Both the position numbers and the translations under genes were made by a program. The notes beneath the pieces were generated by a model, which was not told where the DNA came from, did not search any database, and saw nothing but the letters and a program-made list of their open reading frames with translations. DNA of 64,000 nucleotides from a phage. Below, one piece after another: positions 1-64,000 of this stretch (the first letter of the stretch is position 1; the number at the start of each line of letters is the position of its first letter). The stretch lies in the sequence record PZ534511.1. One strand, written 5' to 3'.

Positions 1-120
1 CAGCGTGGCGGTGAAGTCTTTCATTTCGTCACGTGGTGTTTTAGTGCAATACCAGATCTCAGGCTTGCCGATCTGTAAGTTGCGTAAAAATTCTGTTTTG
101 CCTGTTTTGTTAGTGATCAT
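1..120 (-). CDS. hypothetical protein (N-terminal part; gene continues beyond window start)
   Basis: Minus-strand ATG at 118-120 with GAGGT upstream; translation MITNKTGKTEFLRNLQIGKPEIWYCTKTPRDEMKDFTATL runs off the window edge. Confidence 0.3.
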   Translation of the reverse strand, partial: MITNKTGKTEFLRNLQIGKPEIWYCTKTPRDEMKDFTATL

Positions 121-324
121 TTGCCAACCTCACCCGATACCGTTGGAAGACAAGATCATATTAGACATGGTTGCAATCAGGCCAATACCCAGGGCAATAG
201 CTAGGATCACCGCATCAATTAATTTCTGTTTCATCTTGTTTTCCTCTTCTTGTTCCAGGTGGCGGACCATTCCACCGCCTTATGTATTATGCTTTGTAAG
301 ATGGTTGTTTGTTTTCAAACTATT

Positions 325-504
325 TTAACGATAATCATCGTACGCTTTATTAACCTGGCGAATATAACATTCAAAAGCCAGATCAATAGATTTATATTCA
401 CGGATATACTCACCATAGGAAACCACATACATTTCTATAGCTTCCTCATATGCGAGGAGAATAGAATCCAAGCCTACGATCTCAGTCTTTGCAATAATAG
501 CCAT
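325..504 (-). CDS. hypothetical small protein (~59 aa)
   Basis: Minus-strand ORF below the 60 aa track cutoff, found by manual translation (MAIIAKTEIVGLDSILLAYEEAIEMYVVSY...); co-directional with neighbours. Confidence 0.3.
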   Translation of the reverse strand: MAIIAKTEIVGLDSILLAYEEAIEMYVVSYGEYIREYKSIDLAFECYIRQVNKAYDDYR

Positions 505-689
505 GATTTTTATCCTCTTTGTGGTTGGTGGGGCTTGCCCCTTTGATTTATATACTACAGTCTTATATGGTCATGTCAACTATTTTCAAAAAATTTTTCT
601 GCTGTGATATTTTTCCCGGTAGGGTTCGCTACTTTCAAAATTCTATCATGCACCGGACGCCCAAAAGAATAAGCGCCGTACACAGTAAA

Positions 690-881
690 CTAATAATCGC
701 CGTCAGGTTGTACTATTACCGCCGCATAGGGTACGCCTTTTTCGTTATTGCTGACAAAATAGATCACGTTGCCATTAATAGCCTCGGTGCGTTTAATTTG
801 TTCCATCATGATGATTTGCCTCTCTTTATTTTCATAATTGGGGGCCTTTTCGGCCCCGCCAGGTTTATTTGTTGATAGCAT
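690..881 (-). CDS. hypothetical small protein (likely starts at internal ATGATG near 806)
   Basis: Track ORF; internal Met pair preceded by AGAGAGG RBS; the upstream part overlaps a GGGGCC..GGCCCC hairpin. Confidence 0.3.
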   Translation of the reverse strand: MLSTNKPGGAEKAPNYENKERQIIMMEQIKRTEAINGNVIYFVSNNEKGVPYAAVIVQPDGDY

Positions 882-1149
882 GCAGCGGGAAAGGTACGCC
901 AGGTTGATAGATAACTTTTACAACCTCATCAGGACAAAAGAAGTTGCAGAACTCACCGCAATAGGCCTCATCCTCTTTTAGCTCTTCATCGACATACTCA
1001 AAAAAGTAGTCGATGCTTGGATAATCCTGACCGGGATTATAGTCAACCATTGTCAGGACTAGTTCAAGATCGTTGCGTAGGATATGCATACCCGCTTTTA
1101 AGTATTTTGCTTCCATTTCTACTACATCGCCAACGGTAACAATAGCCAT
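865..1149 (-). CDS. hypothetical acidic early protein
   Basis: Track ORF 94 aa; RBS ATAGGAG upstream; promoter-like TTGCAT..GATAAT plus 5'-UTR hairpin upstream. Confidence 0.5.
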   Translation of the reverse strand: MAIVTVGDVVEMEAKYLKAGMHILRNDLELVLTMVDYNPGQDYPSIDYFFEYVDEELKEDEAYCGEFCNFFCPDEVVKVIYQPGVPFPLHAINK

Positions 1150-1374
1150 GGTTTTAACTCCTATCTATCCGGTTAATGATTGGGGGCCGCCCCCCTGACA
1201 CGTCCTATTATCCATATTGTAGGGCTTGATGCAAGTACTTCTTTAAAAATTTTTTAAGCGCCTTGGGGGCCGCTGTAGCGCCAAAATAATAAAGGCCATG
1301 CAACCGCATAGCCTTTATGTGATTATATCGCTGCAGGCCCTGCCATGGGCCTTATTTTGCATCATTTGCTGGAA

Positions 1375-1695
1375 TTATTCAGAGAAAACATCGTTCACAA
1401 TAGCGATCACAATGCCGCCCACCTTGTCACGGTCAACAATGCACAAATCACCATAGATCATGTGGTAGTCTGGATGATCTTTCACGGAATAGTCAATGAG
1501 TGTCTTCTTATCGTCCAGCTTTTTGACTTCCATGGTCATTGTAATGAATTGATCGTTAAATGCACTATTGCGGAAGATCATTACCTGGCCGCCTTGACAT
1601 CCAGTGATCTCAACTTCCACGCCGTCTACGATCTGACCATCAAAGAAATAAAGATTATTGGCGGGTATAAACATGATCATTGCTCCTTTTTGCAC
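1375..1695 (-). CDS. hypothetical protein
   Basis: Track ORF 106 aa; RBS AAAGGAG before ATG; preceded by a copy of the 45 bp promoter-hairpin repeat. Confidence 0.5.
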   Translation of the reverse strand: MQKGAMIMFIPANNLYFFDGQIVDGVEVEITGCQGGQVMIFRNSAFNDQFITMTMEVKKLDDKKTLIDYSVKDHPDYHMIYGDLCIVDRDKVGGIVIAIVNDVFSE

Positions 1696-1718
1696 TGATT
1701 ATTTTAACAGGGTTTAAA

Positions 1719-1763
1719 TTTACTTTATTGATGGTCCTGGAGTCAAGACCATCTAAAAATAAA
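1719..1763 (-). repeat. 45 bp intergenic promoter-hairpin repeat, copy 1 (GATGGTC..GACCATC variant)
   Basis: Near-identical to copies at 5426-5470 and 6059-6103; contains TTGACT -35-like element and TAAAYT -10-like element on the minus strand; stem carries a compensatory C>T / G>A change. Confidence 0.7.
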
Positions 1764-1765
1764 TT

Positions 1766-2035
1766 TTACAGGCCTACAATCTCTTTGATTCGTTTAACTG
1801 CTGCCTCAGCGCCTTGGGGGTAGAAATTATGATAACCAATCACGCGGGTAATACTGATCGCCACCTGATGATCTTCATAATACCCCTTGAATATTTCTTG
1901 ACCATCAACCAGCACAGCAATTTTTTCTTCTTTTTTGAAGTTAATAACGCGGATATTGTTGCTCATTTTGTTTCTCCTTTTGGAACTTTGTCTATGTGGT
2001 GGGGGAGTGTCTCCCCGTTGATTGTTATTATCCAT
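1766..2035 (-). CDS. hypothetical protein (probable start at internal Met near 1966, MSNNIRVINF...)
   Basis: Track ORF; internal ATG preceded by AAAAGGAGAAAC RBS; promoter TTGCAA-16-GATAAT and GGGGAG..CTCCCC UTR hairpin upstream. Confidence 0.5.
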   Translation of the reverse strand: MDNNNQRGDTPPPHRQSSKRRNKMSNNIRVINFKKEEKIAVLVDGQEIFKGYYEDHQVAISITRVIGYHNFYPQGAEAAVKRIKEIVGL

Positions 2036-2213
2036 ATTCTGGACCGGATTGCAACACCCCGGAAGAAAAATTTTTTGAAAAGTTAGGCCCCCAGGGATCG
2101 GGGGCCGTTATCAGGTGCGTACAGCGATAAAATACATCCCTACGCCTAACAATATTTCAAGGGCGATGATCTCCAGCCATACCATAACACGGCGCGCCTT
2201 ATCGGTGCGGGGC

Positions 2214-2396
2214 TTATCCTTGGGTGTCATCGTCTCCCCCTTTCCTCCTGTTAGTAGTGACGTGGTTTGCAATGGCCCCCAGGAGTATTATCACCACGCA
2301 CATTACAAGAAAAATTATCTCTGTCGTTGTTCGATCCATTGTTATAAAATTCCTTAAGATCAGGCCTGAAAATAAAGCTTTCATTATTGAATCCAT
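2214..2396 (-). CDS. hypothetical small membrane protein (probable start at internal Met near 2339)
   Basis: Track ORF; hydrophobic stretch IIFLVMCVVIILLGAIA; AAGGAA RBS before the internal ATG. Confidence 0.3.
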   Translation of the reverse strand: MDSIMKALFSGLILRNFITMDRTTTEIIFLVMCVVIILLGAIANHVTTNRRKGGDDDTQG

Positions 2397-2449
2397 CCCG
2401 CCAGGCGGCTGGCCTCAAATCTTCACTAAATGGATTAATTAACGTGGTA

Positions 2450-2854
2450 TTATTTAAACGGCTGGCCCACATATTTTCTATTCCTCTCAAATAAGCGATC
2501 CGCCTCAGTTAAACAAATCTCATGGGCGTGATCTCTGGTTTTAGCTTCATCGAAAACCTGTTGTGCAAGGCTGCAACGTAGGGAGACTGGAAGATCACTA
2601 TAATAGGCGTTGACAAACGTTTGAGCGTCGTACAGGTCTGAAAATACTTTACCCTTTCTATTATTCCCCTTGTCAACAATTGCAAGGATAACCAATACAA
2701 TAGTTGCAACCACCCCCAGGAAAATAGATATAATAAACCATAAAAAGGCGGATCTTCCCATCTTGCCAGCGATCCAGGCGTTAAACAAGGCAACCAATAC
2801 AGCCAAAATAATAAATTCCATTCTATGTACCTCTTTTACAGTTCTGATTAACAA
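2450..2854 (-). CDS. hypothetical membrane protein
   Basis: Track ORF; two predicted TM segments (FIILAVLVALFNAWIAG, FLWFIISIFLGVVATIVLVILAIV); probable start at MEFIIL. Confidence 0.5.
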   Translation of the reverse strand: MLIRTVKEVHRMEFIILAVLVALFNAWIAGKMGRSAFLWFIISIFLGVVATIVLVILAIVDKGNNRKGKVFSDLYDAQTFVNAYYSDLPVSLRCSLAQQVFDEAKTRDHAHEICLTEADRLFERNRKYVGQPFK

Positions 2855-2885
2855 TAAGGCGGCAAATATGCCGCCTGTTACCTGA

Positions 2886-3266
2886 TTAAAAATTATCGCC
2901 GTAAATCTTTCCGCTTTCTACCCATACCACCACGCGAGGCATACTATCCCACACGTCTTGTTTTAGATTGAGCGCGTGCAATTCTTCGGTGGTGCTCATA
3001 CCGGGCACGGGCTGATTGTATACTGCAAAACGACCACCCGCATAATCATAGGCTAGAGTTAAATCACACTGGATCATCTTTTTGATCATGGCATTAAGCA
3101 TGGCGTTAGCCGCATACTGATCACGTTTTAAAGGCAACTCTTTGATTAGTTTGCGATAGTTTTCGATATGGTCGCACACTGTTTCACGCGGAAGATCTTT
3201 CATATCCTCGCGAAAGGTAACCAGGTTAAACATAACGGTGTCAATAGCTTTAGTAGTGTTTTTCAT
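2886..3266 (-). CDS. hypothetical protein
   Basis: Track ORF 126 aa; RBS AGAGGAAAAC; promoter TTGCAA-16-TATATT at 3321-3348. Confidence 0.55.
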   Translation of the reverse strand: MKNTTKAIDTVMFNLVTFREDMKDLPRETVCDHIENYRKLIKELPLKRDQYAANAMLNAMIKKMIQCDLTLAYDYAGGRFAVYNQPVPGMSTTEELHALNLKQDVWDSMPRVVVWVESGKIYGDNF

Positions 3267-3320
3267 GATGTTTTCCTCTTTGTTTTGTGTGGGGGCAAAC
3301 GTCTTGCCCCCTTGAGTTTT

Positions 3321-3348
3321 AATATAGCAGGTTTTTAGGTTATTGCAA
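3321..3348 (-). promoter_or_regulatory. sigma70-like promoter (TTGCAA-16-TATATT) followed by GGGGGCAA..TTGCCCCC 5'-UTR hairpin
   Basis: Hexamers and spacing read directly on the minus strand upstream of the 2886..3266 gene. Confidence 0.5.
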
Positions 3349-3356
3349 CACTTTAT

Positions 3357-3980
3357 TTATGAAAAAGTCATCTCGCCATCTTCATCCACATCAAACCGCC
3401 AATCATTGGCCTCGATAAGGCCGATCAGGTTTTCGGTAGTGAATTGTTCAAGATAGGCCCCCTCCAGGTCTACGTAAACCTTGCGGGATAGCTCCCGTAC
3501 CGTCTCGGTGATCAGCTCTTCCAGGTCTTCCACTTTGTTTTCTTGTTTGGCGGTCAGATCTAGCCAGGTGGTATCAATGTATCCGCTTACAGTGTTTTCA
3601 TGGCTGTAATGGCTGTACTTGTCGCGTTCAACACTGGCTGATAACTCGCCATCGTGCATTGTGCCGAACAAGTGACGAATTGATCGGAACTTGGTCAGGG
3701 CCTTTACTTTACGCAAAAATTTTTCTAAATCCACGTTTTCAGCACTGATTGAAGCGCCGTCACCCTGGCACCAAAAGCCGGACCAATGTACTTCGGTATC
3801 TTCAAGGCCGTACTCTGGAAAGATATATTCTTTGTAGTGTTCAATTACACTTTCTGCAAAAAAGTCATCCCCGCTGTGTTCTTCTCTTTCGCGTACCATT
3901 TCAATGGCTTTTTCTTTTTGTTCGTCGGTCAGCACGTCGAAAGATAAATTGTAACCTGTGGTAATGTTAACGGTGGTCAT
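3357..3980 (-). CDS. hypothetical acidic early protein (207 aa)
   Basis: Track ORF; strong RBS AACAGGAGAAAATATC; highly acidic; preceded by promoter TTGACA-16-TATACT. Confidence 0.6.
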   Translation of the reverse strand: MTTVNITTGYNLSFDVLTDEQKEKAIEMVREREEHSGDDFFAESVIEHYKEYIFPEYGLEDTEVHWSGFWCQGDGASISAENVDLEKFLRKVKALTKFRSIRHLFGTMHDGELSASVERDKYSHYSHENTVSGYIDTTWLDLTAKQENKVEDLEELITETVRELSRKVYVDLEGAYLEQFTTENLIGLIEANDWRFDVDEDGEMTFS

Positions 3981-4036
3981 GATATTTTCTCCTGTTTTCT
4001 TTGTTAGTGGCGGGAAGTTTTCCCGTTTACGTGTTT

Positions 4037-4064
4037 AAGTATACTTATCAAGATTTACTTGTCA
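4037..4064 (-). promoter_or_regulatory. sigma70-like promoter (TTGACA-16-TATACT) with downstream GGCGGGAA..TTCCCG 5'-UTR hairpin (4010-4026)
   Basis: Read on the minus strand: TTGACAagtaaatcttgataagTATACT, then hairpin, then RBS and ATG of the 3357..3980 gene. Confidence 0.6.
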
Positions 4065-4315
4065 ACACTATTTTTTAAATTATTGTGGCGCAAAATGTTT
4101 AAAATCTCCTCAACGTCATCAACACGGCGGCAATTTTTAAACGCTACCAATTGCCCCATGATTTTAATCACTGGGCGGCCTTGCCAGTGCCCCTGGAGAA
4201 AGCGCGCCTTGACTTTATCGGTGGAACTATCACGCCACCAAATAGCCTTGTTGTTGCAGTAGTAAAAATTATTCAGGACAACATCAACTTTATCAAAATT
4301 TTTTAATTTACGCAT
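4055..4315 (-). CDS. hypothetical protein
   Basis: Track ORF 86 aa; co-directional early gene. Confidence 0.45.
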   Translation of the reverse strand: MRKLKNFDKVDVVLNNFYYCNNKAIWWRDSSTDKVKARFLQGHWQGRPVIKIMGQLVAFKNCRRVDDVEEILNILRHNNLKNSVDK

Positions 4316-4533
4316 GGCGTTTACTCCTTTCTCTCTTTGATGTGGTTAGTATAGCTAACCTGTTGACGATGTCAATGATATTTTTAACGCCATAAAACGG
4401 CCTTGGGCGATGTTTTCAGGTTAAAGGGGGCGATTGCATAGGTGGGGGCCTTTTTGGCGCTTACAGGGCCAACCAGGGGCGCTATTCGTAGGATAGAAAT
4501 AAAAAGCCCCGCACAATGGCGGGGCGTTGGTTG

Positions 4534-4755
4534 TTATTTGTCTTTATGGCGGTATCGTTCTGCCTGTCGTTCACGTTCCAAAAGTAGGCCGGGCAATTTA
4601 CGATCATAATGATTACGCCAGATCTTCCCAAACCTTTTTGGCTTATTCAGTTTATTGTTACGCTGGCGGCGTTCTGGCAGCTCTTCGGAATCATGAGGGC
4701 GCTTTACAATTTTCTCGAAATTAATTTTCATATATTCCCCCCTTGCTAACTTCAA
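4534..4755 (-). CDS. hypothetical small basic protein
   Basis: Track ORF; Arg/Lys-rich; probable start at MKINFEKIV. Confidence 0.4.
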   Translation of the reverse strand: MKLARGEYMKINFEKIVKRPHDSEELPERRQRNNKLNKPKRFGKIWRNHYDRKLPGLLLERERQAERYRHKDK

Positions 4756-5137
4756 TATTGGCCTGAATAGCCCGGATACGGCGCTTTATAACTTCCTGAT
4801 CTGTGTGATCGTATCCCCAAAAGTCTACAATTTTTGCGCCCCCAGCCTTTAGGCGGTATAGTGTTTCCTGCATTTTGTAAGCCGGGATCGGTCGCGGTGT
4901 TACCTGGTCGCCCTTCTCATTCTTGTACTTGATAATGTAGTCTTCATTGTCGTTGAATACCCAAAATGGGTATTCTGTGAGCGCGTTGCTCTCTTTTTCG
5001 TTTTTAGATTGGATCTTGTTTACAATTAAAGCCGTAGCAATAGCGCCAATAATAAAACTTGCCCCGCTGATCATGTACTTTCTCCTTTCATTGTGTTGAT
5101 AAACTGTCTTTATAGATGGCCCTGCTACCAGGACCAC
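4721..5137 (-). CDS. hypothetical membrane-anchored protein (probable start near 5074, MISGASF...)
   Basis: Track ORF; internal ATG preceded by AAAGGAGAAAG RBS; N-terminal TM helix FIIGAIATALIV. Confidence 0.5.
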   Translation of the reverse strand: MVLVAGPSIKTVYQHNERRKYMISGASFIIGAIATALIVNKIQSKNEKESNALTEYPFWVFNDNEDYIIKYKNEKGDQVTPRPIPAYKMQETLYRLKAGGAKIVDFWGYDHTDQEVIKRRIRAIQANIEVSKGGIYEN

Positions 5138-5149
5138 CGAAAAAACAGC

Positions 5150-5395
5150 TTATTTGACGATACCGACAAAACAGATCCCGCCTTCCCCTATATAGGCAAT
5201 ATCGGTAATTTTATAATTTGTCAAGATCCGCGTGTTCAGATCATTAATAAAATCGGTCATCGCGTTGGTGTAGTTGTCTTCCGTGTCTAAGGCATAATCC
5301 CAGGTGTAAACCTTTTTACGTCCGAAGCCTTTTACCATGATACGGGCGCTTTTGGTGTTGGTGGGCGCATAATATTTTGTGATTAGTGCTGCCAT
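5150..5395 (-). CDS. hypothetical protein
   Basis: Track ORF 81 aa; RBS AATGAGGAG; preceded by 45 bp repeat copy 2. Confidence 0.5.
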   Translation of the reverse strand: MAALITKYYAPTNTKSARIMVKGFGRKKVYTWDYALDTEDNYTNAMTDFINDLNTRILTNYKITDIAYIGEGGICFVGIVK

Positions 5396-5425
5396 GGTTT
5401 TAACTCCTCATTAGTTCAGTGTTAA

Positions 5426-5470
5426 CAGTGTAAAGTTTACTTTATTGATGGCCCTGGAGTCAAGGCCATC
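5426..5470 (-). repeat. 45 bp intergenic promoter-hairpin repeat, copy 2
   Basis: TTTACTTTATTGATGGCCCTGGAGTCAAGGCCATCTAAAAATAAA; identical to copy 3. Confidence 0.7.
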
Positions 5471-5482
5471 TAAAAATAAATT

Positions 5483-5824
5483 TTACTCGTTTTCTTCCAG
5501 CTCTGAAAGCTCTTCTTTCATTTCTTCCAGCTCTGTCTGCAATTCCTGGTATTCTTCATCGTCCTCAATATCCAGGCTGTCGATGTAGTCGCTAAATCCG
5601 CAGCGGTAAGCGATAGGATCTAACTCCTTGAGGATACGCGACGGAAGAAAAGAAATGTTTCCGATCATAATTTCGCCGTAGATCTCGTCTAACCATTCAT
5701 CATAGTTTTCGTCGTACTTGTCCTCGTCGATTTCAAAGTTATCGATCTTATTCTCAAGGTCTGCGATCTGTTTTTTCAGTTCAGCGATCTGCATAGCTTT
5801 TTCTGCGGCGGTCATAGTAGTCAT
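5483..5824 (-). CDS. hypothetical highly acidic coiled-coil early protein (113 aa)
   Basis: Track ORF; Asp/Glu very abundant (EELQTELEEMKEELSELEENE); driven by consensus promoter at 5875-5902. Confidence 0.55.
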   Translation of the reverse strand: MTTMTAAEKAMQIAELKKQIADLENKIDNFEIDEDKYDENYDEWLDEIYGEIMIGNISFLPSRILKELDPIAYRCGFSDYIDSLDIEDDEEYQELQTELEEMKEELSELEENE

Positions 5825-5874
5825 GGTGTTTTTCTCCTTTTGTGTATTCTGGGAAGTTTTCCCGTTTATGTGCT

Positions 5875-5902
5875 TATTATATCGATTTAAGTTAGCTTGT
5901 CA
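5875..5902 (-). promoter_or_regulatory. consensus sigma70-like promoter (TTGACA-16-TATAAT) followed by GGGAAGTTTTCCC 5'-UTR hairpin (5850-5863)
   Basis: Minus strand reads TTGACAagctaacttaaatcgaTATAAT; both hexamers perfect consensus. Confidence 0.65.
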
Positions 5903-6058
5903 ATTAAAAGTTTAAGAAAAATTTTGCGACACCGTTGGCGCTACCCATCAACATTTGCGCCAGGATGTACCCAATGATGCAAACGATAATAGTTACCTTT
6001 GTGTGCTGGCGTGTAGTACTCATCTTTAAGCCCCCCTTTCCGCTCAACTGTGGTTAGT

Positions 6059-6103
6059 TTACTTTATTGATGGCCCTGGAGTCAAGGCCATCTAAAAATA
6101 AAC
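6059..6103 (-). repeat. 45 bp intergenic promoter-hairpin repeat, copy 3
   Basis: Identical to copy 2. Confidence 0.7.
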
Positions 6104-6499
6104 TCAGTAAGTTTTCAGTACTTTCCCGTCCAACCTGTCTAACTGAATCTCAATAGCTGCAGAAAACCTATTGTAAACCACATCGCCCAGGGAGTCCAGC
6201 CAATCTATGACGTTATACACCTGCTCTTTATTCTTGCAAGTCCGGATCCGTTTCATTACGTAAGACGGATCAATATTAGCGCTCTCGTTGTTGTGGTCAT
6301 GCGCCTGGCCTGCTGCGCTAGTTATAGATTTTACAACCACCTGAAAGGGCTTTAAGGTGCCTTTTGCGTTCATCTCACGCGCTTTCGCGGCGCGGTTGTT
6401 GTATGTTACACAACGGTGGCAAATGTTGACCAAATGCATATCAATAATTTTTTCATCGTTTGCCAGTTCGTTCATGATGCGGCGTACGTTCTTATTCAT
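6104..6499 (-). CDS. hypothetical protein
   Basis: Track ORF 131 aa; RBS AAAGGAAAAAAGATC; promoter TTGACA-16-TAAACT at 6549-6576 with 5'-UTR hairpin 6523-6540. Confidence 0.55.
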   Translation of the reverse strand: MNKNVRRIMNELANDEKIIDMHLVNICHRCVTYNNRAAKAREMNAKGTLKPFQVVVKSITSAAGQAHDHNNESANIDPSYVMKRIRTCKNKEQVYNVIDWLDSLGDVVYNRFSAAIEIQLDRLDGKVLKTY

Positions 6500-6548
6500 G
6501 ATCTTTTTTCCTTTGTGTTGGCGGGAAACATTCCCGCCTTTTGTGTAT

Positions 6549-6576
6549 AGTTTACTTGAATTTTGCAGCGTGTCAA
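6549..6576 (-). promoter_or_regulatory. sigma70-like promoter (TTGACA-16-TAAACT) with GGCGGGAA..TTCCCGCC 5'-UTR hairpin
   Basis: Read on the minus strand upstream of the 6104..6499 gene. Confidence 0.55.
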
Positions 6577-6583
6577 TAATTTT

Positions 6584-6982
6584 TTATTCGTGGGCACATG
6601 TTACAATGTGTTTTTTATAGCCCAGGTGGTCAGCAAGTGCCGACAAAAACTCTTCTTCGTAGATCCAGCCGTCGGCAGTGATCCCCATAGCATTTAATGC
6701 GCCCTCAAGTGCTGCGTTAGCTTTATCGTAACCGTGACCGCTCGCCTTGCCGCCAGTATAACCGTACTTATTGTTCTTGTTGTCGTGAATCCAAAACACG
6801 CAGTAGTGAGTGTTCCCGCTGGCGGCGGCATAATACCGGATCTCAGCTACTTCGTGCAAATTATTGTCATCGTCCAGGCCCACCAGATTATAAGCCTTGT
6901 AAAATCCACGATCACGGCGGCAGTTCTTGACATCAGAAAAAGAAAAGTCCGCATTATCAAAATTAAAGGTAGTGGTTTTCAT
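6584..6982 (-). CDS. hypothetical protein
   Basis: Track ORF 132 aa; RBS AAGAGGATAAAATC. Confidence 0.55.
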   Translation of the reverse strand: MKTTTFNFDNADFSFSDVKNCRRDRGFYKAYNLVGLDDDNNLHEVAEIRYYAAASGNTHYCVFWIHDNKNNKYGYTGGKASGHGYDKANAALEGALNAMGITADGWIYEEEFLSALADHLGYKKHIVTCAHE

Positions 6983-7046
6983 GATTTTATCCTCTTAGTG
7001 TCTTTTGTGCTTTTAGTGTATTTGGTGTCGGACTATATGTCAATAC

Positions 7047-7322
7047 TTATTTTTTATTAAACCAGTGGTTGATCTGTCCTTTTGTCAGGGCGCAACGATC
7101 AAGCTGTTGCAGGGTATAGCTATGACCGCGACGAAATTTATAAAGGCCTTGCCCGTTGTTAATGGTTACATCCACCCGGCAAATCACTTGATTGGTGACC
7201 ACCTGGCGAGTGTTGCGACGTACTTTGATCCCGTATGCGTTCATAAATTTATCCTCTTTACTGGTTAGTGCGGTGTTGTTCACCTTGTAGGGTAATAATA
7301 CCATGATTAACCTTGTTGTCAA
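7047..7322 (-). CDS. hypothetical small basic protein (probable start near 7244, MNAYGIKVRR...)
   Basis: Track ORF; internal ATG preceded by AAAGAGGATAAATTT RBS; promoter-like TTGACA..TATTAC upstream. Confidence 0.45.
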   Translation of the reverse strand: MTTRLIMVLLPYKVNNTALTSKEDKFMNAYGIKVRRNTRQVVTNQVICRVDVTINNGQGLYKFRRGHSYTLQQLDRCALTKGQINHWFNKK

Positions 7323-7325
7323 CGA

Positions 7326-7571
7326 CTATTTTAAATTATTTTTATGATAGAATCCACCTGCCGCCCCCCGCCAGGTTAACCACCATTTTTTTTCGTACTC
7401 TTCTTTATGTTCCAACGCTCCCGCCATAACCTTTTCAACCAGGGCGATAGCTTCCGTATCATTAATCACTACATTTCCCAGGCGAGTAGCATTACCTTTC
7501 ATTTTTGTACCTCTTCTGTAGCTGTTTACTTTATAGTGCGGACCTGCCAGGCTGGCCCCGCCAGGTTGCAA
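7326..7571 (-). CDS. hypothetical small protein (probable start near 7502, MKGNATRLGN...)
   Basis: Track ORF; internal ATG preceded by AGAAGAGGTACAAAA RBS; the N-terminal extension overlaps GC-rich hairpin sequence. Confidence 0.4.
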   Translation of the reverse strand: MQPGGASLAGPHYKVNSYRRGTKMKGNATRLGNVVINDTEAIALVEKVMAGALEHKEEYEKKWWLTWRGAAGGFYHKNNLK

Positions 7572-7610
7572 CGGTTAGCGCATCAGGTTAGAAAAATTTT
7601 TTGAAAAGTG

Positions 7611-7639
7611 TTGACAGCGGCCCCGCCAGGCGGCATAAT
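7611..7639 (+). promoter_or_regulatory. plus-strand sigma70-like promoter (TTGACA-17-CATAAT)
   Basis: Near-consensus hexamers with 17 bp spacer; faces away from the minus-strand early genes into a noncoding region. Confidence 0.55.
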
Positions 7640-7645
7640 ATACCT

Positions 7646-7745
7646 ATCGAAAGGACGGCAGGCACCGGTGACGGGGGAGACAACCACCGGGGATGGGCGC
7701 TTCATAAAATGAGAACGGTTATCATTATCATTTAAAAATTTATGC
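7646..7745 (+). ncRNA. candidate small structured RNA, unit A (GC-rich stem-loop with GAGACAA loop motif, then AT-rich hairpin and U-rich tail)
   Basis: Lies just downstream of the 7611-7639 promoter; no ORF with RBS; shares GGGAGACAAYCACCGGG and GAGAAYNNTTATCATT motifs with unit B. Confidence 0.35.
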
Positions 7746-7789
7746 AAAAAATCCTTGCCTTCTTTGTCCTGTGTGATACTATAATAACA

Positions 7790-7880
7790 AGCCGGGGCAG
7801 CAGGGGCCGGGAGACAATCACCGGGCCTGCCCGTTATTCTGCAAACGAGAATAATTATCATTCAAAATTCTAAATAAGAA
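7790..7880 (+). ncRNA. candidate small structured RNA, unit B (paralogue of unit A)
   Basis: Preceded by TTGCCT..TATAAT promoter-like sequence (7755-7785, 19 bp spacer, weaker); stem GGGCAG..CTGCCC enclosing GGCCGGG/CCGGGCC with loop AGACAATCA. Confidence 0.3.
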
Positions 7881-7945
7881 TCCCTCGCATTTAATAAATT
7901 TAATTAGCATGCTAATTACCCTCCGTAACAATTTCCTATAAAACA

Positions 7946-8160
7946 GTGCCCCATAAAATATTCCCATATAGAAATTTTAAAAATCCATTTCTGAAAACGA
8001 AAAATAGATTTCGTCCCCAAAAATTTCAGGTCGAGATCCGGAACGATTTCCAGAAAATCCGATTCAGAAAACGAAAAACAGATCGAGTACTGAGAAATTT
8101 ATCGAGAAAAATTTTCAGAAAATCCAAGCCCTGGAATGAAAAGTAGATCGAGTACCTGGA
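7946..8160. repeat. AT-rich iteron-like direct repeats (GAAAACGAAAAAYAGAT, AGATCGAGTAC x2, CAGAAAATCC x2, AAATCCATTT)
   Basis: Short imperfect direct repeats read directly; the only large noncoding stretch in the window (about 7.87-8.46 kb). Confidence 0.5.
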
Positions 8161-8467
8161 AAGCTGCACCGCAACTTCAAGATAGTGGTTAGATTGTTAC
8201 CATAGAAGGTCAAGGGTAAGTGGAGGAAGTTCTAGTAGAGGGAGGTTAGCATGTGTGGGAAATCTATAATGGTGGTCTGGAATATGGTGCAAACGATAGG
8301 ATGAGCTATTCAGCTTGTCGCGCCTACTCTGAAAAATCCATTTTAGTTTTCGATCCATTTTCTGATTTTCTAAGAATTTTAAAATATCCAGCCCGGTGAA
8401 ATATCAAAAGGAGGAAATCCATTTTAGAAATCCCCCTTATACTTGATATGCCAGGAATTTTCAAGTA

Positions 8468-8797
8468 TCAGTTGTCTTTGTTTTTAGGTTTGTACATGCG
8501 CAGAGGTATGGTCTTTGTAACATTCCATTTCCTCAACCCTTCCCAGCTCCAGTTGTGGGCGTGGTATCCGGTTATGCATGCACTACTGGAGTGATCGTAA
8601 GCATAAGAGAACGCTAAGCGCACCAGGTGGGGCCAGTCCTTCCATGGTTGTGGACCGTAAGCTTTTCTCCAACACCGACACAAACTAAATGTCTCAAGAA
8701 TAGGAAGGATAACAAATCCATACACCGCCACCAGAATAGCCAGCGCAATGATTGTCAGGAATACATACCCTGCAGTTGAAATGATGATCTCTGTCAT
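8468..8797 (-). CDS. hypothetical membrane protein
   Basis: Track ORF 109 aa; N-terminal TM segment IIISTAGYVFLTIIALAILVAVYGFVILPIL. Confidence 0.5.
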   Translation of the reverse strand: MTEIIISTAGYVFLTIIALAILVAVYGFVILPILETFSLCRCWRKAYGPQPWKDWPHLVRLAFSYAYDHSSSACITGYHAHNWSWEGLRKWNVTKTIPLRMYKPKNKDN

Positions 8798-9057
8798 TTG
8801 TCCTCCCCTTTCTTACGAATATAGATGTGAGAGCCTGCCTGTATATAAATTTCTCGACCATCTTCTGCAAAGATATGAAATACACGATCACCTTCGTACT
8901 CGATACGAGATATTTTCATAATGGTCTTTCCACCTGGGATACGGATCTCGTCCCCCACAGCGATGTTCCATGCAGATTTAAGCTTAAACATCTGCACCTT
9001 CCTTTGGGAGCTCGAACTCTGGCATAGCCATATACGCCACAACAGGGTTGTAATCAA
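8794..9057 (-). CDS. hypothetical protein
   Basis: Track ORF; 4 nt overlap with the downstream gene suggests translational coupling. Confidence 0.4.
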   Translation of the reverse strand: MITTLLWRIWLCQSSSSQRKVQMFKLKSAWNIAVGDEIRIPGGKTIMKISRIEYEGDRVFHIFAEDGREIYIQAGSHIYIRKKGEDK

Positions 9058-9229
9058 AGTAGAAATGACCGTTAATTATCCCAGTTTTGTGAGCATAGTC
9101 ACCAGATCCTGCAAGAACAACCTCGCAAACTCCGAAATCAACCTTGCCATTCTCATCTGCCATGGCTACAATATACTTTCCTAGAGGCATGTTTTTAACG
9201 CCGTCTACAAATGTCCACCCTTTGTTCAT
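8984..9229 (-). CDS. hypothetical protein
   Basis: Track ORF 81 aa. Confidence 0.4.
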   Translation of the reverse strand: MNKGWTFVDGVKNMPLGKYIVAMADENGKVDFGVCEVVLAGSGDYAHKTGIINGHFYFDYNPVVAYMAMPEFELPKEGADV

Positions 9230-9250
9230 AACTTTATCTCCTGGACTTTC

Positions 9251-9583
9251 TTAAGGTAACCAGTAAACAATTTCGCCTTTCAGTTCCATGTCGTTACCGA
9301 CATAGATTTTCCAGCCATCCATTTTAGCCACTGCAGGAGTGAAGTCCGAAGAACCACTAACCTCTTTCCAAGTCCCGTAGTCAGGTTGCCAGATATAGAA
9401 TCCACCTTCCTTGTCCCATGCTCCATATACCACATCGAGCAGGTTGCCCATTGCAACAATAGTAGGCCGTGGGAATAATACATCTACAGATGCGCCACAA
9501 TTTCGGGTATCTTTTAAGTTGCAATCCCAAAAGATGTCTGCCAGTGTGGCGGCGATAGCTTTACGTCTTTCCAATGTTACCAT
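9251..9583 (-). CDS. hypothetical protein
   Basis: Track ORF 110 aa. Confidence 0.45.
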   Translation of the reverse strand: MVTLERRKAIAATLADIFWDCNLKDTRNCGASVDVLFPRPTIVAMGNLLDVVYGAWDKEGGFYIWQPDYGTWKEVSGSSDFTPAVAKMDGWKIYVGNDMELKGEIVYWLP

Positions 9584-9593
9584 GGCACGATAC

Positions 9594-9785
9594 TCACTTG
9601 TTGTTAATAAGTTCTAAAACTTTCTGTCTTACTTTGTCAAGGTCTGTGGATTCAAAAACTGCACGATATCCCCAACTTTGCCCATAGGAGTGACTGCAAT
9701 CCCCGTAGCACCATTGCTCAATTTGATAGTATTCAAGGAACGGGTGCTGTCTAACTATGATACCATCCCGGTTAAAAATTACCAT
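9594..9785 (-). CDS. hypothetical small protein
   Basis: Track ORF 63 aa. Confidence 0.35.
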   Translation of the reverse strand: MVIFNRDGIIVRQHPFLEYYQIEQWCYGDCSHSYGQSWGYRAVFESTDLDKVRQKVLELINNK

Positions 9786-9848
9786 AATACATCACCCTCT
9801 GTTAGTTTATGCGTATATTATACACTGCAGTTTTCAGATGTCAACCTC

Positions 9849-10100
9849 TTACAGATTGCTCCAGTACAATCGGCATTTACATTTTGGGCAATGAGGTTCT
9901 TTTATGTAGTAACCGTCAGTCTTTGGAACACTTTTTGGTGCAGTTTTAAGATTGTACCTGGTAAAACATCGGAAGCAGGTTACCTCTCCCACCTGTTGAT
10001 CGTTGATCCACTCACCGGAGTAAAGTTCTTTCTTGTTTCTCATAATTCTCTCCCAAATCCTCTGCAATCTTATACCAAAATCTCCAGCCAGAAAGCACAC
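9849..10100 (-). CDS. hypothetical zinc-ribbon protein
   Basis: Track ORF; paired Cys motifs CFRCF ... CPKCKC. Confidence 0.45.
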   Translation of the reverse strand: MCFLAGDFGIRLQRIWERIMRNKKELYSGEWINDQQVGEVTCFRCFTRYNLKTAPKSVPKTDGYYIKEPHCPKCKCRLYWSNL

Positions 10101-10294
10101 GGGAACACTTTGAGGATTGAATCTTTACTTGGCTCGGAAGTTCTTTTTCCGTATGGTAGGTAGAAATACCCTCCTGCAGATTCGAATATAGCTCCTTCGG
10201 TTGTATCTACCACAGCAAGAATTAAGATTTTAGTCTCCACAGTGCTCTCCTCTCTTAGTTGTCGTGGAAACTATATCACCTCAGAAGATGGTCG

Positions 10295-10834
10295 TCAACA
10301 CTTTTTGTACTCCACCACGACAATATCTATGTCGAAAGTGGCAAGGTTAATAACGTCCTCTACGTGTTCCAACTTCAAACCGCCTATGCCGCACCCGATC
10401 TTAGGGATGTAGAATGGTAAAGTCGATCCGCTGAATACTTCATTGACTAGCTCAAAGCCTTTCAGGATTGAGAAATACTCAGCATTAGGTCCTGGGTAGA
10501 ACTGGGTATATAGATTGATTCCGTAGACAATACCTATCGGAGATAAGTGCTCCCATCGGGAGAACGCACCCAGTTTACTTAGGCAACCGTATCTAGTCTC
10601 TTTGTCGGCTGACAGTGCTTGAGGAAACTCACGGGCAATCTGTTTTGCTATACCCTTGCCCATTGTGTGGAAGCAGTTACAACCGTGGATCAGGTGACCA
10701 GCACCACTCTTAAAAAGGGAGATTAAATCTCCCTCTACAGTATCAATAATCACGGTAAGCCAGCTCCTCTTCCGCAATTTCAAAAAACTCAGTCCAGCAC
10801 TGTGGCATATTGGAGTTACCGAAGTGGCTTTCAT
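10295..10834 (-). CDS. macro-domain protein (ADP-ribose binding/hydrolase fold); probable GTG start near 10747
   Basis: Motif GAGHLIHGCNCFHTMGKGIAKQIAREFP resembles the macro-domain N-terminal Gly-rich signature; AAGAGGAG RBS precedes an in-frame GTG that overlaps the upstream stop (GTGATTATTGA). Confidence 0.55.
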   Translation of the reverse strand: MKATSVTPICHSAGLSFLKLRKRSWLTVIIDTVEGDLISLFKSGAGHLIHGCNCFHTMGKGIAKQIAREFPQALSADKETRYGCLSKLGAFSRWEHLSPIGIVYGINLYTQFYPGPNAEYFSILKGFELVNEVFSGSTLPFYIPKIGCGIGGLKLEHVEDVINLATFDIDIVVVEYKKC

Positions 10835-11168
10835 AGTAAAGGTTCTTACCGCTAGGAAGGTAGAAATCTGTTACCTCATAAAATCCACAATCGTCGCACT
10901 CACCTTCTTCAAACTTGGCCTTAACCTTAATACCGAGGAAGGTGAAAAGTTTATGGACATCTTCAGTTTCGAACTCCCAGGGAATGTTGTTTTCCGCATC
11001 GGTGTAGAACTGGATCAGCAGACCATTGTCCAGTTTACCAAAATACTCTGTGAAGTAACTTCCTTCCCAGAAATCTTTATGACAAATAATATCCATGCGT
11101 TTGCCCATAATAATGGTGTGAGCGTTTTGGGCATCGTCACGAATCAGTTTTGGCATTTCATAGATCAT
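10743..11168 (-). CDS. hypothetical protein
   Basis: Track ORF 141 aa; stop overlaps the proposed macro-domain start. Confidence 0.5.
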   Translation of the reverse strand: MIYEMPKLIRDDAQNAHTIIMGKRMDIICHKDFWEGSYFTEYFGKLDNGLLIQFYTDAENNIPWEFETEDVHKLFTFLGIKVKAKFEEGECDDCGFYEVTDFYLPSGKNLYYESHFGNSNMPQCWTEFFEIAEEELAYRDY

Positions 11169-11236
11169 CTTAGTTCTCCGGGTTCAACAGGTGGTGGTGC
11201 TACAGGAAGATCATAAAACATGGCTATCACAGTCTC

Positions 11237-11434
11237 TTACACAGGAATTGCTTCAAATAGACCGTTATCTATACCGTCCTTCAGATAGAGATTATATTCT
11301 ATGTCGGTATCTGTATAAAGGGCAGCATCCAGCATTCTATCTGTGAGTCCATCCATCGGGTGGAGAAACCACCACCCACGCCAGTCAAAGTAACAGCCTG
11401 GTGCATCTTCTCTTACACGGATTCGATAAATCAT
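11237..11434 (-). CDS. hypothetical small protein
   Basis: Track ORF 65 aa. Confidence 0.35.
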   Translation of the reverse strand: MIYRIRVREDAPGCYFDWRGWWFLHPMDGLTDRMLDAALYTDTDIEYNLYLKDGIDNGLFEAIPV

Positions 11435-11530
11435 GGGCAGTGGCCTCCTGTTAGTTATACATCCCAGTTTTCTTCGTTCATCACGTCCTCCCGTTCTATG
11501 AAGTTATAATTACACACCTTTCAACTTGTG

Positions 11531-11947
11531 TCAACAGAAAACTTCAACAAATTCTTCCACAGTTTTAATGTCGTGGGAAAAAGGTTTACGGCTATAACGG
11601 GCAATAGCACTATCAACCACCGCCCGGTACTCCAAATCTTCAGAATATTTCATGAAGCATTGCAGCGTCTCTGGGCAGATAGCTAAATAGCTCCACCACC
11701 CCTCTTCAGATTGGTAGTCGAATCCCATACTCTCCAACCATGAAGCATATACGCCTGCACCTTCAAGCCAGTGAGTATTTTCATCCAGAAACTTGTTAAT
11801 AGACATGTGAGCTTCTAAGCATTTATCCAGCTCTTTTCCGTTAACCAGCCATGCACTGACTGTGGCGCATCCAAGGTCTACAGATTGAGTTGACAGGTTG
11901 TATTGGTCATAGTTCTCAGGTTTAACAATGATATCTTCTAATGTCAT
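11531..11947 (-). CDS. hypothetical protein
   Basis: Track ORF 138 aa; RBS AAGGAGATCTGAAAA. Confidence 0.5.
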   Translation of the reverse strand: MTLEDIIVKPENYDQYNLSTQSVDLGCATVSAWLVNGKELDKCLEAHMSINKFLDENTHWLEGAGVYASWLESMGFDYQSEEGWWSYLAICPETLQCFMKYSEDLEYRAVVDSAIARYSRKPFSHDIKTVEEFVEVFC

Positions 11948-11961
11948 TTTTCAGATCTCCT

Positions 11962-11995
11962 TATACAAAAATGCCCCACCATTTCGGGCAGGGCT
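11962..11995 (-). terminator. rho-independent terminator (minus strand)
   Basis: Minus-strand hairpin GCCCTGCCCGAAATGGTGGGGC followed by ATTTTTGTAT; G-U wobbles make the stem minus-strand specific. Confidence 0.55.
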
Positions 11996-12009
11996 ATGTT
12001 AACTAGATG

Positions 12010-12588
12010 TTAGAAGTATTCATAGAGGTATCCATCGGGAGCTGGAATTTTTTCATGAATGTAGTAACCAACATATATTCCGGTTTCTCTGCTGCAAGAG
12101 TTGTGGGATACCCACTCTTTAAGAACGTTGCCATTCATGTCCAACCTCCTTACATTTTTGCACCGTCTACCGCTGGTGCTTCTATGTAACAAAATATCCT
12201 CTGTCTGCTTGTCTTTATTTTCTCCCCAGGTCGTTAAACGGATATTATCAAAAGAGTACCCTTTGAAATCATCTATCCTGTCACAAGAAGGCTTTTTCCT
12301 TTTGTCGTATCCGCTGGCTACCCACTGATCATACAACTCTTTGTAACCGTTCAGGTATAGCCACTCCTTAAACTCTTTTTTGGTGTAAGTCGGAGGAGGG
12401 TGACCTCTTTGCTTGCTGTTGCACTTTTGAGTCTTGTACAACACACGTATTACACCTTTTTCTGAAGAGTCTTTAGCAAATTGGTCAGCCTCCCTGCTGG
12501 CCTTCTTACAGCACTCTTTGCACGTTGATTTGTTGCTGGTATAGAAGTCGGAGGCCTCCTTGTCCTCCCCACAACGTTTGCATTTCAT
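12010..12588 (-). CDS. putative homing-endonuclease-like protein (zinc finger plus degenerate HNH-like motif)
   Basis: N-terminal CKRCG..TCKECC; PSCDRIDDFKGYSFDNIRLTTWGEN resembles an HNH core with His replaced; free-standing between replication genes. Confidence 0.4.
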   Translation of the reverse strand: MKCKRCGEDKEASDFYTSNKSTCKECCKKASREADQFAKDSSEKGVIRVLYKTQKCNSKQRGHPPPTYTKKEFKEWLYLNGYKELYDQWVASGYDKRKKPSCDRIDDFKGYSFDNIRLTTWGENKDKQTEDILLHRSTSGRRCKNVRRLDMNGNVLKEWVSHNSCSRETGIYVGYYIHEKIPAPDGYLYEYF

Positions 12589-12596
12589 AACTGACC

Positions 12597-13823
12597 TTAG
12601 AAAGGGATCGAGTCATCGAACTCATACTGCGCCGGATTCTGATCCATCGGGTCATCTTCCTCATCATTTACAGGAGGAGCGTCTATAGTGTTTTGCTGTG
12701 GAGCAGCTTCCTGCTTGGCAGCTTGAGGTTCTTGATGGTCAGTGGACCCAGCACCGTTCTTGATCCAATCGTACAACGGCTCAGCCAGATTAGTCAAGAC
12801 ATCTTTTGCTTCTGCAGTAATTGCCGCTGCAAAATCCTCAACTTTCGTTTTCTTGTCAATACGGCGACAAGCGTTCAACACCGCATTACCGACACTGGCA
12901 CCTACTTCATCTTCGGTTCGGTTGGTGGCTTGAGCATACTCTTTCTTAAGCTCAATGGTGACTACGTGCAGTGTTTTAGCCACACCTAGTGGGTCGTCTA
13001 CCTTAAACCCGCGATCCAGGATGATTTGCAACGCGTTGATGCTATGTCCCGTCTCCACACCAATAGGGTCGTAAGAGGATTTACGCTTGCCACCAGAGCC
13101 TTGAGTGCCGTTCTCTGCCTTAGGGGGATAGGCTTTGAAACCACTGATAATGTTTCCGGTGTCTTTGTCAACAATGGCTGCAACACGACCACCTACCACC
13201 AGGTCTTTAAGCTGCTCATCAGTTACAACCATAGCACCTTCGCCAATCTTGTGGTCATTAACAGTAACCACGTTGCCAACAATCTGAGTCACATCGCCAT
13301 AGATGCGTAAAACGTCCTGATTGGCATTCTGCTGAGGTTTCTGCTTCTGGCCTTGTGATTGTGCACCTTGTTGCTGTTTTTGCTGCTGAGTCGCTGCTGG
13401 AGCCTCTCCTGCACCCAGCTTGACCATCTTAGCCAGTGAGCCTTTGTAATAGGTCTTACCGTTATGCTCGTTTGCCTTCAAAGGGATATTTACGATCCAT
13501 CCCGGCGTTACGGTTTCCCACTTGTCATCAATTTTAACAGAGACAGAGTCTTGATGACCAGGTTTAAGCAGCTTATCACCCATGCTGATCCAAACTTCTT
13601 CACCACCTTGAAGCAGGTTATCAGAGGAATCCAGTTCAGAAATCAGTAAAGAGATGGTGTGGCTGGATTCAATTTTCTTACCTTGCCACACAGTGGTTTT
13701 AATACCTGTTGTAGGATCAGCACCTTTGATAGGCTTGATGCTGACACGTTTAATCATGCCGTGAGCCAGTAAAACAGTTTCACGCGGATTCATCGGGTTA
13801 GCGAATTGTTGAATAACGCTCAT
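12597..13823 (-). CDS. single-stranded DNA-binding protein-like with acidic C-terminal tail
   Basis: C-terminus YEFDDSIPF matches the canonical SSB acidic tail ending in IPF; Gln-rich linker; location in the replication module. Confidence 0.6.
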   Translation of the reverse strand: MSVIQQFANPMNPRETVLLAHGMIKRVSIKPIKGADPTTGIKTTVWQGKKIESSHTISLLISELDSSDNLLQGGEEVWISMGDKLLKPGHQDSVSVKIDDKWETVTPGWIVNIPLKANEHNGKTYYKGSLAKMVKLGAGEAPAATQQQKQQQGAQSQGQKQKPQQNANQDVLRIYGDVTQIVGNVVTVNDHKIGEGAMVVTDEQLKDLVVGGRVAAIVDKDTGNIISGFKAYPPKAENGTQGSGGKRKSSYDPIGVETGHSINALQIILDRGFKVDDPLGVAKTLHVVTIELKKEYAQATNRTEDEVGASVGNAVLNACRRIDKKTKVEDFAAAITAEAKDVLTNLAEPLYDWIKNGAGSTDHQEPQAAKQEAAPQQNTIDAPPVNDEEDDPMDQNPAQYEFDDSIPF

Positions 13824-14188
13824 TATTTGTCTCCTTGTTCTTCGTTAGTGTTTGCCGTATGTGCAAACCCTGCTTGAATTAATTTGTCCTGAACTTGAGC
13901 CAACAGCCCCATTGCAAAACTTGTAGTCCCAGAGAGGGCCATTAGCATATCTCGTTGTTGAGCTACCCAACCTAAGGCATAGTCCAAACGACGATATTTT
14001 TCTTCTTCACGCAGAGCCTGAAATAATTGTTCAGCCTCCGGTTGTTGTGTGAGCTCCTGAAGTCTTCCCATGAAAGAAGAAAGCACTAGCAAAAGAGACA
14101 CTTGATCTTTACTTAACCCTAAGAAAAATTCTTGAGGTTGTTCTTGCTCGTTCATTGCAACCGACGTTTGATCGTTCATTTGTTCCAT
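13823..14188 (-). CDS. hypothetical protein
   Basis: Track ORF 121 aa; start overlaps the stop of the upstream gene. Confidence 0.45.
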   Translation of the reverse strand: MEQMNDQTSVAMNEQEQPQEFFLGLSKDQVSLLLVLSSFMGRLQELTQQPEAEQLFQALREEEKYRRLDYALGWVAQQRDMLMALSGTTSFAMGLLAQVQDKLIQAGFAHTANTNEEQGDK

Positions 14189-14271
14189 TATGGAATCTCC
14201 GATTTTATTTGAACAACATAGAAGGAGACACTATTTTAGCATCCCCTTCTGCAAATTACAATAGGTATTTG

Positions 14272-14517
14272 TTAGCCAATCACTTCAAAAGTTCCCCAAT
14301 TCCCGTCTAGCAGGCAGGTGATCGGATCCCCATCGTCGTCAAAGATTTCAAAGTTTTCAGCATCCAGGATGTGGTCCTCGAACACAATACTCTCGTCGCC
14401 ACCACCAGAAATAACAGCGTATTCCTTACCTTGAGTCAAGTTTTGACACCCTTTGCCACCAAAACCTACTTCCACACAACGTACTTTCTGTCCTGCGCGA
14501 GCAACTGCTTCAGCCAT
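14272..14517 (-). CDS. hypothetical protein
   Basis: Track ORF 81 aa; RBS AGGAGACCTTAAG. Confidence 0.45.
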   Translation of the reverse strand: MAEAVARAGQKVRCVEVGFGGKGCQNLTQGKEYAVISGGGDESIVFEDHILDAENFEIFDDDGDPITCLLDGNWGTFEVIG

Positions 14518-14534
14518 CTTAAGGTCTCCTGATA

Positions 14535-14855
14535 TTAATCGTCAAGTTCAAAATAGATTTTAACAGCTTCATCAAAGATTGGAATCCCGATGTTGTTGAT
14601 AAGCTGCCAAACTACCATATCTTTACCTGGGTCTGGGAGAATGTCAACCTTTCTCCATGCGCTGTATATCCAGTTTGGACCACCTTCTGCACTAACTGGC
14701 AGATTTTCACCAGCCTCCTGCAGATACTTATACAGCAAAAGATATTCTGGATACTCTAGAACACTGTCCTCTGTAGTATATAGCAGTTCACGGTATACTT
14801 TTAAAAACCCTGCTGGGGTGATGTTTTCAGTCTTCATTTGCTGCTTCTCCTGCAT
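14535..14855 (-). CDS. hypothetical protein
   Basis: Track ORF 106 aa. Confidence 0.45.
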   Translation of the reverse strand: MQEKQQMKTENITPAGFLKVYRELLYTTEDSVLEYPEYLLLYKYLQEAGENLPVSAEGGPNWIYSAWRKVDILPDPGKDMVVWQLINNIGIPIFDEAVKIYFELDD

Positions 14856-15219
14856 TCATCAGATCTGCCATAGCGTCACCCACGAAGAGAACAACCACAT
14901 CGTTGACAGCGTCAGCATCATCTTTATTGACGTTGCTGAATTTAGGACACACAGCAATGATCATATAGACACCGTTACCAACCTGAACTGTCCGTGTGGT
15001 GCACATCATGGCGGTATTTGTGCCTTCTTTGAAGGCGAAGCCTTGAAGACGCTCCTCTAAAGTGTTACCGGTAGATTTCAGAAGCGCCAGCTCGTCCAAG
15101 TCATAGATGATATCTCCGGAAGTTAGTGTTGCCTTGCCATCAGACACCATAATAACTCCATCAGCACCGTCAAGCTTAGAGGCTTCAAAGATATCAATAT
15201 CCCAAATATTTTTCATCAC
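14827..15219 (-). CDS. hypothetical protein
   Basis: Track ORF 130 aa. Confidence 0.45.
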   Translation of the reverse strand: MMKNIWDIDIFEASKLDGADGVIMVSDGKATLTSGDIIYDLDELALLKSTGNTLEERLQGFAFKEGTNTAMMCTTRTVQVGNGVYMIIAVCPKFSNVNKDDADAVNDVVVLFVGDAMADLMNAGEAANED

Positions 15220-15536
15220 GCTTCCTCGTCGTCTAAGGAGTTGAAGATTTCACCGAAGTATTCTAAGACTTCTAGCTCCCGTGTGGTGCAGAAAACACAG
15301 TCACCGTTGTCATCCTCGATAACGGCCTCTTTACCCAGCACATCTACTTCAAGTTTATCGTTCAACAGGACGGCCCCTGTGTAAACTTTGTCAGCTGTGC
15401 AGTCCCGAAAAGCGGAGTCCTTCTCCAGATAGTCTGGCTTAACCTTGGCTTTAATTCGTTGATATTGTTTGGTCATTGCTATGGTCTCCTTTTTCTTAGA
15501 TGGGGCCATTATATCTGGCCCCATCTTTCTTGTCAA
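15216..15536 (-). CDS. hypothetical protein, paralogue family A (FRDCT / DxxGDxVxCT motifs)
   Basis: Shares AF[RK]DCT and DD[NE]GD[CS]V[FW]CT motifs with the adjacent 15540..15794 gene. Confidence 0.5.
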   Translation of the reverse strand: MTRKMGPDIMAPSKKKETIAMTKQYQRIKAKVKPDYLEKDSAFRDCTADKVYTGAVLLNDKLEVDVLGKEAVIEDDNGDCVFCTTRELEVLEYFGEIFNSLDDEEA

Positions 15537-15539
15537 GTA

Positions 15540-15794
15540 TTAATGTTCAGGTTTTACAAAAACCACTTCGTTAACGGTGCACCAGACAGAATCTCCTTCA
15601 TCATCTTTAAAGGTAAGGCACTGGGCTGAGTTTTCCAGCTCATCAATCTCTTCTTGTGATAAAGGAGCCCCTTCTTCCAAAAGGGCTTTTACTAAAGGGT
15701 TCTCACAAAACTCTGCTTCATAAATAGCACCAAGCGTGCAATCTTTAAAAGCTCGGTCATTTGCAACGCATGCTGGTTTCAACATGATTTTCAT
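15540..15794 (-). CDS. hypothetical protein, paralogue family A
   Basis: See 15216..15536; tandem paralogue. Confidence 0.5.
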   Translation of the reverse strand: MKIMLKPACVANDRAFKDCTLGAIYEAEFCENPLVKALLEEGAPLSQEEIDELENSAQCLTFKDDEGDSVWCTVNEVVFVKPEH

Positions 15795-15870
15795 TTTAGC
15801 AGTCTCCTCAATTATTTAAAAATCAACTCTCTGTTTGTGTGAAGCATCTTATATCTAATCTTACTTCTTG

Positions 15871-16269
15871 TCAATGACTATTTTCAATCAGCCACACAGG
15901 GTCGAGGTAAATTTGTTGGCGTGTTGCCCAATGACAAACTTCATTGTACGTCTGAACCTCTTTGTCTGTCAATTCACGAATAGGCTCATCTATACCCTCA
16001 TTTTTGTGGTAATCCCATTCTGCGTCTATCTCCCACAGCCATGACTTGTTGTCACCACGCTTACGCACACAGAAGTCACCAGGGCGGCCTGCCAGTGCAT
16101 TTAAGAACTCGTTCTCCACTCGCTCCTGGAGAATACTGAGGAGCAAAACGTTGGAGCATGATCGTAAAATATGCTTCAGCTCACAGTCATCGATCTCAAC
16201 TTCGATACGTTGTTTGACTGTGTGGGTACCTTTTACTAACATTCTACCTCCTCTAAACGAACTCTGCAA
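15871..16269 (-). CDS. hypothetical protein
   Basis: Track ORF 132 aa. Confidence 0.45.
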   Translation of the reverse strand: MQSSFRGGRMLVKGTHTVKQRIEVEIDDCELKHILRSCSNVLLLSILQERVENEFLNALAGRPGDFCVRKRGDNKSWLWEIDAEWDYHKNEGIDEPIRELTDKEVQTYNEVCHWATRQQIYLDPVWLIENSH

Positions 16270-16447
16270 GGGTTGTGTTGTTCACTGCACCACAGTAAAT
16301 GGAGTATCCCAGCCCATTAGAGTGCAGAAACCACGGAGTGCCGAAATTATCTTTCACGTAGACATCGCCGTTGCTTGTAAAGGGCCAATATTCTTCACCA
16401 AGGGTGAAATACCTACTCATACCCTCAGCCAGATACTTTACTTTCAT
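16253..16447 (-). CDS. hypothetical protein, paralogue family B
   Basis: Shares the pattern W[FY][IL]xH..NG.Y.IY...L..FV with 16444..16671 and the C-terminus of 16668..17042. Confidence 0.45.
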   Translation of the reverse strand: MKVKYLAEGMSRYFTLGEEYWPFTSNGDVYVKDNFGTPWFLHSNGLGYSIYCGAVNNTTLAEFV

Positions 16448-16671
16448 AGGTCCTCTTCAACAGCTACAAACTTGGCAAGCAGGGTGGTTCCGTAGATATG
16501 ATACTCACCGTTTGCCAGATGGGAGATAAACCAGGCAATCCCTTCCTCGTCTTTAATCATCTTGTTTGCACGATCTTTATCGTAATAAACCTCGTAGGTC
16601 TTTCCTTCTTTAAAGAAGGACAGGTCTGTCATCTTTTCTTCTACAAAAGTAGCTTTAACCAAAGTTGTCAT
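16444..16671 (-). CDS. hypothetical protein, paralogue family B
   Basis: See 16253..16447. Confidence 0.45.
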   Translation of the reverse strand: MTTLVKATFVEEKMTDLSFFKEGKTYEVYYDKDRANKMIKDEEGIAWFISHLANGEYHIYGTTLLAKFVAVEEDL

Positions 16672-17042
16672 TGATCGGTCTCCTTCTTGTTAAGTCTGAA
16701 TACTGCAATAATAGCATTCCCAAGGTGCAGTGTCAAATCATTTCCAAGATACCACAACATTCCACGGTCATCTTTAATGAAAGGGTAACAATCTGGTGCC
16801 TTCCAGACATTGTACACTTTCCCAACCTGAAAGAAATCAGGCCCTGTTGGGATTTTGGTGCCAGGCCACACTTGAGATACCTGAACACACTCCACCTGCA
16901 TAATAACAGGAATAGTCATGGATGTAAATGTTTTTGTTGGTTCTACTACCATAAAAGTCTCCTCTTTGCTCAACAACACTTCCATGTGTTGATAGTTTAC
17001 ATTAGTGACAATCACCCCAATTACGACCACACAAGTATTCAC
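16668..17042 (-). CDS. hypothetical protein, paralogue family B
   Basis: C-terminal half matches family B; overlaps the end of DNA polymerase exon 2. Confidence 0.45.
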   Translation of the reverse strand: MNTCVVVIGVIVTNVNYQHMEVLLSKEETFMVVEPTKTFTSMTIPVIMQVECVQVSQVWPGTKIPTGPDFFQVGKVYNVWKAPDCYPFIKDDRGMLWYLGNDLTLHLGNAIIAVFRLNKKETDQ

Positions 17043-17355
17043 CTGTGATCTGGAACGGGACTCCCATCATTTTAGAAGCTTGCCAGAAGCAATGCACCAC
17101 CATTTCACCCACAGGGCTCCAGATAAGTTCAAGCTTTCCGTCATCGTTCAGGATAGGATCGTACACCGTGTTTCCGTCTCTGTCAACCACTTCGTTTCCG
17201 TCCTCATCCTTGCGTGCCTTTTTGTACTTATGACCGTCGAACACATGAAGTTTGGCTTCCTGCTCTGCCTTAAATGCTTCCAATTCTTCAATTGTGTCGA
17301 AGGTGTACACAGTCTTATACTTAGGCGTGTCAGGGACCTGAAGTTGGTACTCATC
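17002..17355 (-). CDS. DNA polymerase (family A), exon 2 (C-terminal part carrying the DE of motif C)
   Basis: Begins GAU GAG (DEYQLQV...), which joined to exon 1 ...YYH gives HDEYQLQV, matching T7 gp5 motif C VHDEIQV; C-terminus GRNWGDCH matches T7 gp5 GPNWAICH. Confidence 0.75.
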   Translation of the reverse strand, partial: DEYQLQVPDTPKYKTVYTFDTIEELEAFKAEQEAKLHVFDGHKYKKARKDEDGNEVVDRDGNTVYDPILNDDGKLELIWSPVGEMVVHCFWQASKMMGVPFQITGEYLCGRNWGDCH

Positions 17356-18198
17356 CATCTGTTCAGGTAGGTCGTTAAGCTACCCCGCACCATTACGTGC
17401 ATAGCCATACAGTTTCCTGTATGGATCGGACTACCTCACTGCCTTGGTAACAAGGCACCTCCCATTTCGACCGCACTTGCTGGCCTACTCTACTCGCTTC
17501 TTCACACCAACCTGTGTTGGAGCTATGCTTTCGATAGTCTCTGAACGTTACTACCAGGTGTAGTTTTTAGAGATATGTTTCCACTGTCTTCTTTGCTTTA
17601 TAGCCCTGACGGTCTCATAAGGATATCCAAGATCCCTAATCTCGCATTGTCGTAGACCACTCTGCAACAGTTCGCAAATCTCTATTACCTCATCTTCTGT
17701 CAGCACAGCGTTGGCATTATACTCACCAACTGGCCTTACTCTGAGGTCATTATCATAGGCGTGCTTGATATTTCCACCAGGGGTGGTCCATTCCAGGTTC
17801 CAGTATGCATTGTTGTACTTATTCCCATCCTTATGGTTCACCCATGTGAGCCTTTCAGGATCCGGGTTTGATACAAAGCATTCAGCAACCAGGTGGTGGA
17901 CACCTTTTGTGCACTGCTTCCCCTCGATTAGCATGGTTACGCAAAGGTAACCTCTACCATTATCAAAACAAAACATTGTTGTATGATCACGTTTCGATAA
18001 AGGTATTGTTCCATCATCAAACACGGTATACCCGTGATAATCAGCTGTTCTAGCCATTTTAACTACACCCCTTTAGTCTTCGCTGCGGATTAGCATATTG
18101 AGCTTTTACCATACTCAGGTGTAAAAGTCAACTTAGCTTTCCCGTCAATTAAAGAGGTTATTCGACATAGATCACTCTATGAAGCCACAATGTTATTT
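17356..18198 (-). mobile_element. group I self-splicing intron interrupting the DNA polymerase gene, with HNH homing endonuclease ORF in the P6 region
   Basis: Minus-strand RNA carries conserved elements P (AAUUGACGGGAAAG, 18137-18150), Q (AAUCCGCAGC, 18082-18091), R (GUUCAGAGACUA, 17535-17546), S (UAGUCC, 17428-17433), and a P9-like hairpin with GAAA loop (17406-17424); 5' exon ends in U, with GUGG available as guide sequence; intron ends in G. Confidence 0.75.
17551..18057 (-). CDS. HNH homing endonuclease (intron-encoded)
   Basis: Motif WVNHKDGNKYNNAYWNLEW (HNH core); C-terminal helix-turn-helix-like region; lies between intron elements Q and R. Confidence 0.8.
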   Translation of the reverse strand: MARTADYHGYTVFDDGTIPLSKRDHTTMFCFDNGRGYLCVTMLIEGKQCTKGVHHLVAECFVSNPDPERLTWVNHKDGNKYNNAYWNLEWTTPGGNIKHAYDNDLRVRPVGEYNANAVLTEDEVIEICELLQSGLRQCEIRDLGYPYETVRAIKQRRQWKHISKNYTW

Positions 18199-20622
18199 AT
18201 GGTAATAGATAATACGACGGACACCTTCATCGTACCACCCACGCTTCACCATTTGGTGGTGCATGAGTATCCCAACTAAGTCACACAGCGATGCACCACC
18301 ATTCTGTTGGTATGCATTAAGTAAAGAGTGTTTAGATCGGGTCCAGATAGCATGACCATCAAAAGAGTAGATAAACTTCTTACCCGTTGCTTCCCAGAAT
18401 TTCTCCAGATCCTCTTTACGCCCCTTAAGACCAGGGTTGGCATCCCAAAGTGCATCGATTACCCTTTGTCCCAACTCTGGAGAGATGTCCAGCATATCTG
18501 CAACTTTATCTTTTTGTGCCCCGTACATAACCCCATACGTGATAGGTTTACCGTCGTTACGAGACACCTCTCTGCCTGCTACTTTTGTATATGCCTCAGC
18601 ATTGTTTTGGTGTGCGTCCCCGTTACTTACAACATCATAATACAAGCCGTTGTCGAACTCAAAGGCACCCCAAGCCCCGATAAGCTGCTCTAAGTTGGAC
18701 CCGTCAATACCGATCTGAAAGTATCCAGGAGGAACACCCCACAGACTACGCATCTCTTTACCCATAACCACTTTAGGAGATGGTTTAGGCATGTTTGCAC
18801 AAATACTGTGTTTCTGTCGTGAAGTGTTTGTTAACCCAGAACTTTTAGCAGGAAGCTTATGGTCAATCTTCAAACGTGGGTGATTAAGAAGACCAGTATC
18901 AACCTTATCCTCCTTGATTGGATCAAGGACCGATCTGCGGTTTCGCAATGATAACCACAAGACGATATCTTTAGCCATCTCTCCGTTCAATTTTTCAAGA
19001 TTCGGGCATAGGTGTCCAAACGTATCTTTCAGTTGCGGAGAAGTAATAAGTGCCCTAGCTTTTCTACGTATTTTCCCGAATACTTCCTTTTTAATCCTTT
19101 CGGAGTTAGGAAAGCTTCGGAACTTGTGCACGGTTGTCTGGAACTTAGCATCAGTTTTGTTCCAGAAGTTGATAATCAGGTCACAATACTCTGACTCTAA
19201 AAGCTCGTCCATATATGCATATACTCGTGCATCAACATCTGCATCAGGTAGAGCTTTCTTCTTGCTGTCTTTAGTTACATCCTTAGTTCTCCACATTGTC
19301 GGAAGCCAACCAGCACTGATCAGGTATCGCTTAATGTCGTCCTGGTTGCTGATTTTCATAGGTATCTTGCAGTCCGGCATTCGCTTCTGCTGTAGATCAC
19401 TTATTGCCTGATCCATTAGCTCTTTAGGTAAAGGTTGTGGTGTGGAGGTGCCCTTAATATAGCCTCTCAAGAAATCAGCCATCTTATCGGGGTCTTTGCA
19501 GCCCATCTCTTCACACCATTTTATCCCTATCTTACTGACATCTCCTGTAGAGGTAAATGCTCGCTTAGGTGGGGCTTTGAACTCTAAAGCGCTCATGTCT
19601 ACAGGGTAGCCAAGCTTATCTTTTAACCATTTCCAGCCATTATTGGAAATTGTCCCATCTTGGTTGAACGGCTTTTCAGGGAATTTAGGCCGCTGAGATA
19701 TTGATAACTCTTTTAAAGGAAGTTGAGGTTCAACACGATCAGCGATCTCTTTCATCCACGCATCACAGCGGTCACGTAAAGCAATAGCCCCGTCTATGTC
19801 GAAATACACACCCTGACGGGCCTGCAGCTCCATCAGGAAGTGCTGCAGCATGCCTCGGCGTAATGCGTTCTTCCAGGTGATCTTCTTGAACCCTTTCGGC
19901 TTCTCTTTGGCAGGATCGTACATAAAGTTCTGCATGTCAGATTTGCCGTAGAATACACCTTTTGATTCCGCTACCAGCTCTTTCCAGAGCAGCTCCTGGA
20001 TGATAACGTCCTCGAATACACGATCCACATACTTCCACAACGGAAGATCGCGCCAGTCATCAATTTGAACTTTCTGGTTACCAAGGGCGTAGCCCCATGC
20101 CATAAGGCCGTGAGGACCAACAGGCTGCATTTTCTTAGTAACCGGGTTGAATACAGAGTCCGGACAACCTTTTGGTAAAGGGCGATCAGGCCACAAAATT
20201 CGACTCATCGCCAACGTATCAAACAGGTTAACCTGGTGGTCGTTGATAGTCCCCATGCATTTAGGATCACGGAACATATCAAAATGAATACCGGATAATC
20301 TTTCCATCAGCATAAAGTCATAACTGTAGCAGTTATGGCAGTTCAAAGCTGTTGGTGACCAGTCGGAATTGCCTGTAAGCCAACCTTCCAACTCCGAAAA
20401 ATCTGCTATGCGAACTTCAAAATCTTTATAAAGAGTTTTCTTTGCCAGAATGAAGTTCTTGGCCTTTTCTATATCCTCCTCGGAGTAGTGTGTGCGGTCA
20501 TTTAGAGGAAGGAACAGCATAAAACGGTTCTTATTCAGCTCTTTAAACAGACCGCAGTGATAATAAAGATCTGGGTCTTCCAAAAGCCCAGAGGCCTCCA
20601 GATCGAAGCACCAATTACTCAT
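18199..20622 (-). CDS. DNA polymerase (family A, T7 gp5-like), exon 1 with 3'-5' exonuclease and polymerase motifs A/B
   Basis: N-terminal FDLEASGL (Exo I, DxE); motif B RNDGKPITYGVMYGAQ; ORF stops 2 codons after ...YYH, before motif C, which is supplied by exon 2. Confidence 0.8.
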
Positions 20623-21353
20623 ACTGTCCCCTCCTGTTTCTTCTCAGCATTCTTTCTTGCAGCTATTGCATCGTCCCTATTCTTGAAATACCCAAGGCAT
20701 TTCCTTTTACCATCTACATAAATTCTGGCTACCCATCTTTCATGGGTTTTATCCCAATTCACCCCTGAGCAACCGCTGGTATTATTATACTGCACGGCTC
20801 TTCCACTCTTGTGCGAAAAACCATTATCTTCGAAGAACTTTCTTGCCCACTCTGCCTCTTCAAAAGTTCTGTACTGGCCTAGCCAGACCCTTTCCCCTAC
20901 AGAGTCTGTGCCTTGAGCTATCCATGCATCTCTTTCTTCAGAATAGTGCACCCCGACCCTGCCAGATTTGTTGTTGCTACGAGGTATCTTGCAACTTTTC
21001 TTTTTGTTATCTGTGGGCTCGAGTAGTTGCAAATTTTGAATACTGTTATCAGCCACACCACCTGTTTCCCTTATCTCCTTGATGTGGTCAACCTCATACC
21101 CTTCCGGTACAGGGCCGTTAAACATTTCCCAGATTATGACGTGGGCACCTTTAGTGCAATGCTTTCCTAGACTAACTACAGGCCTGCCATCAGCATCTTG
21201 CCCCTTGTCAGCTCTGGAGCCTGCTGAAGTTTTAACATATCCTACACCGCTACCTGCCAGAATGTCTATCTTCCAAAAAAGATTTTGACCGTCATACTCC
21301 AGTATCTCTGACCACAGGTGGTTGGCTACACAGTGGTCTCTGAACTCGTTCAT
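20619..21353 (-). CDS. HNH endonuclease with C-terminal AP2 DNA-binding domain (free-standing homing endonuclease)
   Basis: HNH core GYEVDHIKEI..NSIQNLQLL; C-terminal AP2-like segment VGVHYSEERDAWIAQ..WLGQYRTFEEAEWARKF; 4 nt overlap with the polymerase start. Confidence 0.75.
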   Translation of the reverse strand: MNEFRDHCVANHLWSEILEYDGQNLFWKIDILAGSGVGYVKTSAGSRADKGQDADGRPVVSLGKHCTKGAHVIIWEMFNGPVPEGYEVDHIKEIRETGGVADNSIQNLQLLEPTDNKKKSCKIPRSNNKSGRVGVHYSEERDAWIAQGTDSVGERVWLGQYRTFEEAEWARKFFEDNGFSHKSGRAVQYNNTSGCSGVNWDKTHERWVARIYVDGKRKCLGYFKNRDDAIAARKNAEKKQEGTV

Positions 21354-21411
21354 AAAGTGTTCTCCTTAAAGGGGAGGCGGTTGTACTACCCCTCCCACTC
21401 TTTGTTAAACA

Positions 21412-23490
21412 TTAAAAAGGTGTTTCATCATCTTCAAAACCGGGGACCGGATCAGAAGATGGATCATCGTACTGGAGGTCTTCCTGCGTGTCAACAGGCT
21501 TAATAGTAGGAGTTACAACCTTATCAGCTACAACCTTGCCCATAGGTGTTTCTACAACTGCATGCTCTTGGTCCTCAAACATGGCCTGAGGTCTCCAAAC
21601 AACCTCCCCACCTTCTCCGTCTGTAAACATCTGCATTTCTTTGTCCCAGTACCAATTACTGGCATCATGGAACTTACCTGTATGTGGGTCCATAACCAAA
21701 GTATCCGCAATACCCAATGTTTTTGCTGGACGGTTTTTAAGACCTACTAAACGGACACGACCACGAGAACGATCTACCATTTCTTCAGCCTCAACACCTA
21801 TGACTACCCAACTCAACTGTTCAAGCCCAGCCGATCCTCGCAAATTCTCTTTTCGCACAGGATACCAGAAAGGTAACGGGTTACCATCCTTGTCCTTAGG
21901 AGGCACAATCTCTGTACGTTTGAGGTGAGCGATCACTAGGATAAACACGTTAAACTGCTTACAAAACGCAGCCAGTTGGGTCATAGCCATGTCCAGCTCT
22001 TTTCGCTCATCCTTAACATTAAGCCCTGAAATTACCATGGACAGGTGATCCAGCACAATATAACGGCAATGGTACAGGCAAACCATTTGCTTAAGCTTGG
22101 TAATCAACTCGTCCACCGGAATAGATCCGAAATGTTTGAACACTTTGATTTTTCCAGCTTTTGCCCATGATTGGTGAATCTCTGCGTGTTCTTGATCAGT
22201 TAAAAACTGGCTAGGATCTTCAACAAACTCTTTAACATCAAACCCTAACTGGTTTGCATACAAGGAGTTAATTGCTTCCTCTGGGTCCTCCTCAAGATGA
22301 ATCATGCATAGACGATCATCCTCTTCGTAATCATCAGCCTTTGGACATGTCGGGTCCATTAGGTATCTTGCAATACAGTGTTCCAGTTTTTTAGCTACAG
22401 TTGTTTTACCGCCTCCTGATGGACCTGTAAGCATTACAAGTGTCCCTTTGTGCAAGCCTTTCAGCATTTTTTGCAGTTTTGGGAACTCTGCGCTGATATC
22501 TACCCCGTTGGAAGTCTTTTTCCGCAAAGATTCGATAGAGAAGTCTTCTAAATCCGACACAGCATCCGGCACATACTTAACAGGATGCCGGAACATGTTT
22601 ACAATATCTTCCAGCTTTTTAGCCTTCAGCATGTCACGGATATCTTTTACACCATCAGGGTCGTTTACCTCGCCAGGATATTCCACGTGGTAAACGTTAT
22701 CAGCCATCAAAAATGCTGCGATATTATGTGTGGCTTCAACACCTTTGATAACGTGTTTTTGCTTCTCTATCTCGTTAGCTGCATCGTTGTCCATTGCAAG
22801 GACCACTGTTCCGTAGCTACGGATAAATTTCTCATTGTTTGCAAAAGTATCTACTGCGTTTGCACATCCACAGTTAATTCCAACAAAAGGTAGGCAGGGT
22901 TTTCCTGCCAGATCACCACCGTTGATAACTGCGTCGATCCCGTCCTGGACCTCTTTAGCCCACTGCTTCACTTTTGCCGGGGCTTTAGCGTTGGTGAGAA
23001 TCCCTTTTACTTGTATCTGATATGCAGCCTGCCATGCTGCAATAACATCACCTTCTCCCTCACAAACGTTAATCTGCTTACGGTTGTTGGAAGATGCACA
23101 CAGCTTTTGACCAAACATCTGGGAGTTAGCCTTCACTATGCCTACTACAGACCAGTGCCCTTTCTGCTCTTTCGGCTTAGTCCAGTCACGCTTTTTGAAA
23201 CCGGACAGATTTCCGTAGCGGTCGTAATATGGGAAATATGTTGCAGTGACTGTCACACCATCTTCTTGGGACAATGCTGATCGCACACCAAAATATTGTG
23301 CAGCCATCAGACCGATATTTTGTTGTGGGACAGGGACAATTTTAGTATTTTCTAAAACAGTCTCTACAGTTTCAACCTCTTTTTCATCACGATAGTCTCG
23401 TTTCATACTACCCCCACTTTTGTATCTTGTTGCAACCGGGTTTGGCTCACCGAAACGGTTGTATGCAGATGCCATAAATTTACTTCCCAT
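21412..23490 (-). CDS. bifunctional DNA primase-helicase (T7 gp4-like: TOPRIM plus DnaB-family helicase)
   Basis: TOPRIM motifs CEGEGDVIA and MDNDAANE; Walker A GPSGGGKTT; Walker B IVLDHL; acidic C-terminal tail EDDETPF. Confidence 0.8.
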   Translation of the reverse strand: MGSKFMASAYNRFGEPNPVATRYKSGGSMKRDYRDEKEVETVETVLENTKIVPVPQQNIGLMAAQYFGVRSALSQEDGVTVTATYFPYYDRYGNLSGFKKRDWTKPKEQKGHWSVVGIVKANSQMFGQKLCASSNNRKQINVCEGEGDVIAAWQAAYQIQVKGILTNAKAPAKVKQWAKEVQDGIDAVINGGDLAGKPCLPFVGINCGCANAVDTFANNEKFIRSYGTVVLAMDNDAANEIEKQKHVIKGVEATHNIAAFLMADNVYHVEYPGEVNDPDGVKDIRDMLKAKKLEDIVNMFRHPVKYVPDAVSDLEDFSIESLRKKTSNGVDISAEFPKLQKMLKGLHKGTLVMLTGPSGGGKTTVAKKLEHCIARYLMDPTCPKADDYEEDDRLCMIHLEEDPEEAINSLYANQLGFDVKEFVEDPSQFLTDQEHAEIHQSWAKAGKIKVFKHFGSIPVDELITKLKQMVCLYHCRYIVLDHLSMVISGLNVKDERKELDMAMTQLAAFCKQFNVFILVIAHLKRTEIVPPKDKDGNPLPFWYPVRKENLRGSAGLEQLSWVVIGVEAEEMVDRSRGRVRLVGLKNRPAKTLGIADTLVMDPHTGKFHDASNWYWDKEMQMFTDGEGGEVVWRPQAMFEDQEHAVVETPMGKVVADKVVTPTIKPVDTQEDLQYDDPSSDPVPGFEDDETPF

Positions 23491-24274
23491 TAATTCTGCT
23501 CCTTACTACAGGCTCGTTTGCTAAGAATACGGCTTTTGCCCAGCCACGTGGTGTGAGGCTTCGAATCATCTTCGTTCTTGCACTCTTTCCACCCAGCTTG
23601 GCGTGTTGCATGGAATACCCGCTAACCACGTCAACTATTTGCGGGACAGGTTTTGTGGCTGGGATTATAAATCCATTACCTATCCAGCCGCAAGTTATTT
23701 TTGGATAGGCATCACGTGGAGCTATAAATTCAGGAAACCATGGATTTACATCATCTTCCGGTAAATACCCGCCATAATCCGAAGGGTGAAAACGGTAATC
23801 AGGTTTGCGCCACAGTGTGGACATAACACCTACAGGATTCTCTACATGCCACGGGCAATCGTAAATCTCTCCCAACTCTTCCGCAACCCGAGCATCCTTT
23901 ACAGCATTAATTTGGATCAGTGGGTCCTTAGCCAGCTTTTTCTTAAAGTGTGCAGCTCCTGATACCGCTAAATGCGTGCACGGAGGAAATGCAAGAATAA
24001 AGTCTGGAGCTGGATACATGCAAAAAGTTTCTTGAGGGAACCATGGGTCAATCCAATAATCCACATAGTGAATGTTAGGATGATCGGTTATCACCTCTGC
24101 ATAACTGCCGTGGTCAGCACCTTCTGCATTAAAGCACAGGCACAGGTACCCAGCTTTTGCCCAGTCAATAACTGCACCACCAGACCCGTCAAATAGACTC
24201 CACACAACACCTTTGTGGTAGTGTTCTTTGTAGATGAATTTCAATTTGCTGTCTCCTAATGCAAAAAGCCCCAC
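23480..24274 (-). CDS. C5-cytosine DNA methyltransferase-like protein
   Basis: Motif I SLFDGSGG, motif IV FPPCTHLAVSG (Pro-Cys), motif VI HVENPVG (ENV); small size (264 aa). Confidence 0.55.
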   Translation of the reverse strand: MGLFALGDSKLKFIYKEHYHKGVVWSLFDGSGGAVIDWAKAGYLCLCFNAEGADHGSYAEVITDHPNIHYVDYWIDPWFPQETFCMYPAPDFILAFPPCTHLAVSGAAHFKKKLAKDPLIQINAVKDARVAEELGEIYDCPWHVENPVGVMSTLWRKPDYRFHPSDYGGYLPEDDVNPWFPEFIAPRDAYPKITCGWIGNGFIIPATKPVPQIVDVVSGYSMQHAKLGGKSARTKMIRSLTPRGWAKAVFLANEPVVRSRINGK

Positions 24275-24290
24275 CCTTTCGGGCAGGGCC
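24260..24290 (-). terminator. rho-independent terminator (minus strand)
   Basis: Minus-strand hairpin GCCCTGCCCGAAAGGGTGGGGC followed by TTTTTGC. Confidence 0.5.
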
Positions 24291-24295
24291 TAGTG

Positions 24296-24778
24296 TTAAA
24301 CCCGGATACCTATTGTATACTCGGTGGATACCAATGTCAAATCTAAATTTAAAATTTCTTGCATCTCATAGTATGCGTCCAGGGTGAGATACATTTCCCC
24401 ATCCTTTTCTACATACTTGTCCAAGTGCTTGAGGCATTTCGGATAACTATCGAGTGCAGCTTTCAGACACTCAAATTCTGTGCTGTTGATGAATCCTTCC
24501 ATCTTGGCTACCCGTTCTGGAGTAACGATAGCACTGTAGTGAGATTTAGCTTCCTGGATGCAATGGGTCCAAGCATCAACTTTCTCTTCGAAAAGTCCGA
24601 AGAACTTCTTTTTAGTGAGCTTCAGATTCTTTAAGTGCTTAAGCACTCGGTTGCCGATCACAGCCACATCACGAAACTTAAGGATCACTTTGTCGATATC
24701 CTCGCGGCCTATTTTCACAAAGCAAGCCTCACACATTTCAGGAGCTGCGTAACCTACTTTCCACATAAAATCTGACAT
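24296..24778 (-). CDS. hypothetical protein
   Basis: Track ORF 160 aa; RBS AATAAGGAGATAG. Confidence 0.5.
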   Translation of the reverse strand: MSDFMWKVGYAAPEMCEACFVKIGREDIDKVILKFRDVAVIGNRVLKHLKNLKLTKKKFFGLFEEKVDAWTHCIQEAKSHYSAIVTPERVAKMEGFINSTEFECLKAALDSYPKCLKHLDKYVEKDGEMYLTLDAYYEMQEILNLDLTLVSTEYTIGIRV

Positions 24779-24790
24779 AACACTATCTCC

Positions 24791-25189
24791 TTATTCTTCC
24801 TGAAAAGCTATGATATCATATGAACTTGCAGATGATCCTGGTGAAGAATGACTCCAATCCAGGTCATCAGAGTAGTCAGCGTACTGTGCACCGCTACGTA
24901 GTTTGTATTTTACCCACTTACCTGGTGCAGGGTTTTCACCACCTTCCCATACTTCCCAGCCTTCTGGCAGGCCGTCCTGAGCATAGTCATCCACCTCACT
25001 AATGATCTTAGGGTTTGGCACCAAGATCCCCGCAGGCTCTTCCTTCCGGATAAGTGTCCACACAGCGTAGGTATCTGAGCAGGCGCATGATAGCAAAGTA
25101 TATCCACTATTCAGAACTTCTGCAAGCTCTTTTTCAGCATCTTCCAATTTAGTTAAGTGGTATTGGATAATCTTCACACCTGTAATCAT
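24791..25189 (-). CDS. hypothetical protein
   Basis: Track ORF 132 aa. Confidence 0.5.
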   Translation of the reverse strand: MITGVKIIQYHLTKLEDAEKELAEVLNSGYTLLSCACSDTYAVWTLIRKEEPAGILVPNPKIISEVDDYAQDGLPEGWEVWEGGENPAPGKWVKYKLRSGAQYADYSDDLDWSHSSPGSSASSYDIIAFQEE

Positions 25190-25533
25190 CAGAAACCTCC
25201 CACTTCTTCAGCAAATGCAGCTGCTGTCGTCGCTGCATCCAGATAGGACTCTAGTTCACGGGCTGCACGTTTGTAAATTGAGTGTCGCAAATCGTTTGGC
25301 AGTTGGTGGAAGTCCACCTCTTCACCGTTGTGGTAAACATGCACATCGGTAATTTGTCTAAATCCGTAATAGTCAACATCAGAATCACGGCACTCCGGGT
25401 CTGGCAACTGGACAACTGCCTGAGCTTCTACAGTAAACATATCGTCAAGTTCGAAATCGATTTCAAAAGTGTATGGTTTATAACGTTTCATCATTTGATT
25501 GTACTCTTTATTGATCAGACATATCTTTCGCAA
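25189..25533 (-). CDS. hypothetical protein
   Basis: Track ORF 114 aa. Confidence 0.45.
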   Translation of the reverse strand: MRKICLINKEYNQMMKRYKPYTFEIDFELDDMFTVEAQAVVQLPDPECRDSDVDYYGFRQITDVHVYHNGEEVDFHQLPNDLRHSIYKRAARELESYLDAATTAAAFAEEVGGF

Positions 25534-26833
25534 TTAAGGCCGGGGTAAGTTTGTAATAACGGAAGCCACCACCACCTTGCCAGTTTACAGACTTAGAAAT
25601 ACCACCTTGATCTTCGCCATCGATCACTTTTTCCAAGCGCGGAATAATATGGGTATGACAATGATCACCCAGTTCGATCAAGATCCAACGTCTTTTCATT
25701 TTGTGAGCTACAGCAGCAGTAGTTCCCGAACCACCGAATGAATCCAATACCAAATCGCCTTCTCGCGTACACATCTCGAAAATCCGCTTCAAAAGCGCTT
25801 CTGGTTTTTTACCATTTTTGAAACTAACGCCACCTTCATTTGCTATTCCATTCCAACTAATATCTGTCCAAACATCAGTTATTAGTTCCGCAGGCTGCAT
25901 CTCACCGTCAATTTCCAAAAGCCTGTTGGAGTAAAAGACCATTTGCCTACCATTTGCGATATAAAATCCTTCAACATCCTCATTTGGATGTACATAAACC
26001 TTATCCCTGTCTTTCTTTGACTTCTCGATAGTTTCTTTTCTCTTTATTTTAGCACCACCACCAATTGCAACAGATTGAAATACACGTTCTGCATTATCAA
26101 TTGCGAATTGTGCTAATTCATCATCGAATGTGTCAGGCAGTTTTTTCTTGGCTTCTTTTGCATCTTTATAGCCATTGGCCTTTGCAAACGCATCGGCAAT
26201 ACCACACCACGTCCAATTTTTATAATGGTCATCCGGGTTTAATAGGTATTTGTTATATCCTGTATCATACCCTTTAGGTATATAGATTTTGTTAAGCGGT
26301 TTCTGGTTGCGATCTTTTGCATATACAAGCAAAAAGTTTGCTGTGGAGAAAACTGTGGCTCCTGTTGCCTTAAATCCTGAAGGGGAATTTGTGGTCATCG
26401 AGATGGTATTTAACTGATTTGCACGACCAAAAATCTCGTCCATCAAAACTTTTAAATACGCCATTTCGCAACCATCTAAGTGAACGAATATTACCCCATC
26501 ATCACTCAGAAGATTACGAATTATTTCTAACCTATCCCTCATTAAGCCCAGCCAAATGGAATGCTCCAGGCTATCATCGTAGTGCTCAAAAGCCCTCCCG
26601 GTATTGAATGGTGGGTCTATGTAAACACACTTCACTTTGCATGCATACTCTTGCTCTAGCGCCTTCAATGCTAATAAGTTATCTCCAAAAATCAGTTTAT
26701 TATCAAAAATATCGTTTTCGGTCACCTTCTGGCTGTGGTAAGATTTGCTAGAATCTTCTAACAAAATGTGCGGCTCTAACTTTTTGCGCTCGTTTTTACC
26801 TATCCAGGTAAGTTCTAATTTGGTTTTACTCAT
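25508..26833 (-). CDS. DNA N6-adenine/N4-cytosine methyltransferase (beta-class amino-methyltransferase)
   Basis: Catalytic motif IV VYIDPPFNTG followed C-terminally by the AdoMet motif LVLDSFGGSGTT (beta-class order). Confidence 0.7.
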   Translation of the reverse strand: MSKTKLELTWIGKNERKKLEPHILLEDSSKSYHSQKVTENDIFDNKLIFGDNLLALKALEQEYACKVKCVYIDPPFNTGRAFEHYDDSLEHSIWLGLMRDRLEIIRNLLSDDGVIFVHLDGCEMAYLKVLMDEIFGRANQLNTISMTTNSPSGFKATGATVFSTANFLLVYAKDRNQKPLNKIYIPKGYDTGYNKYLLNPDDHYKNWTWCGIADAFAKANGYKDAKEAKKKLPDTFDDELAQFAIDNAERVFQSVAIGGGAKIKRKETIEKSKKDRDKVYVHPNEDVEGFYIANGRQMVFYSNRLLEIDGEMQPAELITDVWTDISWNGIANEGGVSFKNGKKPEALLKRIFEMCTREGDLVLDSFGGSGTTAAVAHKMKRRWILIELGDHCHTHIIPRLEKVIDGEDQGGISKSVNWQGGGGFRYYKLTPALIAKDMSDQ

Positions 26834-26894
26834 CGTTTGGTGCTCTCCTTAGTTTTTGTGGGGAGGAGTGCCTCCCCTTTATACTCACACCTTA

Positions 26895-27236
26895 CTACTC
26901 AAGGTCTTCAGAGTCAAGCTCAAAAAGAATCAAACTGTGCATGCCTGCAGAGAGATTAACACACCCTGCAACAATAAGGGTTTGATAGTAAGGTCCAGCA
27001 CCCTCAATGTCTTCGTTAAAATCTACAACAAGGTAGTCACCTTTGTTAAAGGTGTATTTGTCCGATGTAAACGCAAAACCTGCCCAGTCTCCTACTGCAG
27101 GATCTTTATCAGTCACCTTTGTTAGCAGTAGATCTTTTTCACGAGATCTTTTAGTAAAATCGTGAATCACAACATTCTTCTCTTCAGGAGTCGGATTGCC
27201 ACACACGTAGTTAACGATATTTCTCCACAAACTCAT
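26895..27236 (-). CDS. hypothetical protein
   Basis: Track ORF 113 aa; start overlaps the stop of the helicase gene. Confidence 0.45.
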   Translation of the reverse strand: MSLWRNIVNYVCGNPTPEEKNVVIHDFTKRSREKDLLLTKVTDKDPAVGDWAGFAFTSDKYTFNKGDYLVVDFNEDIEGAGPYYQTLIVAGCVNLSAGMHSLILFELDSEDLE

Positions 27237-28603
27237 ACGTCCCCCTCTTCTGCTCTGGTTTCAAAATCTTTCCTGACAATTTTGTCTAAGTCAGGGAATG
27301 TTGTATTGTAAAACTCTACGACTCGCGGGTCAACAATAATGTCAACTTCTCTTAGTGGACGCAACAAGTTTATTCCTTGTATTGTCTTAACCCGACTCAA
27401 AGCAACATACGTCATCCCAGGAGAGAAAGCTCCGTTCTTTCCAAGGTCCAGGTTGTAACAATCTAGCGTAAGTCCTTGACTTTTATGAGATGTTACGGCG
27501 TACCCAGATTTCAGAGGAAGTTGCTTGTATGACCCAATCACTACCCTCTCTATAAACTTCTCCATCTTCCTTTCTGCAATGTTGTATCTCTGAGAGGGCT
27601 TATACTCGTTATTCTCCCACAACCTCTGCTCTATGTCAACCTGTGTTCCATCTTCAAGCTCTACCACCACCGCCTTGTTCTTAAATTTAACAATTGTGGC
27701 ACGTGTTCCGTTAACATAATAAGGTACCTTGTGCGTCGGGTCAACATCGTTGGCGGTTATCATAACTTTCATGCCAATTTTCAACTTCATCTCCTGCTCA
27801 ACTGGCAGGGTGGAGGGAAACTTACCCTTCATTTCACCAGTGTATACCTTCTCTGGGGCGTTGATGGCATCATAGAACCTTCTGTTCACTTCCTCTGCTT
27901 GTTTGTTGGTGGCGCAAATTGTGAGAGCGTCTGTTGGTACACCGCCTTTGTAACAGCGAGCATTAAGTTCTGCTACAACCTCTTTTATGCGACGACCCTC
28001 ACGAACACAGTTGAGCATTGTGGCAAATCGAATAGACTCCTGTCGGAACTGATCTACTAAGGCTATGTTGTGGAGGTCAAGCTCTTTCCAAGATTCGGTA
28101 TAGCAACACAGGTCCGTATGGTAGAAGTTGAAGTAGGCTTCCTTCTCCATAGAAGAGACAACAGGAGGTGCCTGGTAAAAATCGCCAAACAATATGACCT
28201 GTATGCCTCCGAAAGGTTTGTCATTTTTTCGAAGGAAGCGGAGTTTCCTATCCATCTCTATAAACTTATCAGCACGGATCATAGAGATTTCATCGATAAT
28301 CAGGATGGTAAATGCCTTGCTTTTCAAAGGCTTTGCTGTTTTTGCCCTTATTGCGGTCCAGTCTGACTCCATGCTCACACCTGCTGCAAGATCGAAGGTT
28401 CGGTGTGCTGTTGCTCCATTAACGTTTAAAGCGGCTACCCCTGTCGGGGCAACCGTTATGCAAGAGTCTCCATACATTGACTGGATCATGTTGATGAGAT
28501 ACGTCTTCCCACAACCTGCAGGTCCTGAAACGAAGACATTCTCACCACTCATGATTGCAACGAGGGCAGCATCTGTGCCTACATCATACTGCCCTTTTTC
28601 CAT
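27233..28603 (-). CDS. Dda/PIF1/RecD-like superfamily 1 DNA helicase
   Basis: Walker A GPAGCGKTY near the N-terminus; Walker B-like IIDEISM; size and position typical of phage Dda-like helicases. Confidence 0.7.
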   Translation of the reverse strand: MEKGQYDVGTDAALVAIMSGENVFVSGPAGCGKTYLINMIQSMYGDSCITVAPTGVAALNVNGATAHRTFDLAAGVSMESDWTAIRAKTAKPLKSKAFTILIIDEISMIRADKFIEMDRKLRFLRKNDKPFGGIQVILFGDFYQAPPVVSSMEKEAYFNFYHTDLCCYTESWKELDLHNIALVDQFRQESIRFATMLNCVREGRRIKEVVAELNARCYKGGVPTDALTICATNKQAEEVNRRFYDAINAPEKVYTGEMKGKFPSTLPVEQEMKLKIGMKVMITANDVDPTHKVPYYVNGTRATIVKFKNKAVVVELEDGTQVDIEQRLWENNEYKPSQRYNIAERKMEKFIERVVIGSYKQLPLKSGYAVTSHKSQGLTLDCYNLDLGKNGAFSPGMTYVALSRVKTIQGINLLRPLREVDIIVDPRVVEFYNTTFPDLDKIVRKDFETRAEEGDV

Positions 28604-29808
28604 TACGCCTCCTCGTAAAGAATGTCGATAGTGTTACCGTCACGATCAACTACATATTCAATAGGGTCTCCATCTTTGCGTGCTTCCGGAGCTACCACAA
28701 TCTCATAGCGGCATGCACGGCACTTAGCGCTATTGTGTTGGTATGGCACACTAACCACATCTGCAGGGTCAACCATAACAGTCATTACAGTGCCGTAGCT
28801 CTTTGCATACTCTTTGCTGGCGCAGTGTAAGCCATAAGAGCACGCAGCTTCCGGATCATCCTCTACAAAGTTACGAGGCATGGATACAAAAGCCCCCTGG
28901 TATTGTGGAACTTTACCACTGTGCCAATCCACCCACTTGCTGCCGTTAAACTGAACCCCTTTGTAGCAAATGATTCGACCATCTTCTGCAATCTGGATAT
29001 CGTTGGCCTGCATAAAATCGTAGAGCATGTTTACAGATTTTGCAGAAGGATTGCGCAGCAGGCGAACGAGGAATTTCACATAGCGGTCATCCAGTGTTCC
29101 GTCTGCATAATCTTTCTCAATTTTCTTTGCAATGGTGGATCGCATCTCTACACCGTAGTAGTAGAGCTTACCATCTTTCATGACCAGGTTGTCTGCAAGT
29201 GTGGTGAACTCATTCTTGCGTTCCAGCCAGACAAGGATTTCACCAATTGCCTCATCATATTCCTGAACAGAGATATGGTCGAAGACTTTCTGGTAAACTT
29301 CCTCACTTTCGCTGCGGCGAATTTCAAAAATGCCTTCGTTGCAGGTGATCTGGAGGAGTTCCCCACAAATAACTACCAAAGGCTCAATACTTCGAGTCTG
29401 TTGCTGAGATACGCTGCTCACCACCTCCAGCACCGGATCTTTGACTTCTACTAAAGGTTCTTCTGACTTGATTGCTACCCCAGTGAACCCCACACCATGA
29501 ACAACACACAGTGGGTATACCACGCCCCAACGTTTAACGGACCCTTCGCCTAAATCTAAGATCATGGCGTACTTACCGTTATCTTCCAGACCGTATCGAA
29601 ATAAACGGGCCTCTTCGCGGGTTTCAAAATCCTCACGGGTGTAGCAGACGCTGTCACGGTCAGGATCGAACAACTCTGGGGCACCAACTGCCAGTGTCCA
29701 GGTTGTGTCGCCTTTCTCAATGGCACATGTGAAACCCTTCTTCTCAAGTTCTGCACGGCGGTCTCGTGCTTCTTTACGGGTTTTGAAATGTTCGTAGATG
29801 AAAATCAT
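28603..29808 (-). CDS. hypothetical protein (possible rIIB-like partner of the adjacent GHKL ATPase)
   Basis: Track ORF 401 aa immediately downstream of the rIIA-like gene; assignment by synteny only. Confidence 0.35.
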   Translation of the reverse strand: MIFIYEHFKTRKEARDRRAELEKKGFTCAIEKGDTTWTLAVGAPELFDPDRDSVCYTREDFETREEARLFRYGLEDNGKYAMILDLGEGSVKRWGVVYPLCVVHGVGFTGVAIKSEEPLVEVKDPVLEVVSSVSQQQTRSIEPLVVICGELLQITCNEGIFEIRRSESEEVYQKVFDHISVQEYDEAIGEILVWLERKNEFTTLADNLVMKDGKLYYYGVEMRSTIAKKIEKDYADGTLDDRYVKFLVRLLRNPSAKSVNMLYDFMQANDIQIAEDGRIICYKGVQFNGSKWVDWHSGKVPQYQGAFVSMPRNFVEDDPEAACSYGLHCASKEYAKSYGTVMTVMVDPADVVSVPYQHNSAKCRACRYEIVVAPEARKDGDPIEYVVDRDGNTIDILYEEA

Positions 29809-29818
29809 CTTGGTCTCC

Positions 29819-31801
29819 TTATTTGATGTTATTCTTTGTATCGATCAGTTCACGGTATTCAATCATAGCAGGAGTGTCCCAATATTTCAAGCCTACATGC
29901 TTCAAAAGTGGGTATTTCTTTTCCAATCTTGCAATATAGGCCTTCCCGCATTTAACTCGGTTGGCGATTAAGATTTTGGCACGATGATTTAGCTCACTGT
30001 GCTTCCACGCGGTGTTACCTTCCCACTTGTGGAAATGTGGCCGATAATTTCCAAAATCTTGCATGGGAATAATTTTCCCTAATTGTCTATACAGGCTGTC
30101 ATATGAAGTTTCATTTGCTGCGCGAGTCAGTAAGAATTTCCAAGCATCCTCTTTCAACAAATGTTCCACATTTTTCTCTGTAACATACTGGCAATCAGGA
30201 TCAGTCCAAAGCAGACGGGATTCTGATACCAGGTACAGGTCTTCCCCTTCAGGAATCTGGAGTGCCGCACGCACACGGTCATAATTTTGCTGGTAGATGT
30301 TACTCAGCTGTCCCAGCCAACAACTTCCACGTTGGATATCACCTTCATAAGGAATGCAGTGCTTAATCTTCTTGAACTCTGCCTTAGTAATACGTTCACG
30401 ACGGAAGTAACCATCCTTCTCAAGCTTTTTAACCCAATAACCTGGCTCGTAATGAGTTTTTGTTTCACCTTTCTTCGCAGGTCGGCGAGGGAGCTCTGAT
30501 AACAATTTGACAGTATCTGCAAAGAACGGATGGTGTGCCGCCTCTTTAAACTCTTTCACTAGATCCGTATTCCGGCAATAGAAAACGTTGCGTCCGGTGA
30601 TTTCGCTTAAATAGTTACACTTATTTCGGTTATATTTGCCATCTCCGTCGTTAAATACAAGGTATACACCTCGTAAGAACTCCGACTTTCCGTAACGAGC
30701 ATAGCCTATGCGGCCTTTATTTAAGCCTCCAGCGAAAATTTCACAATCGCCTAAGTCGCCAAGCCCTGTTTCTTCCCATCTGTCCCACATAAAATTCTTA
30801 CCGAAGATGTGCCCGAACACTCCACTGTTCTTCATCATCTCACGTGCTTCTGAGGATGTTTTTGCTGTCTCCAATTCCGCAACAACTTCTGCCCCACGAA
30901 GACGGATACCCTCTTTGACAAAAGCCTCCAGACGCTCTTGGAATCCACCATCGTCGTGCCCCTCTATGGTCCATTCGCGCCCAGGGTTAATATTGCAATC
31001 CCCGATAGGGATCTCTACACAGATTGCAGGGTAGTCTGTCAATGTTTCCAGAAACTTAGAGCGGTAAGGTTGGTGTCCCATCACCACACGGCTCTCATCA
31101 GAGCTGGTATAACCTTTCAGGATGGTCATTTTCCAACCATCCTTCTCGTAGTGATACTGCGCCTCAACCTTATCACCTTCCAGCATCTTACTGGTCATAG
31201 GGTCGGTAACGGTAAACGGAAACTTTGCATAGCGTAGGCATGACGCAATAGCAGTGCGATATTTCAGGACATGCTCTTTCTTAACATGGAACTGAACTTT
31301 TACCCCGTTGTGCTCTTCAGTCTTCCGCTCACGGATCTTGGTAACGTTTGGGATACCCTGATCCAAGAACAATAGATATGTGCTTTCAACACCATTGTGC
31401 ACACTGATAACATCGAAAGTGTCCACCATACTGAACGGAGCCTTTGAACCAACACCTTTATTACCTACCAGAGCGTTGCTGTTGCGCTTGGTTGACTCCC
31501 CGAGATTCATGAAAGTGTTGCGGACCATCTCTTCTGACATGCCCAATCCAACGTCCTGCACAAAGAAGTATGGTTCAAGGTCTGTAGGAGAGTGAATAAT
31601 GATCGGTACATCACCCCGTCCAGACTCAACATGGGAGTCCACGGCATTGAAGATTGGTTCACGGCAGCTTGCCAGCACCTTATCTTCGTAAATCCCTTTA
31701 ATGATTAGCCCAAAAGTCTCTTTGTTCAGAGAAATTGAGCCCCTGGTGACCTCCATATTCCCGGTTAGTACCGCTTTAGTTTCATTACTGTTTACAATCA
31801 T
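29819..31801 (-). CDS. GHKL/HATPase_c-domain protein, rIIA-like
   Basis: Bergerat-fold motifs NAVDSH (N box), QDVGLGMS (G1), GNKGVGSKAPF (G2) in the N-terminal third; 660 aa. Confidence 0.5.
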   Translation of the reverse strand: MIVNSNETKAVLTGNMEVTRGSISLNKETFGLIIKGIYEDKVLASCREPIFNAVDSHVESGRGDVPIIIHSPTDLEPYFFVQDVGLGMSEEMVRNTFMNLGESTKRNSNALVGNKGVGSKAPFSMVDTFDVISVHNGVESTYLLFLDQGIPNVTKIRERKTEEHNGVKVQFHVKKEHVLKYRTAIASCLRYAKFPFTVTDPMTSKMLEGDKVEAQYHYEKDGWKMTILKGYTSSDESRVVMGHQPYRSKFLETLTDYPAICVEIPIGDCNINPGREWTIEGHDDGGFQERLEAFVKEGIRLRGAEVVAELETAKTSSEAREMMKNSGVFGHIFGKNFMWDRWEETGLGDLGDCEIFAGGLNKGRIGYARYGKSEFLRGVYLVFNDGDGKYNRNKCNYLSEITGRNVFYCRNTDLVKEFKEAAHHPFFADTVKLLSELPRRPAKKGETKTHYEPGYWVKKLEKDGYFRRERITKAEFKKIKHCIPYEGDIQRGSCWLGQLSNIYQQNYDRVRAALQIPEGEDLYLVSESRLLWTDPDCQYVTEKNVEHLLKEDAWKFLLTRAANETSYDSLYRQLGKIIPMQDFGNYRPHFHKWEGNTAWKHSELNHRAKILIANRVKCGKAYIARLEKKYPLLKHVGLKYWDTPAMIEYRELIDTKNNIK

Positions 31802-32298
31802 TTATTGCGCTCCTTGTAGTAGATATGGCTCCCGAATTGAGCTGTCCTCTGCATCTTTTTTGCCCATTTCGGTCGTACTTTGGTTGTATGGTAGTGTGTT
31901 GCTCCACCTGTTATGTCCATAGCCATGTATGCAACATGGTTGTTATTATAGACCTTTAGAAGCATCTTTGCAAGACTTTTAGCGTGATCCCATGAATCTT
32001 TTTCTGTCACCTTAAAAGTTTTGCCGTGGTTTGTCCACGAAAACTGGTTAGGTTGGTAGACAATCTTTCTTATAGTGTCTGGGTATTTAGGGTGGGATTT
32101 CCTGTTTAGTGTGGCAAACCCAGATGCCAGCATACCCATCGTGCCATCTCCTCTAGCTTCCCTGTAGATATTGCATGCCAGAATGTTTTCCTTAGTATCT
32201 GATGGCTTGCAAGTATGATATACTTTTTGTTTTGGTGCTGCAACAACAGGCAGCGATAAAAGTGCGCTCAAAATAATAGCAAAGATCTTAATTTTCAC
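31798..32298 (-). CDS. SleB/CwlJ-family cell wall hydrolase with N-terminal signal peptide (candidate secreted endolysin)
   Basis: Signal-like N-terminus MKIKIFAIILSALLSLPVVAAP; motif NIYREARGDG..LNR typical of the SleB hydrolase family. Confidence 0.55.
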   Translation of the reverse strand: MKIKIFAIILSALLSLPVVAAPKQKVYHTCKPSDTKENILACNIYREARGDGTMGMLASGFATLNRKSHPKYPDTIRKIVYQPNQFSWTNHGKTFKVTEKDSWDHAKSLAKMLLKVYNNNHVAYMAMDITGGATHYHTTKVRPKWAKKMQRTAQFGSHIYYKERNK

Positions 32299-32330
32299 AA
32301 TGACTCCAAATAGAAAATCCCCGCCGAAGC
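32295..32330 (-). terminator. rho-independent terminator (minus strand)
   Basis: Minus-strand hairpin CCCCGCTTCGGCGGGG followed by ATTTTCTATTT. Confidence 0.55.
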
Positions 32331-32347
32331 GGGGGAGGTCTTAGAAA

Positions 32348-32776
32348 TTAATCGTAGTGTGCCAAAATCTCTCCATCGTTGCAAGTTCCCTCTACAAAGT
32401 TATGAAGATTCATGCACTCATCTTGATAGAAGAATTTACCGCTTTTCAGCCGTAGGCCAAACAACTCCGCATCTCCACGATGGCAAGCCTCTACAAGTTC
32501 ATAGATTTCATACGGCAACTCTCCGTCGTCATGGAAGAATCCAGCCTTATCGTTGACATAAATGAAGAAATAATCACTGCTATCGCAAGCGTCCAATATT
32601 TTAAACCAGACTTCATCTACATCTTTTTCTCGGATATCGATCACGCAAGTGGAGCTGCATTCGTACTCCTTCTCCGGCTCCTCGGTCAATACCACCAGGT
32701 AGTTTCCCCGCTTACCTACTTTAGCCATACAACCCCCCTTAAGCTTTAGCCAAAATGGCGCTAAACTCTTCACCAA
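32348..32776 (-). CDS. hypothetical protein
   Basis: Track ORF 142 aa. Confidence 0.45.
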   Translation of the reverse strand: MVKSLAPFWLKLKGGCMAKVGKRGNYLVVLTEEPEKEYECSSTCVIDIREKDVDEVWFKILDACDSSDYFFIYVNDKAGFFHDDGELPYEIYELVEACHRGDAELFGLRLKSGKFFYQDECMNLHNFVEGTCNDGEILAHYD

Positions 32777-33923
32777 ACTCTTTTACAATCTTCATCAGGT
32801 TTGGGTATGCTTTGATCAGCTGAGCAACAATCTTGTCACGCCCTTTACCGATAAGCAAGGCATTTCCTAAGGCATTAGGTTTCATCATCGCCATAAAGAC
32901 TGAGAATACAAAATCTCGGTTCTCGTCCTTGAAGTTTTCCCAAAGGAAATCGAGGAAGTTTGCCACGCAGCTGACAAGATCTTCGTCTGAGATACTTGCA
33001 TTTTCCATCATATTGCGAATAGCGATACAACCTTCAGATCCAAGAATCCACAAAATGTCTGGCTGCTTAGGACCTACGTATTCTTTGCAGCCACCTGCCA
33101 TAATCCGACCGATTTCCGGTAAATTACGTTTCTTGGTGTGGTAAGTCCAGATCTCTACCGCTGCAGTGTGACCAATAGCACCTTGTAGAAGAACACGGGC
33201 CATAGCGTCAGAAATAATACCGCTGTCAAAATCGTGCAAGATGTCAGATGCAGCAACCCAAGATCGTGGTGTGGCAAAAGATGGACAATTAATCTCAGCC
33301 ATAGCCTCATAATTATCAATAGCTGATGGAACTCTTTTCAGATACCCAATTACAGAGGAGTGAACCCCGTTGAGGAATGCGTAGTCCTCAATAAACACCT
33401 CTGCATTGCTTGTAACCTCTACAATGATAAAACGGTTAGCCAGAGGGGCTTCGAGCGCCGAAAGAACCGCACCATCTGTAGAACGGTTACCCGCAGCCAC
33501 AAAAACAGAACCTTTAGGGAATGCATAGGTGCCGCACTTGTGGTCAAGCATAATTTGCATTGCAACCTTTTGCAGGTAGTTATCTGCATGAGTGAGCTCA
33601 TCCAGAAAGATAATTCCGCTCCAGTCAGGATCCGCAGGCCAAAATTCTGGAATTGCAAACACTGTACGTGTAGTTCCATCCGCTTCTACAGGGATAGGTA
33701 GCCCAGATAAGTCGGCAGGATCTTTATCTGACAGTCGCACGTCAACAAGGTTGTCATCTCGCTCACCGAACATATTATCAGCGATCTGCTTCATCACCTG
33801 GCTTTTACCCACACCCATTGGTCCCAAAATTAGGACAGATCGGCTATGACGTTGGGCAAACTGAATAATAGCTGGCAACTCACGGACAGTGATTTGACCA
33901 CTTTCGAATACGTTTCTTGACAT
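32739..33923 (-). CDS. MoxR-like AAA+ ATPase
   Basis: Walker A ILGPMGVGKSQ; Walker B IIFLDELTHAD; size about 390 aa. Confidence 0.65.
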   Translation of the reverse strand: MSRNVFESGQITVRELPAIIQFAQRHSRSVLILGPMGVGKSQVMKQIADNMFGERDDNLVDVRLSDKDPADLSGLPIPVEADGTTRTVFAIPEFWPADPDWSGIIFLDELTHADNYLQKVAMQIMLDHKCGTYAFPKGSVFVAAGNRSTDGAVLSALEAPLANRFIIVEVTSNAEVFIEDYAFLNGVHSSVIGYLKRVPSAIDNYEAMAEINCPSFATPRSWVAASDILHDFDSGIISDAMARVLLQGAIGHTAAVEIWTYHTKKRNLPEIGRIMAGGCKEYVGPKQPDILWILGSEGCIAIRNMMENASISDEDLVSCVANFLDFLWENFKDENRDFVFSVFMAMMKPNALGNALLIGKGRDKIVAQLIKAYPNLMKIVKEFGEEFSAILAKA

Positions 33924-34192
33924 TAGTAAAAGTCCTCTACTTGTGTGTAAGTGTTTTCAAAGTTTTCCAAAACAGATATCACATCGAATCTGTCAATATC
34001 ATACGTGACTCTCCAGTTGTACGCAACCCTTTCTGCTGTTGCCTCTTCTGGCGCTAGTCGTCTGCTGGCATAAAAGAGTGTTGGAGTACACTTTCTTGCT
34101 TGCCCTCTAACTTTCCCATAATAATATCTGTGAATATCTTTGTCAAAATTTAACTCTTTTTCTGCACGAAGTTCATATTGCTGGTATAACAT
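33923..34192 (-). CDS. hypothetical protein
   Basis: Track ORF 89 aa. Confidence 0.4.
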   Translation of the reverse strand: MLYQQYELRAEKELNFDKDIHRYYYGKVRGQARKCTPTLFYASRRLAPEEATAERVAYNWRVTYDIDRFDVISVLENFENTYTQVEDFY

Positions 34193-34236
34193 CTCTACTA
34201 CTCCTTAAGCAGCATCCTTGCCGCCATTCCTGCCCA

Positions 34237-34617
34237 CTAAAATGCAGTCCGAATCCAGACAAGGTTCTTATCTGCCCAATCATAGAGGCAAGTCATTGCA
34301 CTATTGAATTGCTCACACGGAGGATAATCTTCTTCCATCTGGCGCATAGCAGAGCCTTGTGGGTAAAGCTCCCGTGCTGCAAACCACGCGTCGTAGTCAT
34401 CAACGGTGTCGAAGTAGTATACAACATCCTCTAACTCAGGATCGAACTTTGAACTATCAGGATCCAGTTGTTCAGGGAACTTGGAGCGTAACTTGCCAGC
34501 CACAATACTTGCCAACTCGCTAACATGCTTATTGTCCCACTCCACTAGCTTCCCGTCTTCAGTGATGCGTCCTAACCACTGATCATGAAGGTCAACTGTT
34601 GTCTTCCACTGAGCCAT
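34237..34617 (-). CDS. hypothetical protein
   Basis: Track ORF 126 aa. Confidence 0.45.
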   Translation of the reverse strand: MAQWKTTVDLHDQWLGRITEDGKLVEWDNKHVSELASIVAGKLRSKFPEQLDPDSSKFDPELEDVVYYFDTVDDYDAWFAARELYPQGSAMRQMEEDYPPCEQFNSAMTCLYDWADKNLVWIRTAF

Positions 34618-34619
34618 TA

Positions 34620-34877
34620 TCAGTCCACCTCTTCTTCTCGTTGTAGTTCAAGATACCCGTAGGTCTGGACATCTTGAAGGGTGTGGAACTCCCCCTCTGC
34701 CGCTAAGGCACGAACAACTTGGCACAAAACCTTATGAGGAACTTCATCCAAACCTAGATTCAGTGCAGGAAACACCTTATCTAAGTCAACAAAATAAACG
34801 AACTGTAGCTCACCAGCTTCAAAAGGTGTATCTTCAATAAACATCTTCTCGGCATTAGTCAAGATCTGCACTTTCAT
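34620..34877 (-). CDS. hypothetical protein
   Basis: Track ORF 85 aa. Confidence 0.4.
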   Translation of the reverse strand: MKVQILTNAEKMFIEDTPFEAGELQFVYFVDLDKVFPALNLGLDEVPHKVLCQVVRALAAEGEFHTLQDVQTYGYLELQREEEVD

Positions 34878-35254
34878 TATTCTACCTCCTCTTCTTTTTC
34901 TTCGGCATTAGTTTCATGGCTACCCCACTCGGGAGTTTCCACCTCGATAGTAAACTCACGCACTACACGGTAATTGCCCATGAAGCGCTCTACTTCGTCA
35001 AGGCTTATGGAGAGGCCATTGGCAACCAGGTCTGCAGCACCCTCTTCTACCAGGTAGTCCAGATTGGCTTCCAGAGCCTTAGGTTCAAACCCTGTCAATG
35101 CAATCAGATAACCTTCCCCTTCATCAGGGAGGACAATACAGCCCAATTGATTTTCTTTAAAAAGGCAGTGACCATCATTATTGATTGGGTGTTCATTGCA
35201 GTAAATAGCTGCACGATAAGTAACTTTAGACATCGGTAAGGTCTCCTTAGGCAA
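34877..35254 (-). CDS. hypothetical protein (probable start at MSKVTYRA, near 35233)
   Basis: Internal ATG preceded by AAGGAGACC RBS; its first codons lie within a 28 bp inverted repeat shared with 37072-37099. Confidence 0.45.
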   Translation of the reverse strand: MPKETLPMSKVTYRAAIYCNEHPINNDGHCLFKENQLGCIVLPDEGEGYLIALTGFEPKALEANLDYLVEEGAADLVANGLSISLDEVERFMGNYRVVREFTIEVETPEWGSHETNAEEKEEEVE

Positions 35255-35525
35255 TTGTCATTTTACATTCTTGAAATTTTAACACAAGACGGTGATTGTG
35301 TCTAGTGTCTAAAAAGATTTTTTCAACCATCAGGCACACGGTATAACCGTCCATCTTGTTGACAACAAAATCTCCAGGATGAGGGAGGATGTCTCCCGGA
35401 TTGGGGAAACATAGTCCACTCAGAAAGGCATCGTCAGTGGTGGACTTAATAGATTTCCACACACTGTCTGCCTGAACATGTTCACCGACGTAATATACAT
35501 TACCACATGCCTTCATCATAGTCAA
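35247..35525 (-). CDS. hypothetical protein
   Basis: Track ORF 92 aa. Confidence 0.4.
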   Translation of the reverse strand: MTMMKACGNVYYVGEHVQADSVWKSIKSTTDDAFLSGLCFPNPGDILPHPGDFVVNKMDGYTVCLMVEKIFLDTRHNHRLVLKFQECKMTIA

Positions 35526-36421
35526 ACCCTCGCATAAATTAAACTTGTATCAGTATACTTCTTTAATGGGTAAATATCCTGTCCATAGATGCAATCATTA
35601 AACACCTCATCTACCCAAAGGCTACACTTATATCCCATCATTTCTAAAACACCCATCTCTTCTTCGGTAAACTTATCACCGCTCTTGCAAGATGTCAATA
35701 CCTCATTCTGAACTCTTGCTACCTCGAAGCGGTTATTGGCAATATCGCTATTGGCGATCAAATACTCACCTAGAGGGTGTGCGGCATTAAAGATGCACAG
35801 CGGACGGCTGACGTAATAGTCTCCAGGTGTATAAAAATTGTTGAGGTCTTTCACTAGAACATTCTTATCAGTCACTTCATTTATAACATCATGCATATCG
35901 CACATCTTTATATGTTTGAGGATTCCATCCCCCATCACAAAATAAAAACTTGCTGAGACACTTTCGGCATAGATCTTACTAGATCCGTTGTAGTTGTATT
36001 TTACTCGGATGCTAACGGGGGTTTTTCCTGTCGCGTTAGCCATCATCCAAAGAAATGGCAGCTCATACTTCTCCTCTGAGGAAACAAAAGGTGAGGTAGC
36101 CAGAGATCGAAAACCTCCAGAGAAGTTGAAAGTTACAGAACCGCTCCGGCGGTATGATACCGCGTATTCTACTTTTATATCGACATACCCATTGGAATAG
36201 GTGTGTCCTTCATTATCTAAATATGTCCACTTATCAGACCCAGATACCAATCTACGCTCAATAACCTTCATCACTATAGGAATTAATGGGTTGGTACAAA
36301 CCGCTTTTGAAGTAGCTTTATCATCTAAAGCCTCGTAAATTGCAGAAAGGATGTCCCCAGCTGAAAGATTGGTTGTTATGTCCTGTTTCCACCGCGTACT
36401 AAAACTGTTAAGATTTGCCAT
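35522..36421 (-). CDS. hypothetical protein
   Basis: Track ORF 299 aa; RBS TAGGAGCAC; promoter TTGACT-17-TATAGT at 36452-36480. Confidence 0.5.
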   Translation of the reverse strand: MANLNSFSTRWKQDITTNLSAGDILSAIYEALDDKATSKAVCTNPLIPIVMKVIERRLVSGSDKWTYLDNEGHTYSNGYVDIKVEYAVSYRRSGSVTFNFSGGFRSLATSPFVSSEEKYELPFLWMMANATGKTPVSIRVKYNYNGSSKIYAESVSASFYFVMGDGILKHIKMCDMHDVINEVTDKNVLVKDLNNFYTPGDYYVSRPLCIFNAAHPLGEYLIANSDIANNRFEVARVQNEVLTSCKSGDKFTEEEMGVLEMMGYKCSLWVDEVFNDCIYGQDIYPLKKYTDTSLIYARV

Positions 36422-36451
36422 AAGTAAGTGCTCCTATGTTAGTTTTCTTTC

Positions 36452-36480
36452 GAATGGGTGCACTATATTGTGGAGTTAGA
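36452..36480 (-). promoter_or_regulatory. sigma70-like promoter (TTGACT-17-TATAGT), divergent partner of the 36504 promoter
   Basis: Read on the minus strand upstream of the 35522..36421 gene. Confidence 0.5.
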
Positions 36481-36497
36481 GTAAAGTCAACACGTTT

Positions 36498-37541
36498 TTG
36501 ATGTTGACATCTGTTGAGACAATTGATACGATTTCTTCACTTACAGAGCACGAGAGACGACTCATGAATCTTGAAAAATATTATACACCAGAAGAGTTAG
36601 AGCGCTTGCTCAAAAAATATAGACGCAAACAGAATAACGCACGGAAACGAGATATAGAGTTCGACCTGTCATGGGAAGAATACCTCCTATTTGGTAAAAA
36701 ACTTTTAGGAGATGGAGTATGCGACTATACCCTTATACCTTTTGACATGCACACAGATGAAAACGGGCTGGGGAATCCTTTCTACCCATCTCTGGAGCGG
36801 ATAGATGATGAAGGTCCTTATGCGGCTGATAACTGTTGTGTGGTGGGATTGAGATGCAACTCTCTAAAGGACTGTCTGGTAGATAAAAAGACTGCAGTCT
36901 TGATTAAAGACGAAACTGATCGAAAAATTGTCCAGCAGATGATGCTCCACCTGAGCGAAGAGCGTATGGAGAAATTGAAAGGTGATTATACTTTTGAAGA
37001 TTTCATCTTGCAATATGGAACGGAAGAGGATAAACTAGCACTCTTTGACGAAGAAGAGGAGGAAGATATGCTACCGATGTCTAAAGTTACTTATCGTGCA
37101 CCCAAGAAGCACATTTCCGACATTGTAAACGAGCCTATCACAGAAGAGATTGAAGAAATGACGCAACAGGTGCATGAAGAGGAAAAAGAGACTCAGGAGG
37201 TCGAAGAGGAGCTTACAGAAGAGGTTCCTGCACTACCTGATGATGTTGAGATTGCCAAAGCTTACACTTTCTATTGTCAAACGTTCTACGATGTAGGTAT
37301 GAAAGTTGATCTGTCATTCAGCCAATTTAAGAGTTCGTATATTCGCAAATGCTGTGCTTTAACTGGTGAACGTCTTGGAGCTGGACTTAAACCCCTGTTG
37401 GTGACCGACTGGAATAAAGGTTTCACTAAAGGAAACTTTATGGTAGTATCTCCAATTATGGAGAAAGCTATGACAGATCTTATGAAGACCACCCGCATGA
37501 CAATGACCGAGTTGGCAGGTATTTTCAAACACGTTAAATAA
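36498..37541 (+). CDS. protein with two tandem degenerate HNH/endonuclease VII-like domains (probable true start about 36564, MNLEKYY...)
   Basis: Internal duplication (DLSWEEY..GVCDYT.. and DLSFSQF..CCALTG..); CxxC..N..CN..K-like remnants; track start is TTG inside the promoter; contains internal MSKVTYRA start-like repeat. Confidence 0.4.
   Translation: MMLTSVETIDTISSLTEHERRLMNLEKYYTPEELERLLKKYRRKQNNARKRDIEFDLSWEEYLLFGKKLLGDGVCDYTLIPFDMHTDENGLGNPFYPSLERIDDEGPYAADNCCVVGLRCNSLKDCLVDKKTAVLIKDETDRKIVQQMMLHLSEERMEKLKGDYTFEDFILQYGTEEDKLALFDEEEEEDMLPMSKVTYRAPKKHISDIVNEPITEEIEEMTQQVHEEEKETQEVEEELTEEVPALPDDVEIAKAYTFYCQTFYDVGMKVDLSFSQFKSSYIRKCCALTGERLGAGLKPLLVTDWNKGFTKGNFMVVSPIMEKAMTDLMKTTRMTMTELAGIFKHVK
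36504..36532 (+). promoter_or_regulatory. sigma70-like promoter (TTGACA-17-TACGAT) driving the plus-strand island
   Basis: Hexamers read directly; overlaps the first codons of the over-extended track ORF. Confidence 0.5.
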
Positions 37542-37553
37542 TGACAGGGGCCA

Positions 37554-39035
37554 ATGGCCCCTTCTGGAGTTTTAATGGATAGCAGAAGTTCAGAAATCAT
37601 TGCCTCGCAGAAAGATGATGCCCTGAGAATGTTGCAGGCTGCACGTATGTATCTCCTTGAAAAGCTGCCGTTTTATGGCACACTACTGTCAGGGTTGCAG
37701 TTCGTAGAAAACCACACATGGTGCTCCACCATGGCAACCGACCATAAACGCATCTACTACAGCCCTGAGTTCATTATGGGGTTGGCGGATGAGCGTAAAA
37801 CCATTCTTAAAGCATCTCTGACTGACAAGCAGTTTGAGATGGCTGAGGTTTTCTATTCCCCAAAATCTGTGAAAGAGGTGGCCTTTCTTCTGTCACATGA
37901 GGTGGGGCATATTATCTGTGATCATCTGGTCCGTGGTAAAAGCTTTGAGCCGGAACTGTTCAATATTGCTTGTGATCACGTTATCAACACAGGTCTTGTG
38001 GTTGACTTTAGCAAGCCTCCTTGTGTTTTCTTCCCGAAGGGGAAAAGCACTGAGTTCGTAAAAGGTAAGCCTTTTGGCTTCTTAGCTAATTGCTACTGCG
38101 ACATGAGGTTTCATGGATGGATTGCTGAGAACGTCTATGCAGTTCTTGATAAACAAAGAGATCAGAATGGCGGTAAAAGTAAGAACGGTAAAGGTGAGAA
38201 CTCCCAAGGAGATAAACGACAAACCGATGATCACATGAGCGGGAACGGTGGCACTAGTGATGATCTTGGAAAGGCTATGGGGTATGATCAGCCGCAACCA
38301 GTAATCAGTCAATCTGACAAAGATCAGGCCATGCAGGACTCTGGTGACATGTTGGAAGCAGCAATGCAAGCTTCAGGAGGTCGTTGCCCCGAGGCGGTGC
38401 GCGAGTTTGTCAAAAACAGAGGCAAGCCTGTAATCAATTATATAGATATTATTAAGCAACGTATGTTATCTAAAAGAAAGGCTGAGTTAACCTACAGAAA
38501 ACCTGGTCGCCGATCTGGGTCTTTGACCACCACAATGCGAAAAGTTGGAGCTATAAACAAGAATCAACACGTTATTGTTCCTGGTCGTAATCCGGAAAAC
38601 ACTATAGATATTGTAGTGGCTTTAGACGTTTCTGGGTCGATCTCACAAAGAACTTTAAAGAAAATGTTCAATGAGATCACCGGGTTGTGCAATTTGTATA
38701 AAGAGTTTAAGGTTACTATGTTCTGTTGGTCAACGGAGGTTGGAGAGGTTAAAGTATACACTCGCGGTAACATCGATGAGATGATTAACTATGAGGTCCA
38801 CTCAACATGGGGCACAACAGCCGCCTGCGTGTTCGAGTATCTGGATGCTAACATACCGAATGCAAAAGATGTCATCGTCCTTACCGACCTCTACTTTGAG
38901 CATAACTTTGAACAAAAGGCTGTTGACAACAAGTGGAAAAAGTACGATACTTTATGGGTTCTCACCGAAGGGTATAATAAAAATTATATCCCGAGCTTTG
39001 GGAAAACTGTGGAATTAATCGAGTACGCTAAGTAA
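37554..39035 (+). CDS. VWA-domain protein with N-terminal HExxH metallopeptidase-like motif
   Basis: HEVGHIICDH motif near residue 115; MIDAS motif VALDVSGSIS in the C-terminal half. Confidence 0.6.
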   Translation: MAPSGVLMDSRSSEIIASQKDDALRMLQAARMYLLEKLPFYGTLLSGLQFVENHTWCSTMATDHKRIYYSPEFIMGLADERKTILKASLTDKQFEMAEVFYSPKSVKEVAFLLSHEVGHIICDHLVRGKSFEPELFNIACDHVINTGLVVDFSKPPCVFFPKGKSTEFVKGKPFGFLANCYCDMRFHGWIAENVYAVLDKQRDQNGGKSKNGKGENSQGDKRQTDDHMSGNGGTSDDLGKAMGYDQPQPVISQSDKDQAMQDSGDMLEAAMQASGGRCPEAVREFVKNRGKPVINYIDIIKQRMLSKRKAELTYRKPGRRSGSLTTTMRKVGAINKNQHVIVPGRNPENTIDIVVALDVSGSISQRTLKKMFNEITGLCNLYKEFKVTMFCWSTEVGEVKVYTRGNIDEMINYEVHSTWGTTAACVFEYLDANIPNAKDVIVLTDLYFEHNFEQKAVDNKWKKYDTLWVLTEGYNKNYIPSFGKTVELIEYAK

Positions 39036-39041
39036 GAGAGG

Positions 39042-39308
39042 ATGGTATTTATGGCAACAGAGGTAGTAATTAAAGCTGAACGCCCAGTTAAAAAAGCTAT
39101 CAACACGTTCCCTGTAGGAACCATTGTGAGCATGATTACAGAGTCAGGCCGTGTATCTACACTGCTAATCGTGAAATCTGCATGCTCATCTTGTGTGTGG
39201 GCATACGATCTTGACGAGAAAGAACTGAAAGATTTTGTTGGGGAGCTGAAAGCAACAGAGCTTGACGCTCGTATCGAAGTATTTGGTGAAACTATGAAGG
39301 AAGAGTAA
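39042..39308 (+). CDS. hypothetical protein
   Basis: Track ORF 88 aa; RBS AGAGAGGATGG. Confidence 0.45.
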   Translation: MVFMATEVVIKAERPVKKAINTFPVGTIVSMITESGRVSTLLIVKSACSSCVWAYDLDEKELKDFVGELKATELDARIEVFGETMKEE

Positions 39309-39571
39309 TGACTACAAAAATCACTATTGCAGAACCAAAAGCTAACACGCAACCTATCGAAAAGTTTAAATGCGGTGAGGTGGTAACATTCACACCGGAT
39401 AATGAAGATGCTAAGATTTTTGCCATGGTCACAGCCGAGTGGATGTGTGACAATACCACACAGGTGCTGCGTTTTGACACCTATCTTACAGATGAAATCA
39501 GGAACGACAAGATTGTGACTGGTGTGGATACTGAGATTATTTTCTACAAGAGCTTTTTAGAGGGTTTCTGA
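39308..39571 (+). CDS. hypothetical protein
   Basis: Track ORF 87 aa; start overlaps the upstream stop. Confidence 0.45.
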   Translation: MTTKITIAEPKANTQPIEKFKCGEVVTFTPDNEDAKIFAMVTAEWMCDNTTQVLRFDTYLTDEIRNDKIVTGVDTEIIFYKSFLEGF

Positions 39572-39572
39572 T

Positions 39573-39806
39573 ATGGCAAAAATTCGTAAATTATCCAGCA
39601 ATCAGGTTGTGAAAGACTTTGAATCTGGAGAGATTTTGTATGTTCGTGATGCAGATGATGAAGGTGAAGATCTTGTTATGCTGGTAGGGCACGCTGAAGA
39701 CGGATGCATACAGGCTGTTTTTCTTGAAACAGCTATGGTGCACTGGATAGAGCTGGACCTGAAAGCACGAAAACCTAAAGCAGAAATCCTGATTTACGAA
39801 GATTAA
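39573..39806 (+). CDS. hypothetical protein
   Basis: Track ORF 77 aa. Confidence 0.45.
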   Translation: MAKIRKLSSNQVVKDFESGEILYVRDADDEGEDLVMLVGHAEDGCIQAVFLETAMVHWIELDLKARKPKAEILIYED

Positions 39807-39822
39807 CAAAAAGGAGATAACC

Positions 39823-40272
39823 GTGTTGAGCAAACGTGAATGCGACAGCATTAGCCTGAATTCTTATAAGAAACAATGGTTTGGGGTGGAAGTTTGCCGA
39901 CTGCGGCTAGGATCCTACCTGAACTTCGTCTATTATGAGAGTGACAGTCGTATCGTTTCTTATGAAGTGTTCTACACTAAGAACACATTCGAACTGCGCC
40001 GTAAAGTAGATGGCGGGAGAACTACCGCTCAGAATAATTGGGAAACTATCCTACCTACAGATGTTATAGGAAGTCCCCTGAATGTATCTGAAGATGAAAA
40101 TCTTATGGTTCATGCTATGATGGGACTTGACAGCTTAGAGCTGGCAATCTATGATATGTCCATCGAAGCAGTTAAGCTGGACTACATCGAAAACACTTTA
40201 GAGGAAGGTATCAAGAAGTTTCTCAGTGAGAAATTAAAAGACCACTTTCATAAGGAGCTATACCTGTTATGA
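39823..40272 (+). CDS. hypothetical protein
   Basis: Track ORF 149 aa; RBS AAAGGAGATAACC. Confidence 0.5.
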   Translation: MLSKRECDSISLNSYKKQWFGVEVCRLRLGSYLNFVYYESDSRIVSYEVFYTKNTFELRRKVDGGRTTAQNNWETILPTDVIGSPLNVSEDENLMVHAMMGLDSLELAIYDMSIEAVKLDYIENTLEEGIKKFLSEKLKDHFHKELYLL

Positions 40273-40514
40273 AGACCCGTAAAGAACGTAACAAAATTTT
40301 ACCTGGAGCTCTAGAACACCTGATGAAGTGCAGATCTATTTGGCACTCTGCCAAGGAAGGGCAGAAGGTGGTTGTGGTTAGTGACAATACCAACCCGTTT
40401 GGAGATTATACCACTATGATGGCCCCGTATGTCCGTGATGGTGTTGTGGAAGTGGTCCCTTACAACGGTCTGCATGAACGGCACTTTGAAAGCACTTTGC
40501 TAGTGGAGCTATAG
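40269..40514 (+). CDS. hypothetical protein
   Basis: Track ORF 81 aa; 4 nt overlap. Confidence 0.45.
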   Translation: MKTRKERNKILPGALEHLMKCRSIWHSAKEGQKVVVVSDNTNPFGDYTTMMAPYVRDGVVEVVPYNGLHERHFESTLLVEL

Positions 40515-40516
40515 TC

Positions 40517-41083
40517 ATGGCGGTCAATGTGGCTTACAACACAGGAAAGCTTGACAGAGACATTGGGTGTCTTGTCCTTTCAGATACAGAAGAGTATTGG
40601 GGTTATGGGTTGCTGTCAGACCCACACCCGAGCAACCTTGTATCAACAGTGCTATACCGCTACGACCCTGTGCCAACGGTACACGACAAAGACATTCACG
40701 ACCTTCGGATCAAGTGTCTGGAAGATCTGCTGAACAATGGTTGCAACGATCTGCGGGTAGCCAAAGAGAAGCTTACAAACATTCACAAAGAGGAAGTGAT
40801 GAGCACCCTCAGTAAGAGATCAGTGCACAAAAAGATGATGCTGAACTTTGCAATGGGTATCTACATGGACGGGTATAAGGGAGGTGATCCGGTCCTCAAG
40901 CTTCGCTGCCCGACACTGTGGGAAAGAGTGGTTGACAGTAAGGACGGCACTGCCCTGCTCGAACTCCACACCGCAGGTTGGATTTGGCGGTATGTAGACG
41001 GATACCCTCTGTGGGCATGTGGACCTGGGGAATTTGTTGACAGACCTAGCGCGGTAGTGGACTTGCTATTACAGTTTGAATAA
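40517..41083 (+). CDS. hypothetical protein
   Basis: Track ORF 188 aa. Confidence 0.5.
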   Translation: MAVNVAYNTGKLDRDIGCLVLSDTEEYWGYGLLSDPHPSNLVSTVLYRYDPVPTVHDKDIHDLRIKCLEDLLNNGCNDLRVAKEKLTNIHKEEVMSTLSKRSVHKKMMLNFAMGIYMDGYKGGDPVLKLRCPTLWERVVDSKDGTALLELHTAGWIWRYVDGYPLWACGPGEFVDRPSAVVDLLLQFE

Positions 41084-41142
41084 AAGGTGAGTTATAAGGT
41101 ATTCATGCACCTACCAACAACAATACAACAGGAGAGACTGAG

Positions 41143-41418
41143 ATGACGAAAGAAGAGGCCGACGTATTAGATTTTGCACTAGAGGCTACGCAGGAGGCTT
41201 TGGTGTTAGCTTGGAAAATGAACCAGCGTGCTGCAGAATGCAACCGTCGCATCAATGAGATTCTGGGCATGTCTATGTATGATTTCACTATGCATGCCGG
41301 AGAGATTCCTGAACTAACTGCAGAGATGAATGATCTTGACAATAAAATTAATATCATTCTGAAGACAGCAGAAACAACCCACCAAACCGCCCGTAAATTT
41401 ATCAACGAGAAGGTGTGA
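41143..41418 (+). CDS. hypothetical protein
   Basis: Track ORF 91 aa; RBS CAGGAGAGACTGAG. Confidence 0.45.
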   Translation: MTKEEADVLDFALEATQEALVLAWKMNQRAAECNRRINEILGMSMYDFTMHAGEIPELTAEMNDLDNKINIILKTAETTHQTARKFINEKV

Positions 41419-41894
41419 ATATGGACTACAGCTACTGCGGGGAAGAAGTTCCTTTTAACTACAGTAATCTTACCACAAGCAATCCATACGAGACTCGCCA
41501 CGGCACACACATCATTGCCATCGACTTTGATGGAACGTTTAATGCGAGCCCTTTCATCTTCTCCCGCCTGATCAGGGATCTGAAGAAGGAGGGGTGGACA
41601 GTCTACCTTGTGACTTTCCGATTCATTACTCAAGACAATGTAGACATTGAGTATTGGCGCAAGGAGCTCGATGTTGGTGTGTTCTACACAGGCGGTGTGC
41701 AGAAGGCAGCCTACTTGGCGCAGTTTGATATCTACCCAGATATCTGGATTGATGATTCTCCGGCATGTATTCCGGCTAAGAATCAGTTAGAGTTTGCAAT
41801 GAAGGAGATTGAGTACAAGTCTGAGGCTAAGCGGAACGGATGGCCCTTTATTATTGAAGATTACCCAGATCCTGAACCGGAGAAAGAGCCATGA
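41415..41894 (+). CDS. HAD-superfamily phosphatase (candidate 5'-deoxynucleotidase)
   Basis: HAD motif I IAIDFDGTF and C-terminal acidic motif IWIDDSP. Confidence 0.5.
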   Translation: MNMDYSYCGEEVPFNYSNLTTSNPYETRHGTHIIAIDFDGTFNASPFIFSRLIRDLKKEGWTVYLVTFRFITQDNVDIEYWRKELDVGVFYTGGVQKAAYLAQFDIYPDIWIDDSPACIPAKNQLEFAMKEIEYKSEAKRNGWPFIIEDYPDPEPEKEP

Positions 41895-42091
41895 GGCGAA
41901 GATATCATTACCTGATGTGGAAGTTATATCATGGTGCTGCTAAAGCTTACCGCACCGTGTTTGGTAATGACAATCACTGCATTATGTTACACCTTACCGC
42001 CATTGAACATCACAATGAGTGGATTCGTGCAATCGTAATAGGTGACAAAGATTTTAAGTAAAGTATTGCTTTCTAGATGGAGACTGATTAA

Positions 42092-42472
42092 ATGTGCAAG
42101 TGTAAATCCTATAATTGGAAAGTGAAAGGTGCCAAGCATCAAAATGTTATCGTTGATGTGCCTAAAAAGCTCCGTGACGGCAAAAAACGTGTGTGCCTTG
42201 ATAAGTGCATGGCTAAGCCTATCATGAGTCTATGGGCGGCAGGATTGAAAACTCTAAACTGCTGCTGTGGTCATAACAAAGATGTTCCAAGTATCATTAT
42301 CCCAGAGGATGCAGACCCTAAAGCTTATGCCAAAATACTGACCCGCTACCCCAGCACCTTCCTGATCGGAAAATGGTGTCACGATGAACTTCAATGGTGG
42401 GTAGCATACGGTAGTATAGGTACTGCTTTTGGCTTCCCAGCTTTGTCAGAGCGCTACGTCAAAGCGTCATAA
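42092..42472 (+). CDS. hypothetical Cys-rich protein
   Basis: Track ORF 126 aa; CKCK..C..C..CCC cluster. Confidence 0.45.
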   Translation: MCKCKSYNWKVKGAKHQNVIVDVPKKLRDGKKRVCLDKCMAKPIMSLWAAGLKTLNCCCGHNKDVPSIIIPEDADPKAYAKILTRYPSTFLIGKWCHDELQWWVAYGSIGTAFGFPALSERYVKAS

Positions 42473-42577
42473 CCTATTTTAAGGCCTCAAACGAGGCCTG
42501 TGCCTTCATAAATTGCCCTACCCTGTGTGATTACCCTCCTGAACAAAATACCCCCCCAGAATCGCTTAAAATTAAAC

Positions 42578-42606
42578 TTGACACCAACACCAGATCTATG
42601 TATGAT
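42578..42606 (+). promoter_or_regulatory. sigma70-like promoter (TTGACA-17-TATGAT)
   Basis: Hexamers read directly; overlaps the first ATG of the track ORF, so the gene probably starts at the RBS-supported Met near 42637. Confidence 0.5.
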
Positions 42607-43044
42607 TATCTCACCAACCGAACAGAGGAGATCGTCATGGATAATCTTGCGGATGTAAATGTCGAAATTGTTAAACTAAAGTTCTTAGGCTTTCGAGACC
42701 CTTATTCTTTAACAGCTATACTAATGGACACTCACTTCACACCAGGTAAAGAGTACACTGCCTTCCGTTATATTTGCGGAGATCACGAATCAGCTTATAG
42801 TGTGAATACAAACCTCGGTGAGGGATATTTCATCAGAGATATCGCAGATCACTTGTGGGGTATGTGGGAGTTGGTGGAGGAAGAGAATAAATCCCTTCCT
42901 AAAGAGATTTGGGTGCACACCTTCCACACAGGTAAGTTTGGAGGTACGGAACATAAATCTATCCACTATGATGAAGAAAGTGCCATTAAACAACAAGCTG
43001 TGCTTGGTGGATCTGTAGAAAAATTTGTTAAATGCGAGGACTGA
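42598..43044 (+). CDS. hypothetical protein (probable start about 42637, MDNLADV...)
   Basis: Internal ATG preceded by AGAGGAGATCGTC RBS. Confidence 0.5.
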   Translation: MYDYLTNRTEEIVMDNLADVNVEIVKLKFLGFRDPYSLTAILMDTHFTPGKEYTAFRYICGDHESAYSVNTNLGEGYFIRDIADHLWGMWELVEEENKSLPKEIWVHTFHTGKFGGTEHKSIHYDEESAIKQQAVLGGSVEKFVKCED

Positions 43045-43047
43045 GAA

Positions 43048-43248
43048 ATGGCTGATTTTTGCAAAGATTGTTCTGAAGAGTTGTTTGGTCGTGACTGCGG
43101 AGATCTGAAAGGACTGATCACAGAGGACCAGTGGAAGGAAGGTTATGCGGCCCCTGTTATCTGTGAAGGCTGTGGTTACACCTATGTCGATCATGAAGGT
43201 AAGCGTGTCCAGCCGTCTGAAGATGGGTCGTGTTGGGAATATTACTAA
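43048..43248 (+). CDS. hypothetical zinc-ribbon protein
   Basis: CKDC ... CEGCG motifs; RBS upstream. Confidence 0.45.
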   Translation: MADFCKDCSEELFGRDCGDLKGLITEDQWKEGYAAPVICEGCGYTYVDHEGKRVQPSEDGSCWEYY

Positions 43249-43253
43249 TTATA

Positions 43254-43287
43254 AAAAGAAAGGGGCCGTCTGGCCCCTTTTTATTTG
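43254..43287. terminator. bidirectional rho-independent terminator between convergent gene blocks
   Basis: AAAAGAAAGGGGCCGTCTGGCCCCTTTTTATTT: perfect GGGGCC/GGCCCC stem flanked by an A-run and a T-run. Confidence 0.7.
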
Positions 43288-43294
43288 CCTCCTG

Positions 43295-46200
43295 TTAACT
43301 AGGGAAGTTTGTATAAGCTTCGAGATGGTATTGCTGGTTACCAGGTAGCATAACACCTATGCTTGCAACACCTAATGTTCTACCACCAGGGTTCCACTGA
43401 AACTTAAATCCAATCCAACCCGAGCTTCTGGCTGCATCAATGTTGTCACTGTACCCAAAAGTGGCTAGACCATCAACACCTGCTCCGAAAAGCAGTTGTA
43501 TCTGGTTCCTTGGTAGGCCAATAATTTCAGGTATGTAAGCACCAAAAAATGTAGGGTTGGTGGTTGTGGTCGGATTGTTCATGACCGGACCGGTAAAGAC
43601 CCTCATATTGGACGTTCCTGCAGGTCTAGGGTAAGCCCCGTCAAGAGGATTTCCTTCCCAAATAAACCACTGAGGTGCCATCTGTCTGACAGTAAACGAT
43701 GTTGAAGACGTTTTGCGGCCTGCATCATCTCTAACTACAAACTTTATGGTGACATTCCCAGTAGCTTTAAATGTTACCAGCCCTGTGGTGGCATCCACTG
43801 TTGCAATGTTGGTATTACTACTTTCCCAAGTCTTTCTAATCCCGGATACGTTGGAAGGGGTGATAGAAGGTTCCTGCATCTGCAGTTTACCGCCCACAAT
43901 CCCTATGCCGTTGCCCGGATTATACAGCACACCGACCTCGTCTATAATGTTCCCTGCTTTGAGACTATACTTCCTTGAGAAGTTGTAAGTTCCGTTATAA
44001 GTGTGTGTCCCTGAGAATGTGACATCTGCCTTCCCGTAAGAGATGCAAACCAACGCATACTTCCTGTCAGGCAACGTTTCTCCAGTCTCTGGGTGAGTTT
44101 TACCTACCTGGAACACACTCGGGTCAGTAGAGTCGTGACTATCACTAACGGAGCTTGGACCGCCCATCAACTGTGACAAACAATTCCTTACCCATGTCCA
44201 GTTATTATCGCTGGAGAAGTCCACAGTCAAATCAAACACAACCCACTCATTTGGCTTCCACACAGGTGTTGCAATGGACTTGCCTACACCGCCTCCTTGG
44301 AGTGTTGCCGACTGTTCGGTGATCAGTGCCGCATAGGCCAGAGTTCCTAAACTCAGAGTCTGGCTTGCTGTCCTCACTACCTTAGAATCAGCATCTGTGA
44401 AGTTGTTGATGATTTGGAATGTGCCATAAGTGTTTTTACAGGTAATTCTGGCGTTCAGCGTGTCAATCTTCCTCACATCTGCCATAGCAGTGTTAGACAC
44501 AGAGAAGTCAGAAGCTTTAGCTGAGTTTGCCGCAACAGCAGGATCAACGTTAAGAGTTGCGTTGAACTGACAGGCAGGGGTAACCAGCAGCTTGTTATCA
44601 CCTATTTGCTTCCATGAAATACTTTGGACAGGTAGATTCCATTTAATACCTGAGAAAACTTTAGCAACCCTTGGCCCCAAAGCTCCAGTCCTGTTGTCTT
44701 TACAGCACATAGACATGGTGATCGTTGACGGAGTTGCCTGACCGAACAATTCCTGTGCTTTTGCAGAGGACATGGTGTAGAAATTGTCCTTAACAAACTC
44801 ATCAGCGGCTAAAGATCCATCAGCCCTCCACCACTGGACCTGATACCCTGTTTTATCCCAGCCTCCAACCTGCTTCAAGTCCTCCCAAGAGATTTCCAGA
44901 TCCCCCGTGGTAGGGTTGATTGCAGCAGTTCCTGGTGTACCGGATGACCACAATGGGATATCAAACCACGCAGGTTTAACAGATTGCACTGCATTAGGAC
45001 CTATTGCAGCAGCAAGTTGTTGACCCATCAGCACGCGAGCATCTTTCACCAGGCCCCATTCTATCATAGACCCAGAGTAACCTTCTTTCTTGTAGGCAGA
45101 GGATCCGTTCAAATGGATGAGCCTGCTGCAGTCGAAGCCATACGCTCCACCACCGTTAGGATCTGCAAAGTTGGTTATGATTCTATCCCTAATATTTTTC
45201 CATGCCCTACCTCCAATCTCGTAGTCATGGTCATAACATCTTTGCAACGTTGTCCAGCAAATGATTGCCATTCTTCTGCCGCCTGTGAACCCGAAAGCGC
45301 CGTCATTCAGCTCTTTCCACAGGTAACAGTTGGTTGTCCACATAGCCCTGTGGATATTGAACCAGTTTATAGATTTGGCTGAGTTGTTCCACTGAGTCCC
45401 AGGTAATTCAGGCCACACTGCATTGACTAGCATGTCCTCTGTACCGGCATCTATTAAGAAGCCTCTTACCTTCTTGCCCATACCTACCCTGTCTTTAGCA
45501 ATCCAATTGCCAAACAGTCTCAGTTTTGGACCATAAACAACATCCTCTGGGTGCTCAAAAGAGACATACTTTAAGTAGATTGTTGGGTCACCGTAGGTGC
45601 CATCACAAACACTTTTGTGCATGTTTTCGCCAAGGTCTAGACGAAGCCCCGTCACTACTTTAGACGTGTCGGTGAATTTGTCTGTTAAGTCAAATTCATA
45701 CCACCACCACCCACCACCTAGCATAAATTTCTTGCATCGCACAGCGTCTGTGTCAGATATTCTCTTATCCCCTGCAAAAGGTGAATCAGCAAACTGATAG
45801 TGCAGAGCAGTCTCAAATAGGTGGGTGGAAGTTCCGTTCTCTGCAAGAACTTGCTTACCTATCAGATCGCACTTAATGATCATCACAACACGCTTGTATC
45901 CGTTTGTTACCGGAACTTGCATAGATATGGATGTTCCATCCATGTTCGATCTTAGATCACTCATGATGATATAGGGGTCGACAGCGTTGCCTAAAGTTTC
46001 AGGCCCTGGAATTATCTTGTATTTCTTGACCTGGCCCATAAATCTGTCACTGGCGTAAGTTGCAGCCTCAAAACAAGAGCCACCACCAGGTAATTCTCCA
46101 GGTCCCCAGAAAAATGCCCCATAGCAGTTATAGAACCACTTATTAGGGTCGTATTTGTTCTTGAAGGTCTGGACCTCGTTGGCCTGTTTTGTCAAGAAAA

Positions 46201-48922
46201 CCTGCGTGTCTGTGAAGATTGCAGGGTTTACTCTCGCCTGTCTTGGAGGGTAACCTGTAGTTTGGTTAAACCACAAATTACAAGAGTAATCCCTCATATA
46301 GTCATAATCAGAGTATTTGTTTACATCTTCGTTCCAACACATGTTTAGGTTGGTACCGCCCATGCATACAATATATTCTGCGACATACTTATCACTTCTG
46401 GTAGGAATACCTATGAACCATCTGTTAACAGGCTCATCCCAAGCTGTGCGCTCATCTTTAACGCAGATAGCAATCCAGTCATGTGTTCCTGTTTTCTTGC
46501 ACACATCTCGCTTCATACCATAGTAGAACTCTTTAGTATTCGGCTCAGGTGCATTTATCAGGTAACTCCATGCCTGATTTGCATAAGTTCCATTGGTGCG
46601 TGGATCATGATCAAAGGCATACATGATGATCCTTTCCCCACCAAGATGTTCGCCAAGAGTAACTTTGACATTCACATCGCCGTAACCATTGCGAACAACA
46701 TCCATATTATCAATAGAGATACCTCTGGGCGTGTAGGCAATTTTCAGCGAGTTATCTTCACTAGTGCCGCCAAGTGTAATCCCTATGTTGTTTGTTGTCC
46801 CGTCGACATATCTTACTGTAGCTTCCCAGCGTATTCCGAAATACCCTGCATCATGGCTGACAATTTTCAGTGTACGAGCTCCTGGGTGAGGTTTTCCAGG
46901 ATCAGGCCAAGGGTCTGGGTGTTCGTGAACAGTCAACGACGTTCCGTTCTGCTCATTAACCTGCAACATTTTACCACCCTTGCCATTAGGATTGAACTCC
47001 CACAAGGCTTGTGTTTTCACAATATTGTCATACGTGGCGCGTCTTTGATCGTAGATCTCTTGGGTCACATCATAAGTGACTGATCCAGCATCCATTCTGT
47101 GGAGTCTGACCATATACGATGTATCCCCTTCTACTGCAGGCTGGGTCCCATTCAGCCCAAAGTATACAGTATCATTAACATGGAACTGTTTGTTTCTACC
47201 GACAGTATGCCATTTACCATCAGACGGGTACGCAGGAACTATGGTGTTCCAGTTCAAAGTCCTTGTCGTATGGGTTCTGCCTGTGCCATGCTTGTCATGA
47301 TAGGTTATTTTTACAGAGTACAGGCCACGTCTGTTAACATTTCTGTTATACTGGGTGACAACAACTTCATTGGCCCCTCCGTGGTTCCAGTTGGTGGAGA
47401 ATTGGTAATTTGCATCTGTAACAACCGTGCCTGCAGCATTTACCAGTTCAATCTTGTCAATAATGAACGTAGCCCCCTCTGGCTGAGGCTTCAATTTCAT
47501 CTTGACCGTGTCACCAATGTAAATATTGCTAACGCTGCTAACACCGTTAACGTCGAAAATATCCTCAACACCCCAACTGTCTACCGGGACATTTTTATAC
47601 CAATTCTCCGGAATCTCTGTGAACCCTTGGCTGTTAAGTCTGCCGCCAAAGAGGTTATTAGATCCTGTAAAACTTCCCCTTGGGATACCTGACCACCAAA
47701 GTTTACCATTAACAACAGTAAAGGTACCTAAGAAACCTTCTCTGTGGATGCCTTGGAAATAAACACTCTCTGTCCAGCTGACTGGCAGGCGTTGCTCAAC
47801 ATATTTAGCTGTAGCAAGAGCTTGATAGTGGATAAAATCGGCCCTAGGACTATTGTTTGCAGATTGTGCACCAATATCATTACATAAGTTGCGAGAGAAC
47901 CCACGATACTGCTTAGTGCCATTATTGAAGAAAATGCCACTTGTGCCGTACCCACGAGCCATCATTACCTCATGGGTGTAGGTGATATTCAGTTCCCGCC
48001 ATGTATCATCTCCCCAAATGTTTTGACCATAAAATACGTTAACAAGCTGCTGGTCATCGGGTCTATGCATCCTCTGTGTAGCAATTACTGCCCCGTTAGG
48101 ACCACACATAAACCCTTTCCACTCCTCATCTGCAGGAATGCCCCTCAAATCGTTACGAGTAATCTGCACAGGAGGCCAAACAAGGTCGTTTCTACTGTTA
48201 TTTCTCAGAAAGTCGTAACCTGCAATCCAGAATCCGTTAGGACCACCAAAAATAACCGAGTTGTCATGAACTTCACAATTAATTCTTGGATTTTTCCAAG
48301 GACCTGTCTCTGGACTTTCAGATGTTTCACCGATCTTAACTGGAGTAGCGTGTTGACTTTTGTCAACATGAAGAGAGCCGTAAGTATTATTGCCAGAGCC
48401 GTACAGGTGAAGCATACCATCAGCCTCTGGTGCAGCAATTACCCACACGGTATTGTTTACGCCACCCATTACTTCAACAAGTCTCTCAGGATGGGTGTCC
48501 AAATGCAACCCTGTTACGATCTGTTCCGGCAAAGGTGTCCACTCTCTGACACAAACATCGTTTCCACCTGCTGCCTCCGATCCGATAAGACCAGCTGTGC
48601 AACCAATATAGAAAAATTTATTATCGAATGTGCGGATTACAAATGCACGGTCAGCTCTCCAAACATGGTCTACGTTCCAAGCTGCCTCATTAGGATAGTT
48701 TATTGTATCAAGATCTCCAGTCCGACACTCTCCGAACCTATTATAGCCAGTAATATTAAGCTGACCATCATCAAAAAGTATAGCTAAGCTATTTACATAG
48801 GATACTGTGTTGCTTGTACCATCACTGTTGTCTATTGGGTATGACAGAACAGCAAGTTCCTTAATTCCACCCCTCTTATCGAGGAAATGACGACCAAGTT
48901 TTAGCAAAGGGATTGGAAGCAT
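43295..48922 (-). CDS. giant tail fibre / host-specificity adhesin (1875 aa) with Ig-like (Big_2-type) domains
   Basis: Single uninterrupted ORF; Ig-like segment NIATVDATTGLVTFKATGNVTIKFVVRDDAGRKTSSTSFTV; Gly/Asn/Thr/Trp-rich beta-rich composition; last gene of the tail module. Confidence 0.6.
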   Translation of the reverse strand: MLPIPLLKLGRHFLDKRGGIKELAVLSYPIDNSDGTSNTVSYVNSLAILFDDGQLNITGYNRFGECRTGDLDTINYPNEAAWNVDHVWRADRAFVIRTFDNKFFYIGCTAGLIGSEAAGGNDVCVREWTPLPEQIVTGLHLDTHPERLVEVMGGVNNTVWVIAAPEADGMLHLYGSGNNTYGSLHVDKSQHATPVKIGETSESPETGPWKNPRINCEVHDNSVIFGGPNGFWIAGYDFLRNNSRNDLVWPPVQITRNDLRGIPADEEWKGFMCGPNGAVIATQRMHRPDDQQLVNVFYGQNIWGDDTWRELNITYTHEVMMARGYGTSGIFFNNGTKQYRGFSRNLCNDIGAQSANNSPRADFIHYQALATAKYVEQRLPVSWTESVYFQGIHREGFLGTFTVVNGKLWWSGIPRGSFTGSNNLFGGRLNSQGFTEIPENWYKNVPVDSWGVEDIFDVNGVSSVSNIYIGDTVKMKLKPQPEGATFIIDKIELVNAAGTVVTDANYQFSTNWNHGGANEVVVTQYNRNVNRRGLYSVKITYHDKHGTGRTHTTRTLNWNTIVPAYPSDGKWHTVGRNKQFHVNDTVYFGLNGTQPAVEGDTSYMVRLHRMDAGSVTYDVTQEIYDQRRATYDNIVKTQALWEFNPNGKGGKMLQVNEQNGTSLTVHEHPDPWPDPGKPHPGARTLKIVSHDAGYFGIRWEATVRYVDGTTNNIGITLGGTSEDNSLKIAYTPRGISIDNMDVVRNGYGDVNVKVTLGEHLGGERIIMYAFDHDPRTNGTYANQAWSYLINAPEPNTKEFYYGMKRDVCKKTGTHDWIAICVKDERTAWDEPVNRWFIGIPTRSDKYVAEYIVCMGGTNLNMCWNEDVNKYSDYDYMRDYSCNLWFNQTTGYPPRQARVNPAIFTDTQVFLTKQANEVQTFKNKYDPNKWFYNCYGAFFWGPGELPGGGSCFEAATYASDRFMGQVKKYKIIPGPETLGNAVDPYIIMSDLRSNMDGTSISMQVPVTNGYKRVVMIIKCDLIGKQVLAENGTSTHLFETALHYQFADSPFAGDKRISDTDAVRCKKFMLGGGWWWYEFDLTDKFTDTSKVVTGLRLDLGENMHKSVCDGTYGDPTIYLKYVSFEHPEDVVYGPKLRLFGNWIAKDRVGMGKKVRGFLIDAGTEDMLVNAVWPELPGTQWNNSAKSINWFNIHRAMWTTNCYLWKELNDGAFGFTGGRRMAIICWTTLQRCYDHDYEIGGRAWKNIRDRIITNFADPNGGGAYGFDCSRLIHLNGSSAYKKEGYSGSMIEWGLVKDARVLMGQQLAAAIGPNAVQSVKPAWFDIPLWSSGTPGTAAINPTTGDLEISWEDLKQVGGWDKTGYQVQWWRADGSLAADEFVKDNFYTMSSAKAQELFGQATPSTITMSMCCKDNRTGALGPRVAKVFSGIKWNLPVQSISWKQIGDNKLLVTPACQFNATLNVDPAVAANSAKASDFSVSNTAMADVRKIDTLNARITCKNTYGTFQIINNFTDADSKVVRTASQTLSLGTLAYAALITEQSATLQGGGVGKSIATPVWKPNEWVVFDLTVDFSSDNNWTWVRNCLSQLMGGPSSVSDSHDSTDPSVFQVGKTHPETGETLPDRKYALVCISYGKADVTFSGTHTYNGTYNFSRKYSLKAGNIIDEVGVLYNPGNGIGIVGGKLQMQEPSITPSNVSGIRKTWESSNTNIATVDATTGLVTFKATGNVTIKFVVRDDAGRKTSSTSFTVRQMAPQWFIWEGNPLDGAYPRPAGTSNMRVFTGPVMNNPTTTTNPTFFGAYIPEIIGLPRNQIQLLFGAGVDGLATFGYSDNIDAARSSGWIGFKFQWNPGGRTLGVASIGVMLPGNQQYHLEAYTNFPS

Positions 48923-48932
48923 TGTGTTCTCC

Positions 48933-48964
48933 AGATAAGAAAACCGCCCCGTCAGGAGCGGTTA
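48933..48964 (-). terminator. rho-independent terminator or attenuator (minus strand)
   Basis: Minus-strand hairpin AACCGCTCCTGACGGGGCGGTT followed by TTTCTTATCT. Confidence 0.45.
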
Positions 48965-48972
48965 GATATATA

Positions 48973-50718
48973 TTAACGTTGTGCAATTACTACGTCTACG
49001 ATATCACCAACACCACAATATGTTAATTGCAGCAAGGTAACACTATTAGCCTTGTTATTAATAACAGGCGTTGCCGACAGGATAGCATACTTATCGTGCA
49101 AAGTCACGTTGTGACCTACAGCATCCTGAATGACATAGATAACCGCAGTGAATGGATAAGGTTTATCTTCCGCTGATGTACCAGGCCATTGTCCTATTGT
49201 AAAATCCCCTTTCGCGTGGACAACATACATACTGGCCTGCCCGTTAGGTGTCCATGTCCCACTGGACGCGTCAACCTCCTCTAAATCAAAATCTACCTTT
49301 CCTGCGTGGAAAGTAGGGGCAGTAATGGTTTTACCCGCCTCAATTTCTTGAGAGGTGGTTATCTTGCCACTGGAGTTAATGCCATTACAAACAAAGTTGA
49401 CATTAGAGAAGTCTGGCAGCCACCCAGTCACTGTGCCGGATATTTCAAGGTTGTGAAGGTAGGTGGTGCCCGTCCCTGCTGCGTTTAAACTAACATCTCC
49501 ATTTACCTGCAAGTTTCTGGTAACGTTGCAGTTTTCAGAGTTTGCAGTTGTTGCAGTTAAAGTAGTGGTTGTCAGCTCGGTAATTACACCTTTGTTGGCT
49601 GTAAGCCCTTCCCCTTCAAAAGTTGCACGCTCATTGACTCTTAGGGTATTCAGAGCTATGTTTTGGATAGAGGCTGTACCTCGAATAACTACAGATCCGC
49701 CAACTTCTAAATCACCATTTATTAATGCGTCCCCCGTGCTTTCAATATAGCTAGGGTAAATCATGGTGCCATCGACAGAGTAGGTTATCCCTGTAACAGT
49801 GCCTGTCACCTCAAGGTTCTTAACCCTGGTGGTTCCATCTACCTGCAATGTCGGTTCGGTTGCTGCCTTCATGGCATTACCACGAATGTACACGTAGTCA
49901 AAAAAGTTATTACCTAGACCATCAAAATGCACATCGTTATTATTAGCCACTGGTTTCCCAGAAGTTATAGTGTCAGCTATAACCCTGTGGGTGGACACTT
50001 CATGAGGTTGCAGCTCTGTGCTTCTCCAGTCTGCATGCTTAGGATCACTCCACGCAAAAGTAAGTGTAGAAGTATTTGCCGTGAGGATTAGGTTCCTGAA
50101 GCGTGCAGTAGAATCTGCTCCATTAACAGGCCCATGTAAGGTGAGTGTGCCACCAACTATAGTGTTAGCAAGTTCTGTAAGACCTTTTACCACCAAAGAT
50201 CCTACAGTAACTTTCATTCCCTCCATGGCTTCAAATATGCTATCCACATAGTCAACAACAAACTCTGTGTTTGCTATAGACTCGGATTTGTCGTCCATTG
50301 GAGGCGTAGGTACTCGCGGGTCACCTTCGAACCTCGGACTGTTAAGTTTTGCGTAGTATTTTGCCATTACTGCAGAATCGGTATATAATCTCCAGTTTGG
50401 AGATTGTGAAGGATCTGCTGGCATTCTAACCGGGTTAGATTTTGATGCTGCGGGAGCGTACCACCACTGAGGGCCTGTGTCCCCTTTAAACTCGTACAGC
50501 TGGTTAAAAACTGTTGTGGATGCACCATACGCCCAAGGGATCGGTGGCGTTTTAAAATAAAGGGTGTCAAGCATGGCTTTTCGTACCGTAGGGATGGTGG
50601 TCCCATCCTCTACGACAACTTCATCCACAGCGTTACCGTTGACAATCAGGTGCAAACGTTCAGAATCAACAATTACTTGATCTACCGCCTGCTCAAAGCT
50701 TGTCATGTCTTGCGCCAT
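48973..50718 (-). CDS. tail fibre / tailspike protein (581 aa)
   Basis: Thr/Gly/Asn-rich repetitive beta-strand composition; position in the tail module. Confidence 0.5.
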   Translation of the reverse strand: MAQDMTSFEQAVDQVIVDSERLHLIVNGNAVDEVVVEDGTTIPTVRKAMLDTLYFKTPPIPWAYGASTTVFNQLYEFKGDTGPQWWYAPAASKSNPVRMPADPSQSPNWRLYTDSAVMAKYYAKLNSPRFEGDPRVPTPPMDDKSESIANTEFVVDYVDSIFEAMEGMKVTVGSLVVKGLTELANTIVGGTLTLHGPVNGADSTARFRNLILTANTSTLTFAWSDPKHADWRSTELQPHEVSTHRVIADTITSGKPVANNNDVHFDGLGNNFFDYVYIRGNAMKAATEPTLQVDGTTRVKNLEVTGTVTGITYSVDGTMIYPSYIESTGDALINGDLEVGGSVVIRGTASIQNIALNTLRVNERATFEGEGLTANKGVITELTTTTLTATTANSENCNVTRNLQVNGDVSLNAAGTGTTYLHNLEISGTVTGWLPDFSNVNFVCNGINSSGKITTSQEIEAGKTITAPTFHAGKVDFDLEEVDASSGTWTPNGQASMYVVHAKGDFTIGQWPGTSAEDKPYPFTAVIYVIQDAVGHNVTLHDKYAILSATPVINNKANSVTLLQLTYCGVGDIVDVVIAQR

Positions 50719-50727
50719 GATTTCTCC

Positions 50728-50994
50728 TTAAGCTTTTTGCTCTTCGTTTTTAACGTGGTCAGGGTGCTGGCAACCCCACCGGAGCGAGATGAATTTGCTA
50801 ATAAGCTGGGGGCAAGCTACTGAAGGCGCGTATATCCACGCATACCATTCAGGAAGCGTATCATTATACCCCATATGAATAAACACCCCAGTCATCACCG
50901 CCATGCCTATGTTCGACCATAGCTTAGATTGGGACACTTTCGTAGGGTCATCAGATGCCGCAACCAGTCCCCATAAAAACTGAGTTAGTTTCAT
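50728..50994 (-). CDS. hypothetical small membrane protein
   Basis: Predicted TM segment WSNIGMAVMTGVFIHMGY; sits between fibre genes. Confidence 0.4.
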   Translation of the reverse strand: MKLTQFLWGLVAASDDPTKVSQSKLWSNIGMAVMTGVFIHMGYNDTLPEWYAWIYAPSVACPQLISKFISLRWGCQHPDHVKNEEQKA

Positions 50995-51005
50995 TTACCC
51001 TCTTT

Positions 51006-52052
51006 TTAAGCATAAGATATAGTGATCCATTGACCATTTACAAGTTTTTGGATAGCACCTGTCCAGTAATCACCTTGATAAGGGTGTTTATAAGCGTAGT
51101 TACCAGAGCACATCACATGTCCAGGGTAGACTCTTGACTCTCTGTAGGTGGTTTTAAAACGGTTTGCTATCCTTACATCATCAACCCCTCTGCTAGGCAT
51201 AGGGATAGTAAGGTTACCGCTACTGTCTGCGCCGTTACCATTTACCCTGCGGACCACGTTTCTTCCACCAACTGTTGCATATTGGCCCCTGACGGTTTCA
51301 TCGTTACAATCAACTCTTCCACCTATTTGAGCGCTTCCGCAGGATTGTTGTCCATTAACAGTGGCTCTTGGTATCGTGACCGCATTGGCATTTGCAGAGG
51401 AACTTTTTGCATCGTTGCATTCAAGATTTCCTTGGATAGCCAGTCTTGCACGGTTGGCAGTTATAGCATTGAGCTTCATAGCTGAAAACACAGGCTGCCC
51501 ACCAGAAGGTTGAAATCTCCAACGGAACCCATCTATTTGGTGAGAAGGATCATCAAGGTCTGTGCCGTCAGCACCACCGATGTTGTCCATAATCCAGAAA
51601 TCCATCGTCGTCTTGTCTGGAGTTATGGTGGTATATATTGCCGCACTGTCTGTTGACGCAGATGCAAACTCGATTCTTTGAAGACCTAAAGTTTGAGTCT
51701 GAGTCATTATGTCTCCAGACTTGTCAACATATAGATCGTCCATTTCTTCAGGTGAGTATACATTGAGAACTTGACGTGCAGCAGCTTTGTCTGGAACGTC
51801 TGCTAGATTATTAGTGACCCTTAAGAATCTATTATCCCATCCTGGGACAACATCTTCTGTTAAATGCTTCAACCACGCAGAAAGCATGTGAAGTTCAAAG
51901 TTAACAACTTCACATGCCATTCTTTGTGTCATATCCCAACCTTTCAATCTCTCTTCTTTTTTTGGTTGAGATTTATTCAACTCTCCCGTATTTTCAAGCA
52001 CAACATCCTGATTGGCCCAAATATCAAGAGGGATAACTGGTTTAGTCATCAC
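51006..52052 (-). CDS. tail fibre protein, paralogue 2 (348 aa)
   Basis: N-terminus (PLDIWANQDVVL..KGWDMTQ) and C-terminus (QKLVNGQWITISYA) conserved with 53064..54104; 30 bp identical DNA at the 3' ends (51011-51040 vs 53069-53098). Confidence 0.6.
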   Translation of the reverse strand: MMTKPVIPLDIWANQDVVLENTGELNKSQPKKEERLKGWDMTQRMACEVVNFELHMLSAWLKHLTEDVVPGWDNRFLRVTNNLADVPDKAAARQVLNVYSPEEMDDLYVDKSGDIMTQTQTLGLQRIEFASASTDSAAIYTTITPDKTTMDFWIMDNIGGADGTDLDDPSHQIDGFRWRFQPSGGQPVFSAMKLNAITANRARLAIQGNLECNDAKSSSANANAVTIPRATVNGQQSCGSAQIGGRVDCNDETVRGQYATVGGRNVVRRVNGNGADSSGNLTIPMPSRGVDDVRIANRFKTTYRESRVYPGHVMCSGNYAYKHPYQGDYWTGAIQKLVNGQWITISYA

Positions 52053-52138
52053 GTTCTCCTGAGAAAATTCCTTAGGACTATTTTAACACTTTAGAGAACA
52101 AAATGCAAGAACGGAGTCCTTTCCGTTCTGACCTTTGT

Positions 52139-52453
52139 TTACCTTTTACTATGCTCTACGAGCATGTGCAAAATCTTTTGTACATCAGCTCGGATGCCGG
52201 AGACATCTGTCCTGACATCCTGCTTAAGGTCGTTAATATCGGCCTCTAGCTTGCTTAACCGAGTCTCGATAACGGAATCAAGTCTATCTTTTGTAACCAT
52301 ACTGTTTTTCACTAAGATGAGGTCTTTCTCCAGCTCATCCAACCTCTTGGAAATGCCTTTCCATTTGGTGTGCCACTGGTTGAAAGCCCATACACAGATC
52401 GGGACAACGGTACCCATGCAGATACCGTACAATGCCGCCAAATCCAACTCCAC
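52139..52453 (-). CDS. hypothetical membrane-anchored coiled-coil protein
   Basis: N-terminal TM LAALYGICMGTVVPICVWAF followed by heptad-like region. Confidence 0.4.
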   Translation of the reverse strand: MELDLAALYGICMGTVVPICVWAFNQWHTKWKGISKRLDELEKDLILVKNSMVTKDRLDSVIETRLSKLEADINDLKQDVRTDVSGIRADVQKILHMLVEHSKR

Positions 52454-52464
52454 AACACCTCCTC

Positions 52465-53049
52465 TTAGAGGGTAGGTCGCTCCGGGAAGAAAATGTCAGG
52501 GGCTTTAGATGTATCTATTTCAAGAAGTTTTACCCTGTACATTTTCAAATCTCTGATGTTACGTTTCTGGTCATCAGTAAGATCATATTCAAGGTCAATC
52601 ATGTCTTGATAGGCACCAATTCTAGCAGTAGCCCAAGCAAGTTCTGTCTCTATGACACCCTCTGCCTGTTGAACAAAGAATTCATTGTCTGTGACAAATT
52701 CATCACCAACTAAACGCAAAGCGTCGTGGTGAAGCATAATGTTTTCTGGTACCTCTTCTTTTTTGGCGATAACCACACGAAGACCTGGAGCAGGCCATAA
52801 GGCATCAGGTTCTTCTGTAGATGTCTTAAGAATTCCCTTCTCGTCAACAAGTAGGAAGATACACCCTGGATTTTCTTGTCGTAATGTTCGTGACTGCACA
52901 TACCAATCACCATCATCATTACGTAAAAAATACCCAGTGTATGCGGTGTAATCCTCGACCTCTTGAGGGGTCAGCTCCTTGGTTTCCTTGTTGGAGTAGT
53001 ATTCGCCAGATCCCGGTTGGTAAAGTTTAAACTCTTGAAGTATTTTCAT
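52465..53049 (-). CDS. putative tail fibre assembly/chaperone protein
   Basis: Immediately downstream of a fibre gene; size about 190 aa; assignment mainly by synteny. Confidence 0.35.
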   Translation of the reverse strand: MKILQEFKLYQPGSGEYYSNKETKELTPQEVEDYTAYTGYFLRNDDGDWYVQSRTLRQENPGCIFLLVDEKGILKTSTEEPDALWPAPGLRVVIAKKEEVPENIMLHHDALRLVGDEFVTDNEFFVQQAEGVIETELAWATARIGAYQDMIDLEYDLTDDQKRNIRDLKMYRVKLLEIDTSKAPDIFFPERPTL

Positions 53050-53063
53050 GCTAGTCCTCCGAT

Positions 53064-54104
53064 CTATGCATAATTAACAGTGATCCATTGACCATTTACA
53101 AGTTTTTGTAAAGGTCCTGCCCAGTAGGTTGAACCACGCATCTCTTTTTTGTCACCGAAATGCCAGCCTGTGACAACGTAGCCGTTGCGGATTGGAGATT
53201 CAGAAACGCCGTCCACAAGTCTTGCACCGATTCTGATGTCTTGCACACCTGTCTGCGGGATAGTGATCGTTACATCACCGTTACCGTTAGCCGTCACTCC
53301 ATTCACGGAGCGCACCACATTTCTGTTACCGACAACACAGTGCTGGCTTCTTACAACCATACTGTCACAACTTGCACCACCATTAACATATACTGACCCA
53401 GCCGTCAACTGACTAGCCACATTACAGTTGGTGAATGTTGCTGTATTGCTGATAGTAAGGTTATTGCACCTCATGTTATCGACAACTTCAACATTGCCTA
53501 CCACTTTCAACAGCGCACGATTAGCCGTGATCGCGTTAAGGTACATCAAAGTGAACTCTGGATTAATATCCGGCTGAGTTGGCTGGAATCTCCAACGAAA
53601 CGCATCTACTGTAGATGTACCACCATCATCAAACGACCCGGTATTATCACTTAACCCAAAGTCGAGAGTTGTCTTATCTGGGCCAATAGTTGTCTCTATC
53701 CAAGCCTTATCTGTCTCGGCAGCTTTAAAGTTGATACGTTGCAACCCCAAGGGGCCTGTCATTGTATCACCTGTAACTTTTACATACCTGGCGTCTGCCT
53801 CTTCCTTAGTGATAATCCCAAGGTTTCTACGGGCAACAGGGATGTTCAAAAGATCGCTCAAGTTATTATCACGTACCAGATAACGGCCTTCTTGAGCGGG
53901 GATCTGCTCGTCAGCAATGTATTTTGCCCAAGTTCCGAGCATATTGAAAATATAGTTAAGTTCTTCACAGGATGGCTTTTGACCAAGATCCCAACCTTTT
54001 CTCCACAAATCATCAATCGGGCGTAGCCTGTTCTGTCTGTGGGTGTTAGGCAGAACCTGATCCTCCTCTGCCCAAATCTCTAATGGAAAACTAGGTTTTG
54101 ACAT
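53064..54104 (-). CDS. tail fibre protein, paralogue 1 (346 aa)
   Basis: See 51006..52052; conserved termini, divergent central region. Confidence 0.6.
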   Translation of the reverse strand: MSKPSFPLEIWAEEDQVLPNTHRQNRLRPIDDLWRKGWDLGQKPSCEELNYIFNMLGTWAKYIADEQIPAQEGRYLVRDNNLSDLLNIPVARRNLGIITKEEADARYVKVTGDTMTGPLGLQRINFKAAETDKAWIETTIGPDKTTLDFGLSDNTGSFDDGGTSTVDAFRWRFQPTQPDINPEFTLMYLNAITANRALLKVVGNVEVVDNMRCNNLTISNTATFTNCNVASQLTAGSVYVNGGASCDSMVVRSQHCVVGNRNVVRSVNGVTANGNGDVTITIPQTGVQDIRIGARLVDGVSESPIRNGYVVTGWHFGDKKEMRGSTYWAGPLQKLVNGQWITVNYA

Positions 54105-54116
54105 TTTATCTCCTGA

Positions 54117-56189
54117 TTATGAGAAGTCTGGAGGGACAACATCTTCTACATACCCTTTCAGAGCAACCTGCCCCATATGAAGCACGGTAGAATCTCTGGC
54201 TGTAACAGTGATGCTGTCAGACATTACTTGCGGGTATGCCCACACATACTGTTTTACCTCAGGGTATCTATACTCTATGGTTGCCATGTTTCCGCAGATA
54301 CATCTCCATAAAAATTCTTGGTAATTCCTGGTTGGGTCGTAGCCATATACCGGAGCAAGCTCTTTACTAGGAACGAACCCTGCAAGGTATTGTATTTCAG
54401 ACGGTTGCCAACCTAACTTAACGATAGGTATGTTTACAGACTCTTTTGCCTTTTCAATACCTCCCTGCATCACCCAATCGTAGCACTCGGTGCAGAAGAA
54501 ATCAAGAGCACCTGCTTCTTTTTTATATTGGTCAGCAAGGTTCAGCTTTTGCGTAAGCTCTGTTTCCATAATGGTTGGGAAAAACAGCAGAGCTGTCATC
54601 TGAGCTGATGCAGCGTGTGCCTTTATTGCCTTTGAAATGGCCGCAATACGAGCGCCAAGCTTACCACGACAAAATGCTACATACTTGTCGTAAACACCGC
54701 CAGTTTTAGGATCGTCAATAGTCCCAATATCTAATGCATACTCACCTGTCTCATCATAAAACGCCTGCTTTGTAGGGTAATCATAAATACAAGGTCTACG
54801 AGTATCGGTATTGTACCACCACCACGGTTCACCAACCTGCATAATCACTGGCAGGTTGTTTCTCATAGCGGCTGATGCAAAATTCTTAAATACTGCAGTA
54901 AGGAAATTCATACCCTCTTCAATGGTTGGAGACAGGAGGTAGCTACAGGGTGTATACCCTGTTTTAGCGTAGTTATCGTTCCAGTCTCTTTGGGTCCATT
55001 CCAACGGGCAGGCATCGCTGAAAAGCTCAAAACTTACAGATTGCATAACGTCGAAGTTATGTCGTTTGGCATTGTACATAAAATCATCATGCCATTTATA
55101 AGCTGCAGCGTTTAGCGCCCCTGTTCTGTTTATAGACCATTGGGTTCCTGACCATGTGTAGTCATAATAATGACTCATACCAACATAATGGTTTATGGTT
55201 CCGGTATAGCCCAGACGCTTGATATTGTTCAACACCCTTAAAGGAGATACGTTCCACATATCGTCATATGCGGTGCAGATCCCAACGTCGTGCTCTTTAA
55301 CCTGAATATTGTTAAGTTGCATCATTTTCCAGCCTGTGTCTGGCTGGAGCAGATCTAGGCGCAACTCACACTCTACATTTTCCGTTCTCGGGTCTGTGCT
55401 ATTACTTACCCAGTCTTTAGGCATAAGCGGTATTAAAATCCTTCTCACCTGTCGAGGATCAACACCCATCATGTTGTTGTTCTGATCCATCCCGACGCAG
55501 TCCTCGAAATCAATATGAATCTCTGCAACATTCTTATCCTCTGAGATGCTGACAGCATATTGAGCTAAAGGAACATAGATGATTGTGCCATCAACAAGGT
55601 CTACAGTCATAATCATCTTTTCAGGGGTGGAGAAGTTGCTGGCATTGGTTATTGACATTCTGAACCAAAGCTTGGTGTTTCTCATCTCATAGTGATCATC
55701 AAACCCAATACCGAAATGGTCATACTTGTCAACTGTTTCCCAAATGCACCCAGCCATACCTCCATATGTTCTTGACACTAAACGGTTAATACAACAGTTG
55801 TTATCTGCAACAATACAGGTACTTTCAGTCTGCTGAGTAGTTGTAACCCAATACCTTGGGTGAAACATTCTCTCCTCAACAGTATCCCAAGATATCCTGT
55901 CAAGATTCTCATCTGAAACTATTGTACATTTCGCCCTTTGTGTTCCAATCATCACCCCTTGAGATTTTGATGAAAACTCCATAAAGAAGCTTCTTGGCAA
56001 CCTGTTGGGTAATTTGTCAACAATTTCCACTGGGATCTCAATACTGGTTGCCCCAATTGGGATAGTTACATCACCCTCAACATGATTATAATCCCTACCA
56101 GGAACGGCAGTATCCTGAACTGTGCGGTAATGAAACCGTGCAGCCATTGTAGAGTAATCACGGTAAGGTTTAAAAATAGCTGTTGCCAT
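54117..56189 (-). CDS. tail/baseplate-associated structural protein (690 aa)
   Basis: Large ORF in the tail module; Trp/Tyr-rich; function not assignable by eye. Confidence 0.45.
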   Translation of the reverse strand: MATAIFKPYRDYSTMAARFHYRTVQDTAVPGRDYNHVEGDVTIPIGATSIEIPVEIVDKLPNRLPRSFFMEFSSKSQGVMIGTQRAKCTIVSDENLDRISWDTVEERMFHPRYWVTTTQQTESTCIVADNNCCINRLVSRTYGGMAGCIWETVDKYDHFGIGFDDHYEMRNTKLWFRMSITNASNFSTPEKMIMTVDLVDGTIIYVPLAQYAVSISEDKNVAEIHIDFEDCVGMDQNNNMMGVDPRQVRRILIPLMPKDWVSNSTDPRTENVECELRLDLLQPDTGWKMMQLNNIQVKEHDVGICTAYDDMWNVSPLRVLNNIKRLGYTGTINHYVGMSHYYDYTWSGTQWSINRTGALNAAAYKWHDDFMYNAKRHNFDVMQSVSFELFSDACPLEWTQRDWNDNYAKTGYTPCSYLLSPTIEEGMNFLTAVFKNFASAAMRNNLPVIMQVGEPWWWYNTDTRRPCIYDYPTKQAFYDETGEYALDIGTIDDPKTGGVYDKYVAFCRGKLGARIAAISKAIKAHAASAQMTALLFFPTIMETELTQKLNLADQYKKEAGALDFFCTECYDWVMQGGIEKAKESVNIPIVKLGWQPSEIQYLAGFVPSKELAPVYGYDPTRNYQEFLWRCICGNMATIEYRYPEVKQYVWAYPQVMSDSITVTARDSTVLHMGQVALKGYVEDVVPPDFS

Positions 56190-56875
56190 TAACCCTCCTG
56201 TCTAGTTGCGTTTACTGTAATACTTTCACAATAAATGGTTGTGGTGTCCCAATCAGGTCTTACGTCAGGAACATACAGCAAAGTAGCCAGCCCACCAACT
56301 CCGAATTGGTTTTCTTCCCACACTGATCCGAAGCCAAGAGCTGTAGAGTCCCCTTCAAAACCAAAAGCTTGCCCTTGCGATTCTGTAAGACGCAAATGAC
56401 AAGGTAATGGTAGCATATCTAAGATCTGATCGATAGACTGCAATATGTCAAAGCAAGTTTTTCTAATATTTATGTCAAACCTGAAGTTGTCTCCTTTCCA
56501 CGTATCGAAATTGTCTCTTCCGAACAATTGTCGCAAGGTGGAGATGACATCTTCGCGAGTCCCGCCCCTTGATGCTGCGGCCTGCTGAATAATTAGTGTG
56601 GCACGAAAATCAGCATCTGAAAGTCCATTCCTAAGAATACCAAGTTGATTACCAACTTCGTCAAGGTATCTTCCGCTGGCATTGTTAAGCAATCTTCCTT
56701 CAGCCAAACCTACCAGCATCTTATCAACATCCTCCAACCTTTTAAGGTATACGGTTAAGAATGTGACTAAATTAACCTTCTCAGCCAGAAAATCTCCAGG
56801 CAGGTAGTCAAGACCTCCCTGAACAAAATCTGGCAGAGTGTGGATGTGGTTAACATCCGACTTAATCTCTGCCAT
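56189..56875 (-). CDS. tail/baseplate-associated protein (228 aa)
   Basis: Track ORF; start overlaps the upstream stop. Confidence 0.45.
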   Translation of the reverse strand: MAEIKSDVNHIHTLPDFVQGGLDYLPGDFLAEKVNLVTFLTVYLKRLEDVDKMLVGLAEGRLLNNASGRYLDEVGNQLGILRNGLSDADFRATLIIQQAAASRGGTREDVISTLRQLFGRDNFDTWKGDNFRFDINIRKTCFDILQSIDQILDMLPLPCHLRLTESQGQAFGFEGDSTALGFGSVWEENQFGVGGLATLLYVPDVRPDWDTTTIYCESITVNATRQEG

Positions 56876-56886
56876 ATCTCGCCGCC

Positions 56887-58377
56887 TTAAATAGTTTGTT
56901 GGAAAGTTATATTACTTTCGTCGAGGTCAAACACCTCGGTCATGTTCGCAACAATATCGTTTGTAGTGTAAGCTTCATCAGAAGCTCCTACGGATTTAAC
57001 TTGAATTACCAGCCTATTAAATCTGCCTATTGACACAGCAGCAGATGCAGCACCTACCAATTGGATATTATACAACGTATCTGCAACATCCAGTCCGTTA
57101 ACAACCTGCAAAAGAGCCTCTATAATGGCATCTTTTTCGGTTGTAGAAAGCGCAGCACCGGAGTAGGTAATTCTTACATCTAGGCGGTAGGTGTTTGCCT
57201 TGGAGTAATAAATTCTTTCAGTTTGACCGTCAGATGTAGTGACATCGTAGAAAATATTACCATAAGTCCTGTTCGTACAGGCTATAGTTTGGTAAAGTGC
57301 TTGGCAAATGTCTTCCGTTGCACCACCAAACACAACCACTTGGAACTTGTAAGGGGGTATACCTTTAGCATCAGTTTTATCGGTGTTATTGGAGAACACT
57401 CTCACTTTCTCAACACCTTTCACCTCGCTTACAGCGCTAAGGATTGCAGGACGGGTAGCCTTAGATGTTAACTGTTTTGTGCTGGAAGCTCTTAAGCGAT
57501 ACTCTGAGTCTTTCTCAACATCCCTGCCCTCATTGAATCTTTCTCGGTTGGTAAGCTTGATAAATCCACTGGGAGTAGGTGACATTGTTGTCACGGTTTC
57601 TGCCTCTCTTGACAACTCACCCGCCTCGTTAGCGATAACATCCAGTGTGATAGTTCTTTCCCCTACAATCGGGGATACTCTGAAATCTACTCTACTATTA
57701 AGTCCAACTTGATCAAGATTCGAATTGTACCCTATCCACAACGTTCCTGTCAACATATCTATCTGAATCAAATCGTCGTTCAACAGGGTTGTATTATCGA
57801 CAATGAACTGCTTAATCTCTCCGTAAAAGCTTGGCAGATCAGAAGAGTCCAGAGACTTATCTGTTAAAACCAGACTTTTTGTTTTGATACTTCCATCTGT
57901 CTGGTTGGTAATTTGAAAGTTGTATTTACCAATCCTTAGGTCTGGGGCATTTATTCTGTGAGCAATAAGATTCCCTGCTACTTGCACATCGTTGCTAAGA
58001 ACAAAGTTGCCACTGTCCAGCGTATAAGTTTTGGAATCATAAATCATATTGTACGGCACAGTTGTGTTGATTGTCAACTGGCAGGTACCTGATGATTTAG
58101 AACGGCCTCTTCGGTAAATACCTTGTCTTCCAAGAAGCTCATCTAGGTAAATACCTTCTGCCCCATACAGCGTCTGTGATGCGTATACAGATGCTGCCAT
58201 AAGAATAAGTTGATACTCTCGCTCGTTGAAGATAGTGGTCAGCTTATCTGCAACGGAGTTACTCTGTACGTTGAAGTTTTCGCCAAAAGCACGGATCAGG
58301 CTTTGCTTAGTTTCAACGATTAGGTCATTTAGGGTTGGTATAACGAAACCAGCCTCTGTCAATCCATACTTAGCCAC
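56887..58377 (-). CDS. putative baseplate/tail-tip protein (496 aa)
   Basis: Immediately downstream of the gpJ-like gene; structural-protein composition. Confidence 0.45.
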   Translation of the reverse strand: MAKYGLTEAGFVIPTLNDLIVETKQSLIRAFGENFNVQSNSVADKLTTIFNEREYQLILMAASVYASQTLYGAEGIYLDELLGRQGIYRRGRSKSSGTCQLTINTTVPYNMIYDSKTYTLDSGNFVLSNDVQVAGNLIAHRINAPDLRIGKYNFQITNQTDGSIKTKSLVLTDKSLDSSDLPSFYGEIKQFIVDNTTLLNDDLIQIDMLTGTLWIGYNSNLDQVGLNSRVDFRVSPIVGERTITLDVIANEAGELSREAETVTTMSPTPSGFIKLTNRERFNEGRDVEKDSEYRLRASSTKQLTSKATRPAILSAVSEVKGVEKVRVFSNNTDKTDAKGIPPYKFQVVVFGGATEDICQALYQTIACTNRTYGNIFYDVTTSDGQTERIYYSKANTYRLDVRITYSGAALSTTEKDAIIEALLQVVNGLDVADTLYNIQLVGAASAAVSIGRFNRLVIQVKSVGASDEAYTTNDIVANMTEVFDLDESNITFQQTI

Positions 58378-58444
58378 GTCACTCCTCCGGTATGAAAATC
58401 TCTACAAGGTATTTTACCAAATTTTGTAACAATAGTCAATCTGA

Positions 58445-58476
58445 GCATAAAAATAAACCCCGCCGAAGCGGGGCTT
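58445..58476 (-). terminator. rho-independent terminator (minus strand) after the gpJ-like gene
   Basis: Minus-strand hairpin GCCCCGCTTCGGCGGGGT (UUCG loop) followed by TTATTTTTAT. Confidence 0.65.
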
Positions 58477-58482
58477 TAAAGG

Positions 58483-61400
58483 TTAGTCGTGAGACTCGTT
58501 CCAAGGTCCCTGGAAGCTAGAGTTTGAACGACTTACTATCACAGTAGGACAGGATATTGTAACACCTGTTATAGCTGAGGTGGACCAGCGTGTGTAAATT
58601 TCAACAATAATGTCTATGGTCTGTTCACCCAGCCCTGTTATCCCGACTGCACACATACCATCGTTGTCGTTACCATACTTCTTGCCAGCGAGCAACTGGT
58701 GCCCCGCTATCCACACATTCAACTGGGAGCCTCCTAGAGTTCCGTTAAGCTTAAAGAAGAATGTTACGTTCTTACCTTGTCCTTGAACGTTATCCACGTA
58801 TCTCCATCTCCAACGGCAAACCTGCTGCTGAGAGTTGTATACTGGAGGACAGTCACCGTAGGTCTTGTGTGCAACTATTGCACCTTCGAACTGGTTAGCA
58901 CGAATAACAGAAGCCTCTACACGCCCACGGAAGGTACCTCCGGTTGCATCTATGGTGCCCCTAAAGCTACCGTTATTGGCATAAACATCCCCACGGAAGG
59001 TACCACTGGTGGCGTTAACTGCCCCTGTGAAGTTACCAGAACTGGCGTTGATGTTGCCTTTCACCCATACATCCATAAATTGGGCGTGCCCGTTCTTGTT
59101 AATATACCAACCGTATTTATGGTACCCGTTGCCATCGTAGTTGTTTGACGAAATTTCTTGTGCGATCTTGGCAGAAGAGATCGTGCCATTCTCTATAAAA
59201 GCGTCTTTCAAGAACGCTTGGTTGTTCTTGATTGCGAAAGCAAGGGTTGCTGTTCCATTTCCGGGGTTGTATACCGCAAAGTTGTTTGCACTAACCATGA
59301 AGTAGGATTGAACTTGGCCCCCAGACCCTTCCATCCCCAACTGGATACCTGCAACATATTTATTCCCTGCGGAGTCTACCTGTATTTTTGTGCCCCATTG
59401 AGCATTTACTTTACCCTCTAAGTCGGTTACAGCCTTAGATGTTGTAGCTACTGCAGCCCTAAGCTCAGATACATCCCCAACATCATTGATGATCTCCTGC
59501 TTAGCGACAGCAAGTTCTTGACGAATAGCTGACGCTGTGCCGTTGATAAGGTCCACAGTGGCTTTGTTGGTATCGGAAATTGTAGCATCCAGCGCTGTTT
59601 TTGTGGAGGTCAGTTTTCCATCCAAAGCATCAATCGCTTGCTTGTTGGTAGAGATCTCCCCACGTGCAGAAGTTATTTGCTCTGACAGTGCAGATGTTTT
59701 CTGATTCAACAAGTCAGTGGTGGCCTTGTTGGTATTGGCAATCAAGGTGTTGAGGTCAGTTTTTGCGGTAGTTATCTTGCCGTCAAGGGTGGTATAGTTT
59801 TTAGATACCGTCGCGTTTGTCTGACTAATCTTTTGATCCAGAGTTTCAGATGTCCTGTTCAAAAGATCTACAGTGGCTTGGTTAGTGCTCAAGATGCTTG
59901 CGTCAAGTTCTGTTCTCTGAGTATTGATCTTACCATCCAGAGTTTTATCTCCGGCTAAATACCCGCTCTCAACTCCCCCTATCTGCTCTACCAGCTCACC
60001 TTTGGCGGCAACCAATTTCTCATCTAAAGCCTCTGTCTTTTTGTTCAGAAGATCAGTAGTTGCTTTATTGGTTGTCTCGATTAGAGATGCCAGTCTGCCA
60101 CTTTCAGTGTTCAGATCGTTGGTGAATTTGTTCTGTGCAGCAACAAGTTTCCTATCCAGCGCTGTAATGTTACCATTGACATCTTCAAACTTCTGAGTTG
60201 TTTCTGTAACTACCGCACCTATTCTGTCCCCAAGTTGCTGGAACGCTTCATCTACCCTACCATCCATGTACCTGTTAAGTTCTGTGACACGATTTTCAAC
60301 CTCTTCAATAGAGGAATCCAAAGTGCTCATCAACTCTTTATAAGTTTCTGTCTTTTTGAATTCAGCATCTATCTGAGGCATCAAATCCTCAATAGAGGTG
60401 TAGCAGCGTGCAGCGCATTCTACAAACTGAGAACTACCAAAAGCGTTTGTGGTTCGAATATACCAATAATAAACCTTATCGTTCTGCAGACCTTCAGATG
60501 TCCAAGTTGAACCAACACCCATACGGGTGGCGTTTGAAGTAACGGTTGCATCACTGGTGTCTGGCAACCTTGTCATACCGGATGTCCAAAAGTCATACTG
60601 GGTGCTAACACTTGCTAAATCCCTACTATGCGGAATCAAGGTGATAGCAAAGTATCCTTGCTTAACCTCTACAGAAACCGGAGCTTCAGGTGCCTGAATG
60701 TTAAACTCACAATACGCTTCTGGAGATACACCACCTTTATAAGATGTTGCAACCACGGTTGCTGTGTATGACCCTTTGGTCAAACCTTCTACTCTGACAA
60801 ACTGCTCAACTGTCTGTGCTGTCCAAACAATCTCTCCGTTCTTTCTTACCTGCACAATATTTTGAGCGTAAGTCCCAACGTTGTCCCAAGCCAAAACACC
60901 GTGAGTTACTTCCCCAGCTTGGAGAACGGAGTATCTGAAGTTTTGCGGTTGAGCTACACCAGATGGAGATATCGGAATATCTACATTGCCAGAATCCGGA
61001 AGTTGCCCTGTGGCATCATTCCACTCTTTAGCATCTTGACGAAGTTTTACCTTGACACCACCCTTTTTGGTAAACTCCCATTCAAGAACCCTCATTTCTT
61101 GGCCCACTATACCTATACTTGGAAGGTTCATTGTAACGTAACGACCAGGTTTAAATTTAAAACCTCGCATATTGCAGGTGACTTCAATAATCCTGCCAGC
61201 TCTCGCGCGTCTTAAGAAGATTGCAGAAACACGCTGAGCTTGATAAGGGCTGGTAACAAAGCGATAGTCTATATCGATTATCTTTCTTTCTCCATCCTTC
61301 TCTATCCACTCTGGGACAAACACTGATGGAAAATCTGTTTCAGAATACCCTTTGGTCGGACTAGTGAATCTGCCGGTTATTGTGTTGGATCTTTTGTCAA

Positions 61401-62322
61401 ATGAGGCTTCCGGGTAGATCTTGACCTCACCACAGACACAATCCTCACTCAGTGTCATTGTTGCCGGGCCATAGTATGCACCAACCAGCAAACCATACTT
61501 ACCAGCTACATAGCTGAGATCTGCGCCACAAGCTTTCAGCATTTCTGCCATAATACTTGCTGGGGCCTCATCCATATCGAACTCGCCATTAATTGTGTAA
61601 CGACGCTCGCTGGTTCCGTCTGCGTTTCTTACAGCCTCGTCGCATATGTTGGCAGCCTCCTTGAAGGACTCCCAGTTGATGGTTTCGTCAGGACATTTAA
61701 GGTACGTTCTTAAATAGTCCAGAATCACCAAGGCAGCGTTATTGGTATACACCTCTTTACTAGTGCGAGGATCATAGCATTTTTTACCAACCTTGACGAG
61801 TGTGACGTTTGGCAACCCAAAAGGAAACTTGTTAGGGTCAAACCTAAAGCTGACCCGTAGCCAACTGATCCCTCTACCTATCATGTCCGGTGACCACGAT
61901 GGGCAGTGTGTGCCCATGAAAGGATCAGAGGTTTTTCTATCGTTATGTAGCTCCCACGATACCAAATCCCCATACGAAGAAATAGGATTACCGTCGATAA
62001 GTATATCTTCTATACCTTCCAGAGGGTGATTGGCAAGAACAATAGCACAATGAAGGGTTCTGTCCCTGTCCTGCTCCAAAAACGCAAGCAATCCAGATGT
62101 ACGTGTCTTCCCATACACTACAGAGCAAGGTGCAGCAGAAGATCTGAGAAGCTTTTGTCTATCTTGCTGACTTCTGTAAGATTTGTTTCCCTCGAAAATC
62201 TTATCCAGAGTTCTGGTGGTAACAGTGTTCAGGCTGTCAGCCAGAGCTGCCTTGGATGCGTTCCAGTCATAACTTGAAGATCTTGCAGAAGCAACGATGT
62301 TATCAATCATTGCAATTGGCAT
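58483..62322 (-). CDS. central tail fibre / tip attachment protein, lambda gpJ-like, with coiled-coil repeat insertion
   Basis: Segments KQGYFAITLIPH..YYWYIRTTNAFGSSQFVE and KIQVDSAGNKYVAGIQLGMEGSGG..FMVSANNFAVYNP align with lambda gpJ regions ([64 protein letters not shown]); repeated TDLLN[KQ]KT..L[DS][EQ]K units. Confidence 0.7.
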   Translation of the reverse strand: MPIAMIDNIVASARSSSYDWNASKAALADSLNTVTTRTLDKIFEGNKSYRSQQDRQKLLRSSAAPCSVVYGKTRTSGLLAFLEQDRDRTLHCAIVLANHPLEGIEDILIDGNPISSYGDLVSWELHNDRKTSDPFMGTHCPSWSPDMIGRGISWLRVSFRFDPNKFPFGLPNVTLVKVGKKCYDPRTSKEVYTNNAALVILDYLRTYLKCPDETINWESFKEAANICDEAVRNADGTSERRYTINGEFDMDEAPASIMAEMLKACGADLSYVAGKYGLLVGAYYGPATMTLSEDCVCGEVKIYPEASFDKRSNTITGRFTSPTKGYSETDFPSVFVPEWIEKDGERKIIDIDYRFVTSPYQAQRVSAIFLRRARAGRIIEVTCNMRGFKFKPGRYVTMNLPSIGIVGQEMRVLEWEFTKKGGVKVKLRQDAKEWNDATGQLPDSGNVDIPISPSGVAQPQNFRYSVLQAGEVTHGVLAWDNVGTYAQNIVQVRKNGEIVWTAQTVEQFVRVEGLTKGSYTATVVATSYKGGVSPEAYCEFNIQAPEAPVSVEVKQGYFAITLIPHSRDLASVSTQYDFWTSGMTRLPDTSDATVTSNATRMGVGSTWTSEGLQNDKVYYWYIRTTNAFGSSQFVECAARCYTSIEDLMPQIDAEFKKTETYKELMSTLDSSIEEVENRVTELNRYMDGRVDEAFQQLGDRIGAVVTETTQKFEDVNGNITALDRKLVAAQNKFTNDLNTESGRLASLIETTNKATTDLLNKKTEALDEKLVAAKGELVEQIGGVESGYLAGDKTLDGKINTQRTELDASILSTNQATVDLLNRTSETLDQKISQTNATVSKNYTTLDGKITTAKTDLNTLIANTNKATTDLLNQKTSALSEQITSARGEISTNKQAIDALDGKLTSTKTALDATISDTNKATVDLINGTASAIRQELAVAKQEIINDVGDVSELRAAVATTSKAVTDLEGKVNAQWGTKIQVDSAGNKYVAGIQLGMEGSGGQVQSYFMVSANNFAVYNPGNGTATLAFAIKNNQAFLKDAFIENGTISSAKIAQEISSNNYDGNGYHKYGWYINKNGHAQFMDVWVKGNINASSGNFTGAVNATSGTFRGDVYANNGSFRGTIDATGGTFRGRVEASVIRANQFEGAIVAHKTYGDCPPVYNSQQQVCRWRWRYVDNVQGQGKNVTFFFKLNGTLGGSQLNVWIAGHQLLAGKKYGNDNDGMCAVGITGLGEQTIDIIVEIYTRWSTSAITGVTISCPTVIVSRSNSSFQGPWNESHD
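59450..60300 (-). repeat. tandem imperfect DNA repeats encoding coiled-coil heptad units inside the gpJ-like gene
   Basis: Recurring units such as GGTCCACAGTGGCTTTGTTGGTATCGG, GTCAGTGGTGGCCTTGTTGGTATTGG, ATCTACAGTGGCTTGGTTAGTGCTC, ATCAGTAGTTGCTTTATTGGTTGTC. Confidence 0.6.
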
Positions 62323-62759
62323 TAATACCTCCAGACATCAACAACGATAGAATCTTTCATGTCGAACATAAAGACCCCTTTATCACCTTTAGCCCAAATC
62401 TGGTTGTTCCAGAACACACCAGCGGTGAGCCCGTTCAGACCTTCGAAAATGACAATATCTCCACGCTGAGCCTGTTTAGGAGTATCCAGCCGAGTCATAA
62501 AGAGATCAAAAATAGTAGGCAGGTGTGTGGTTTTGAAACGAAGCATGCACCATCTTTTGCTTTCCAACTCTGTTTTATACGTTCCTTCAAAGTTAGAAAG
62601 AAAATCTGTTCCGTATTGGGCATCAACACACTTAGCCGCAAAGGTGCAACAATCGTGGAATCCCCATTCAAAAGGTATGGTGGCCTCTTCGTCAAACACT
62701 TTCCACAATCTTTCTTGCCAATCCACTAAACGAGGATGTGTGCTCATTAAACCTCCCAA
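62322..62759 (-). CDS. tail assembly protein, NlpC/P60-like (lambda gpK-like)
   Basis: Cys-containing motif FEWGFHDCCTFAAKCV immediately upstream of the gpJ-like gene, as in lambdoid tail-tip gene order. Confidence 0.45.
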   Translation of the reverse strand: MGGLMSTHPRLVDWQERLWKVFDEEATIPFEWGFHDCCTFAAKCVDAQYGTDFLSNFEGTYKTELESKRWCMLRFKTTHLPTIFDLFMTRLDTPKQAQRGDIVIFEGLNGLTAGVFWNNQIWAKGDKGVFMFDMKDSIVVDVWRY

Positions 62760-63313
62760 ATGATCGGGCGGCTCGCCACCTGATCCACATATTTAAAAAA
62801 TCTGTCGTTATCGTTTCTTGAGCTGTGGCTTTCCTCCGTGTACCGATAAGGAAAACCTCTTAACCAGCTGTTGAAGATGGAGGAGATGGATATGGACAAA
62901 GCACTATTCTCGCCTGTCTGAATAGCCATATCTGTTATAAGGCCGTCAAACAAGCCATTAGTTGTAACAGGCAGACCATTCTCCATAGCGGTAATGTACA
63001 ACGTGGCACGACAACCAGAATACTCCGTCTTCAGCAGATCACCCACATACTTAGGATCAAACCCGTTCAATGTCGCTACCACAGATCCGAAGTTGGTGGC
63101 ATCTTTCTCAGACACAGCAGTTAACGTTGCTGATCCACCTATCCCTATAAAATGTTGCCCCTCAATTACTACAACACCAGTGCCTGAGCACACCCTGACA
63201 GTTCCTGTCGGTAGCTCCAGCTTTGCAGCAATTAAGATCTCAACACCATCAAGCTCCAGCTTTTCAAGAAATAAATTATCTAATGGCGCTCTGATCATCT
63301 TAGAAATCCTCAA
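62747..63313 (-). CDS. minor tail protein (lambda gpL-like by position)
   Basis: Synteny upstream of K-like and J-like genes; 188 aa. Confidence 0.4.
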   Translation of the reverse strand: MRISKMIRAPLDNLFLEKLELDGVEILIAAKLELPTGTVRVCSGTGVVVIEGQHFIGIGGSATLTAVSEKDATNFGSVVATLNGFDPKYVGDLLKTEYSGCRATLYITAMENGLPVTTNGLFDGLITDMAIQTGENSALSISISSIFNSWLRGFPYRYTEESHSSRNDNDRFFKYVDQVASRPIIWEV

Positions 63314-63890
63314 AGAAGTTGATAACTATATTATCACCTTTTTGCATAGCATCGACTTTTTGCTTAATTTTATAAATATCTCTGATATGAAACCTACCCT
63401 TCGGAGATTGAGTTATTATCTTCATGGTGTCCCCTGCGGCAATAGGCTTTCTAAGTCTTGGAGATATGCCTATAACAGCAGACCCAACACCATCACTACG
63501 CACTGGAGCTGTTACCACTTTCAATTCATCATTGACAGATATTTTATCCCCAGCTCTAGCTATGTCTCTGTTTGGCTCCCATCCGACCGTCTTCAAAAAA
63601 TCGTCGTTACCAGTAGGCCCAAGGGCGATTGGCTCATTAGTTGTTACTGAGTGACCGTAAGTTTTAATAAGAAAGATGTTTCCATCTTTATACACCTGAT
63701 CAACAAAGCTCTTAAGCTCTAGCAACTGTGACTCGCTGATATTGGAGACCGTCAAAGTGCCTTTCCAGTTAGGTGTGGCATAGGTTACTTTTTGCGTTTT
63801 ACCTGTAAATGGACTTTTAAACGTAACAATATCTGCCAGCAGCTCCAATCTAATATCTGGAAGATATCTAGGCCTTTCCCATAAAAACAT
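63300..63890 (-). CDS. minor tail protein (lambda gpM-like or distal tail protein, by position)
   Basis: Synteny; 196 aa; overlapping starts and stops suggest translational coupling. Confidence 0.4.
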   Translation of the reverse strand: MFLWERPRYLPDIRLELLADIVTFKSPFTGKTQKVTYATPNWKGTLTVSNISESQLLELKSFVDQVYKDGNIFLIKTYGHSVTTNEPIALGPTGNDDFLKTVGWEPNRDIARAGDKISVNDELKVVTAPVRSDGVGSAVIGISPRLRKPIAAGDTMKIITQSPKGRFHIRDIYKIKQKVDAMQKGDNIVINFFEDF

Positions 63891-63949
63891 TGTGCCTCCG
63901 GGTTAAACAATCATGATAGCTATTTTACCAGATTTTAAGTTAATACGCA

Positions 63950-63983
63950 ATACAAACAAAAAGCCCCCGCCGAAGCGAGGGCA
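63950..63983 (-). terminator. rho-independent terminator (minus strand) upstream of the minor tail gene block
   Basis: Minus-strand hairpin GCCCTCGCTTCGGCGGGGGC followed by TTTTTGTTTGT. Confidence 0.6.
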
Positions 63984-64000
63984 AAACAGTTACTTCAGTT

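Follow-up and report, generated by a model that had tools for sequence, protein, structure and literature searches.

The early control region of the phage studied here carries a recurrent G+C-rich 12-mer, GGCCCCGCCAGG, which we interpret, with a probability of roughly 0.4, as a sequence-specific cis-regulatory DNA element, namely an operator-like block of promoter spacers. The window, the whole stretch of 64,000 nt that was analysed (PZ534511.1), belongs to Vequintavirus, the rV5-like Escherichia coli phages, and is nearly identical to phage EmilHeitz (99.9% identity), whose complete genome (140 kb) contained no copies of the 12-mer beyond the same early region. The control region comprises about 1 kb of non-coding sequence (7503–8467), with small early genes on one side and replication genes on the other, and the early region is composed of modules that combine a promoter, a GC hairpin, and a ribosome-binding site. 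Short cis-regulatory words are nothing unusual in the early promoters of phages, and the present motif is undescribed in its details. The rV5 genome paper gives sigma-70 promoters and a 'non-coding' box, and no description of the motif was found in its text and supplements, in the text of the CB7 paper, or in literature searches.

A scan of the window identified three exact copies of the 12-mer, at positions 852–863 (site A), 7554–7565 (site C), and 7619–7630 (site D), all on the plus strand and in one shared orientation. The sequence-only reading had placed the last of these correctly, whereas its positions for the other two (858–869 and 7549–7560) were off by 6 and 5 bases, respectively. A further copy at 7364–7375 on the plus strand, CCCCCCGCCAGG (site B), had been described as a one-base variant; it carries two mismatches, although the 10-mer CCCCGCCAGG is exact at this site, as it is at sites A, C, and D, giving four exact occurrences in the window. 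The edges of the motif are sharp at 12 nt, and the flanks of the copies show no similarity. The word is asymmetric, unlike most operators, which counts against an operator-like reading.

Enumeration against shuffled sequence, the check that had been proposed together with the motif, gave counts far above chance. When up to one mismatch was allowed, the shuffles led us to expect 0.08 copies of the 12-mer, and at least three copies were reached in 0 of 100 shuffles; for the 10-mer CCCCGCCAGG, the expectation was 0.06 copies, and none of 100 shuffles reached four. As a look-elsewhere control, we screened 60 dinucleotide shuffles for any 12-mer with at least nine G+C in at least three copies, and a comparable GC-rich repeat appeared in none of them. 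The small number of copies is the one observation in favor of a functionless GC-rich word that recurs by chance. Given these shuffle results and the retention of the motif in relatives and in another genus, chance recurrence is effectively excluded, and we assign it a negligible probability.

Site D occupies positions 3–14 of the 17-nt spacer of a predicted sigma-70-type promoter at 7611–7639 on the plus strand (TTGACA-GCGGCCCCGCCAGGCGG-CATAAT, 11/12 match), which confirmed the earlier claim of a copy within this spacer. The promoter is directed away from the early genes and into a conserved non-coding stretch. Just upstream of its −35 hexamer lies an UP-element-like A/T tract, GAAAAATTTTTTGAAAAG (7590–7607), which also precedes two other early promoters (at approximately 583–600 and 2064–2080). 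G+C accounts for 16 of the 17 spacer positions (94%), compared with 25–50% in other strong early promoters. Across 13 relatives, the promoter was nearly invariant and site D was exact in 11, with substitutions in nom and Gotham (CCGGG in the latter). The conservation of site D was no greater than that of its near-invariant flanks, a point against operator-like function. The neighboring segment TAGCGCATCAGG (7579–7590) may resemble host REP elements, and a BLAST search of E. coli genomes with positions 7530–7645 returned no match.

At site C, conservation of the motif could be compared with diverging surroundings. The site was exact in 12 of 13 relatives, being substituted in FFH2 (CTAGG), and only 2 of its 12 columns were variable, as against 6–12 of 12 in the flanks: on the left, the lineages were too different for alignment of the flank, and on the right, 8 of 12 columns varied. 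Site C is intergenic, upstream of the gene at 7326..7502, and abuts a palindromic −35-like hexamer, TTGCAA (7566–7571), so that the minus strand reads TTGCAA-CCTGGCGGGGCC upstream of that gene. Within the window, this hexamer has no −10 element at 16–18 nt. Among relatives, sites C and D are separated by 63 to 69 bp; this variation implies no helical phasing and likewise weighs against operator-like action. A sigma-54 promoter (TGGCAC-N5-TTGCA) was considered for this site and rejected, as TGGC and TTGC in CTGGCCCCGCCAGGTTGCA lie 13 nt apart and not 11, a spacing that is kept in relatives.

Site A lies 1 nt past the stop codon of the minus-strand gene at 865..1149, in the minus-strand sense, and the start of the gene at 690..809 follows about 45 nt downstream. 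It was exact in 7 of 8 relatives, with 1 of its 12 columns variable and conservation weakly above that of the adjoining non-coding sequence, and was substituted in EmilHeitz. The site is not associated with a promoter, and substitutions at sites A, C, and D are tolerated in individual phages; both observations count against the operator-like reading. The first half of site A forms the 3′ arm, GGCCCC, of a predicted hairpin at 841–857 (GGGGCC-TTTTC-GGCCCC), with a folding energy of about −14 kcal/mol on either strand. On the minus-strand mRNA, the hairpin reads GGGGCC-GAAAA-GGCCCC, with no U-run after it. It was kept in eight relatives, with a loop of different length in FV3 (6 nt), and is located like the 5′-UTR hairpins of other early genes, approximately 30 nt before the ribosome-binding site. 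An intrinsic (Rho-independent) terminator was rejected for this site: the minus strand continues with CAAUUAUGAAAA, the T-rich stretch on the plus strand is 6 nt away, and a terminator scan of the window listed none of the four sites A–D. A lambda-type nut site was also rejected, as the hairpin with the GAAAA loop is confined to site A, has no boxA, and finds no counterpart at sites B, C, and D.

The remaining copies appear to be in decay. Site B falls within the 3′ end of the open reading frame at 7326..7502, so that the earlier placement of all copies near gene boundaries or promoters holds for sites A, C, and D and fails for this one. Eight of its 12 columns were variable, its conservation did not exceed that of its surroundings, and it was identical in only 2 of 13 relatives. 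No promoter is associated with it. The poly-T run adjoining it varies in length among relatives, which leaves the site in two different reading frames or untranslated; because the frame differs or translation is absent, the likeness of site B to the motif is at the nucleotide level. A fifth, degenerate tandem copy, GGACCTGCCAGG, is located on the plus strand at 7540–7551, 14 nt before site C; on the minus strand, as CCTGGCAGG, it precedes TATAAAG by about 8 nt. Separately, a class of palindromes, CCTG-N-CAGG, was observed upstream of TATAAAG in the early region, with two instances, too few for interpretation.

Comparison with other genera showed that a CCWGG-containing GC-rich block fills the spacers of control-region sigma-70 promoters across Vequintavirinae and Stephanstirmvirinae, and that its form specific to Vequintavirus is the 12-mer. 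In phage W70, a member of a different genus, the homologous promoter reads TTGACA-AC-GGCCCCGCCAGG-GGGC-CATAAT; its flanks and downstream transcript differ, and the 12-mer is present in a single copy within 50 kb. Related spacers were found at the same promoter in phages of the Klebsiella-phage type (ACGGCCCCGGCCTGGGT), in CB7 (GCCCGGCGAAAGCTGGGC), and also in ESCO13 and PVP-SE1. In CB7, three co-oriented promoters share GCCCGGCG at the edge of their −35 element. The block also stands in reverse-complement form beside the −35 hexamer in CB7 (TTGACA-ACCTGGCCGGGCCGGGC-CACAAT), PVP-SE1 (TTGCAT-CCTGGCGGGGATCGTG-TACTAT), and Klebsiella-type phages (TTGCAA-CCTGGGGCC...-TATATT); the arrangement seen at site C is, in CB7, PVP-SE1, and the Klebsiella-phage relatives, the spacer of a complete promoter. 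Between promoters and genera, the block varies in its register to the −35 and −10 elements, a further observation that counts against an operator-like role. A scan of IMG/VR for the 14-mer GGCCCCGCCAGGTT gave single matches, most of them unrelated, and was uninformative. The sharp edges of the motif, its conservation at sites A, C, and D against the diverging flanks of site C, and the presence of the same 12-mer in the W70 spacer together fit a site that is specified by its DNA sequence.

We considered whether the copies are instead parts of promoter/stem-loop cassettes that duplicate and recombine between the small early genes, with the 12-mer as no more than a core common to paralogous GC-rich stem-loops that would have a structural or recombination role and would not be bound by a protein. 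In T4-type phages, such cassettes are exemplified by the promoter-early stem-loops, or PeSLs (Arbiol et al. 2010, PMC2839356; Comeau et al. 2014, PMC4122927), which are described as small sequences that combine a terminator with a promoter and give rise to indels (PMC4122927). As with our motif, these are short promoter/stem-loop repeats located between small early genes of large lytic myoviruses and at indel junctions that distinguish close relatives; next to site C, lineage-specific deletions upstream of 7326..7502 among Vequintavirus relatives end in CCAGG-containing repeat units that adjoin the site. The modular early region, which includes a 45-bp promoter/hairpin module in three copies (1717, 5434, and 6056), the contribution of site A to half of a stable hairpin, and the homologous promoter spacers of W70, CB7, and ESCO13, which are hairpins with differing arms, are also consistent with this explanation. 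However, hairpins need no identical sequence, and the other 5′-UTR hairpins in this region all differ, whereas sites A, C, and D have retained the same 12-mer from before the diversification of the genus. The likeness ends abruptly at the motif edges, without decaying flank homology, and no compensatory changes were seen. Promoter and stem-loop are not joined in one unit at any copy: a good stem-loop is found at site A only, a promoter at site D only, where the Vequintavirus spacer is merely an imperfect palindrome, and neither in full at site C; the predicted roles at sites B, C, and D are different and weak. The 12-mer also differs from PeSLs in being far shorter and sharp-edged, and in having three exact copies kept as sequence, beyond structure, so that the 45-bp module is the better PeSL analogue in the window. 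On balance, we regard the cassette explanation as possible but doubtful.

An element acting in RNA, as CCUGGCGGGGCC on minus-strand early transcripts, where it would direct processing, affect stability, or be bound by an RNA-binding protein or a small RNA, appears unlikely. The transcribed strand of early operons does include sites A, B, and C, the single orientation holds throughout, and site A adjoins a hairpin placed like other 5′-UTR hairpins. However, site D is upstream of a plus-strand start and would enter minus-strand RNA only by unproven read-through, and the W70 motif would be transcribed in the opposite sense. No consistent fold was found across sites A–D, and pairing with two putative small RNAs was no better than that expected of any GC-rich target. 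Rfam searches yielded no family match for the whole window at the gathering threshold, only noise for 7300–8600 at E up to 10, and nothing for four distant loci. Separately, RNAalifold applied to 15 sequences homologous to the second non-coding unit detected no covarying 5′ structure and only a conserved palindrome. We hold it to be very unlikely that the Dcm site CCAGG within the motif is the functional unit, through which methylation by the host Dcm or a phage Dcm-like enzyme would modulate promoters or protect the early region. CCAGG is contained in every copy, CCWGG is 3.2-fold denser in 1–8000 than in the remaining window, and EmilHeitz encodes a Dcm-like C5 methyltransferase; yet the CCWGG excess is unspecific because GGCC, GCGC, and CGCG are equally enriched, the GGCCCCG half, which lacks the Dcm site, is at least as strictly kept as CCAGG, and the Dcm site has been lost at one copy each in Gotham and FFH2. 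Two further candidates were rejected: the minus strand of the motif, CCTGGCGG, has two mismatches to Chi (GCTGGTGG), and a sigma-32 reading failed on a defining feature.

Under the cis-regulatory reading that we prefer, a trans-acting protein, made early by the phage or supplied by the host, would recognize the specific sequence of the block. Bound between or beside −35 and −10, this protein may tune or shut off RNA polymerase, so that the block would act in an operator-like manner. Site A would be a supplementary copy joined to an intercistronic hairpin, possibly with an auxiliary role; site B and the degenerate copy at 7540–7551 would be decaying duplicates. Pfam and PHROGs scans of the neighboring early proteins returned only families of unknown function, with no DNA-binding domain; the small gene beside these promoters in other genera likewise showed no DNA-binding domain and has no EmilHeitz homologue. 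The regulator is therefore something that we infer, since no binding protein was found. Of the two possibilities raised by the sequence-only reading, a binding site or part of conserved hairpins, the hairpin is realized at site A only, and the evidence fits a sequence-specific DNA site.

The proposed arrangement has parallels in other phages. The C1 operators of phage P1 are asymmetric and scattered over the genome, and lambda PR′ carries a Q-binding element in its spacer. As with the motif described here, these are short, oriented, non-palindromic words placed between or beside −35 and −10 in few genomic copies; in our case, however, no cognate protein is predicted, the phage is strictly lytic, and the register to the hexamers is variable. 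In phi29, p4 and p6 act at A2c, A2b, and A3 in a regulated divergent early promoter region, a layout resembled by the present clustering of putative regulator sites at the early-gene boundary, where divergent promoters occupy non-coding DNA. The resemblance is one of layout only, as there is no relationship, or no known match, in sequence, symmetry, or protein. G+C-rich sigma-70 spacers reportedly alter open-complex formation without an extra factor, and site D similarly combines a consensus −35/−10 pair with an unusually G+C-rich spacer (16/17). Such a compositional effect, however, would require neither one 12-mer at three sites nor conservation at sites C and A, outside spacers.

A wider reading, which we offer as speculative and rather doubtful, is that the 12-mer, together with GCCCGGCG of CB7 and GGCCCCGGCCTGG of Klebsiella phages, marks a distinct promoter class read by a putative early factor. 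That factor might coordinate the shut-off of early genes with two non-coding transcription units, unannotated and deeply conserved, and with an adjacent iteron-like region, possibly an origin. The rV5-like phages are in wide therapeutic and typing use, and their transcription programme is essentially unmapped. Within the strongest promoter of the control region, a conserved, sequence-specific spacer element would provide a handle for finding the early regulator, and may also offer a way into dissecting the conserved non-coding region that surrounds it.

Positions 1–7502 of the window contain small minus-strand early genes, followed by a non-coding control region (7503 to ~8467) and, past ~8467, by more minus-strand genes leading on to the replication genes. 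The first 9 kb matched ~170 Vequintavirus (rV5-like) phage records at 90–95% identity, and Escherichia phage EmilHeitz was 99.9% identical across 7250–7950. Most early genes have a sigma-70-type promoter to themselves, which an A/T-rich UP-like tract often accompanies, and a leader in which a GC-rich 5′ hairpin precedes the ribosome-binding site.

The 12-mer GGCCCCGCCAGG occurs exactly at sites A (852–863), C (7554–7565), and D (7619–7630) and with two mismatches at site B (7364–7375, CCCCCCGCCAGG); a degenerate fifth copy (GGACCTGCCAGG, 7540–7551) lies in tandem with C, and every copy is on the plus strand. The exact 10-mer CCCCGCCAGG is present in A, B, C, and D (four occurrences). The sequence-only reading had located D correctly, placed A and C 5–6 bases away (858–869 and 7549–7560), and mistaken B for a one-base variant, although B does keep the 10-mer. 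Its impression of recurrence was borne out against 100 dinucleotide-preserving shuffles, where the expectation was 0.08 copies for the 12-mer (≤1 mismatch) and 0.06 for the 10-mer and the observed counts were reached in 0/100. Post hoc word choice was allowed for by counting every 12-mer present at least three times, which gave 30 in the real window (a handful of repeat families) versus a shuffle mean of 1.3; no G+C-rich 12-mer was this frequent in 60 shuffles. Because the shuffles, including this G+C-rich word control, fell short of the observed counts, chance recurrence was ruled out. Throughout the complete 140-kb EmilHeitz genome, the motif family did not extend beyond this early region, where the 10-mer is present three times and A and a hairpin loop each appear with one mismatch; the sole other near-match lies within the endolysin gene. 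Besides the motif, the only G+C-rich 12-mers present at least three times in the window belong to three near-identical minus-strand intrinsic terminators (32319, 58458, and 63965; CCCCGC-TTCG-GCGGGG, then a T-run).

Site D occupies positions 3–14 of the 17-nt spacer of the promoter TTGACA-GCGGCCCCGCCAGGCGG-CATAAT (7611–7639, 11/12 match), which is directed away from the early genes and preceded by a UP-like tract common to two other early promoters. This spacer is 16/17 G+C, versus 25–50% in other strong early promoters. Site C adjoins the palindromic hexamer TTGCAA, reading TTGCAA-CCTGGCGGGGCC on the minus strand, and no −10 was present in the window at 16–18 nt from that hexamer. Site A, 1 nt past the stop of gene 865..1149 and ~45 nt ahead of the next start codon, consists of the 3′ arm of the hairpin GGGGCC-TTTTC-GGCCCC (841–857) plus GCCAGG; no U-run follows this hairpin on the mRNA strand. 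The earlier suggestion of conserved hairpins thus holds for A but not as a common role, which on folding differed from site to site and was mostly weak.

Conservation was assessed across 8–13 Vequintavirus genomes. Site A was exact in 7/8 relatives, with 1/12 columns variable, adjacent blocks varying at 2–3/12 and indels appearing further left. Site C was exact in 12 of 13 (2/12 columns variable), its right flank varying at 8/12 columns and its left flank being unalignable between lineages. Site D was exact in 11/13, also with 2/12 columns variable, and its flanks were conserved equally. No conservation was found at B (exact in 2/13 relatives, 8/12 columns variable, flanks with 4–14 variable per ~12-column block). 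Since the adjoining T-run varies from 4 to 8 T's depending on the phage, B is read differently between phages: it is translated T-W-R-G in the window and N-L-A-G in Gotham, and lies just beyond a TAA stop in EmilHeitz. What similarity remains there is nucleotide-level. The copies resemble one another no further than the 12–14-mer edges, beyond which just TT is common to A, B, and C, and single phages tolerate substitutions in the motif.

Outside the genus, the sole alignable part of the control region was 7808–7899, which was used to fetch the region from Phapecoctavirus ESCO13, Seunavirus PVP-SE1, Certrevirus CB7, and the unclassified Vequintavirinae phage W70; further relatives were taken from IMG/VR. 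All fetched relatives have one layout, in which divergent promoters and two rightward promoters in tandem, each leading into a conserved non-coding unit, are followed by iteron-like repeats. In every lineage fetched, the spacer of the first rightward promoter is G+C-rich: TTGACA-AC-GGCCCCGCCAGG-GGGC-CATAAT in W70 (the one exact 12-mer in 50 kb of that genome), TTGCAA-ACGGCCCCGGCCTGGGT-TATATT in the Klebsiella-phage type, TTGCAA-TCGGCGCGGCCCTGGGT-TATAGT in PVP-SE1, TTGACG-GCCCGGCGAAAGCTGGGC-TATACT in CB7, and TTGACA-AGCCCAGGGATCGGGCT-TATACT in ESCO13. Three lineages have complete promoters whose spacer is the C-like reverse-complement form beside a −35: CB7 (TTGACA-ACCTGGCCGGGCCGGGC-CACAAT), PVP-SE1 (TTGCAT-CCTGGCGGGGATCGTG-TACTAT), and Klebsiella-type phages (TTGCAA-CCTGGGGCCGTGTATCC-TATATT). 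Three co-oriented promoters of the CB7 control region carry a different word, GCCCGGCG, at their −35 edge. Because the relatives' homologous promoters have G+C-rich spacers, the 12-mer is, on this comparison, the form taken in Vequintavirus by an old and slowly changing G+C-rich spacer block of control-region promoters, and C looks like a remnant or variant of the leftward promoter's block.

Three facts argue for sequence-specific recognition of the 12-mer at the DNA level over hairpin potential alone: the 12-mer at A, C, and D has stayed the same from a time before the genus diversified, whereas the other local hairpins are all different; the motif's boundaries are sharp; and its orientation is fixed on the DNA yet opposite with respect to the two divergent promoters. 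Its location in or beside promoter hexamers is suggestive of an operator-like element, which would modulate RNA polymerase. The register relative to the hexamers varies, and neither the neighbouring early proteins nor the adjacent small gene of other genera yielded a candidate DNA-binding protein. The main rival holds that the copies are cores of cassettes like the promoter/stem-loop units (PeSL, promoter-early stem-loop) of T4-type phages (PMC4122927), mattering as structure and as recombination substrates. It is consistent with site A, with the hairpins formed by the W70, CB7, and ESCO13 spacers, and with the deletion junctions. Lineage-specific deletions upstream of gene 7326..7502 terminate within CCAGG-containing units, which marks these repeats as recombinogenic. 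This rival leaves the constancy of the sequence itself unexplained. Action at the RNA level and a Dcm-based reading are weaker alternatives, and terminator, nut, sigma-54, and Chi identities were rejected, each lacking a defining feature.

The rV5 genome paper describes 33 sigma-70-like promoters, 20 terminators, and a 'non-coding' box, and the motif is absent from its text and supplements. The CB7 paper goes no further than a general consensus for early promoters with a UP element, and our literature search found no transcriptome study of the rV5-like group. The motif is a real, conserved, previously undescribed cis element of an ordinary kind.

Several other features of the early region were observed. 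On the minus strand of 500–7300, nearly every early gene has one leader layout (−10, 7–12 nt, G+C-rich hairpin, 10–30 nt, ribosome-binding site), with no two hairpin sequences alike; these are likely 5′ stabilising stem-loops. A 45-bp module found three times (1717–1760, 5434–5480, and 6056–6100; variant at 5110–5150) is a PeSL-like composite promoter/stem-loop, in which the hairpin GATGGCC...GGCCATC holds the −35 hexamer TTGACT in its loop and the −10 TAAACT follows; the copy near 5121 keeps the hairpin and has lost the −35. Short G+C-rich palindromes are 3–4 times denser in 1–8000 than in 8001–64000 (CCWGG 3.2x, GGCC 3.0x, GCGC 3.6x, CGCG 4.2x), with no such enrichment for same-composition controls, e.g. 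GGWCC, and EmilHeitz encodes a Dcm-like methyltransferase. Downstream of site A, gene 690–809 (minus strand) has an in-frame stop, and the match of its 39-aa product to a 77-position PHROG profile is confined to the profile's first half; as the relatives' counterpart is annotated as 231–237 nt, the window's phage may carry a nonsense allele.

Within the control region, tandem sigma-70 promoters on the plus strand of 7611–7870 (7611–7639, and TTGCCT-16-TACTAT with an extended −10 at 7755–7782) are each followed by an 80–95-nt unit comprising a G+C-rich 5′ stem and an A/U hairpin. The two units are paralogous, sharing GGGAGACAAYCACCGGG, and near-invariant across 13 Vequintavirus genomes, and homologues of the second occur in Phapecoctavirus, Seunavirus, Certrevirus, and Klebsiella phages. 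Both units resemble small-RNA genes. Rfam returned no match for the units in 7611–7870, and RNAalifold on 15 homologues of the second found no covarying 5′ structure, which leaves the small-RNA reading unproven. A 92-aa minus-strand ORF annotated here in relatives (7583..7861) looks spurious. The E. coli Fur-box consensus is GATAATGATAATCATTATC, and the best matches to it in the 64-kb window (15/19 at 7711–7729 and 14/19 at 7841–7865) both lie at the 3′ ends of the units. At the same place in distant relatives (ESCO13 locus, 1535–1650), the palindrome AAATGAGAAT-N-ATTCTCATTT occurs in up to four or five tandem copies; it is the region's most conserved part across genera and could be a Fur site or a phage-protein site.

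Directly downstream of the second unit, a perfect 18-bp palindrome, TAATTAGCATGCTAATTA (~7903–7920), is kept in relatives with one substitution in nom and FFH2 and is a candidate operator for a dimeric protein. Iteron-like units of the form GAAAACGAAAAATAGATCGAGTAC follow at ~7960–8170, and PVP-SE1 and CB7 have similar GATCGAG-containing repeats after their non-coding units; the repeats at ~7960–8170 may be a replication origin, with both rightward promoters pointing in. ESCO13, W70, and CB7 have, between their divergent promoters and first non-coding unit, a small conserved gene (...WQGGTVHQVASATGLKVETVLNL...; L136 1010–1276, L138 1007–1273, and L139 862–1284, respectively) of 88 aa in the first two and 140 aa as annotated in CB7, with no Pfam family and no homologue in the complete EmilHeitz genome; its position suggests a regulator of the control region in those genera. 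The motif itself is of modest interest, less than that of the non-coding control region around it.

Follow-up and report, generated by a model that had tools for sequence, protein, structure and literature searches.

A repeated two-part hairpin with promoter-like signals between small early genes of an rV5-like coliphage

Introduction

What is a 45-nucleotide element that returns several times between small genes of a phage, and is it kept for its sequence or for the structure that it can form? The window analyzed here, a stretch of 64,000 nucleotides, represents the early region of an rV5-like coliphage (Vequintavirus), in which the genes lie on the minus strand. An earlier note on this DNA had proposed that the element may be a regulated promoter, an operator or a processing site. 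The rV5-like phages are in wide use for therapy and biocontrol, and the literature that was searched returned no cleavage, transcript-end or promoter data for them.

Copies of the element

The three 45-bp intergenic copies described in the earlier note were recovered by a pattern search allowing up to three mismatches, at 1719-1763 (two mismatches), 5436-5480 (exact) and 6058-6102 (exact), against no match in 100 shuffles. The first of these positions agrees with the earlier note, and the other two had been given there as 5426-5470 and 6059-6103, which is off by 10 nt and by 1 nt, respectively. The note had also suggested looking for the element elsewhere in the genome. A covariance model applied to the whole window scored four copies and no further one, and thereby adds a single diverged copy, here called type B, to the three of type A (Table 1). 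All four are found at 1.7-6.1 kb, among small ORFs of unknown function.

Table 1. Copies of the element and associated features in the window
Feature	Position	Strand	Description
Copy 1, type A	1716..1766	-	84.1 bits (covariance model); 11-bp A/U lower stem, 2x3 internal loop; 10-bp upper stem GAUGGUCUUG/CAGGACCAUC, loop ACUC, with private U-A pair; stop codon (1766-1768) of upstream 89-aa ORF abuts stem
Copy 2, type A	5433..5483	-	MFE -25.6, z -6.4; 85.3 bits; between 113-aa ORF (5483-5824; stop codon inside lower stem) and 81-aa ORF (5150-5395)
Copy 3, type A	6056..6104	-	86.1 bits; begins 1 nt past stop codon of 131-aa ORF (6104-6499); 39-aa ORF downstream
Copy 4, type B	5099..5153	-	MFE -30.1, z -7.4; 76.3 bits; same two-part hairpin with 13-bp lower stem and 10-bp upper stem GGUGGUCCUG/CAGGGCCAUC, loop GUAG; no -35-like hexamer; stop codon of 81-aa ORF inside lower stem
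-35-like TTGACT	1741-1746 (copy 1); 5458..5463 (copy 2); 6080-6085 (copy 3)	-	Apical loop and top of stem
-10-like TAAACT	5434..5439 (copy 2); 6056-6061 (copy 3)	-	18 bp past the -35, in 3' strand of lower stem
-10-like TAAATT	1717-1722 (copy 1)	-
Predicted RNase III-type cut	5443..5444 (copy 2)	-	CAUCAAU/AAAG, 13 nt 3' of loop, by analogy with T7 R1.1
Equivalent predicted cuts	1726/1727; 6065/6066; 5111/5112	-	Inferred
Cassette between copies 3 and 2	5481..6057	-	39-aa ORF, consensus promoter, 113-aa ORF
Consensus promoter in cassette	5903-5876	-	TTGACA-16-TATAAT

A comparison of the whole window with Rfam gave no match at the gathering score, the best at copy 1 being rhtB with 24.6 bits versus 55. 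The labels in GenBank are in conflict, as the element is a "promoter" in the record of phage Gotham and a "terminator" in that of Murica, and the entries for rV5, the type phage, and for HdK5 do not annotate it.

A structure conserved on the sense strand

Read as minus-strand RNA, the element has a tetraloop on a 10-bp G+C upper stem, then a 2x3 internal loop and below it an A/U lower stem of 8-13 bp, which begins at the stop codon that closes the upstream gene. The 7-bp stem of the earlier note is thus present but too short, since U.G, U-A and G-C pairs extend it to 10 bp, after which the lower stem follows. That note had overlooked that the minus, or sense, strand is the relevant one. Folding energies are -22 to -30 kcal/mol (z -5 to -7.4) for the minus strand and -17 to -22 for the plus strand, and the covariance-model scores are 76-86 bits in sense versus 32-42 in antisense.

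Conservation was assessed in 91 copies, 52 of them distinct, from 25 genomes. Among the distinct copies, 96.3% of the pair positions are paired in sense and 85.2% in antisense. Controls with a slid pairing register drop to 35-56%. There are 2.6 G.U pairs per copy, and the conserved wobble pairs of the sense strand become C.A mismatches if the opposite strand is read. Covariation is seen at pairs 12/53 (G-C, G.U, A-U), 10/55 (C-G, U-A), 13/52 (A-U, U-A) and 9/56 (G-C, A-U, G.U), and the lower stem shows full double changes as well as G-C/G.U/A-U series; the sampled genomes are about 5-10% diverged and kin by descent, so that the independent compensatory events are few. The internal loop is asymmetric and lies exactly after base pair 10 in 52/52 distinct copies. 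Types A and B differ at many positions, and both retain 21-23 bp of pairing with double changes. A conserved sense-strand structure and four copies per genome are thus shown, and the pairing, the covariation and the conserved wobbles support the selection on structure for which the earlier note had argued. In phage Gotham, a 5-nt deletion abolishes the upper stem of copy 3, which indicates that any given copy is dispensable.

The substitution on which that argument had been built is also borne out. Copy 1 reads GATGGTC..GACCATC where copies 2 and 3 read GATGGCC..GGCCATC, a paired C>T/G>A change that preserves the stem. Over 81 nt, these two paired positions are the sole differences between copy 1 and the best of 121 GenBank relatives; the top identity among these is 97.5% and no record stands at 98.8% or 100%, so that both changes arose on the lineage of this phage, with no intermediate among the sampled records. 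As judged from the available sequences, the double change is private to this phage. If two substitutions fell at random within the 81 nt, the chance that they would strike both sides of one pair and restore its pairing is about 0.002.

Duplication by itself might also keep copies alike. If the repeats were functionless young duplicates, homogenized by gene conversion or recombination, with the hairpin as inherited baggage, one would expect features that are indeed found: copies 2 and 3 are identical across 45 nt, paralogous copies within a genome share rare loop variants in eight genomes (permutation p = 0.0006), the stem loss in Gotham is tolerated, and the repeat family is restricted to one genus plus one transfer. 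This explanation is nevertheless very unlikely, as it does not fit the pairing and double changes kept by both of the diverged types, the G-C, G.U, A-U series among orthologous type B copies, the pair restored by the private double substitution of copy 1, or the existence of unrelated hairpins of the same layout in other phages.

Promoter-like signals within the hairpin

The TTGACT in the loop and the TAAAYT located 18 bp downstream on the minus strand, both described in the earlier note, are present in copies 1-3. Lying behind a T-rich tract in three of the four copies, the two hexamers match the consensus at 9-10 of 12 positions with an 18-bp spacer. This is a weak match, and 20 kb of sequence would give about 39 of the 9/12 kind by chance. 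Only 2 of the 39 distinct type A copies lack TTGAC, and position 6 of the hexamer drifts between T, A and G. Nearly every base of the putative promoter is also part of the structure, so that conservation of the one cannot be told from conservation of the other. A promoter is plausible, but it is not the defining property of the family, because type B retains the hairpin without the -35; it is rather the structure that defines it.

Hairpins of unrelated sequence are built around promoter hexamers in other phages too. The hairpin of KKE7M takes in the upstream stop codon with its lower stem and bears a consensus promoter, whose TTGACA occupies the apex and is followed 17 bp later by CATAAT. Salmonella phage SSBI34 has at least six hairpins with a consensus promoter whose TATAAT is in the loop. 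The window itself contains, at 15498-15526, a hairpin centered on a promoter hexamer with the -10 at its apex. The apex is hence occupied by the -35 in the rV5-like element and KKE7M, and by the -10 in SSBI34 and at 15498-15526.

These signals could mean that the element is primarily a sigma-70 early promoter, in which the inverted repeat works at the level of DNA, either by binding a dimeric regulator as its operator or by forming a cruciform that gates the -35, and the RNA fold is a by-product. Apart from the hexamers behind their AT-rich upstream tract, the conserved TTGAC and the recurrence of hexamer-centered hairpins in KKE7M, SSBI34 and at 15498-15526, it is in line with this that copies 1 and 2 carry PhagePromoter predictions in the record of Gotham, and that the predicted start site lies 26-35 nt from the next start codon, a typical distance. 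Such a primary role is quite improbable, however, given the full hairpin of type B without a -35, conserved G.U pairs that make the DNA arms imperfect, and an antisense pairing that is 11 points lower. One and the same protein would need to bind both stem variants of a genome, the paired region of about 50 nt includes the stop codon and goes far beyond the size of an operator, and the authors of the rV5 genome omitted the element from their stringent promoter list. The operator offered in the earlier note is not upheld: the arms differ by wobble pairs, one phage has two variants of the stem, and the helix is much larger than a 7-bp palindrome.

Protection or processing of the early transcript

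A canonical intrinsic terminator was considered and rejected, because there is no U-tract. Such a terminator should show a U-run no more than 2 nt past its G+C-rich hairpin, but AAUAAAG comes after the upper stem, and after the A/U base of the full helix there is UUU at most.

The hairpin could still act passively in the RNA, attenuating or pausing transcription without a U-tract, or blocking 3' exonucleases after ORFan messages, with no part for RNase III. Its position directly past stop codons and the stability of its upper stem (-14 to -16 kcal/mol) would suit such a task, which is the one proposed for the stem-loops of T4-type phages described below, which were tested as terminators in RB49 (PMC2839356); in the Murica record, moreover, copies 4 and 1 each appear as a "terminator" feature of 45 nt. 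On the other side, the stem is followed by AAUAAAGUAAA instead of a U-run, a terminator scan listed 30 terminator-like sites but not one of the four copies, and the A/U-rich base of the full helix is unfavorable to intrinsic termination. An exonuclease block alone would need neither a compensated lower stem of 8-13 bp nor an internal loop at a fixed position, and the compensatory maintenance of this weak A/U stem argues that the total length of the helix matters, and not an exonuclease block alone. A passive hairpin is, on balance, rather unlikely.

Among the options of the earlier note, a processing site of RNase III type is the one favored, and it is suggested by geometry. By published rules, E. 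coli RNase III requires about two helical turns, with at least 11 bp from the loop to the cut, and a distal box of U-A and U.G beside the tetraloop, of which the U.G is strictly required; it does not accept G/C at position 2 of the proximal box, and internal loops restrict its cutting to a single strand (PMC1540722). When folded in the same way, the T7 sites R0.5, R1.1 and R1.3 have 10 bp in the upper stem and 5-8 bp in the lower one, with an asymmetric internal loop between them. The stems of 10 bp and 8-13 bp around the 2x3 loop supply the helix length, and an asymmetric loop lies at the predicted target site in all 52 distinct copies. In type A, the closing G-C is followed by U28-A35 and U27.G36, the internal loop comes at base pair 11 below the 10-bp upper stem, and A21-U42 occupies the equivalent of proximal-box position 2, in accordance with the box rules. 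Type B, which has C27-G36 at distal-box position 2 and G21.U42 at proximal-box position 2, departs from them and should be the poorer substrate by the minimal-substrate rules, yet it is the best-paired copy. Position 3 of the proximal box is G-C in all copies versus A-U in T7.

Gain, loss and transfer of cassettes

The cassette between copies 3 and 2 forms, together with one repeat, a unit of 622 bp. This unit is missing in magaca, ECP26 and IMG/VR contig L009, each of which holds a single chimera of copy 3 and copy 2; the cassette has been lost, leaving a chimeric repeat. It has also been transferred to another subfamily, since the Justusliebigvirus KKE7M holds the promoter of the cassette, the 113-aa ORF and the repeat, and the homology stops at the 3' end of the repeat. 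As far as the compared genomes indicate, the repeats act as recombination linkers at which small gene cassettes are lost, gained and moved between phages. The rare loop variants that paralogous copies share in eight genomes also speak for recombination. Linker behavior of this kind does not appear in the earlier note.

Proposed model and its wider reading

The reading that we favor, tentatively and at a little less than an even chance, is a dual-coded cassette in which a hairpin of RNase III type and a sigma-70 promoter, both of them putative, are combined with a recombination patch. An early minus-strand read-through transcript would fold, at every copy, into a hairpin of about two turns that starts from the upstream stop codon. 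Host RNase III, or another reader dependent on the length of double-stranded RNA, would recognize it and cleave the internal loop on its 3' side, leaving the upstream mRNA with a stable upper hairpin at its end and the downstream ORF on a separate RNA, as at the early R-sites of T7. In type A copies, the same bases would constitute a sigma-70 promoter active downstream of the hairpin. Its -35 would be the TTGACW at the apex, preceded by an UP-like tract in the T-rich 5' strand of the lower stem, and its -10 the TAAAYT in the 3' strand of that stem, with the 3' arm between the two as spacer. Because they are near-identical direct repeats flanking ORFan cassettes, the copies also serve as homology patches, through which cassettes undergo deletion, insertion and conversion and reach other phages.

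If this model holds, the same 50 bases are a promoter, an RNA-processing and stabilizing hairpin and a recombination linker, which would explain how the dozens of tiny ORFan cassettes in rV5-like early regions can be individually expressed and yet freely swapped. The model names exact predicted cut sites, offers with type A (canonical distal box) and type B (none) a natural variant pair for dissecting the determinants, and corrects the public annotation of the element as promoter, terminator or nothing at all.

It is doubtful, although conceivable, that a sigma-70 promoter embedded at the apex of a two-turn hairpin starting from a stop codon is a general design of ORFan-rich early regions in large virulent enterobacterial myoviruses (Vequintavirinae, Stephanstirmvirinae), in which RNase III cuts read-through RNA at each promoter and the repeat is at once an insulator and a portable recombination linker. 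Every cassette would then yield the same short message, however it is transcribed.

Comparison with known systems

The early RNase III sites of T7 (R0.3, R0.5, R1, R1.1 and R1.3) are likewise intergenic, belong to early transcripts of the host polymerase and have a promoter nearby in the same spacer. They share the 10-bp upper stem, the tetraloop, the lower stem and the asymmetry of the internal loop, whose 3' side is the larger one; R1.1 also has U-A and U.G beside the loop-closing pair. There is no sequence homology, and the rV5-like element is likened to them by its predicted fold geometry. Its internal loop is 2x3 rather than 4x5, its lower stem has more base pairs, nearly all of them A/U, type B is without the canonical distal box, and the promoter-like signals lie within the hairpin, whereas the T7 promoter lies beside it.

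Within the same subfamily, Certrevirus phages have the early promoter motif AAAA(N3-4)TGTTGAC(N17-19)TATAAT (Buttimer et al., 2020, PMC7344957), a repeated motif of sigma-70 type that likewise belongs to an ORFan-rich early region. Its copies in SSBI34 form part of hairpins that begin past stop codons and measure about 21 bp, a feature unmentioned in that paper; the sequence is different, and the -10 rather than the -35 is in the loop.

The element is not a new kind of system, and the closest known concept is that of the promoter-early stem-loop (PeSL) regulatory cassettes of T4-type phages (Arbiol et al., 2010, PMC2839356; Comeau et al., 2014, PMC4122927). In a PeSL, the stem-loop comes just before the AT tract and the -35 and is interpreted as a terminator, whereas here the stem-loop encloses the -35 in its apical loop, runs into the -10 in its lower stem and has no U-run. 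The helix of about two turns with a fixed internal loop, the number of just four copies per genome and the occurrence in Vequintavirinae instead of T4-like phages are further differences. Both are composite repeats between ORFans of a plastic early region, in which a stem-loop, an AT-rich tract and sigma-70-like promoter hexamers, here of a putative promoter, fill the space from stop to start codon, and in both, neighboring copies recombine, so that ORFan cassettes are removed or added, a chimeric copy is left behind, and cassettes are exchanged between phages.

Copies of the element

The repeated intergenic hairpin is real, and the structural claim made for it in the earlier note holds. Its 45-mer was said to occur in three copies, and the three places are confirmed with at most two mismatches (none in 100 shuffles), although the second and third coordinates had been wrong by 10 and 1 (corrected in the table). 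The paired C>T and G>A change reported for copy 1 is borne out when the sequences of the copies are compared. Over 81 nt, 121 GenBank relatives reach at best 97.5% identity, a difference of exactly those two mismatches, and neither the double change nor a single-change intermediate is present in any record among these relatives. The probability that two random substitutions fall on the two partners of a pair and leave it paired is ~0.002.

A fourth copy, of a diverged type (type B, the others being type A), is also present. A covariance model built from the four copies, run over the whole 64-kb window with filters off, returned those four with no other hit below E = 1. The copies score 76–86 bits on the sense strand and 32–42 bits on the antisense strand, and Rfam gives no match at gathering or permissive thresholds. 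Despite its divergence, copy 4 folds like type A, and no other copy is as stable (−30.1 kcal/mol, z −7.4).

The first 8 kb of the window matches ~170 phage records at 90–95% identity, nearly all of them rV5-like coliphages of the genus Vequintavirus, with vB_EcoM_Gotham as the top match (93.7%). About 20 unannotated GenBank records named "Campylobacter phage" (MG0656xx), found with window positions 1–8000, share 93% identity with this rV5-like phage of E. coli; their host labels look doubtful. The first 20 kb, where genes lie on the minus strand and many consensus sigma-70 promoters precede small ORFs of unknown function, corresponds to what has been described in rV5 as an early region rich in ORFans (PMC3606486).

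Coordinates of the hairpins and other features (window positions unless a phage or contig is named)
Feature	Position	Strand	Description
Copy 1 (type A)	1719–1763	minus	45-nt core
Copy 2 (type A)	5436–5480	minus	45-nt core
Copy 3 (type A)	6058–6102	minus	45-nt core
Copy 4 (type B)	5099–5153	minus	~76% of core shared; loop GUAG; different lower stem
Hairpin	15498–15526	minus	11 bp, AGAUGGGGCC-AGAUAUAAU-GGCCCCAUCU; then AAGAAAAAGGAG, no U-run
Consensus promoter	15508–15536	minus	TTGACA-17-TATAAT
SSBI34 hairpins (MZ520832)	~5938–6007, 7913–7982, 8629–8698, 10826–10895, 11755–11824, 12392–12461, 13174–13243		~21 bp
KKE7M hairpin (L015, PQ356295)	4969–5032		12-bp upper stem; TTGACA at apex, CATAAT 17 bp on
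Gotham copy 3 (L001, MT682716)	7077–7136		5-nt deletion, GGGCC of 3' arm
Contig Ga0129313_1000039 repeat	L033 5373–5439 = L032 2764–2830		copy-3-type; 5-nt loop AUAAC
T7 gene 1.1 family ORF	4534–4731	minus	65 aa; PF08200, E = 2.6e-11
A-rich tract then CCCCGCCGAAGCGGGG	32307–32335, 58446–58474, 63953–63981		three copies
Direct repeats	7962–8162		three, ~62 nt, 63–71% identity, 65–74 nt spacing
Paired segments	51007–51068 and 53065–53126; 51508–51535 and 53581–53608		84–86% similar, ~2.06 kb apart

A conserved sense-strand helix

In the minus-strand RNA, U.G, U-A and G-C pairs lengthen the 7-bp stem to 10 bp with a tetraloop. Beneath this upper stem lie a 2x3 internal loop and an A/U lower stem of 8–13 bp, which starts at or within the stop codon of the upstream ORF, and the four copies rank among the most stable local folds of the sense strand in the first 20 kb. 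The region was compared across 18 GenBank relatives together with IMG/VR and metagenome contigs, yielding 91 sense copies (52 distinct) from 25 genomes. Across these, 96% of the pair positions are paired on the sense strand, and control registers slid by 1–3 columns give 35–56%. Compensatory changes are found at 12/53 (G-C, G.U, A-U), 10/55 (C-G, U-A), 13/52 (A-U, U-A) and 9/56, the outermost pairs 7/58, 9/56 and 10/55 being the least well conserved. Antisense pairing drops to 85% because each copy has 2.6 G.U pairs. What selection maintains is therefore an RNA helix of the sense strand, about two turns long, and not a DNA palindrome. The copy 3 of Gotham has lost its upper stem through a deletion, which reflects either decay of this copy or an error in sequencing.

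Promoter-like signals within the hairpin

In type A copies a T-rich tract precedes TTGACT-18-TAAACT, the −10 of copy 1 being TAAATT; ~39 matches of this quality (9/12) are expected per 20 kb by chance. Among relatives TTGAC is near-invariant and position 6 of the hexamer is T, A or G, so that many of them have TTGACA. Since nearly all promoter bases are also stem bases, the constraints on promoter and structure are inseparable. Type B lacks a −35 as well as any alternative promoter; TATAAA after its stem was considered and rejected, having no usable −35 at 16–18 bp and no TG extension. A promoter is therefore not the defining property of the element family.

The layout of a promoter within a hairpin is not accidental, because it recurs in KKE7M, SSBI34 and the window itself. 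The KKE7M hairpin is unrelated to the element and arranged like it, with the upstream stop codon in an A/U lower stem. In the Salmonella phage SSBI34, a distant member of the subfamily, at least six intergenic hairpins directly follow stop codons and carry an early promoter of the Certrevirus type, TGTTGAC-N17-TATAAT, whose −35 lies in the lower stem and whose −10 occupies the apical loop; their upper stems vary in sequence between copies and keep their pairing. The Certrevirus promoter motif has been described in a paper that does not mention the hairpin (PMC7344957). In the window, a consensus promoter has its TATAAT in the loop of the hairpin at 15498–15526.

The stem of that hairpin is similar to the element's. 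An operator common to the element and this stem (AGATGGGGCC..GGCCCCATCT) was rejected, the GATGG–CCATC spacing being 14 nt in one case and 17 nt in the other.

Terminator and RNase III readings

The element is not a canonical terminator. That reading was rejected on either strand, since on both the T-rich tracts lie 5' of the stem. After the stem comes AAUAAAGUAAA, and a terminator scan listed none of the four copies. Public annotation of the element is inconsistent: the Gotham record labels copies 1 and 2 "promoter" (PhagePromoter), 45-nt "terminator" features mark copies 4 and 1 in that of Murica, and those of rV5 and HdK5 leave these sites unannotated. Elsewhere in the window, the three A-rich tracts followed by CCCCGCCGAAGCGGGG look, on the other strand, like ordinary GNRA-type terminator hairpins.

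The favoured reading, inferred from the anatomy of the folded RNA, is that of a putative RNase III-type site. When folded, the early R-sites of T7 have an upper stem of 10 bp and a lower stem of 5–8 bp, separated by an asymmetric internal loop. For the E. coli enzyme, two helical turns are typical of substrates, the loop-to-cut distance must be at least 11 bp, the distal box beside the tetraloop is U-A/U.G (the U.G being indispensable), binding is blocked by G/C at proximal-box position 2, and internal loops confine cleavage to one strand, the product of R1.1 being a 28-nt hairpin (Pertzev and Nicholson, PMC1540722). Type A has a closing G-C followed by U-A and U.G, as in the distal box, an A-U at the equivalent of proximal-box position 2 and an internal loop at bp 11. 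That the weak A/U lower stem is kept by compensation argues that helix length is being read. Counting against RNase III are the C-G at distal-box position 2 and the G.U at the equivalent of proximal-box position 2 in type B, as well as the G-C at the equivalent of proximal-box position 3 in all copies. By register with R1.1, an RNase III-type cut would fall after ..CAUCAAU, between window positions 1727 and 1726, 5444 and 5443, and 6066 and 6065. Literature searches found neither transcriptomics for Vequintavirus nor an account of the element in these phages.

The window also encodes a protein of the T7 gene 1.1 family; in T7, gene 1.1 sits directly downstream of R1.1.

Repeats as recombination linkers

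A distance of 622 bp separates copies 3 and 2, which are identical direct repeats. Exactly this 622-bp unit, one repeat plus a cassette with a promoter and two ORFs, is missing from magaca, ECP26 and one IMG/VR contig, which each keep a single repeat whose left flank is that of copy 3 and whose right flank is that of copy 2. KKE7M, a Justusliebigvirus of another subfamily, has the promoter, the 113-aa ORF and the repeat at 96–98% identity, and the homology stops at the repeat's last base. In eight genomes, rare loop variants are common to paralogues within a genome (permutation p = 0.0006); perhaps three or four independent events lie behind them, shared ancestry reducing the number. Comparison of these genomes shows that the repeats act as recombination linkers. 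A MITE-like mobile element was rejected: the copies number four, share a single orientation and are not flanked by target duplications.

In the repeat on metagenome contig Ga0129313_1000039, U-A replaces the conserved lower-stem U.G and the 3' flank differs, which suggests another cassette replacement at the repeat. Other repeated sequence in the window includes the loosely similar direct repeats at 7962–8162, rich in GAAAA/TTTC motifs in a stretch with short ORFs only, and the paired segments at 51007–53608, whose similarity suggests tandem paralogous genes.

Distribution and comparison with known systems

Each genome has three type A copies and one of type B. The type A repeat occurs in 121 phage records of GenBank, as a rule three times in each. 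In specific-pattern scans of IMG/VR and JGI metagenomes, the element was found in rV5-like contigs (~137 kb) only, and neither the GTDB genomes nor 5,426 E. coli genomes gave a match; the element thus belongs neither to the host nor to a prophage. A free-stem pattern gave 12 loci in IMG/VR, mostly AT-rich chance matches in giant-virus contigs, and was discarded.

The element is best classed as a variant on two kinds already known, the promoter-early stem-loops (PeSLs) of T4-type phages and the T7-type RNase III site. It resembles PeSLs, for which the same linker behaviour is described, in genome evolution, and T7-type RNase III sites in RNA anatomy. One defining feature of PeSLs is a terminating stem-loop that lies upstream of the promoter, whereas in the element the promoter-like signals are folded inside the hairpin and not beside it. 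Because this terminator feature is absent and cleavage is a prediction, the element may be said to work like a PeSL and like a T7-type RNase III site, with membership of neither being claimed.

What the first reader, a model, noticed from the sequence alone, without database searches (positions are those of the whole stretch)
3321..6576. Repeated early-gene architecture: consensus sigma70-like promoter, GC-rich 5'-UTR hairpin, strong RBS
Several early genes are preceded by near-perfect promoters (for example TTGACA-16-TATAAT at 5875-5902) followed within about 15 nt by stable palindromic hairpins (GGCGGGAAGTTTTCCCG type at 4010-4026, 5850-5863, 6523-6540; GGGGGCAA..TTGCCCCC at 3285-3306). 5'-terminal stem-loops of this kind commonly protect mRNAs from 5'-end-dependent decay. 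This suggests very strong, stabilised early expression that relies on host RNA polymerase.
Basis: seen in the sequence. Interest (0 to 1): 0.4.

Follow-up and report, generated by a model that had tools for sequence, protein, structure and literature searches.

The report
Promoter–hairpin cassettes before early phage genes
This rV5-like coliphage drives many small early genes of unknown function from a repeated ~85-nt module (near-consensus host promoter, G/C hairpin at the start of the transcript, strong ribosome site). The module is real and conserved across two phage subfamilies, but it belongs to an already described kind of phage regulatory cassette, and the hairpin's role is still untested.

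Summary

The window is a Vequintavirus (rV5-like) genome at 94–96% identity. Between 230 and 6,600 there are seven or eight cassettes of one homologous family:
- an A/T tract and TTGACA-16-TAnnnT;
- 9–12 nt later, a stem-loop with a G-rich 5' arm and a C-rich 3' arm;
- a CA/A-rich unstructured leader, a Shine-Dalgarno sequence and ATG.

A covariance model finds the motif only on the gene strand (78/78 hits), including about 45 copies in three phi92-like phages of another subfamily. Nearly all copies sit directly behind a sigma70-like promoter. Orthologous hairpins change sequence by indels, loop inversions, compensatory changes and G·U pairs, yet almost all still fold.

The hairpins have no U-tract, whereas canonical terminators occur nearby. 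They are therefore not intrinsic terminators, although two GenBank records annotate them so.

That idea remains inference.

The same region also has hairpins that enclose the -35 or the -10, a repeat-mediated module deletion and cassette-to-cassette gene conversion. Together this matches the PeSL cassettes of T4-like phages, so I file it as a new member of a known kind, of moderate interest.

The parts
6497..6576 (-). Cassette c6576. Promoter TTGACA-16-TAAACT at 6576-6549. Hairpin GGCGGGAA-UGU-UUCCCGCC at 6538-6520. SD AAAGGAA at 6514-6508. ATG at 6499. Downstream ORF 6499-6104 (131 aa, unknown function).
   Evidence: UTR fold -14.6 kcal/mol, z -4.1. CM hit at 38.7 bits. Annotated as a 'terminator' in EdH4 and HdK5, although no U-tract follows it.
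5822..5903 (-). Cassette c5903. Promoter TTGACA-16-TATAAT (12/12) at 5903-5876. Weak hairpin GGGAA-AAC-UUCCC at 5863-5851. SD AAGGAGA at 5839-5833. ATG at 5824. Downstream ORF 5824-5483 (113 aa).
   Evidence: Fold -5.5 kcal/mol, z -1.7. Equals promoter P192 annotated in rV5. The whole module is absent from phage ime.
3978..4065 (-). Cassette c4065. Promoter TTGACA-16-TATACT at 4065-4038. Hairpin CGGGAA-AAC-UUCCCG at 4025-4011 (GGCGGGAA/UUCCCGCC in 12 of 14 relatives). SD CAGGAGA at 3994-3988. ATG at 3980. Downstream ORF 3980-3357 (207 aa).
   Evidence: The window allele carries 4 clustered changes that match the paralogous c5903 allele of L002, L003 and L007, which indicates gene conversion.
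3264..3348 (-). Cassette c3348. Promoter TTGCAA-16-TATATT (TG-extended) at 3348-3321. Hairpin GGGGGCAA-GACGU-UUGCCCCC at 3311-3291. SD AGAGGAA at 3279-3273. ATG at 3266. Downstream ORF 3266-2886 (126 aa).
   Evidence: Fold -15.9 kcal/mol, z -3.9. Nine sequence variants in the window plus 14 relatives, all folding, including loop inversion and a G·U variant.
1964..2054 (-). Cassette c2054. Promoter TTGCAA-16-GATAAT at 2054-2027. Hairpin GGGGAG-ACA-CUCCCC at 2016-2002. SD AAGGAGA at 1979-1973. ATG at 1966. A canonical terminator (2106-2086, followed by a U-run) lies upstream in the same intergenic region.
   Evidence: z -2.8. CM hit.
1147..1234 (-). Cassette c1230. Promoter TTGCAT-16-GATAAT at 1234-1207. 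Hairpin GGGGG-GCGG-CCCCC within 1195-1182. SD UAGGAG at 1163-1158. ATG at 1149. A canonical terminator (1318-1289) lies upstream.
   Evidence: Ten variants in relatives, including GGGGG/CCCCC changed to GGAGG/CCTCC. Not significant on its own (z +0.2) and not found by the CM.
502..579 (-). Cassette c579. Promoter TTGACA-16-TAGTAT at 579-552, preceded by an A/T tract. Hairpin GGGG-CAAG-CCCC at 541-530 (GGGGC-AACAA-GCCCC in most relatives). SD AGAGGA at 518-513. ATG at 504.
   Evidence: CM hit at 22.1 bits.
232..291 (-). Cassette c324. A -10-like CATAAT at 291-286 with a poor -35. Hairpin at 279-258. SD AGAGGAA at 247-241. ATG at 234.
   Evidence: z -2.6. Weak CM hit, E 0.027.
4348..4375 (-). 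Promoter TTGACA-16-TATACT without a hairpin (rV5 P186). It lies inside the finding's span and shows that the hairpin is optional.
5434..5480 (-). 47-bp repeat, copy 2. Hairpin GAUGGCCUUG-ACUC-CAGGGCCAUC (5467-5444) encloses a -35 (TTGACT-18-TAAACT). This is a different positional class of promoter/stem-loop composite.
   Evidence: The junction of the ime deletion lies in this repeat.
6056..6102 (-). 47-bp repeat, copy 3 (hairpin 6089-6066). It is the other partner of the deletion seen in phage ime.

Best explanation
What it is: these are copies of one homologous, compact expression cassette used by rV5-like and phi92-like coliphages for small early genes of unknown function.

Parts, in order:
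- an UP-like A/T tract;
- a near-consensus sigma70 promoter with a 16-nt spacer, read by unmodified host RNA polymerase;
- a start site at a conserved CA about 7-8 nt after the -10 (inferred);
- a 5-9-bp stem-loop with a G-rich 5' arm and a C-rich 3' arm, beginning mostly 2-5 nt into the transcript;
- a CA/A-rich unstructured leader with a strong Shine-Dalgarno sequence.

How it most likely works: the stem-loop most likely acts in the sense RNA. Sitting at the 5' end, it hinders RppH conversion and 5'-end-dependent entry or scanning by RNase E. The open leader allows efficient translation. The net effect would be strong, longer-lived early expression.

Second property: because the cassettes are repeated, they also serve as homology patches for recombination, as PeSLs do.

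Shown: the anatomy, the promoter association, the strand specificity, conservation of folding despite sequence turnover, the absence of terminator features, and the recombination footprints.

Inferred: the start site, the presence of the hairpin in the mature mRNA, and the stabilising effect.
For: Identity and layout:
- The window is a Vequintavirus with its genes on the minus strand.

Promoters:
- 17 matches on the gene strand against 3.1 +/- 1.8 expected.
- Five are annotated as sigma70 promoters in rV5.

Placement of the hairpin:
- It starts 9-12 nt after the -10 in all the window cassettes.
- It starts 8-12 nt after the -10 in phi92-like phages.
- In 57 of 58 distinct cassettes the stem starts at positions 8-12 of the model segment. 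In the window's cassettes the distance from stem to ATG varies from 18 to 35 nt.

Strand and promoter association:
- All 78 covariance-model hits at E <= 0.001 lie on the gene strand.
- 64 of 71 distinct hits have a promoter of >=9/12 immediately upstream, and most of the rest have one offset by a base.

Not a terminator:
- Mean 0.9 T in the 8 nt after the stem; 55 of 58 cassettes have <=2 T.
- Canonical U-tract terminators occur in the same region, twice in the same intergenic space upstream of a cassette promoter (2106-2086 and 1318-1289).

Structure maintained across orthologues:
- c3348 has 9 variants and c1230 has 10, with loop inversions, indels, a G-C to A-U compensation and G·U variants. 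Almost all still fold (c1230 in L018 is weakened to -4.2 kcal/mol).

Other support:
- The leaders are otherwise unstructured.
- Literature: an appended 5' hairpin stabilises bla mRNA and impedes RppH (PMC3997798). Obstacles protect downstream sites from scanning RNase E (abstract of PMC11194081).
Against: - No experimental start sites or half-lives are available for any of these phages.
- The hairpin of the strongest promoter (5903) is marginal (-5.5 kcal/mol, z -1.7). In rV5 it lies 15 nt from the -10, which would leave about 8 unpaired nt.
- Many equally strong early promoters have no hairpin.
- Similar G/C hairpins without U-tracts occur with no promoter (857-841) or around the -35 or -10. 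A 5'-end role therefore cannot be the only use of such stems.
- The pooled covariation test is weak: 74.5% of cells paired against 70.6% in shuffles, and a slide of -1 does equally well. The stems are largely conserved in sequence and could reflect shared ancestry.
- The strand-asymmetry test on folding energy is not significant (p = 0.26).
Confidence: 0.5

Rival explanations
1. Terminator or attenuator, the original PeSL reading and the GenBank annotation. The stem-loop would stop or damp read-through from the upstream gene, so that transcription from successive strong promoters does not add up. Its place behind the next promoter would be only compaction.
For: - PeSL stem-loops of RB49/phi1 reduced lacZ expression like a strong terminator (PMC2839356).
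- EdH4 and HdK5 annotate several of these hairpins as terminators.
- Hairpins also occur around the -35 and -10 and without promoters.
Against: - No U-tract follows the stem (mean 0.9 T in 8 nt).
- The phage uses canonical U-tract terminators elsewhere, twice upstream of a cassette in the same intergenic region.
- Tight spacing to the -10, with nearly every copy tied to a promoter, is not predicted by this reading.
Confidence: 0.15
2. Transcription-level aid for very strong promoters. The G-rich initial transcribed sequence and the early RNA hairpin would help promoter escape, prevent backtracking or R-loops, or shape promoter-proximal pausing, rather than change mRNA decay.
For: - Fixed distance to the -10.
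- Universal polarity: G-rich 5' arm and C-rich 3' arm in 58 of 58 cassettes.
- Association with near-consensus promoters.
Against: - Equally strong promoters lack the hairpin.
- The polarity can be explained by common descent of the cassettes.
- There is no direct evidence.
Confidence: 0.1
3. Recombination module only. The hairpin would be kept because it belongs to a repeated cassette that spreads and shuffles genes (PeSL-type mobility) and would have no role of its own in expression.
For: - Deletion of a 622-bp module between two 47-bp repeats in phage ime.
- Gene conversion between c4065 and c5903.
- Cassette homologues at 74-80% identity in another subfamily.
- All the downstream genes are of unknown function.
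Against: - Orthologous stems change sequence but keep pairing, which points to selection on the structure itself.
- The one verified repeat-mediated deletion (ime) used the 47-bp repeat, not the 5'-UTR hairpin class.
Confidence: 0.1
4. DNA operator. The palindrome at about +3 to +22 would bind a phage or host repressor that shuts off early promoters.
For: - The position resembles that of operators which block RNA polymerase.
- The stem sequence GGCGGGAA/TTCCCGCC recurs across subfamilies.
Against: - The spacing between half-sites varies (loops of 3, 4 and 5 nt).
- Other cassettes use unrelated stems (GGGGGCAA, GGGGAG, GGAGG).
- Compensatory and G·U changes preserve pairing rather than sequence.
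- Loop inversions are tolerated.
Confidence: 0.05
5. Antisense terminators. On the plus strand the hairpins are followed by T-rich runs and would stop convergent transcription from running into the promoters.
For: The consensus scan flags 3291-3311, 5850-5864 and 6520-6538 as terminator-like on the plus strand. A mean of 4 of the 8 following bases are T.
Against: - There are only 2 plus-strand promoter matches in 17 kb.
- The T-richness is simply the complement of the A-rich start region, and it is poor in the phi92-like copies.
- All model hits are specific to the gene strand.
Confidence: 0.03

Closest known systems
PeSL (promoter-early stem-loop) cassettes of T4-like phages RB49/phi1, PST and nt-1 (Arbiol et al. 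2010, PMC2839356; Comeau et al. 2014, PMC4122927)
   Same: - A near-consensus sigma70 promoter with an A/T-rich upstream tract, a G(n)-loop-C(n) stem-loop, a Shine-Dalgarno sequence and a start codon, all in under 100 nt.
- Many copies upstream of genes of unknown function in variable early regions.
- Stem-loops at several positions relative to the promoter, including 'downstream of the -10'.
- Recombination between copies.
- A PeSL in RB49-like phage kvi has the same layout as the window's 15536 cassette.
- Some early genes are shared between the two phage groups at 78% aa identity.
   Different: - PeSLs were described only in T4-like phages (Straboviridae). The host group here is Vequintavirinae and Stephanstirmvirinae.
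- The dominant placement here is after the -10, inside the transcript. In RB49 it is between the boxes or over the -10.
- No sequence homology to RB49 cassettes was detected.
- The terminator activity and mini-circles reported for PeSLs were not tested here, and the stems lack U-tracts.
5'-terminal stem-loop mRNA stabilisers of E. coli (ompA and papA leaders; hairpin appended to bla; Emory, Bouvet and Belasco 1992, as reviewed in PMC3997798)
   Same: A stable stem-loop within a few nucleotides of the predicted 5' end, followed by an open leader with a strong ribosome site.
   Different: Those elements were shown experimentally to prolong half-life. Here both the 5' end and the effect are predictions, and some stems are weak or lie further from the predicted start.
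5' stem-loop of phage T7 late transcripts (phi10 / gene 10 leader, GGGAGACCACAACGGUUUCCC); recalled from memory, not checked here
   Same: A phage promoter followed at once by a hairpin with a G-rich 5' arm and a C-rich 3' arm, then a strong ribosome site. It is widely used as a compact high-expression module.
   Different: It is made by T7 RNA polymerase, and its G-rich start is dictated by that polymerase. Here the host sigma70 holoenzyme is used.
Rho-independent (intrinsic) terminators
   Same: A short G/C-rich stem-loop in an intergenic region. These hairpins are annotated as terminators in two related GenBank records.
   Different: No U-tract on the sense strand, and a position behind a promoter rather than at the end of a transcription unit.

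Membership tests
PeSL regulatory cassettes | Sigma70-consensus-like early promoter with an A/T-rich tract upstream of the -35 | tested here: met
   TTGACA/TTGCAA-16-TAnnnT in all cassettes. A/T tracts precede the -35 at 579, 4065, 5903 and 6576. Enrichment over shuffles.
PeSL regulatory cassettes | Stable stem-loop (often polyG...polyC) placed at one of several positions relative to the promoter | tested here: met
   Positions found: after the -10 (7-8 cassettes); enclosing the -35 (47-bp repeats); enclosing the -10 (15525-15497, 14247-14217); between the boxes (2876-2857). The 5' arm is G-rich in 58 of 58.
PeSL regulatory cassettes | Shine-Dalgarno sequence and start codon of a (mostly unknown-function) gene at the 3' end; clustering in variable early regions | tested here: met
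   SD and ATG. The downstream proteins have no Pfam family and fall in PHROGs of unknown function. All the window hits lie within 250-6,550.
PeSL regulatory cassettes | Recombination between copies creates insertions, deletions or replacements between close relatives | tested here: met
   Phage ime lacks window 5481-6102, with a single repeat copy at the junction. ECP26 shows the same alignment boundary. The c4065 allele was converted to c5903-type sequence. Other indels (1361, 12015-12588) are not cassette-mediated.
PeSL regulatory cassettes | Stem-loop acts as a transcription terminator or attenuator; promoter is very strong in vivo; mini-circles are formed | not testable with these tools
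   These need reporter assays and PCR on phage DNA. The sequence argues against canonical termination because there is no U-tract.
PeSL regulatory cassettes | Host phage is a T4-like myovirus; sequence relatedness to RB49/phi1 PeSLs | tested here: not met
   The window is Vequintavirus. A BLAST of cassette c6576 hits only Vequintavirinae and Stephanstirmvirinae-type phages. The match is therefore in architecture and behaviour, not in demonstrable homology.
5'-terminal stem-loop mRNA stabilisers | Stem-loop begins within a few (about <=4-5) unpaired nucleotides of the transcript 5' end | tested here: inconclusive
   The start site is predicted only (7-8 nt after the -10, at a conserved CA). This gives 2-6 unpaired nt in the window cassettes and about 8 for c5903 in rV5. 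No start-site data were found.
5'-terminal stem-loop mRNA stabilisers | Removing the stem shortens mRNA half-life in an RppH/RNase E-dependent way | not testable with these tools
   An experiment is required.
Intrinsic terminators | G/C stem-loop immediately followed by a U-rich tract on the transcribed strand | tested here: not met
   Mean 0.9 T in the 8 nt after the stem; 55 of 58 cassettes have <=2. True terminators nearby do have U-runs (4525-4506, 2106-2086, 1318-1289, 11994-11973).

The most novel reading that the evidence does not exclude
The 5' hairpin could be a 'self' mark on phage early mRNAs. These phages encode an Srd/sigma70-decoy-like protein (about 36563-37541; rV5 gp11). T4 Srd stimulates RNase E against host mRNA while phage mRNA is stabilised (Qi 2015 and Ueno 2004, as cited in PMC4980113). 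A portable promoter-plus-hairpin cassette, spreading by recombination across two phage subfamilies, would then let any newly acquired early gene escape the phage-induced acceleration of 5'-end-dependent decay.
Probability: 0.12. Interest if true: 0.65.

Novelty: new member of a known kind. Interest (0 to 1): 0.35.

Why it matters
If the cassette works as proposed, three things follow.
- It explains how rV5-like and phi92-like phages obtain immediate, high expression of dozens of tiny host-takeover genes using only the host polymerase.
- It extends the PeSL idea of mobile promoter/stem-loop modules that shuffle early genes beyond T4-like phages.
- It corrects a recurring mis-annotation of these stems as terminators.

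In practical terms, the ~85-nt module (UP tract, consensus promoter, 5' hairpin, open leader, strong Shine-Dalgarno sequence) is a natural, compact high-expression part. The many natural variants form a ready-made series for testing how 5' stem strength and distance from the 5' end affect mRNA life in E. coli.

Tried and rejected
- **Rfam:** a scan of 1-17,000 at E <= 0.1 gave no known RNA family.
- **Literature:** searches for start-site or transcriptome data, or for any description of these cassettes in Vequintavirinae or Stephanstirmvirinae, found nothing relevant. The rV5 paper lists promoters and terminators but not the hairpin association.
- **IMG/VR:** a search for relatives of the 207-aa protein gave only two close loci. 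Orthologues were therefore taken from GenBank phage records.
- **Pooled covariation:** the test on the covariance-model alignment was inconclusive, because the stems are G-runs and C-runs of differing register.
- **Fold asymmetry:** the whole-segment comparison of sense and antisense folding was not significant and is confounded by the flanks.
- **BLAST 'insertion':** an apparent 1.3-kb insertion in relatives was an artefact of joining a repeat hit.
- **Indel at 1361/1362:** this is a plain in-frame gene deletion and is not cassette-mediated.
- **Extra 12010-12588 segment:** this is an endonuclease VII/HNH-like gene.
- **Other readings:** operator, antisense-terminator and RNase III-site readings were considered and set aside. 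The reasons are variable half-site spacing, gene-strand specificity, and stems of only 5-9 bp.

Full report
**What the window is.** Region 3000-7000 matches 123 phage records at 94-96% identity. All are rV5-like coliphages (Vequintavirus: EdH4, Murica, rV5 and others), and about 20 of them are mislabelled 'Campylobacter phage' records. In these genomes, and in the window, the genes of this region lie on the minus strand. The minus-strand unit runs from a divergent promoter pair near 36,490/36,504 down to position 1. The finding must therefore be read on the minus strand.

**Observation check.**
- TTGACA-16-TATAAT lies at 5903-5876 and scores 12/12.
- The hairpins lie at 4025-4011, 5863-5851, 6538-6520 and 3311-3291.
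- Each stem starts 9-12 nt after a -10 hexamer.
- Each is followed by a CA/A-rich leader, an AGGAG/GAGGA-type Shine-Dalgarno sequence and an ATG.
- Promoter-like sites of >=10/12 number 17 on the minus strand of 1-17,000. There are 2 on the plus strand and 3.1 +/- 1.8 in dinucleotide shuffles.
- Five of them (4375, 5903, 7043, 7322, 9844) correspond to sigma70 promoters annotated in rV5 (rV5 paper PMC3606486).

Hairpin strength is uneven.
- The predicted leaders of 6576, 3348, 2054 and the 258-279 cassette fold far better than shuffles (z -4.1, -3.9, -2.8, -2.6).
- Those of 5903, the window's 4065 allele, 579 and 1230 do not (z -1.7, -1.6, -1.0, +0.2).
- Several equally strong promoters have no hairpin.

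**Catalogue.** Their promoters end at 552, 1207, 2027, 3321, 4038, 5876 and 6549. A weaker one has its hairpin at 279-258. All have a 16-nt spacer. The same survey shows other arrangements.
- A 47-bp repeat (three copies plus one variant) has a hairpin that encloses a -35.
- A 12/12 promoter at 15536-15508 has its -10 in the loop of a 10-bp stem.
- One promoter-less G/C hairpin lies right after a stop codon (857-841).
- Canonical terminators with U-runs lie at 4525-4506, 2106-2086, 1318-1289 and 11994-11973.

Two cassette-bearing intergenic regions hold a canonical terminator, then the promoter, then the hairpin. This argues that the hairpin is not the terminator.

**Comparative evidence.** I compared 14 close relatives (L001-L007, L014-L020). 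Every orthologous hairpin varies in sequence, and almost all variants still fold.
- c3348 has 9 variants. They include an exact inversion of the loop and inner stem, poly-G length changes and a G·U-containing stem.
- c1230 has 10 variants, including GGGGG/CCCCC changed to GGAGG/CCTCC.
- c4065 and c6576 show a U·G wobble and a loop inversion in the most distant relative.
- A few variants weaken the stem, for example c2054 in L016/L017 and c1230 in L018.

The cassette is not confined to Vequintavirus.
- A BLAST of c6576 finds 74-80% matches in phi92-like and related Escherichia, Klebsiella and Serratia phages.
- Scanning three Stephanstirmvirinae loci shows many copies of TTGACA-16/17-TAnnnT. 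About 10 nt further on (..CAC[A/G]TA) comes GGCGGGAA-loop-TTCCCGCC, GGCGGCAATGGTGCCGCC or AGCGGGAACTATTCCCGCT, followed by an A-rich leader and a Shine-Dalgarno sequence.

I built a covariance model from 13 cassettes.
- It recovers 78 hits at E <= 0.001, and all are on the gene strand.
- The window's hits (five at E <= 0.001, seven at E <= 1) all lie below 6,600.
- Of 71 distinct hits, 64 have a promoter of >=9/12 ending just upstream. Most of the remainder have one offset by a base.

Among 58 distinct sequences:
- the stem starts at positions 8-12 of the model segment in 57;
- stems are 4-10 bp long and loops are 3-5 nt;
- the mean hairpin energy is -10.8 kcal/mol;
- the 5' arm is G-rich in all 58;
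- the 8 nt after the stem hold on average 0.9 T.

**Limits of the structural evidence.**
- The pooled pair count is only weakly better than shuffles: 74.5% of cells paired against 70.6%, and a covariation score reached by 9 of 500 shuffles. A one-column slide does as well, because the stems are G- and C-runs of varying register.
- The sense-versus-antisense energy comparison is not significant (p = 0.26). However, a recurrent terminal G·U makes about a dozen stems 3-4 kcal/mol more stable in the sense RNA.
- The case for selection on structure therefore rests mainly on the orthologue series, not on a formal covariation statistic.

**What the hairpin is not.**
- It is not an intrinsic terminator on the sense strand, because it has no U-tract, even though EdH4 and HdK5 annotate it so.
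- It is not a convincing antisense terminator. The T-richness is the complement of the A-rich start region and fades in the phi92-like copies, and there are almost no plus-strand promoters.
- It is probably not a protein operator. Loop length varies from 3 to 5 nt, unrelated stem sequences occupy the same place, loop inversions are tolerated, and changes preserve pairing rather than sequence.
- It is too short (5-9 bp) for RNase III.
- No Rfam family matches.

**Most likely mechanism.**
- E. coli RNA polymerase usually starts 7-8 nt after the -10 at a purine preceded by a pyrimidine (established knowledge). On that rule, the conserved CA in these cassettes places +1 so that 2-6 nt, mostly 3-4, precede the stem.
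- A 5' hairpin appended to bla mRNA stabilises it and impedes RppH (review PMC3997798).
- Obstacles in the 5' region protect downstream sites from RNase E that scans from the 5' end (PMC11194081).
- The rest of each leader is predicted to be open, which suits efficient initiation.
I put it at about 0.5, because neither the start sites nor any effect on stability has been measured. The 5903 hairpin is weak and, in rV5, is displaced to 15 nt from the -10.

**Relation to known systems.** The closest described system is the PeSL of T4-like phages. Its features are a consensus sigma70 promoter with an A/T-rich upstream tract, a G(n)-loop-C(n) stem-loop at one of five positions (including just downstream of the -10), and a Shine-Dalgarno sequence with a start codon. 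PeSLs are concentrated upstream of genes of unknown function in hyperplastic regions and mediate modular shuffling (PMC2839356; PMC4122927). The window meets the architectural criteria.
- The downstream genes have no known function.
- Phage ime lacks exactly the 622-bp module between two copies of the 47-bp repeat, with one copy left at the junction.
- The window's c4065 carries four clustered substitutions that make a 33-nt block identical to the c5903 allele of other phages. This is a gene-conversion footprint.
- An RB49-like phage (kvi) shares an early gene with the window at 78% aa identity. It carries a PeSL with the same layout as the window's 15536 cassette.

There are also differences from the described PeSLs.
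- The host group differs; PeSLs are described only for T4-likes.
- The dominant hairpin position here is inside the transcript.
- No sequence homology to RB49 cassettes was detected.
- The terminator and mini-circle properties are untested.

I therefore file this as a new member of a known kind and not as a new mechanism.

**Most novel reading still open.** The window encodes a protein related to Srd/sigma70-decoy proteins (rV5 gp11). T4 Srd stimulates RNase E on host mRNA while phage mRNA is stabilised (as cited in PMC4980113). A portable 5' hairpin could be the mark that spares phage early mRNAs. This is speculation, at a probability of about 0.12.

**Verdict.** The feature is a real, widespread and strand-specific promoter-hairpin cassette family. 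Its kind is already known, its RNA-stabilising role is plausible but unproven, and its current database annotation as a terminator is probably wrong. Interest is moderate, at 0.35.

Noticed in passing
window 1704-1762, 5422-5486, 6056-6102 (variant 5111-5134): A 47-bp repeat whose 10-bp hairpin (with a sense-strand U·G wobble) carries a -35 box (TTGACT-18-TAAACT). Copy 1 shows a compensatory C-G to U-A change. Phage ime, and apparently ECP26, lack the 622-bp two-gene module between copies 2 and 3.
   Followed up: yes
window 15497-15536: A perfect TTGACA-17-TATAAT promoter with the -10 in the loop of AGATGGGGCC/GGCCCCATCT. Relatives show two G-C to A-U compensations and a G·U intermediate. RB49-like phage kvi has the same layout (L024 677-735).
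   Followed up: partly
window 7503-8323: A large non-coding stretch with three 62-nt direct repeats (7962-8162) and repeated GGCCCCGCCAGG motifs (7364-7635). It also varies between relatives (7413-7540). It may be an origin-like or regulatory region; the rV5 paper also marks a 'non-coding' box.
   Followed up: no
window 12010-12588 (-): A 192-aa endonuclease VII/HNH-like ORF that is absent from four close relatives (L002-L005). It sits beside a terminator hairpin and is probably a mobile (homing-type) insertion.
   Followed up: partly
window ~1350-1375: The remnant ATGATGCAAAATAA marks an in-frame deletion of a 351-bp gene that is present in EdH4, ime, HdK5 and rV5_ev156.
   Followed up: yes
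window 3291-3311, 6520-6538, 2857-2876 versus L003, L007, L015-L017: Exact inversions of the hairpin loop (and inner stem) occur between orthologues. This is a sign of template-switch mutation at inverted repeats.
   Followed up: partly
window 24266-24340 (-): An 11/12 promoter match inside the end of a gene is followed 20 nt later by a strong terminator with two G·U pairs and a U-run, just before the next gene's Shine-Dalgarno sequence. This may be an attenuator arrangement.
   Followed up: no
window ~36563-37541 (+): The first gene of the divergent unit matches PHROGs named 'decoy of host sigma70' and 'Srd anti-sigma factor' (E 1e-10 to 1e-13). Its best match is a family labelled HNH endonuclease.
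   Followed up: partly
window 9849-10043 (-) and L024: This early ORF is 78% identical at the protein level to genes of RB49-like Krischvirus phages, so early genes are exchanged between unrelated myovirus groups.
   Followed up: partly
GenBank records MG0656xx (L015-L018, L020): About 20 'UNVERIFIED Campylobacter phage' records are in fact Vequintavirus genomes, 88-96% identical to this window.
   Followed up: no
alignment A3 (window plus L002-L023): All 58 distinct cassette hairpins have a G-rich 5' arm and a C-rich 3' arm. Whether this polarity is functional or only inherited is unexplained.
   Followed up: partly
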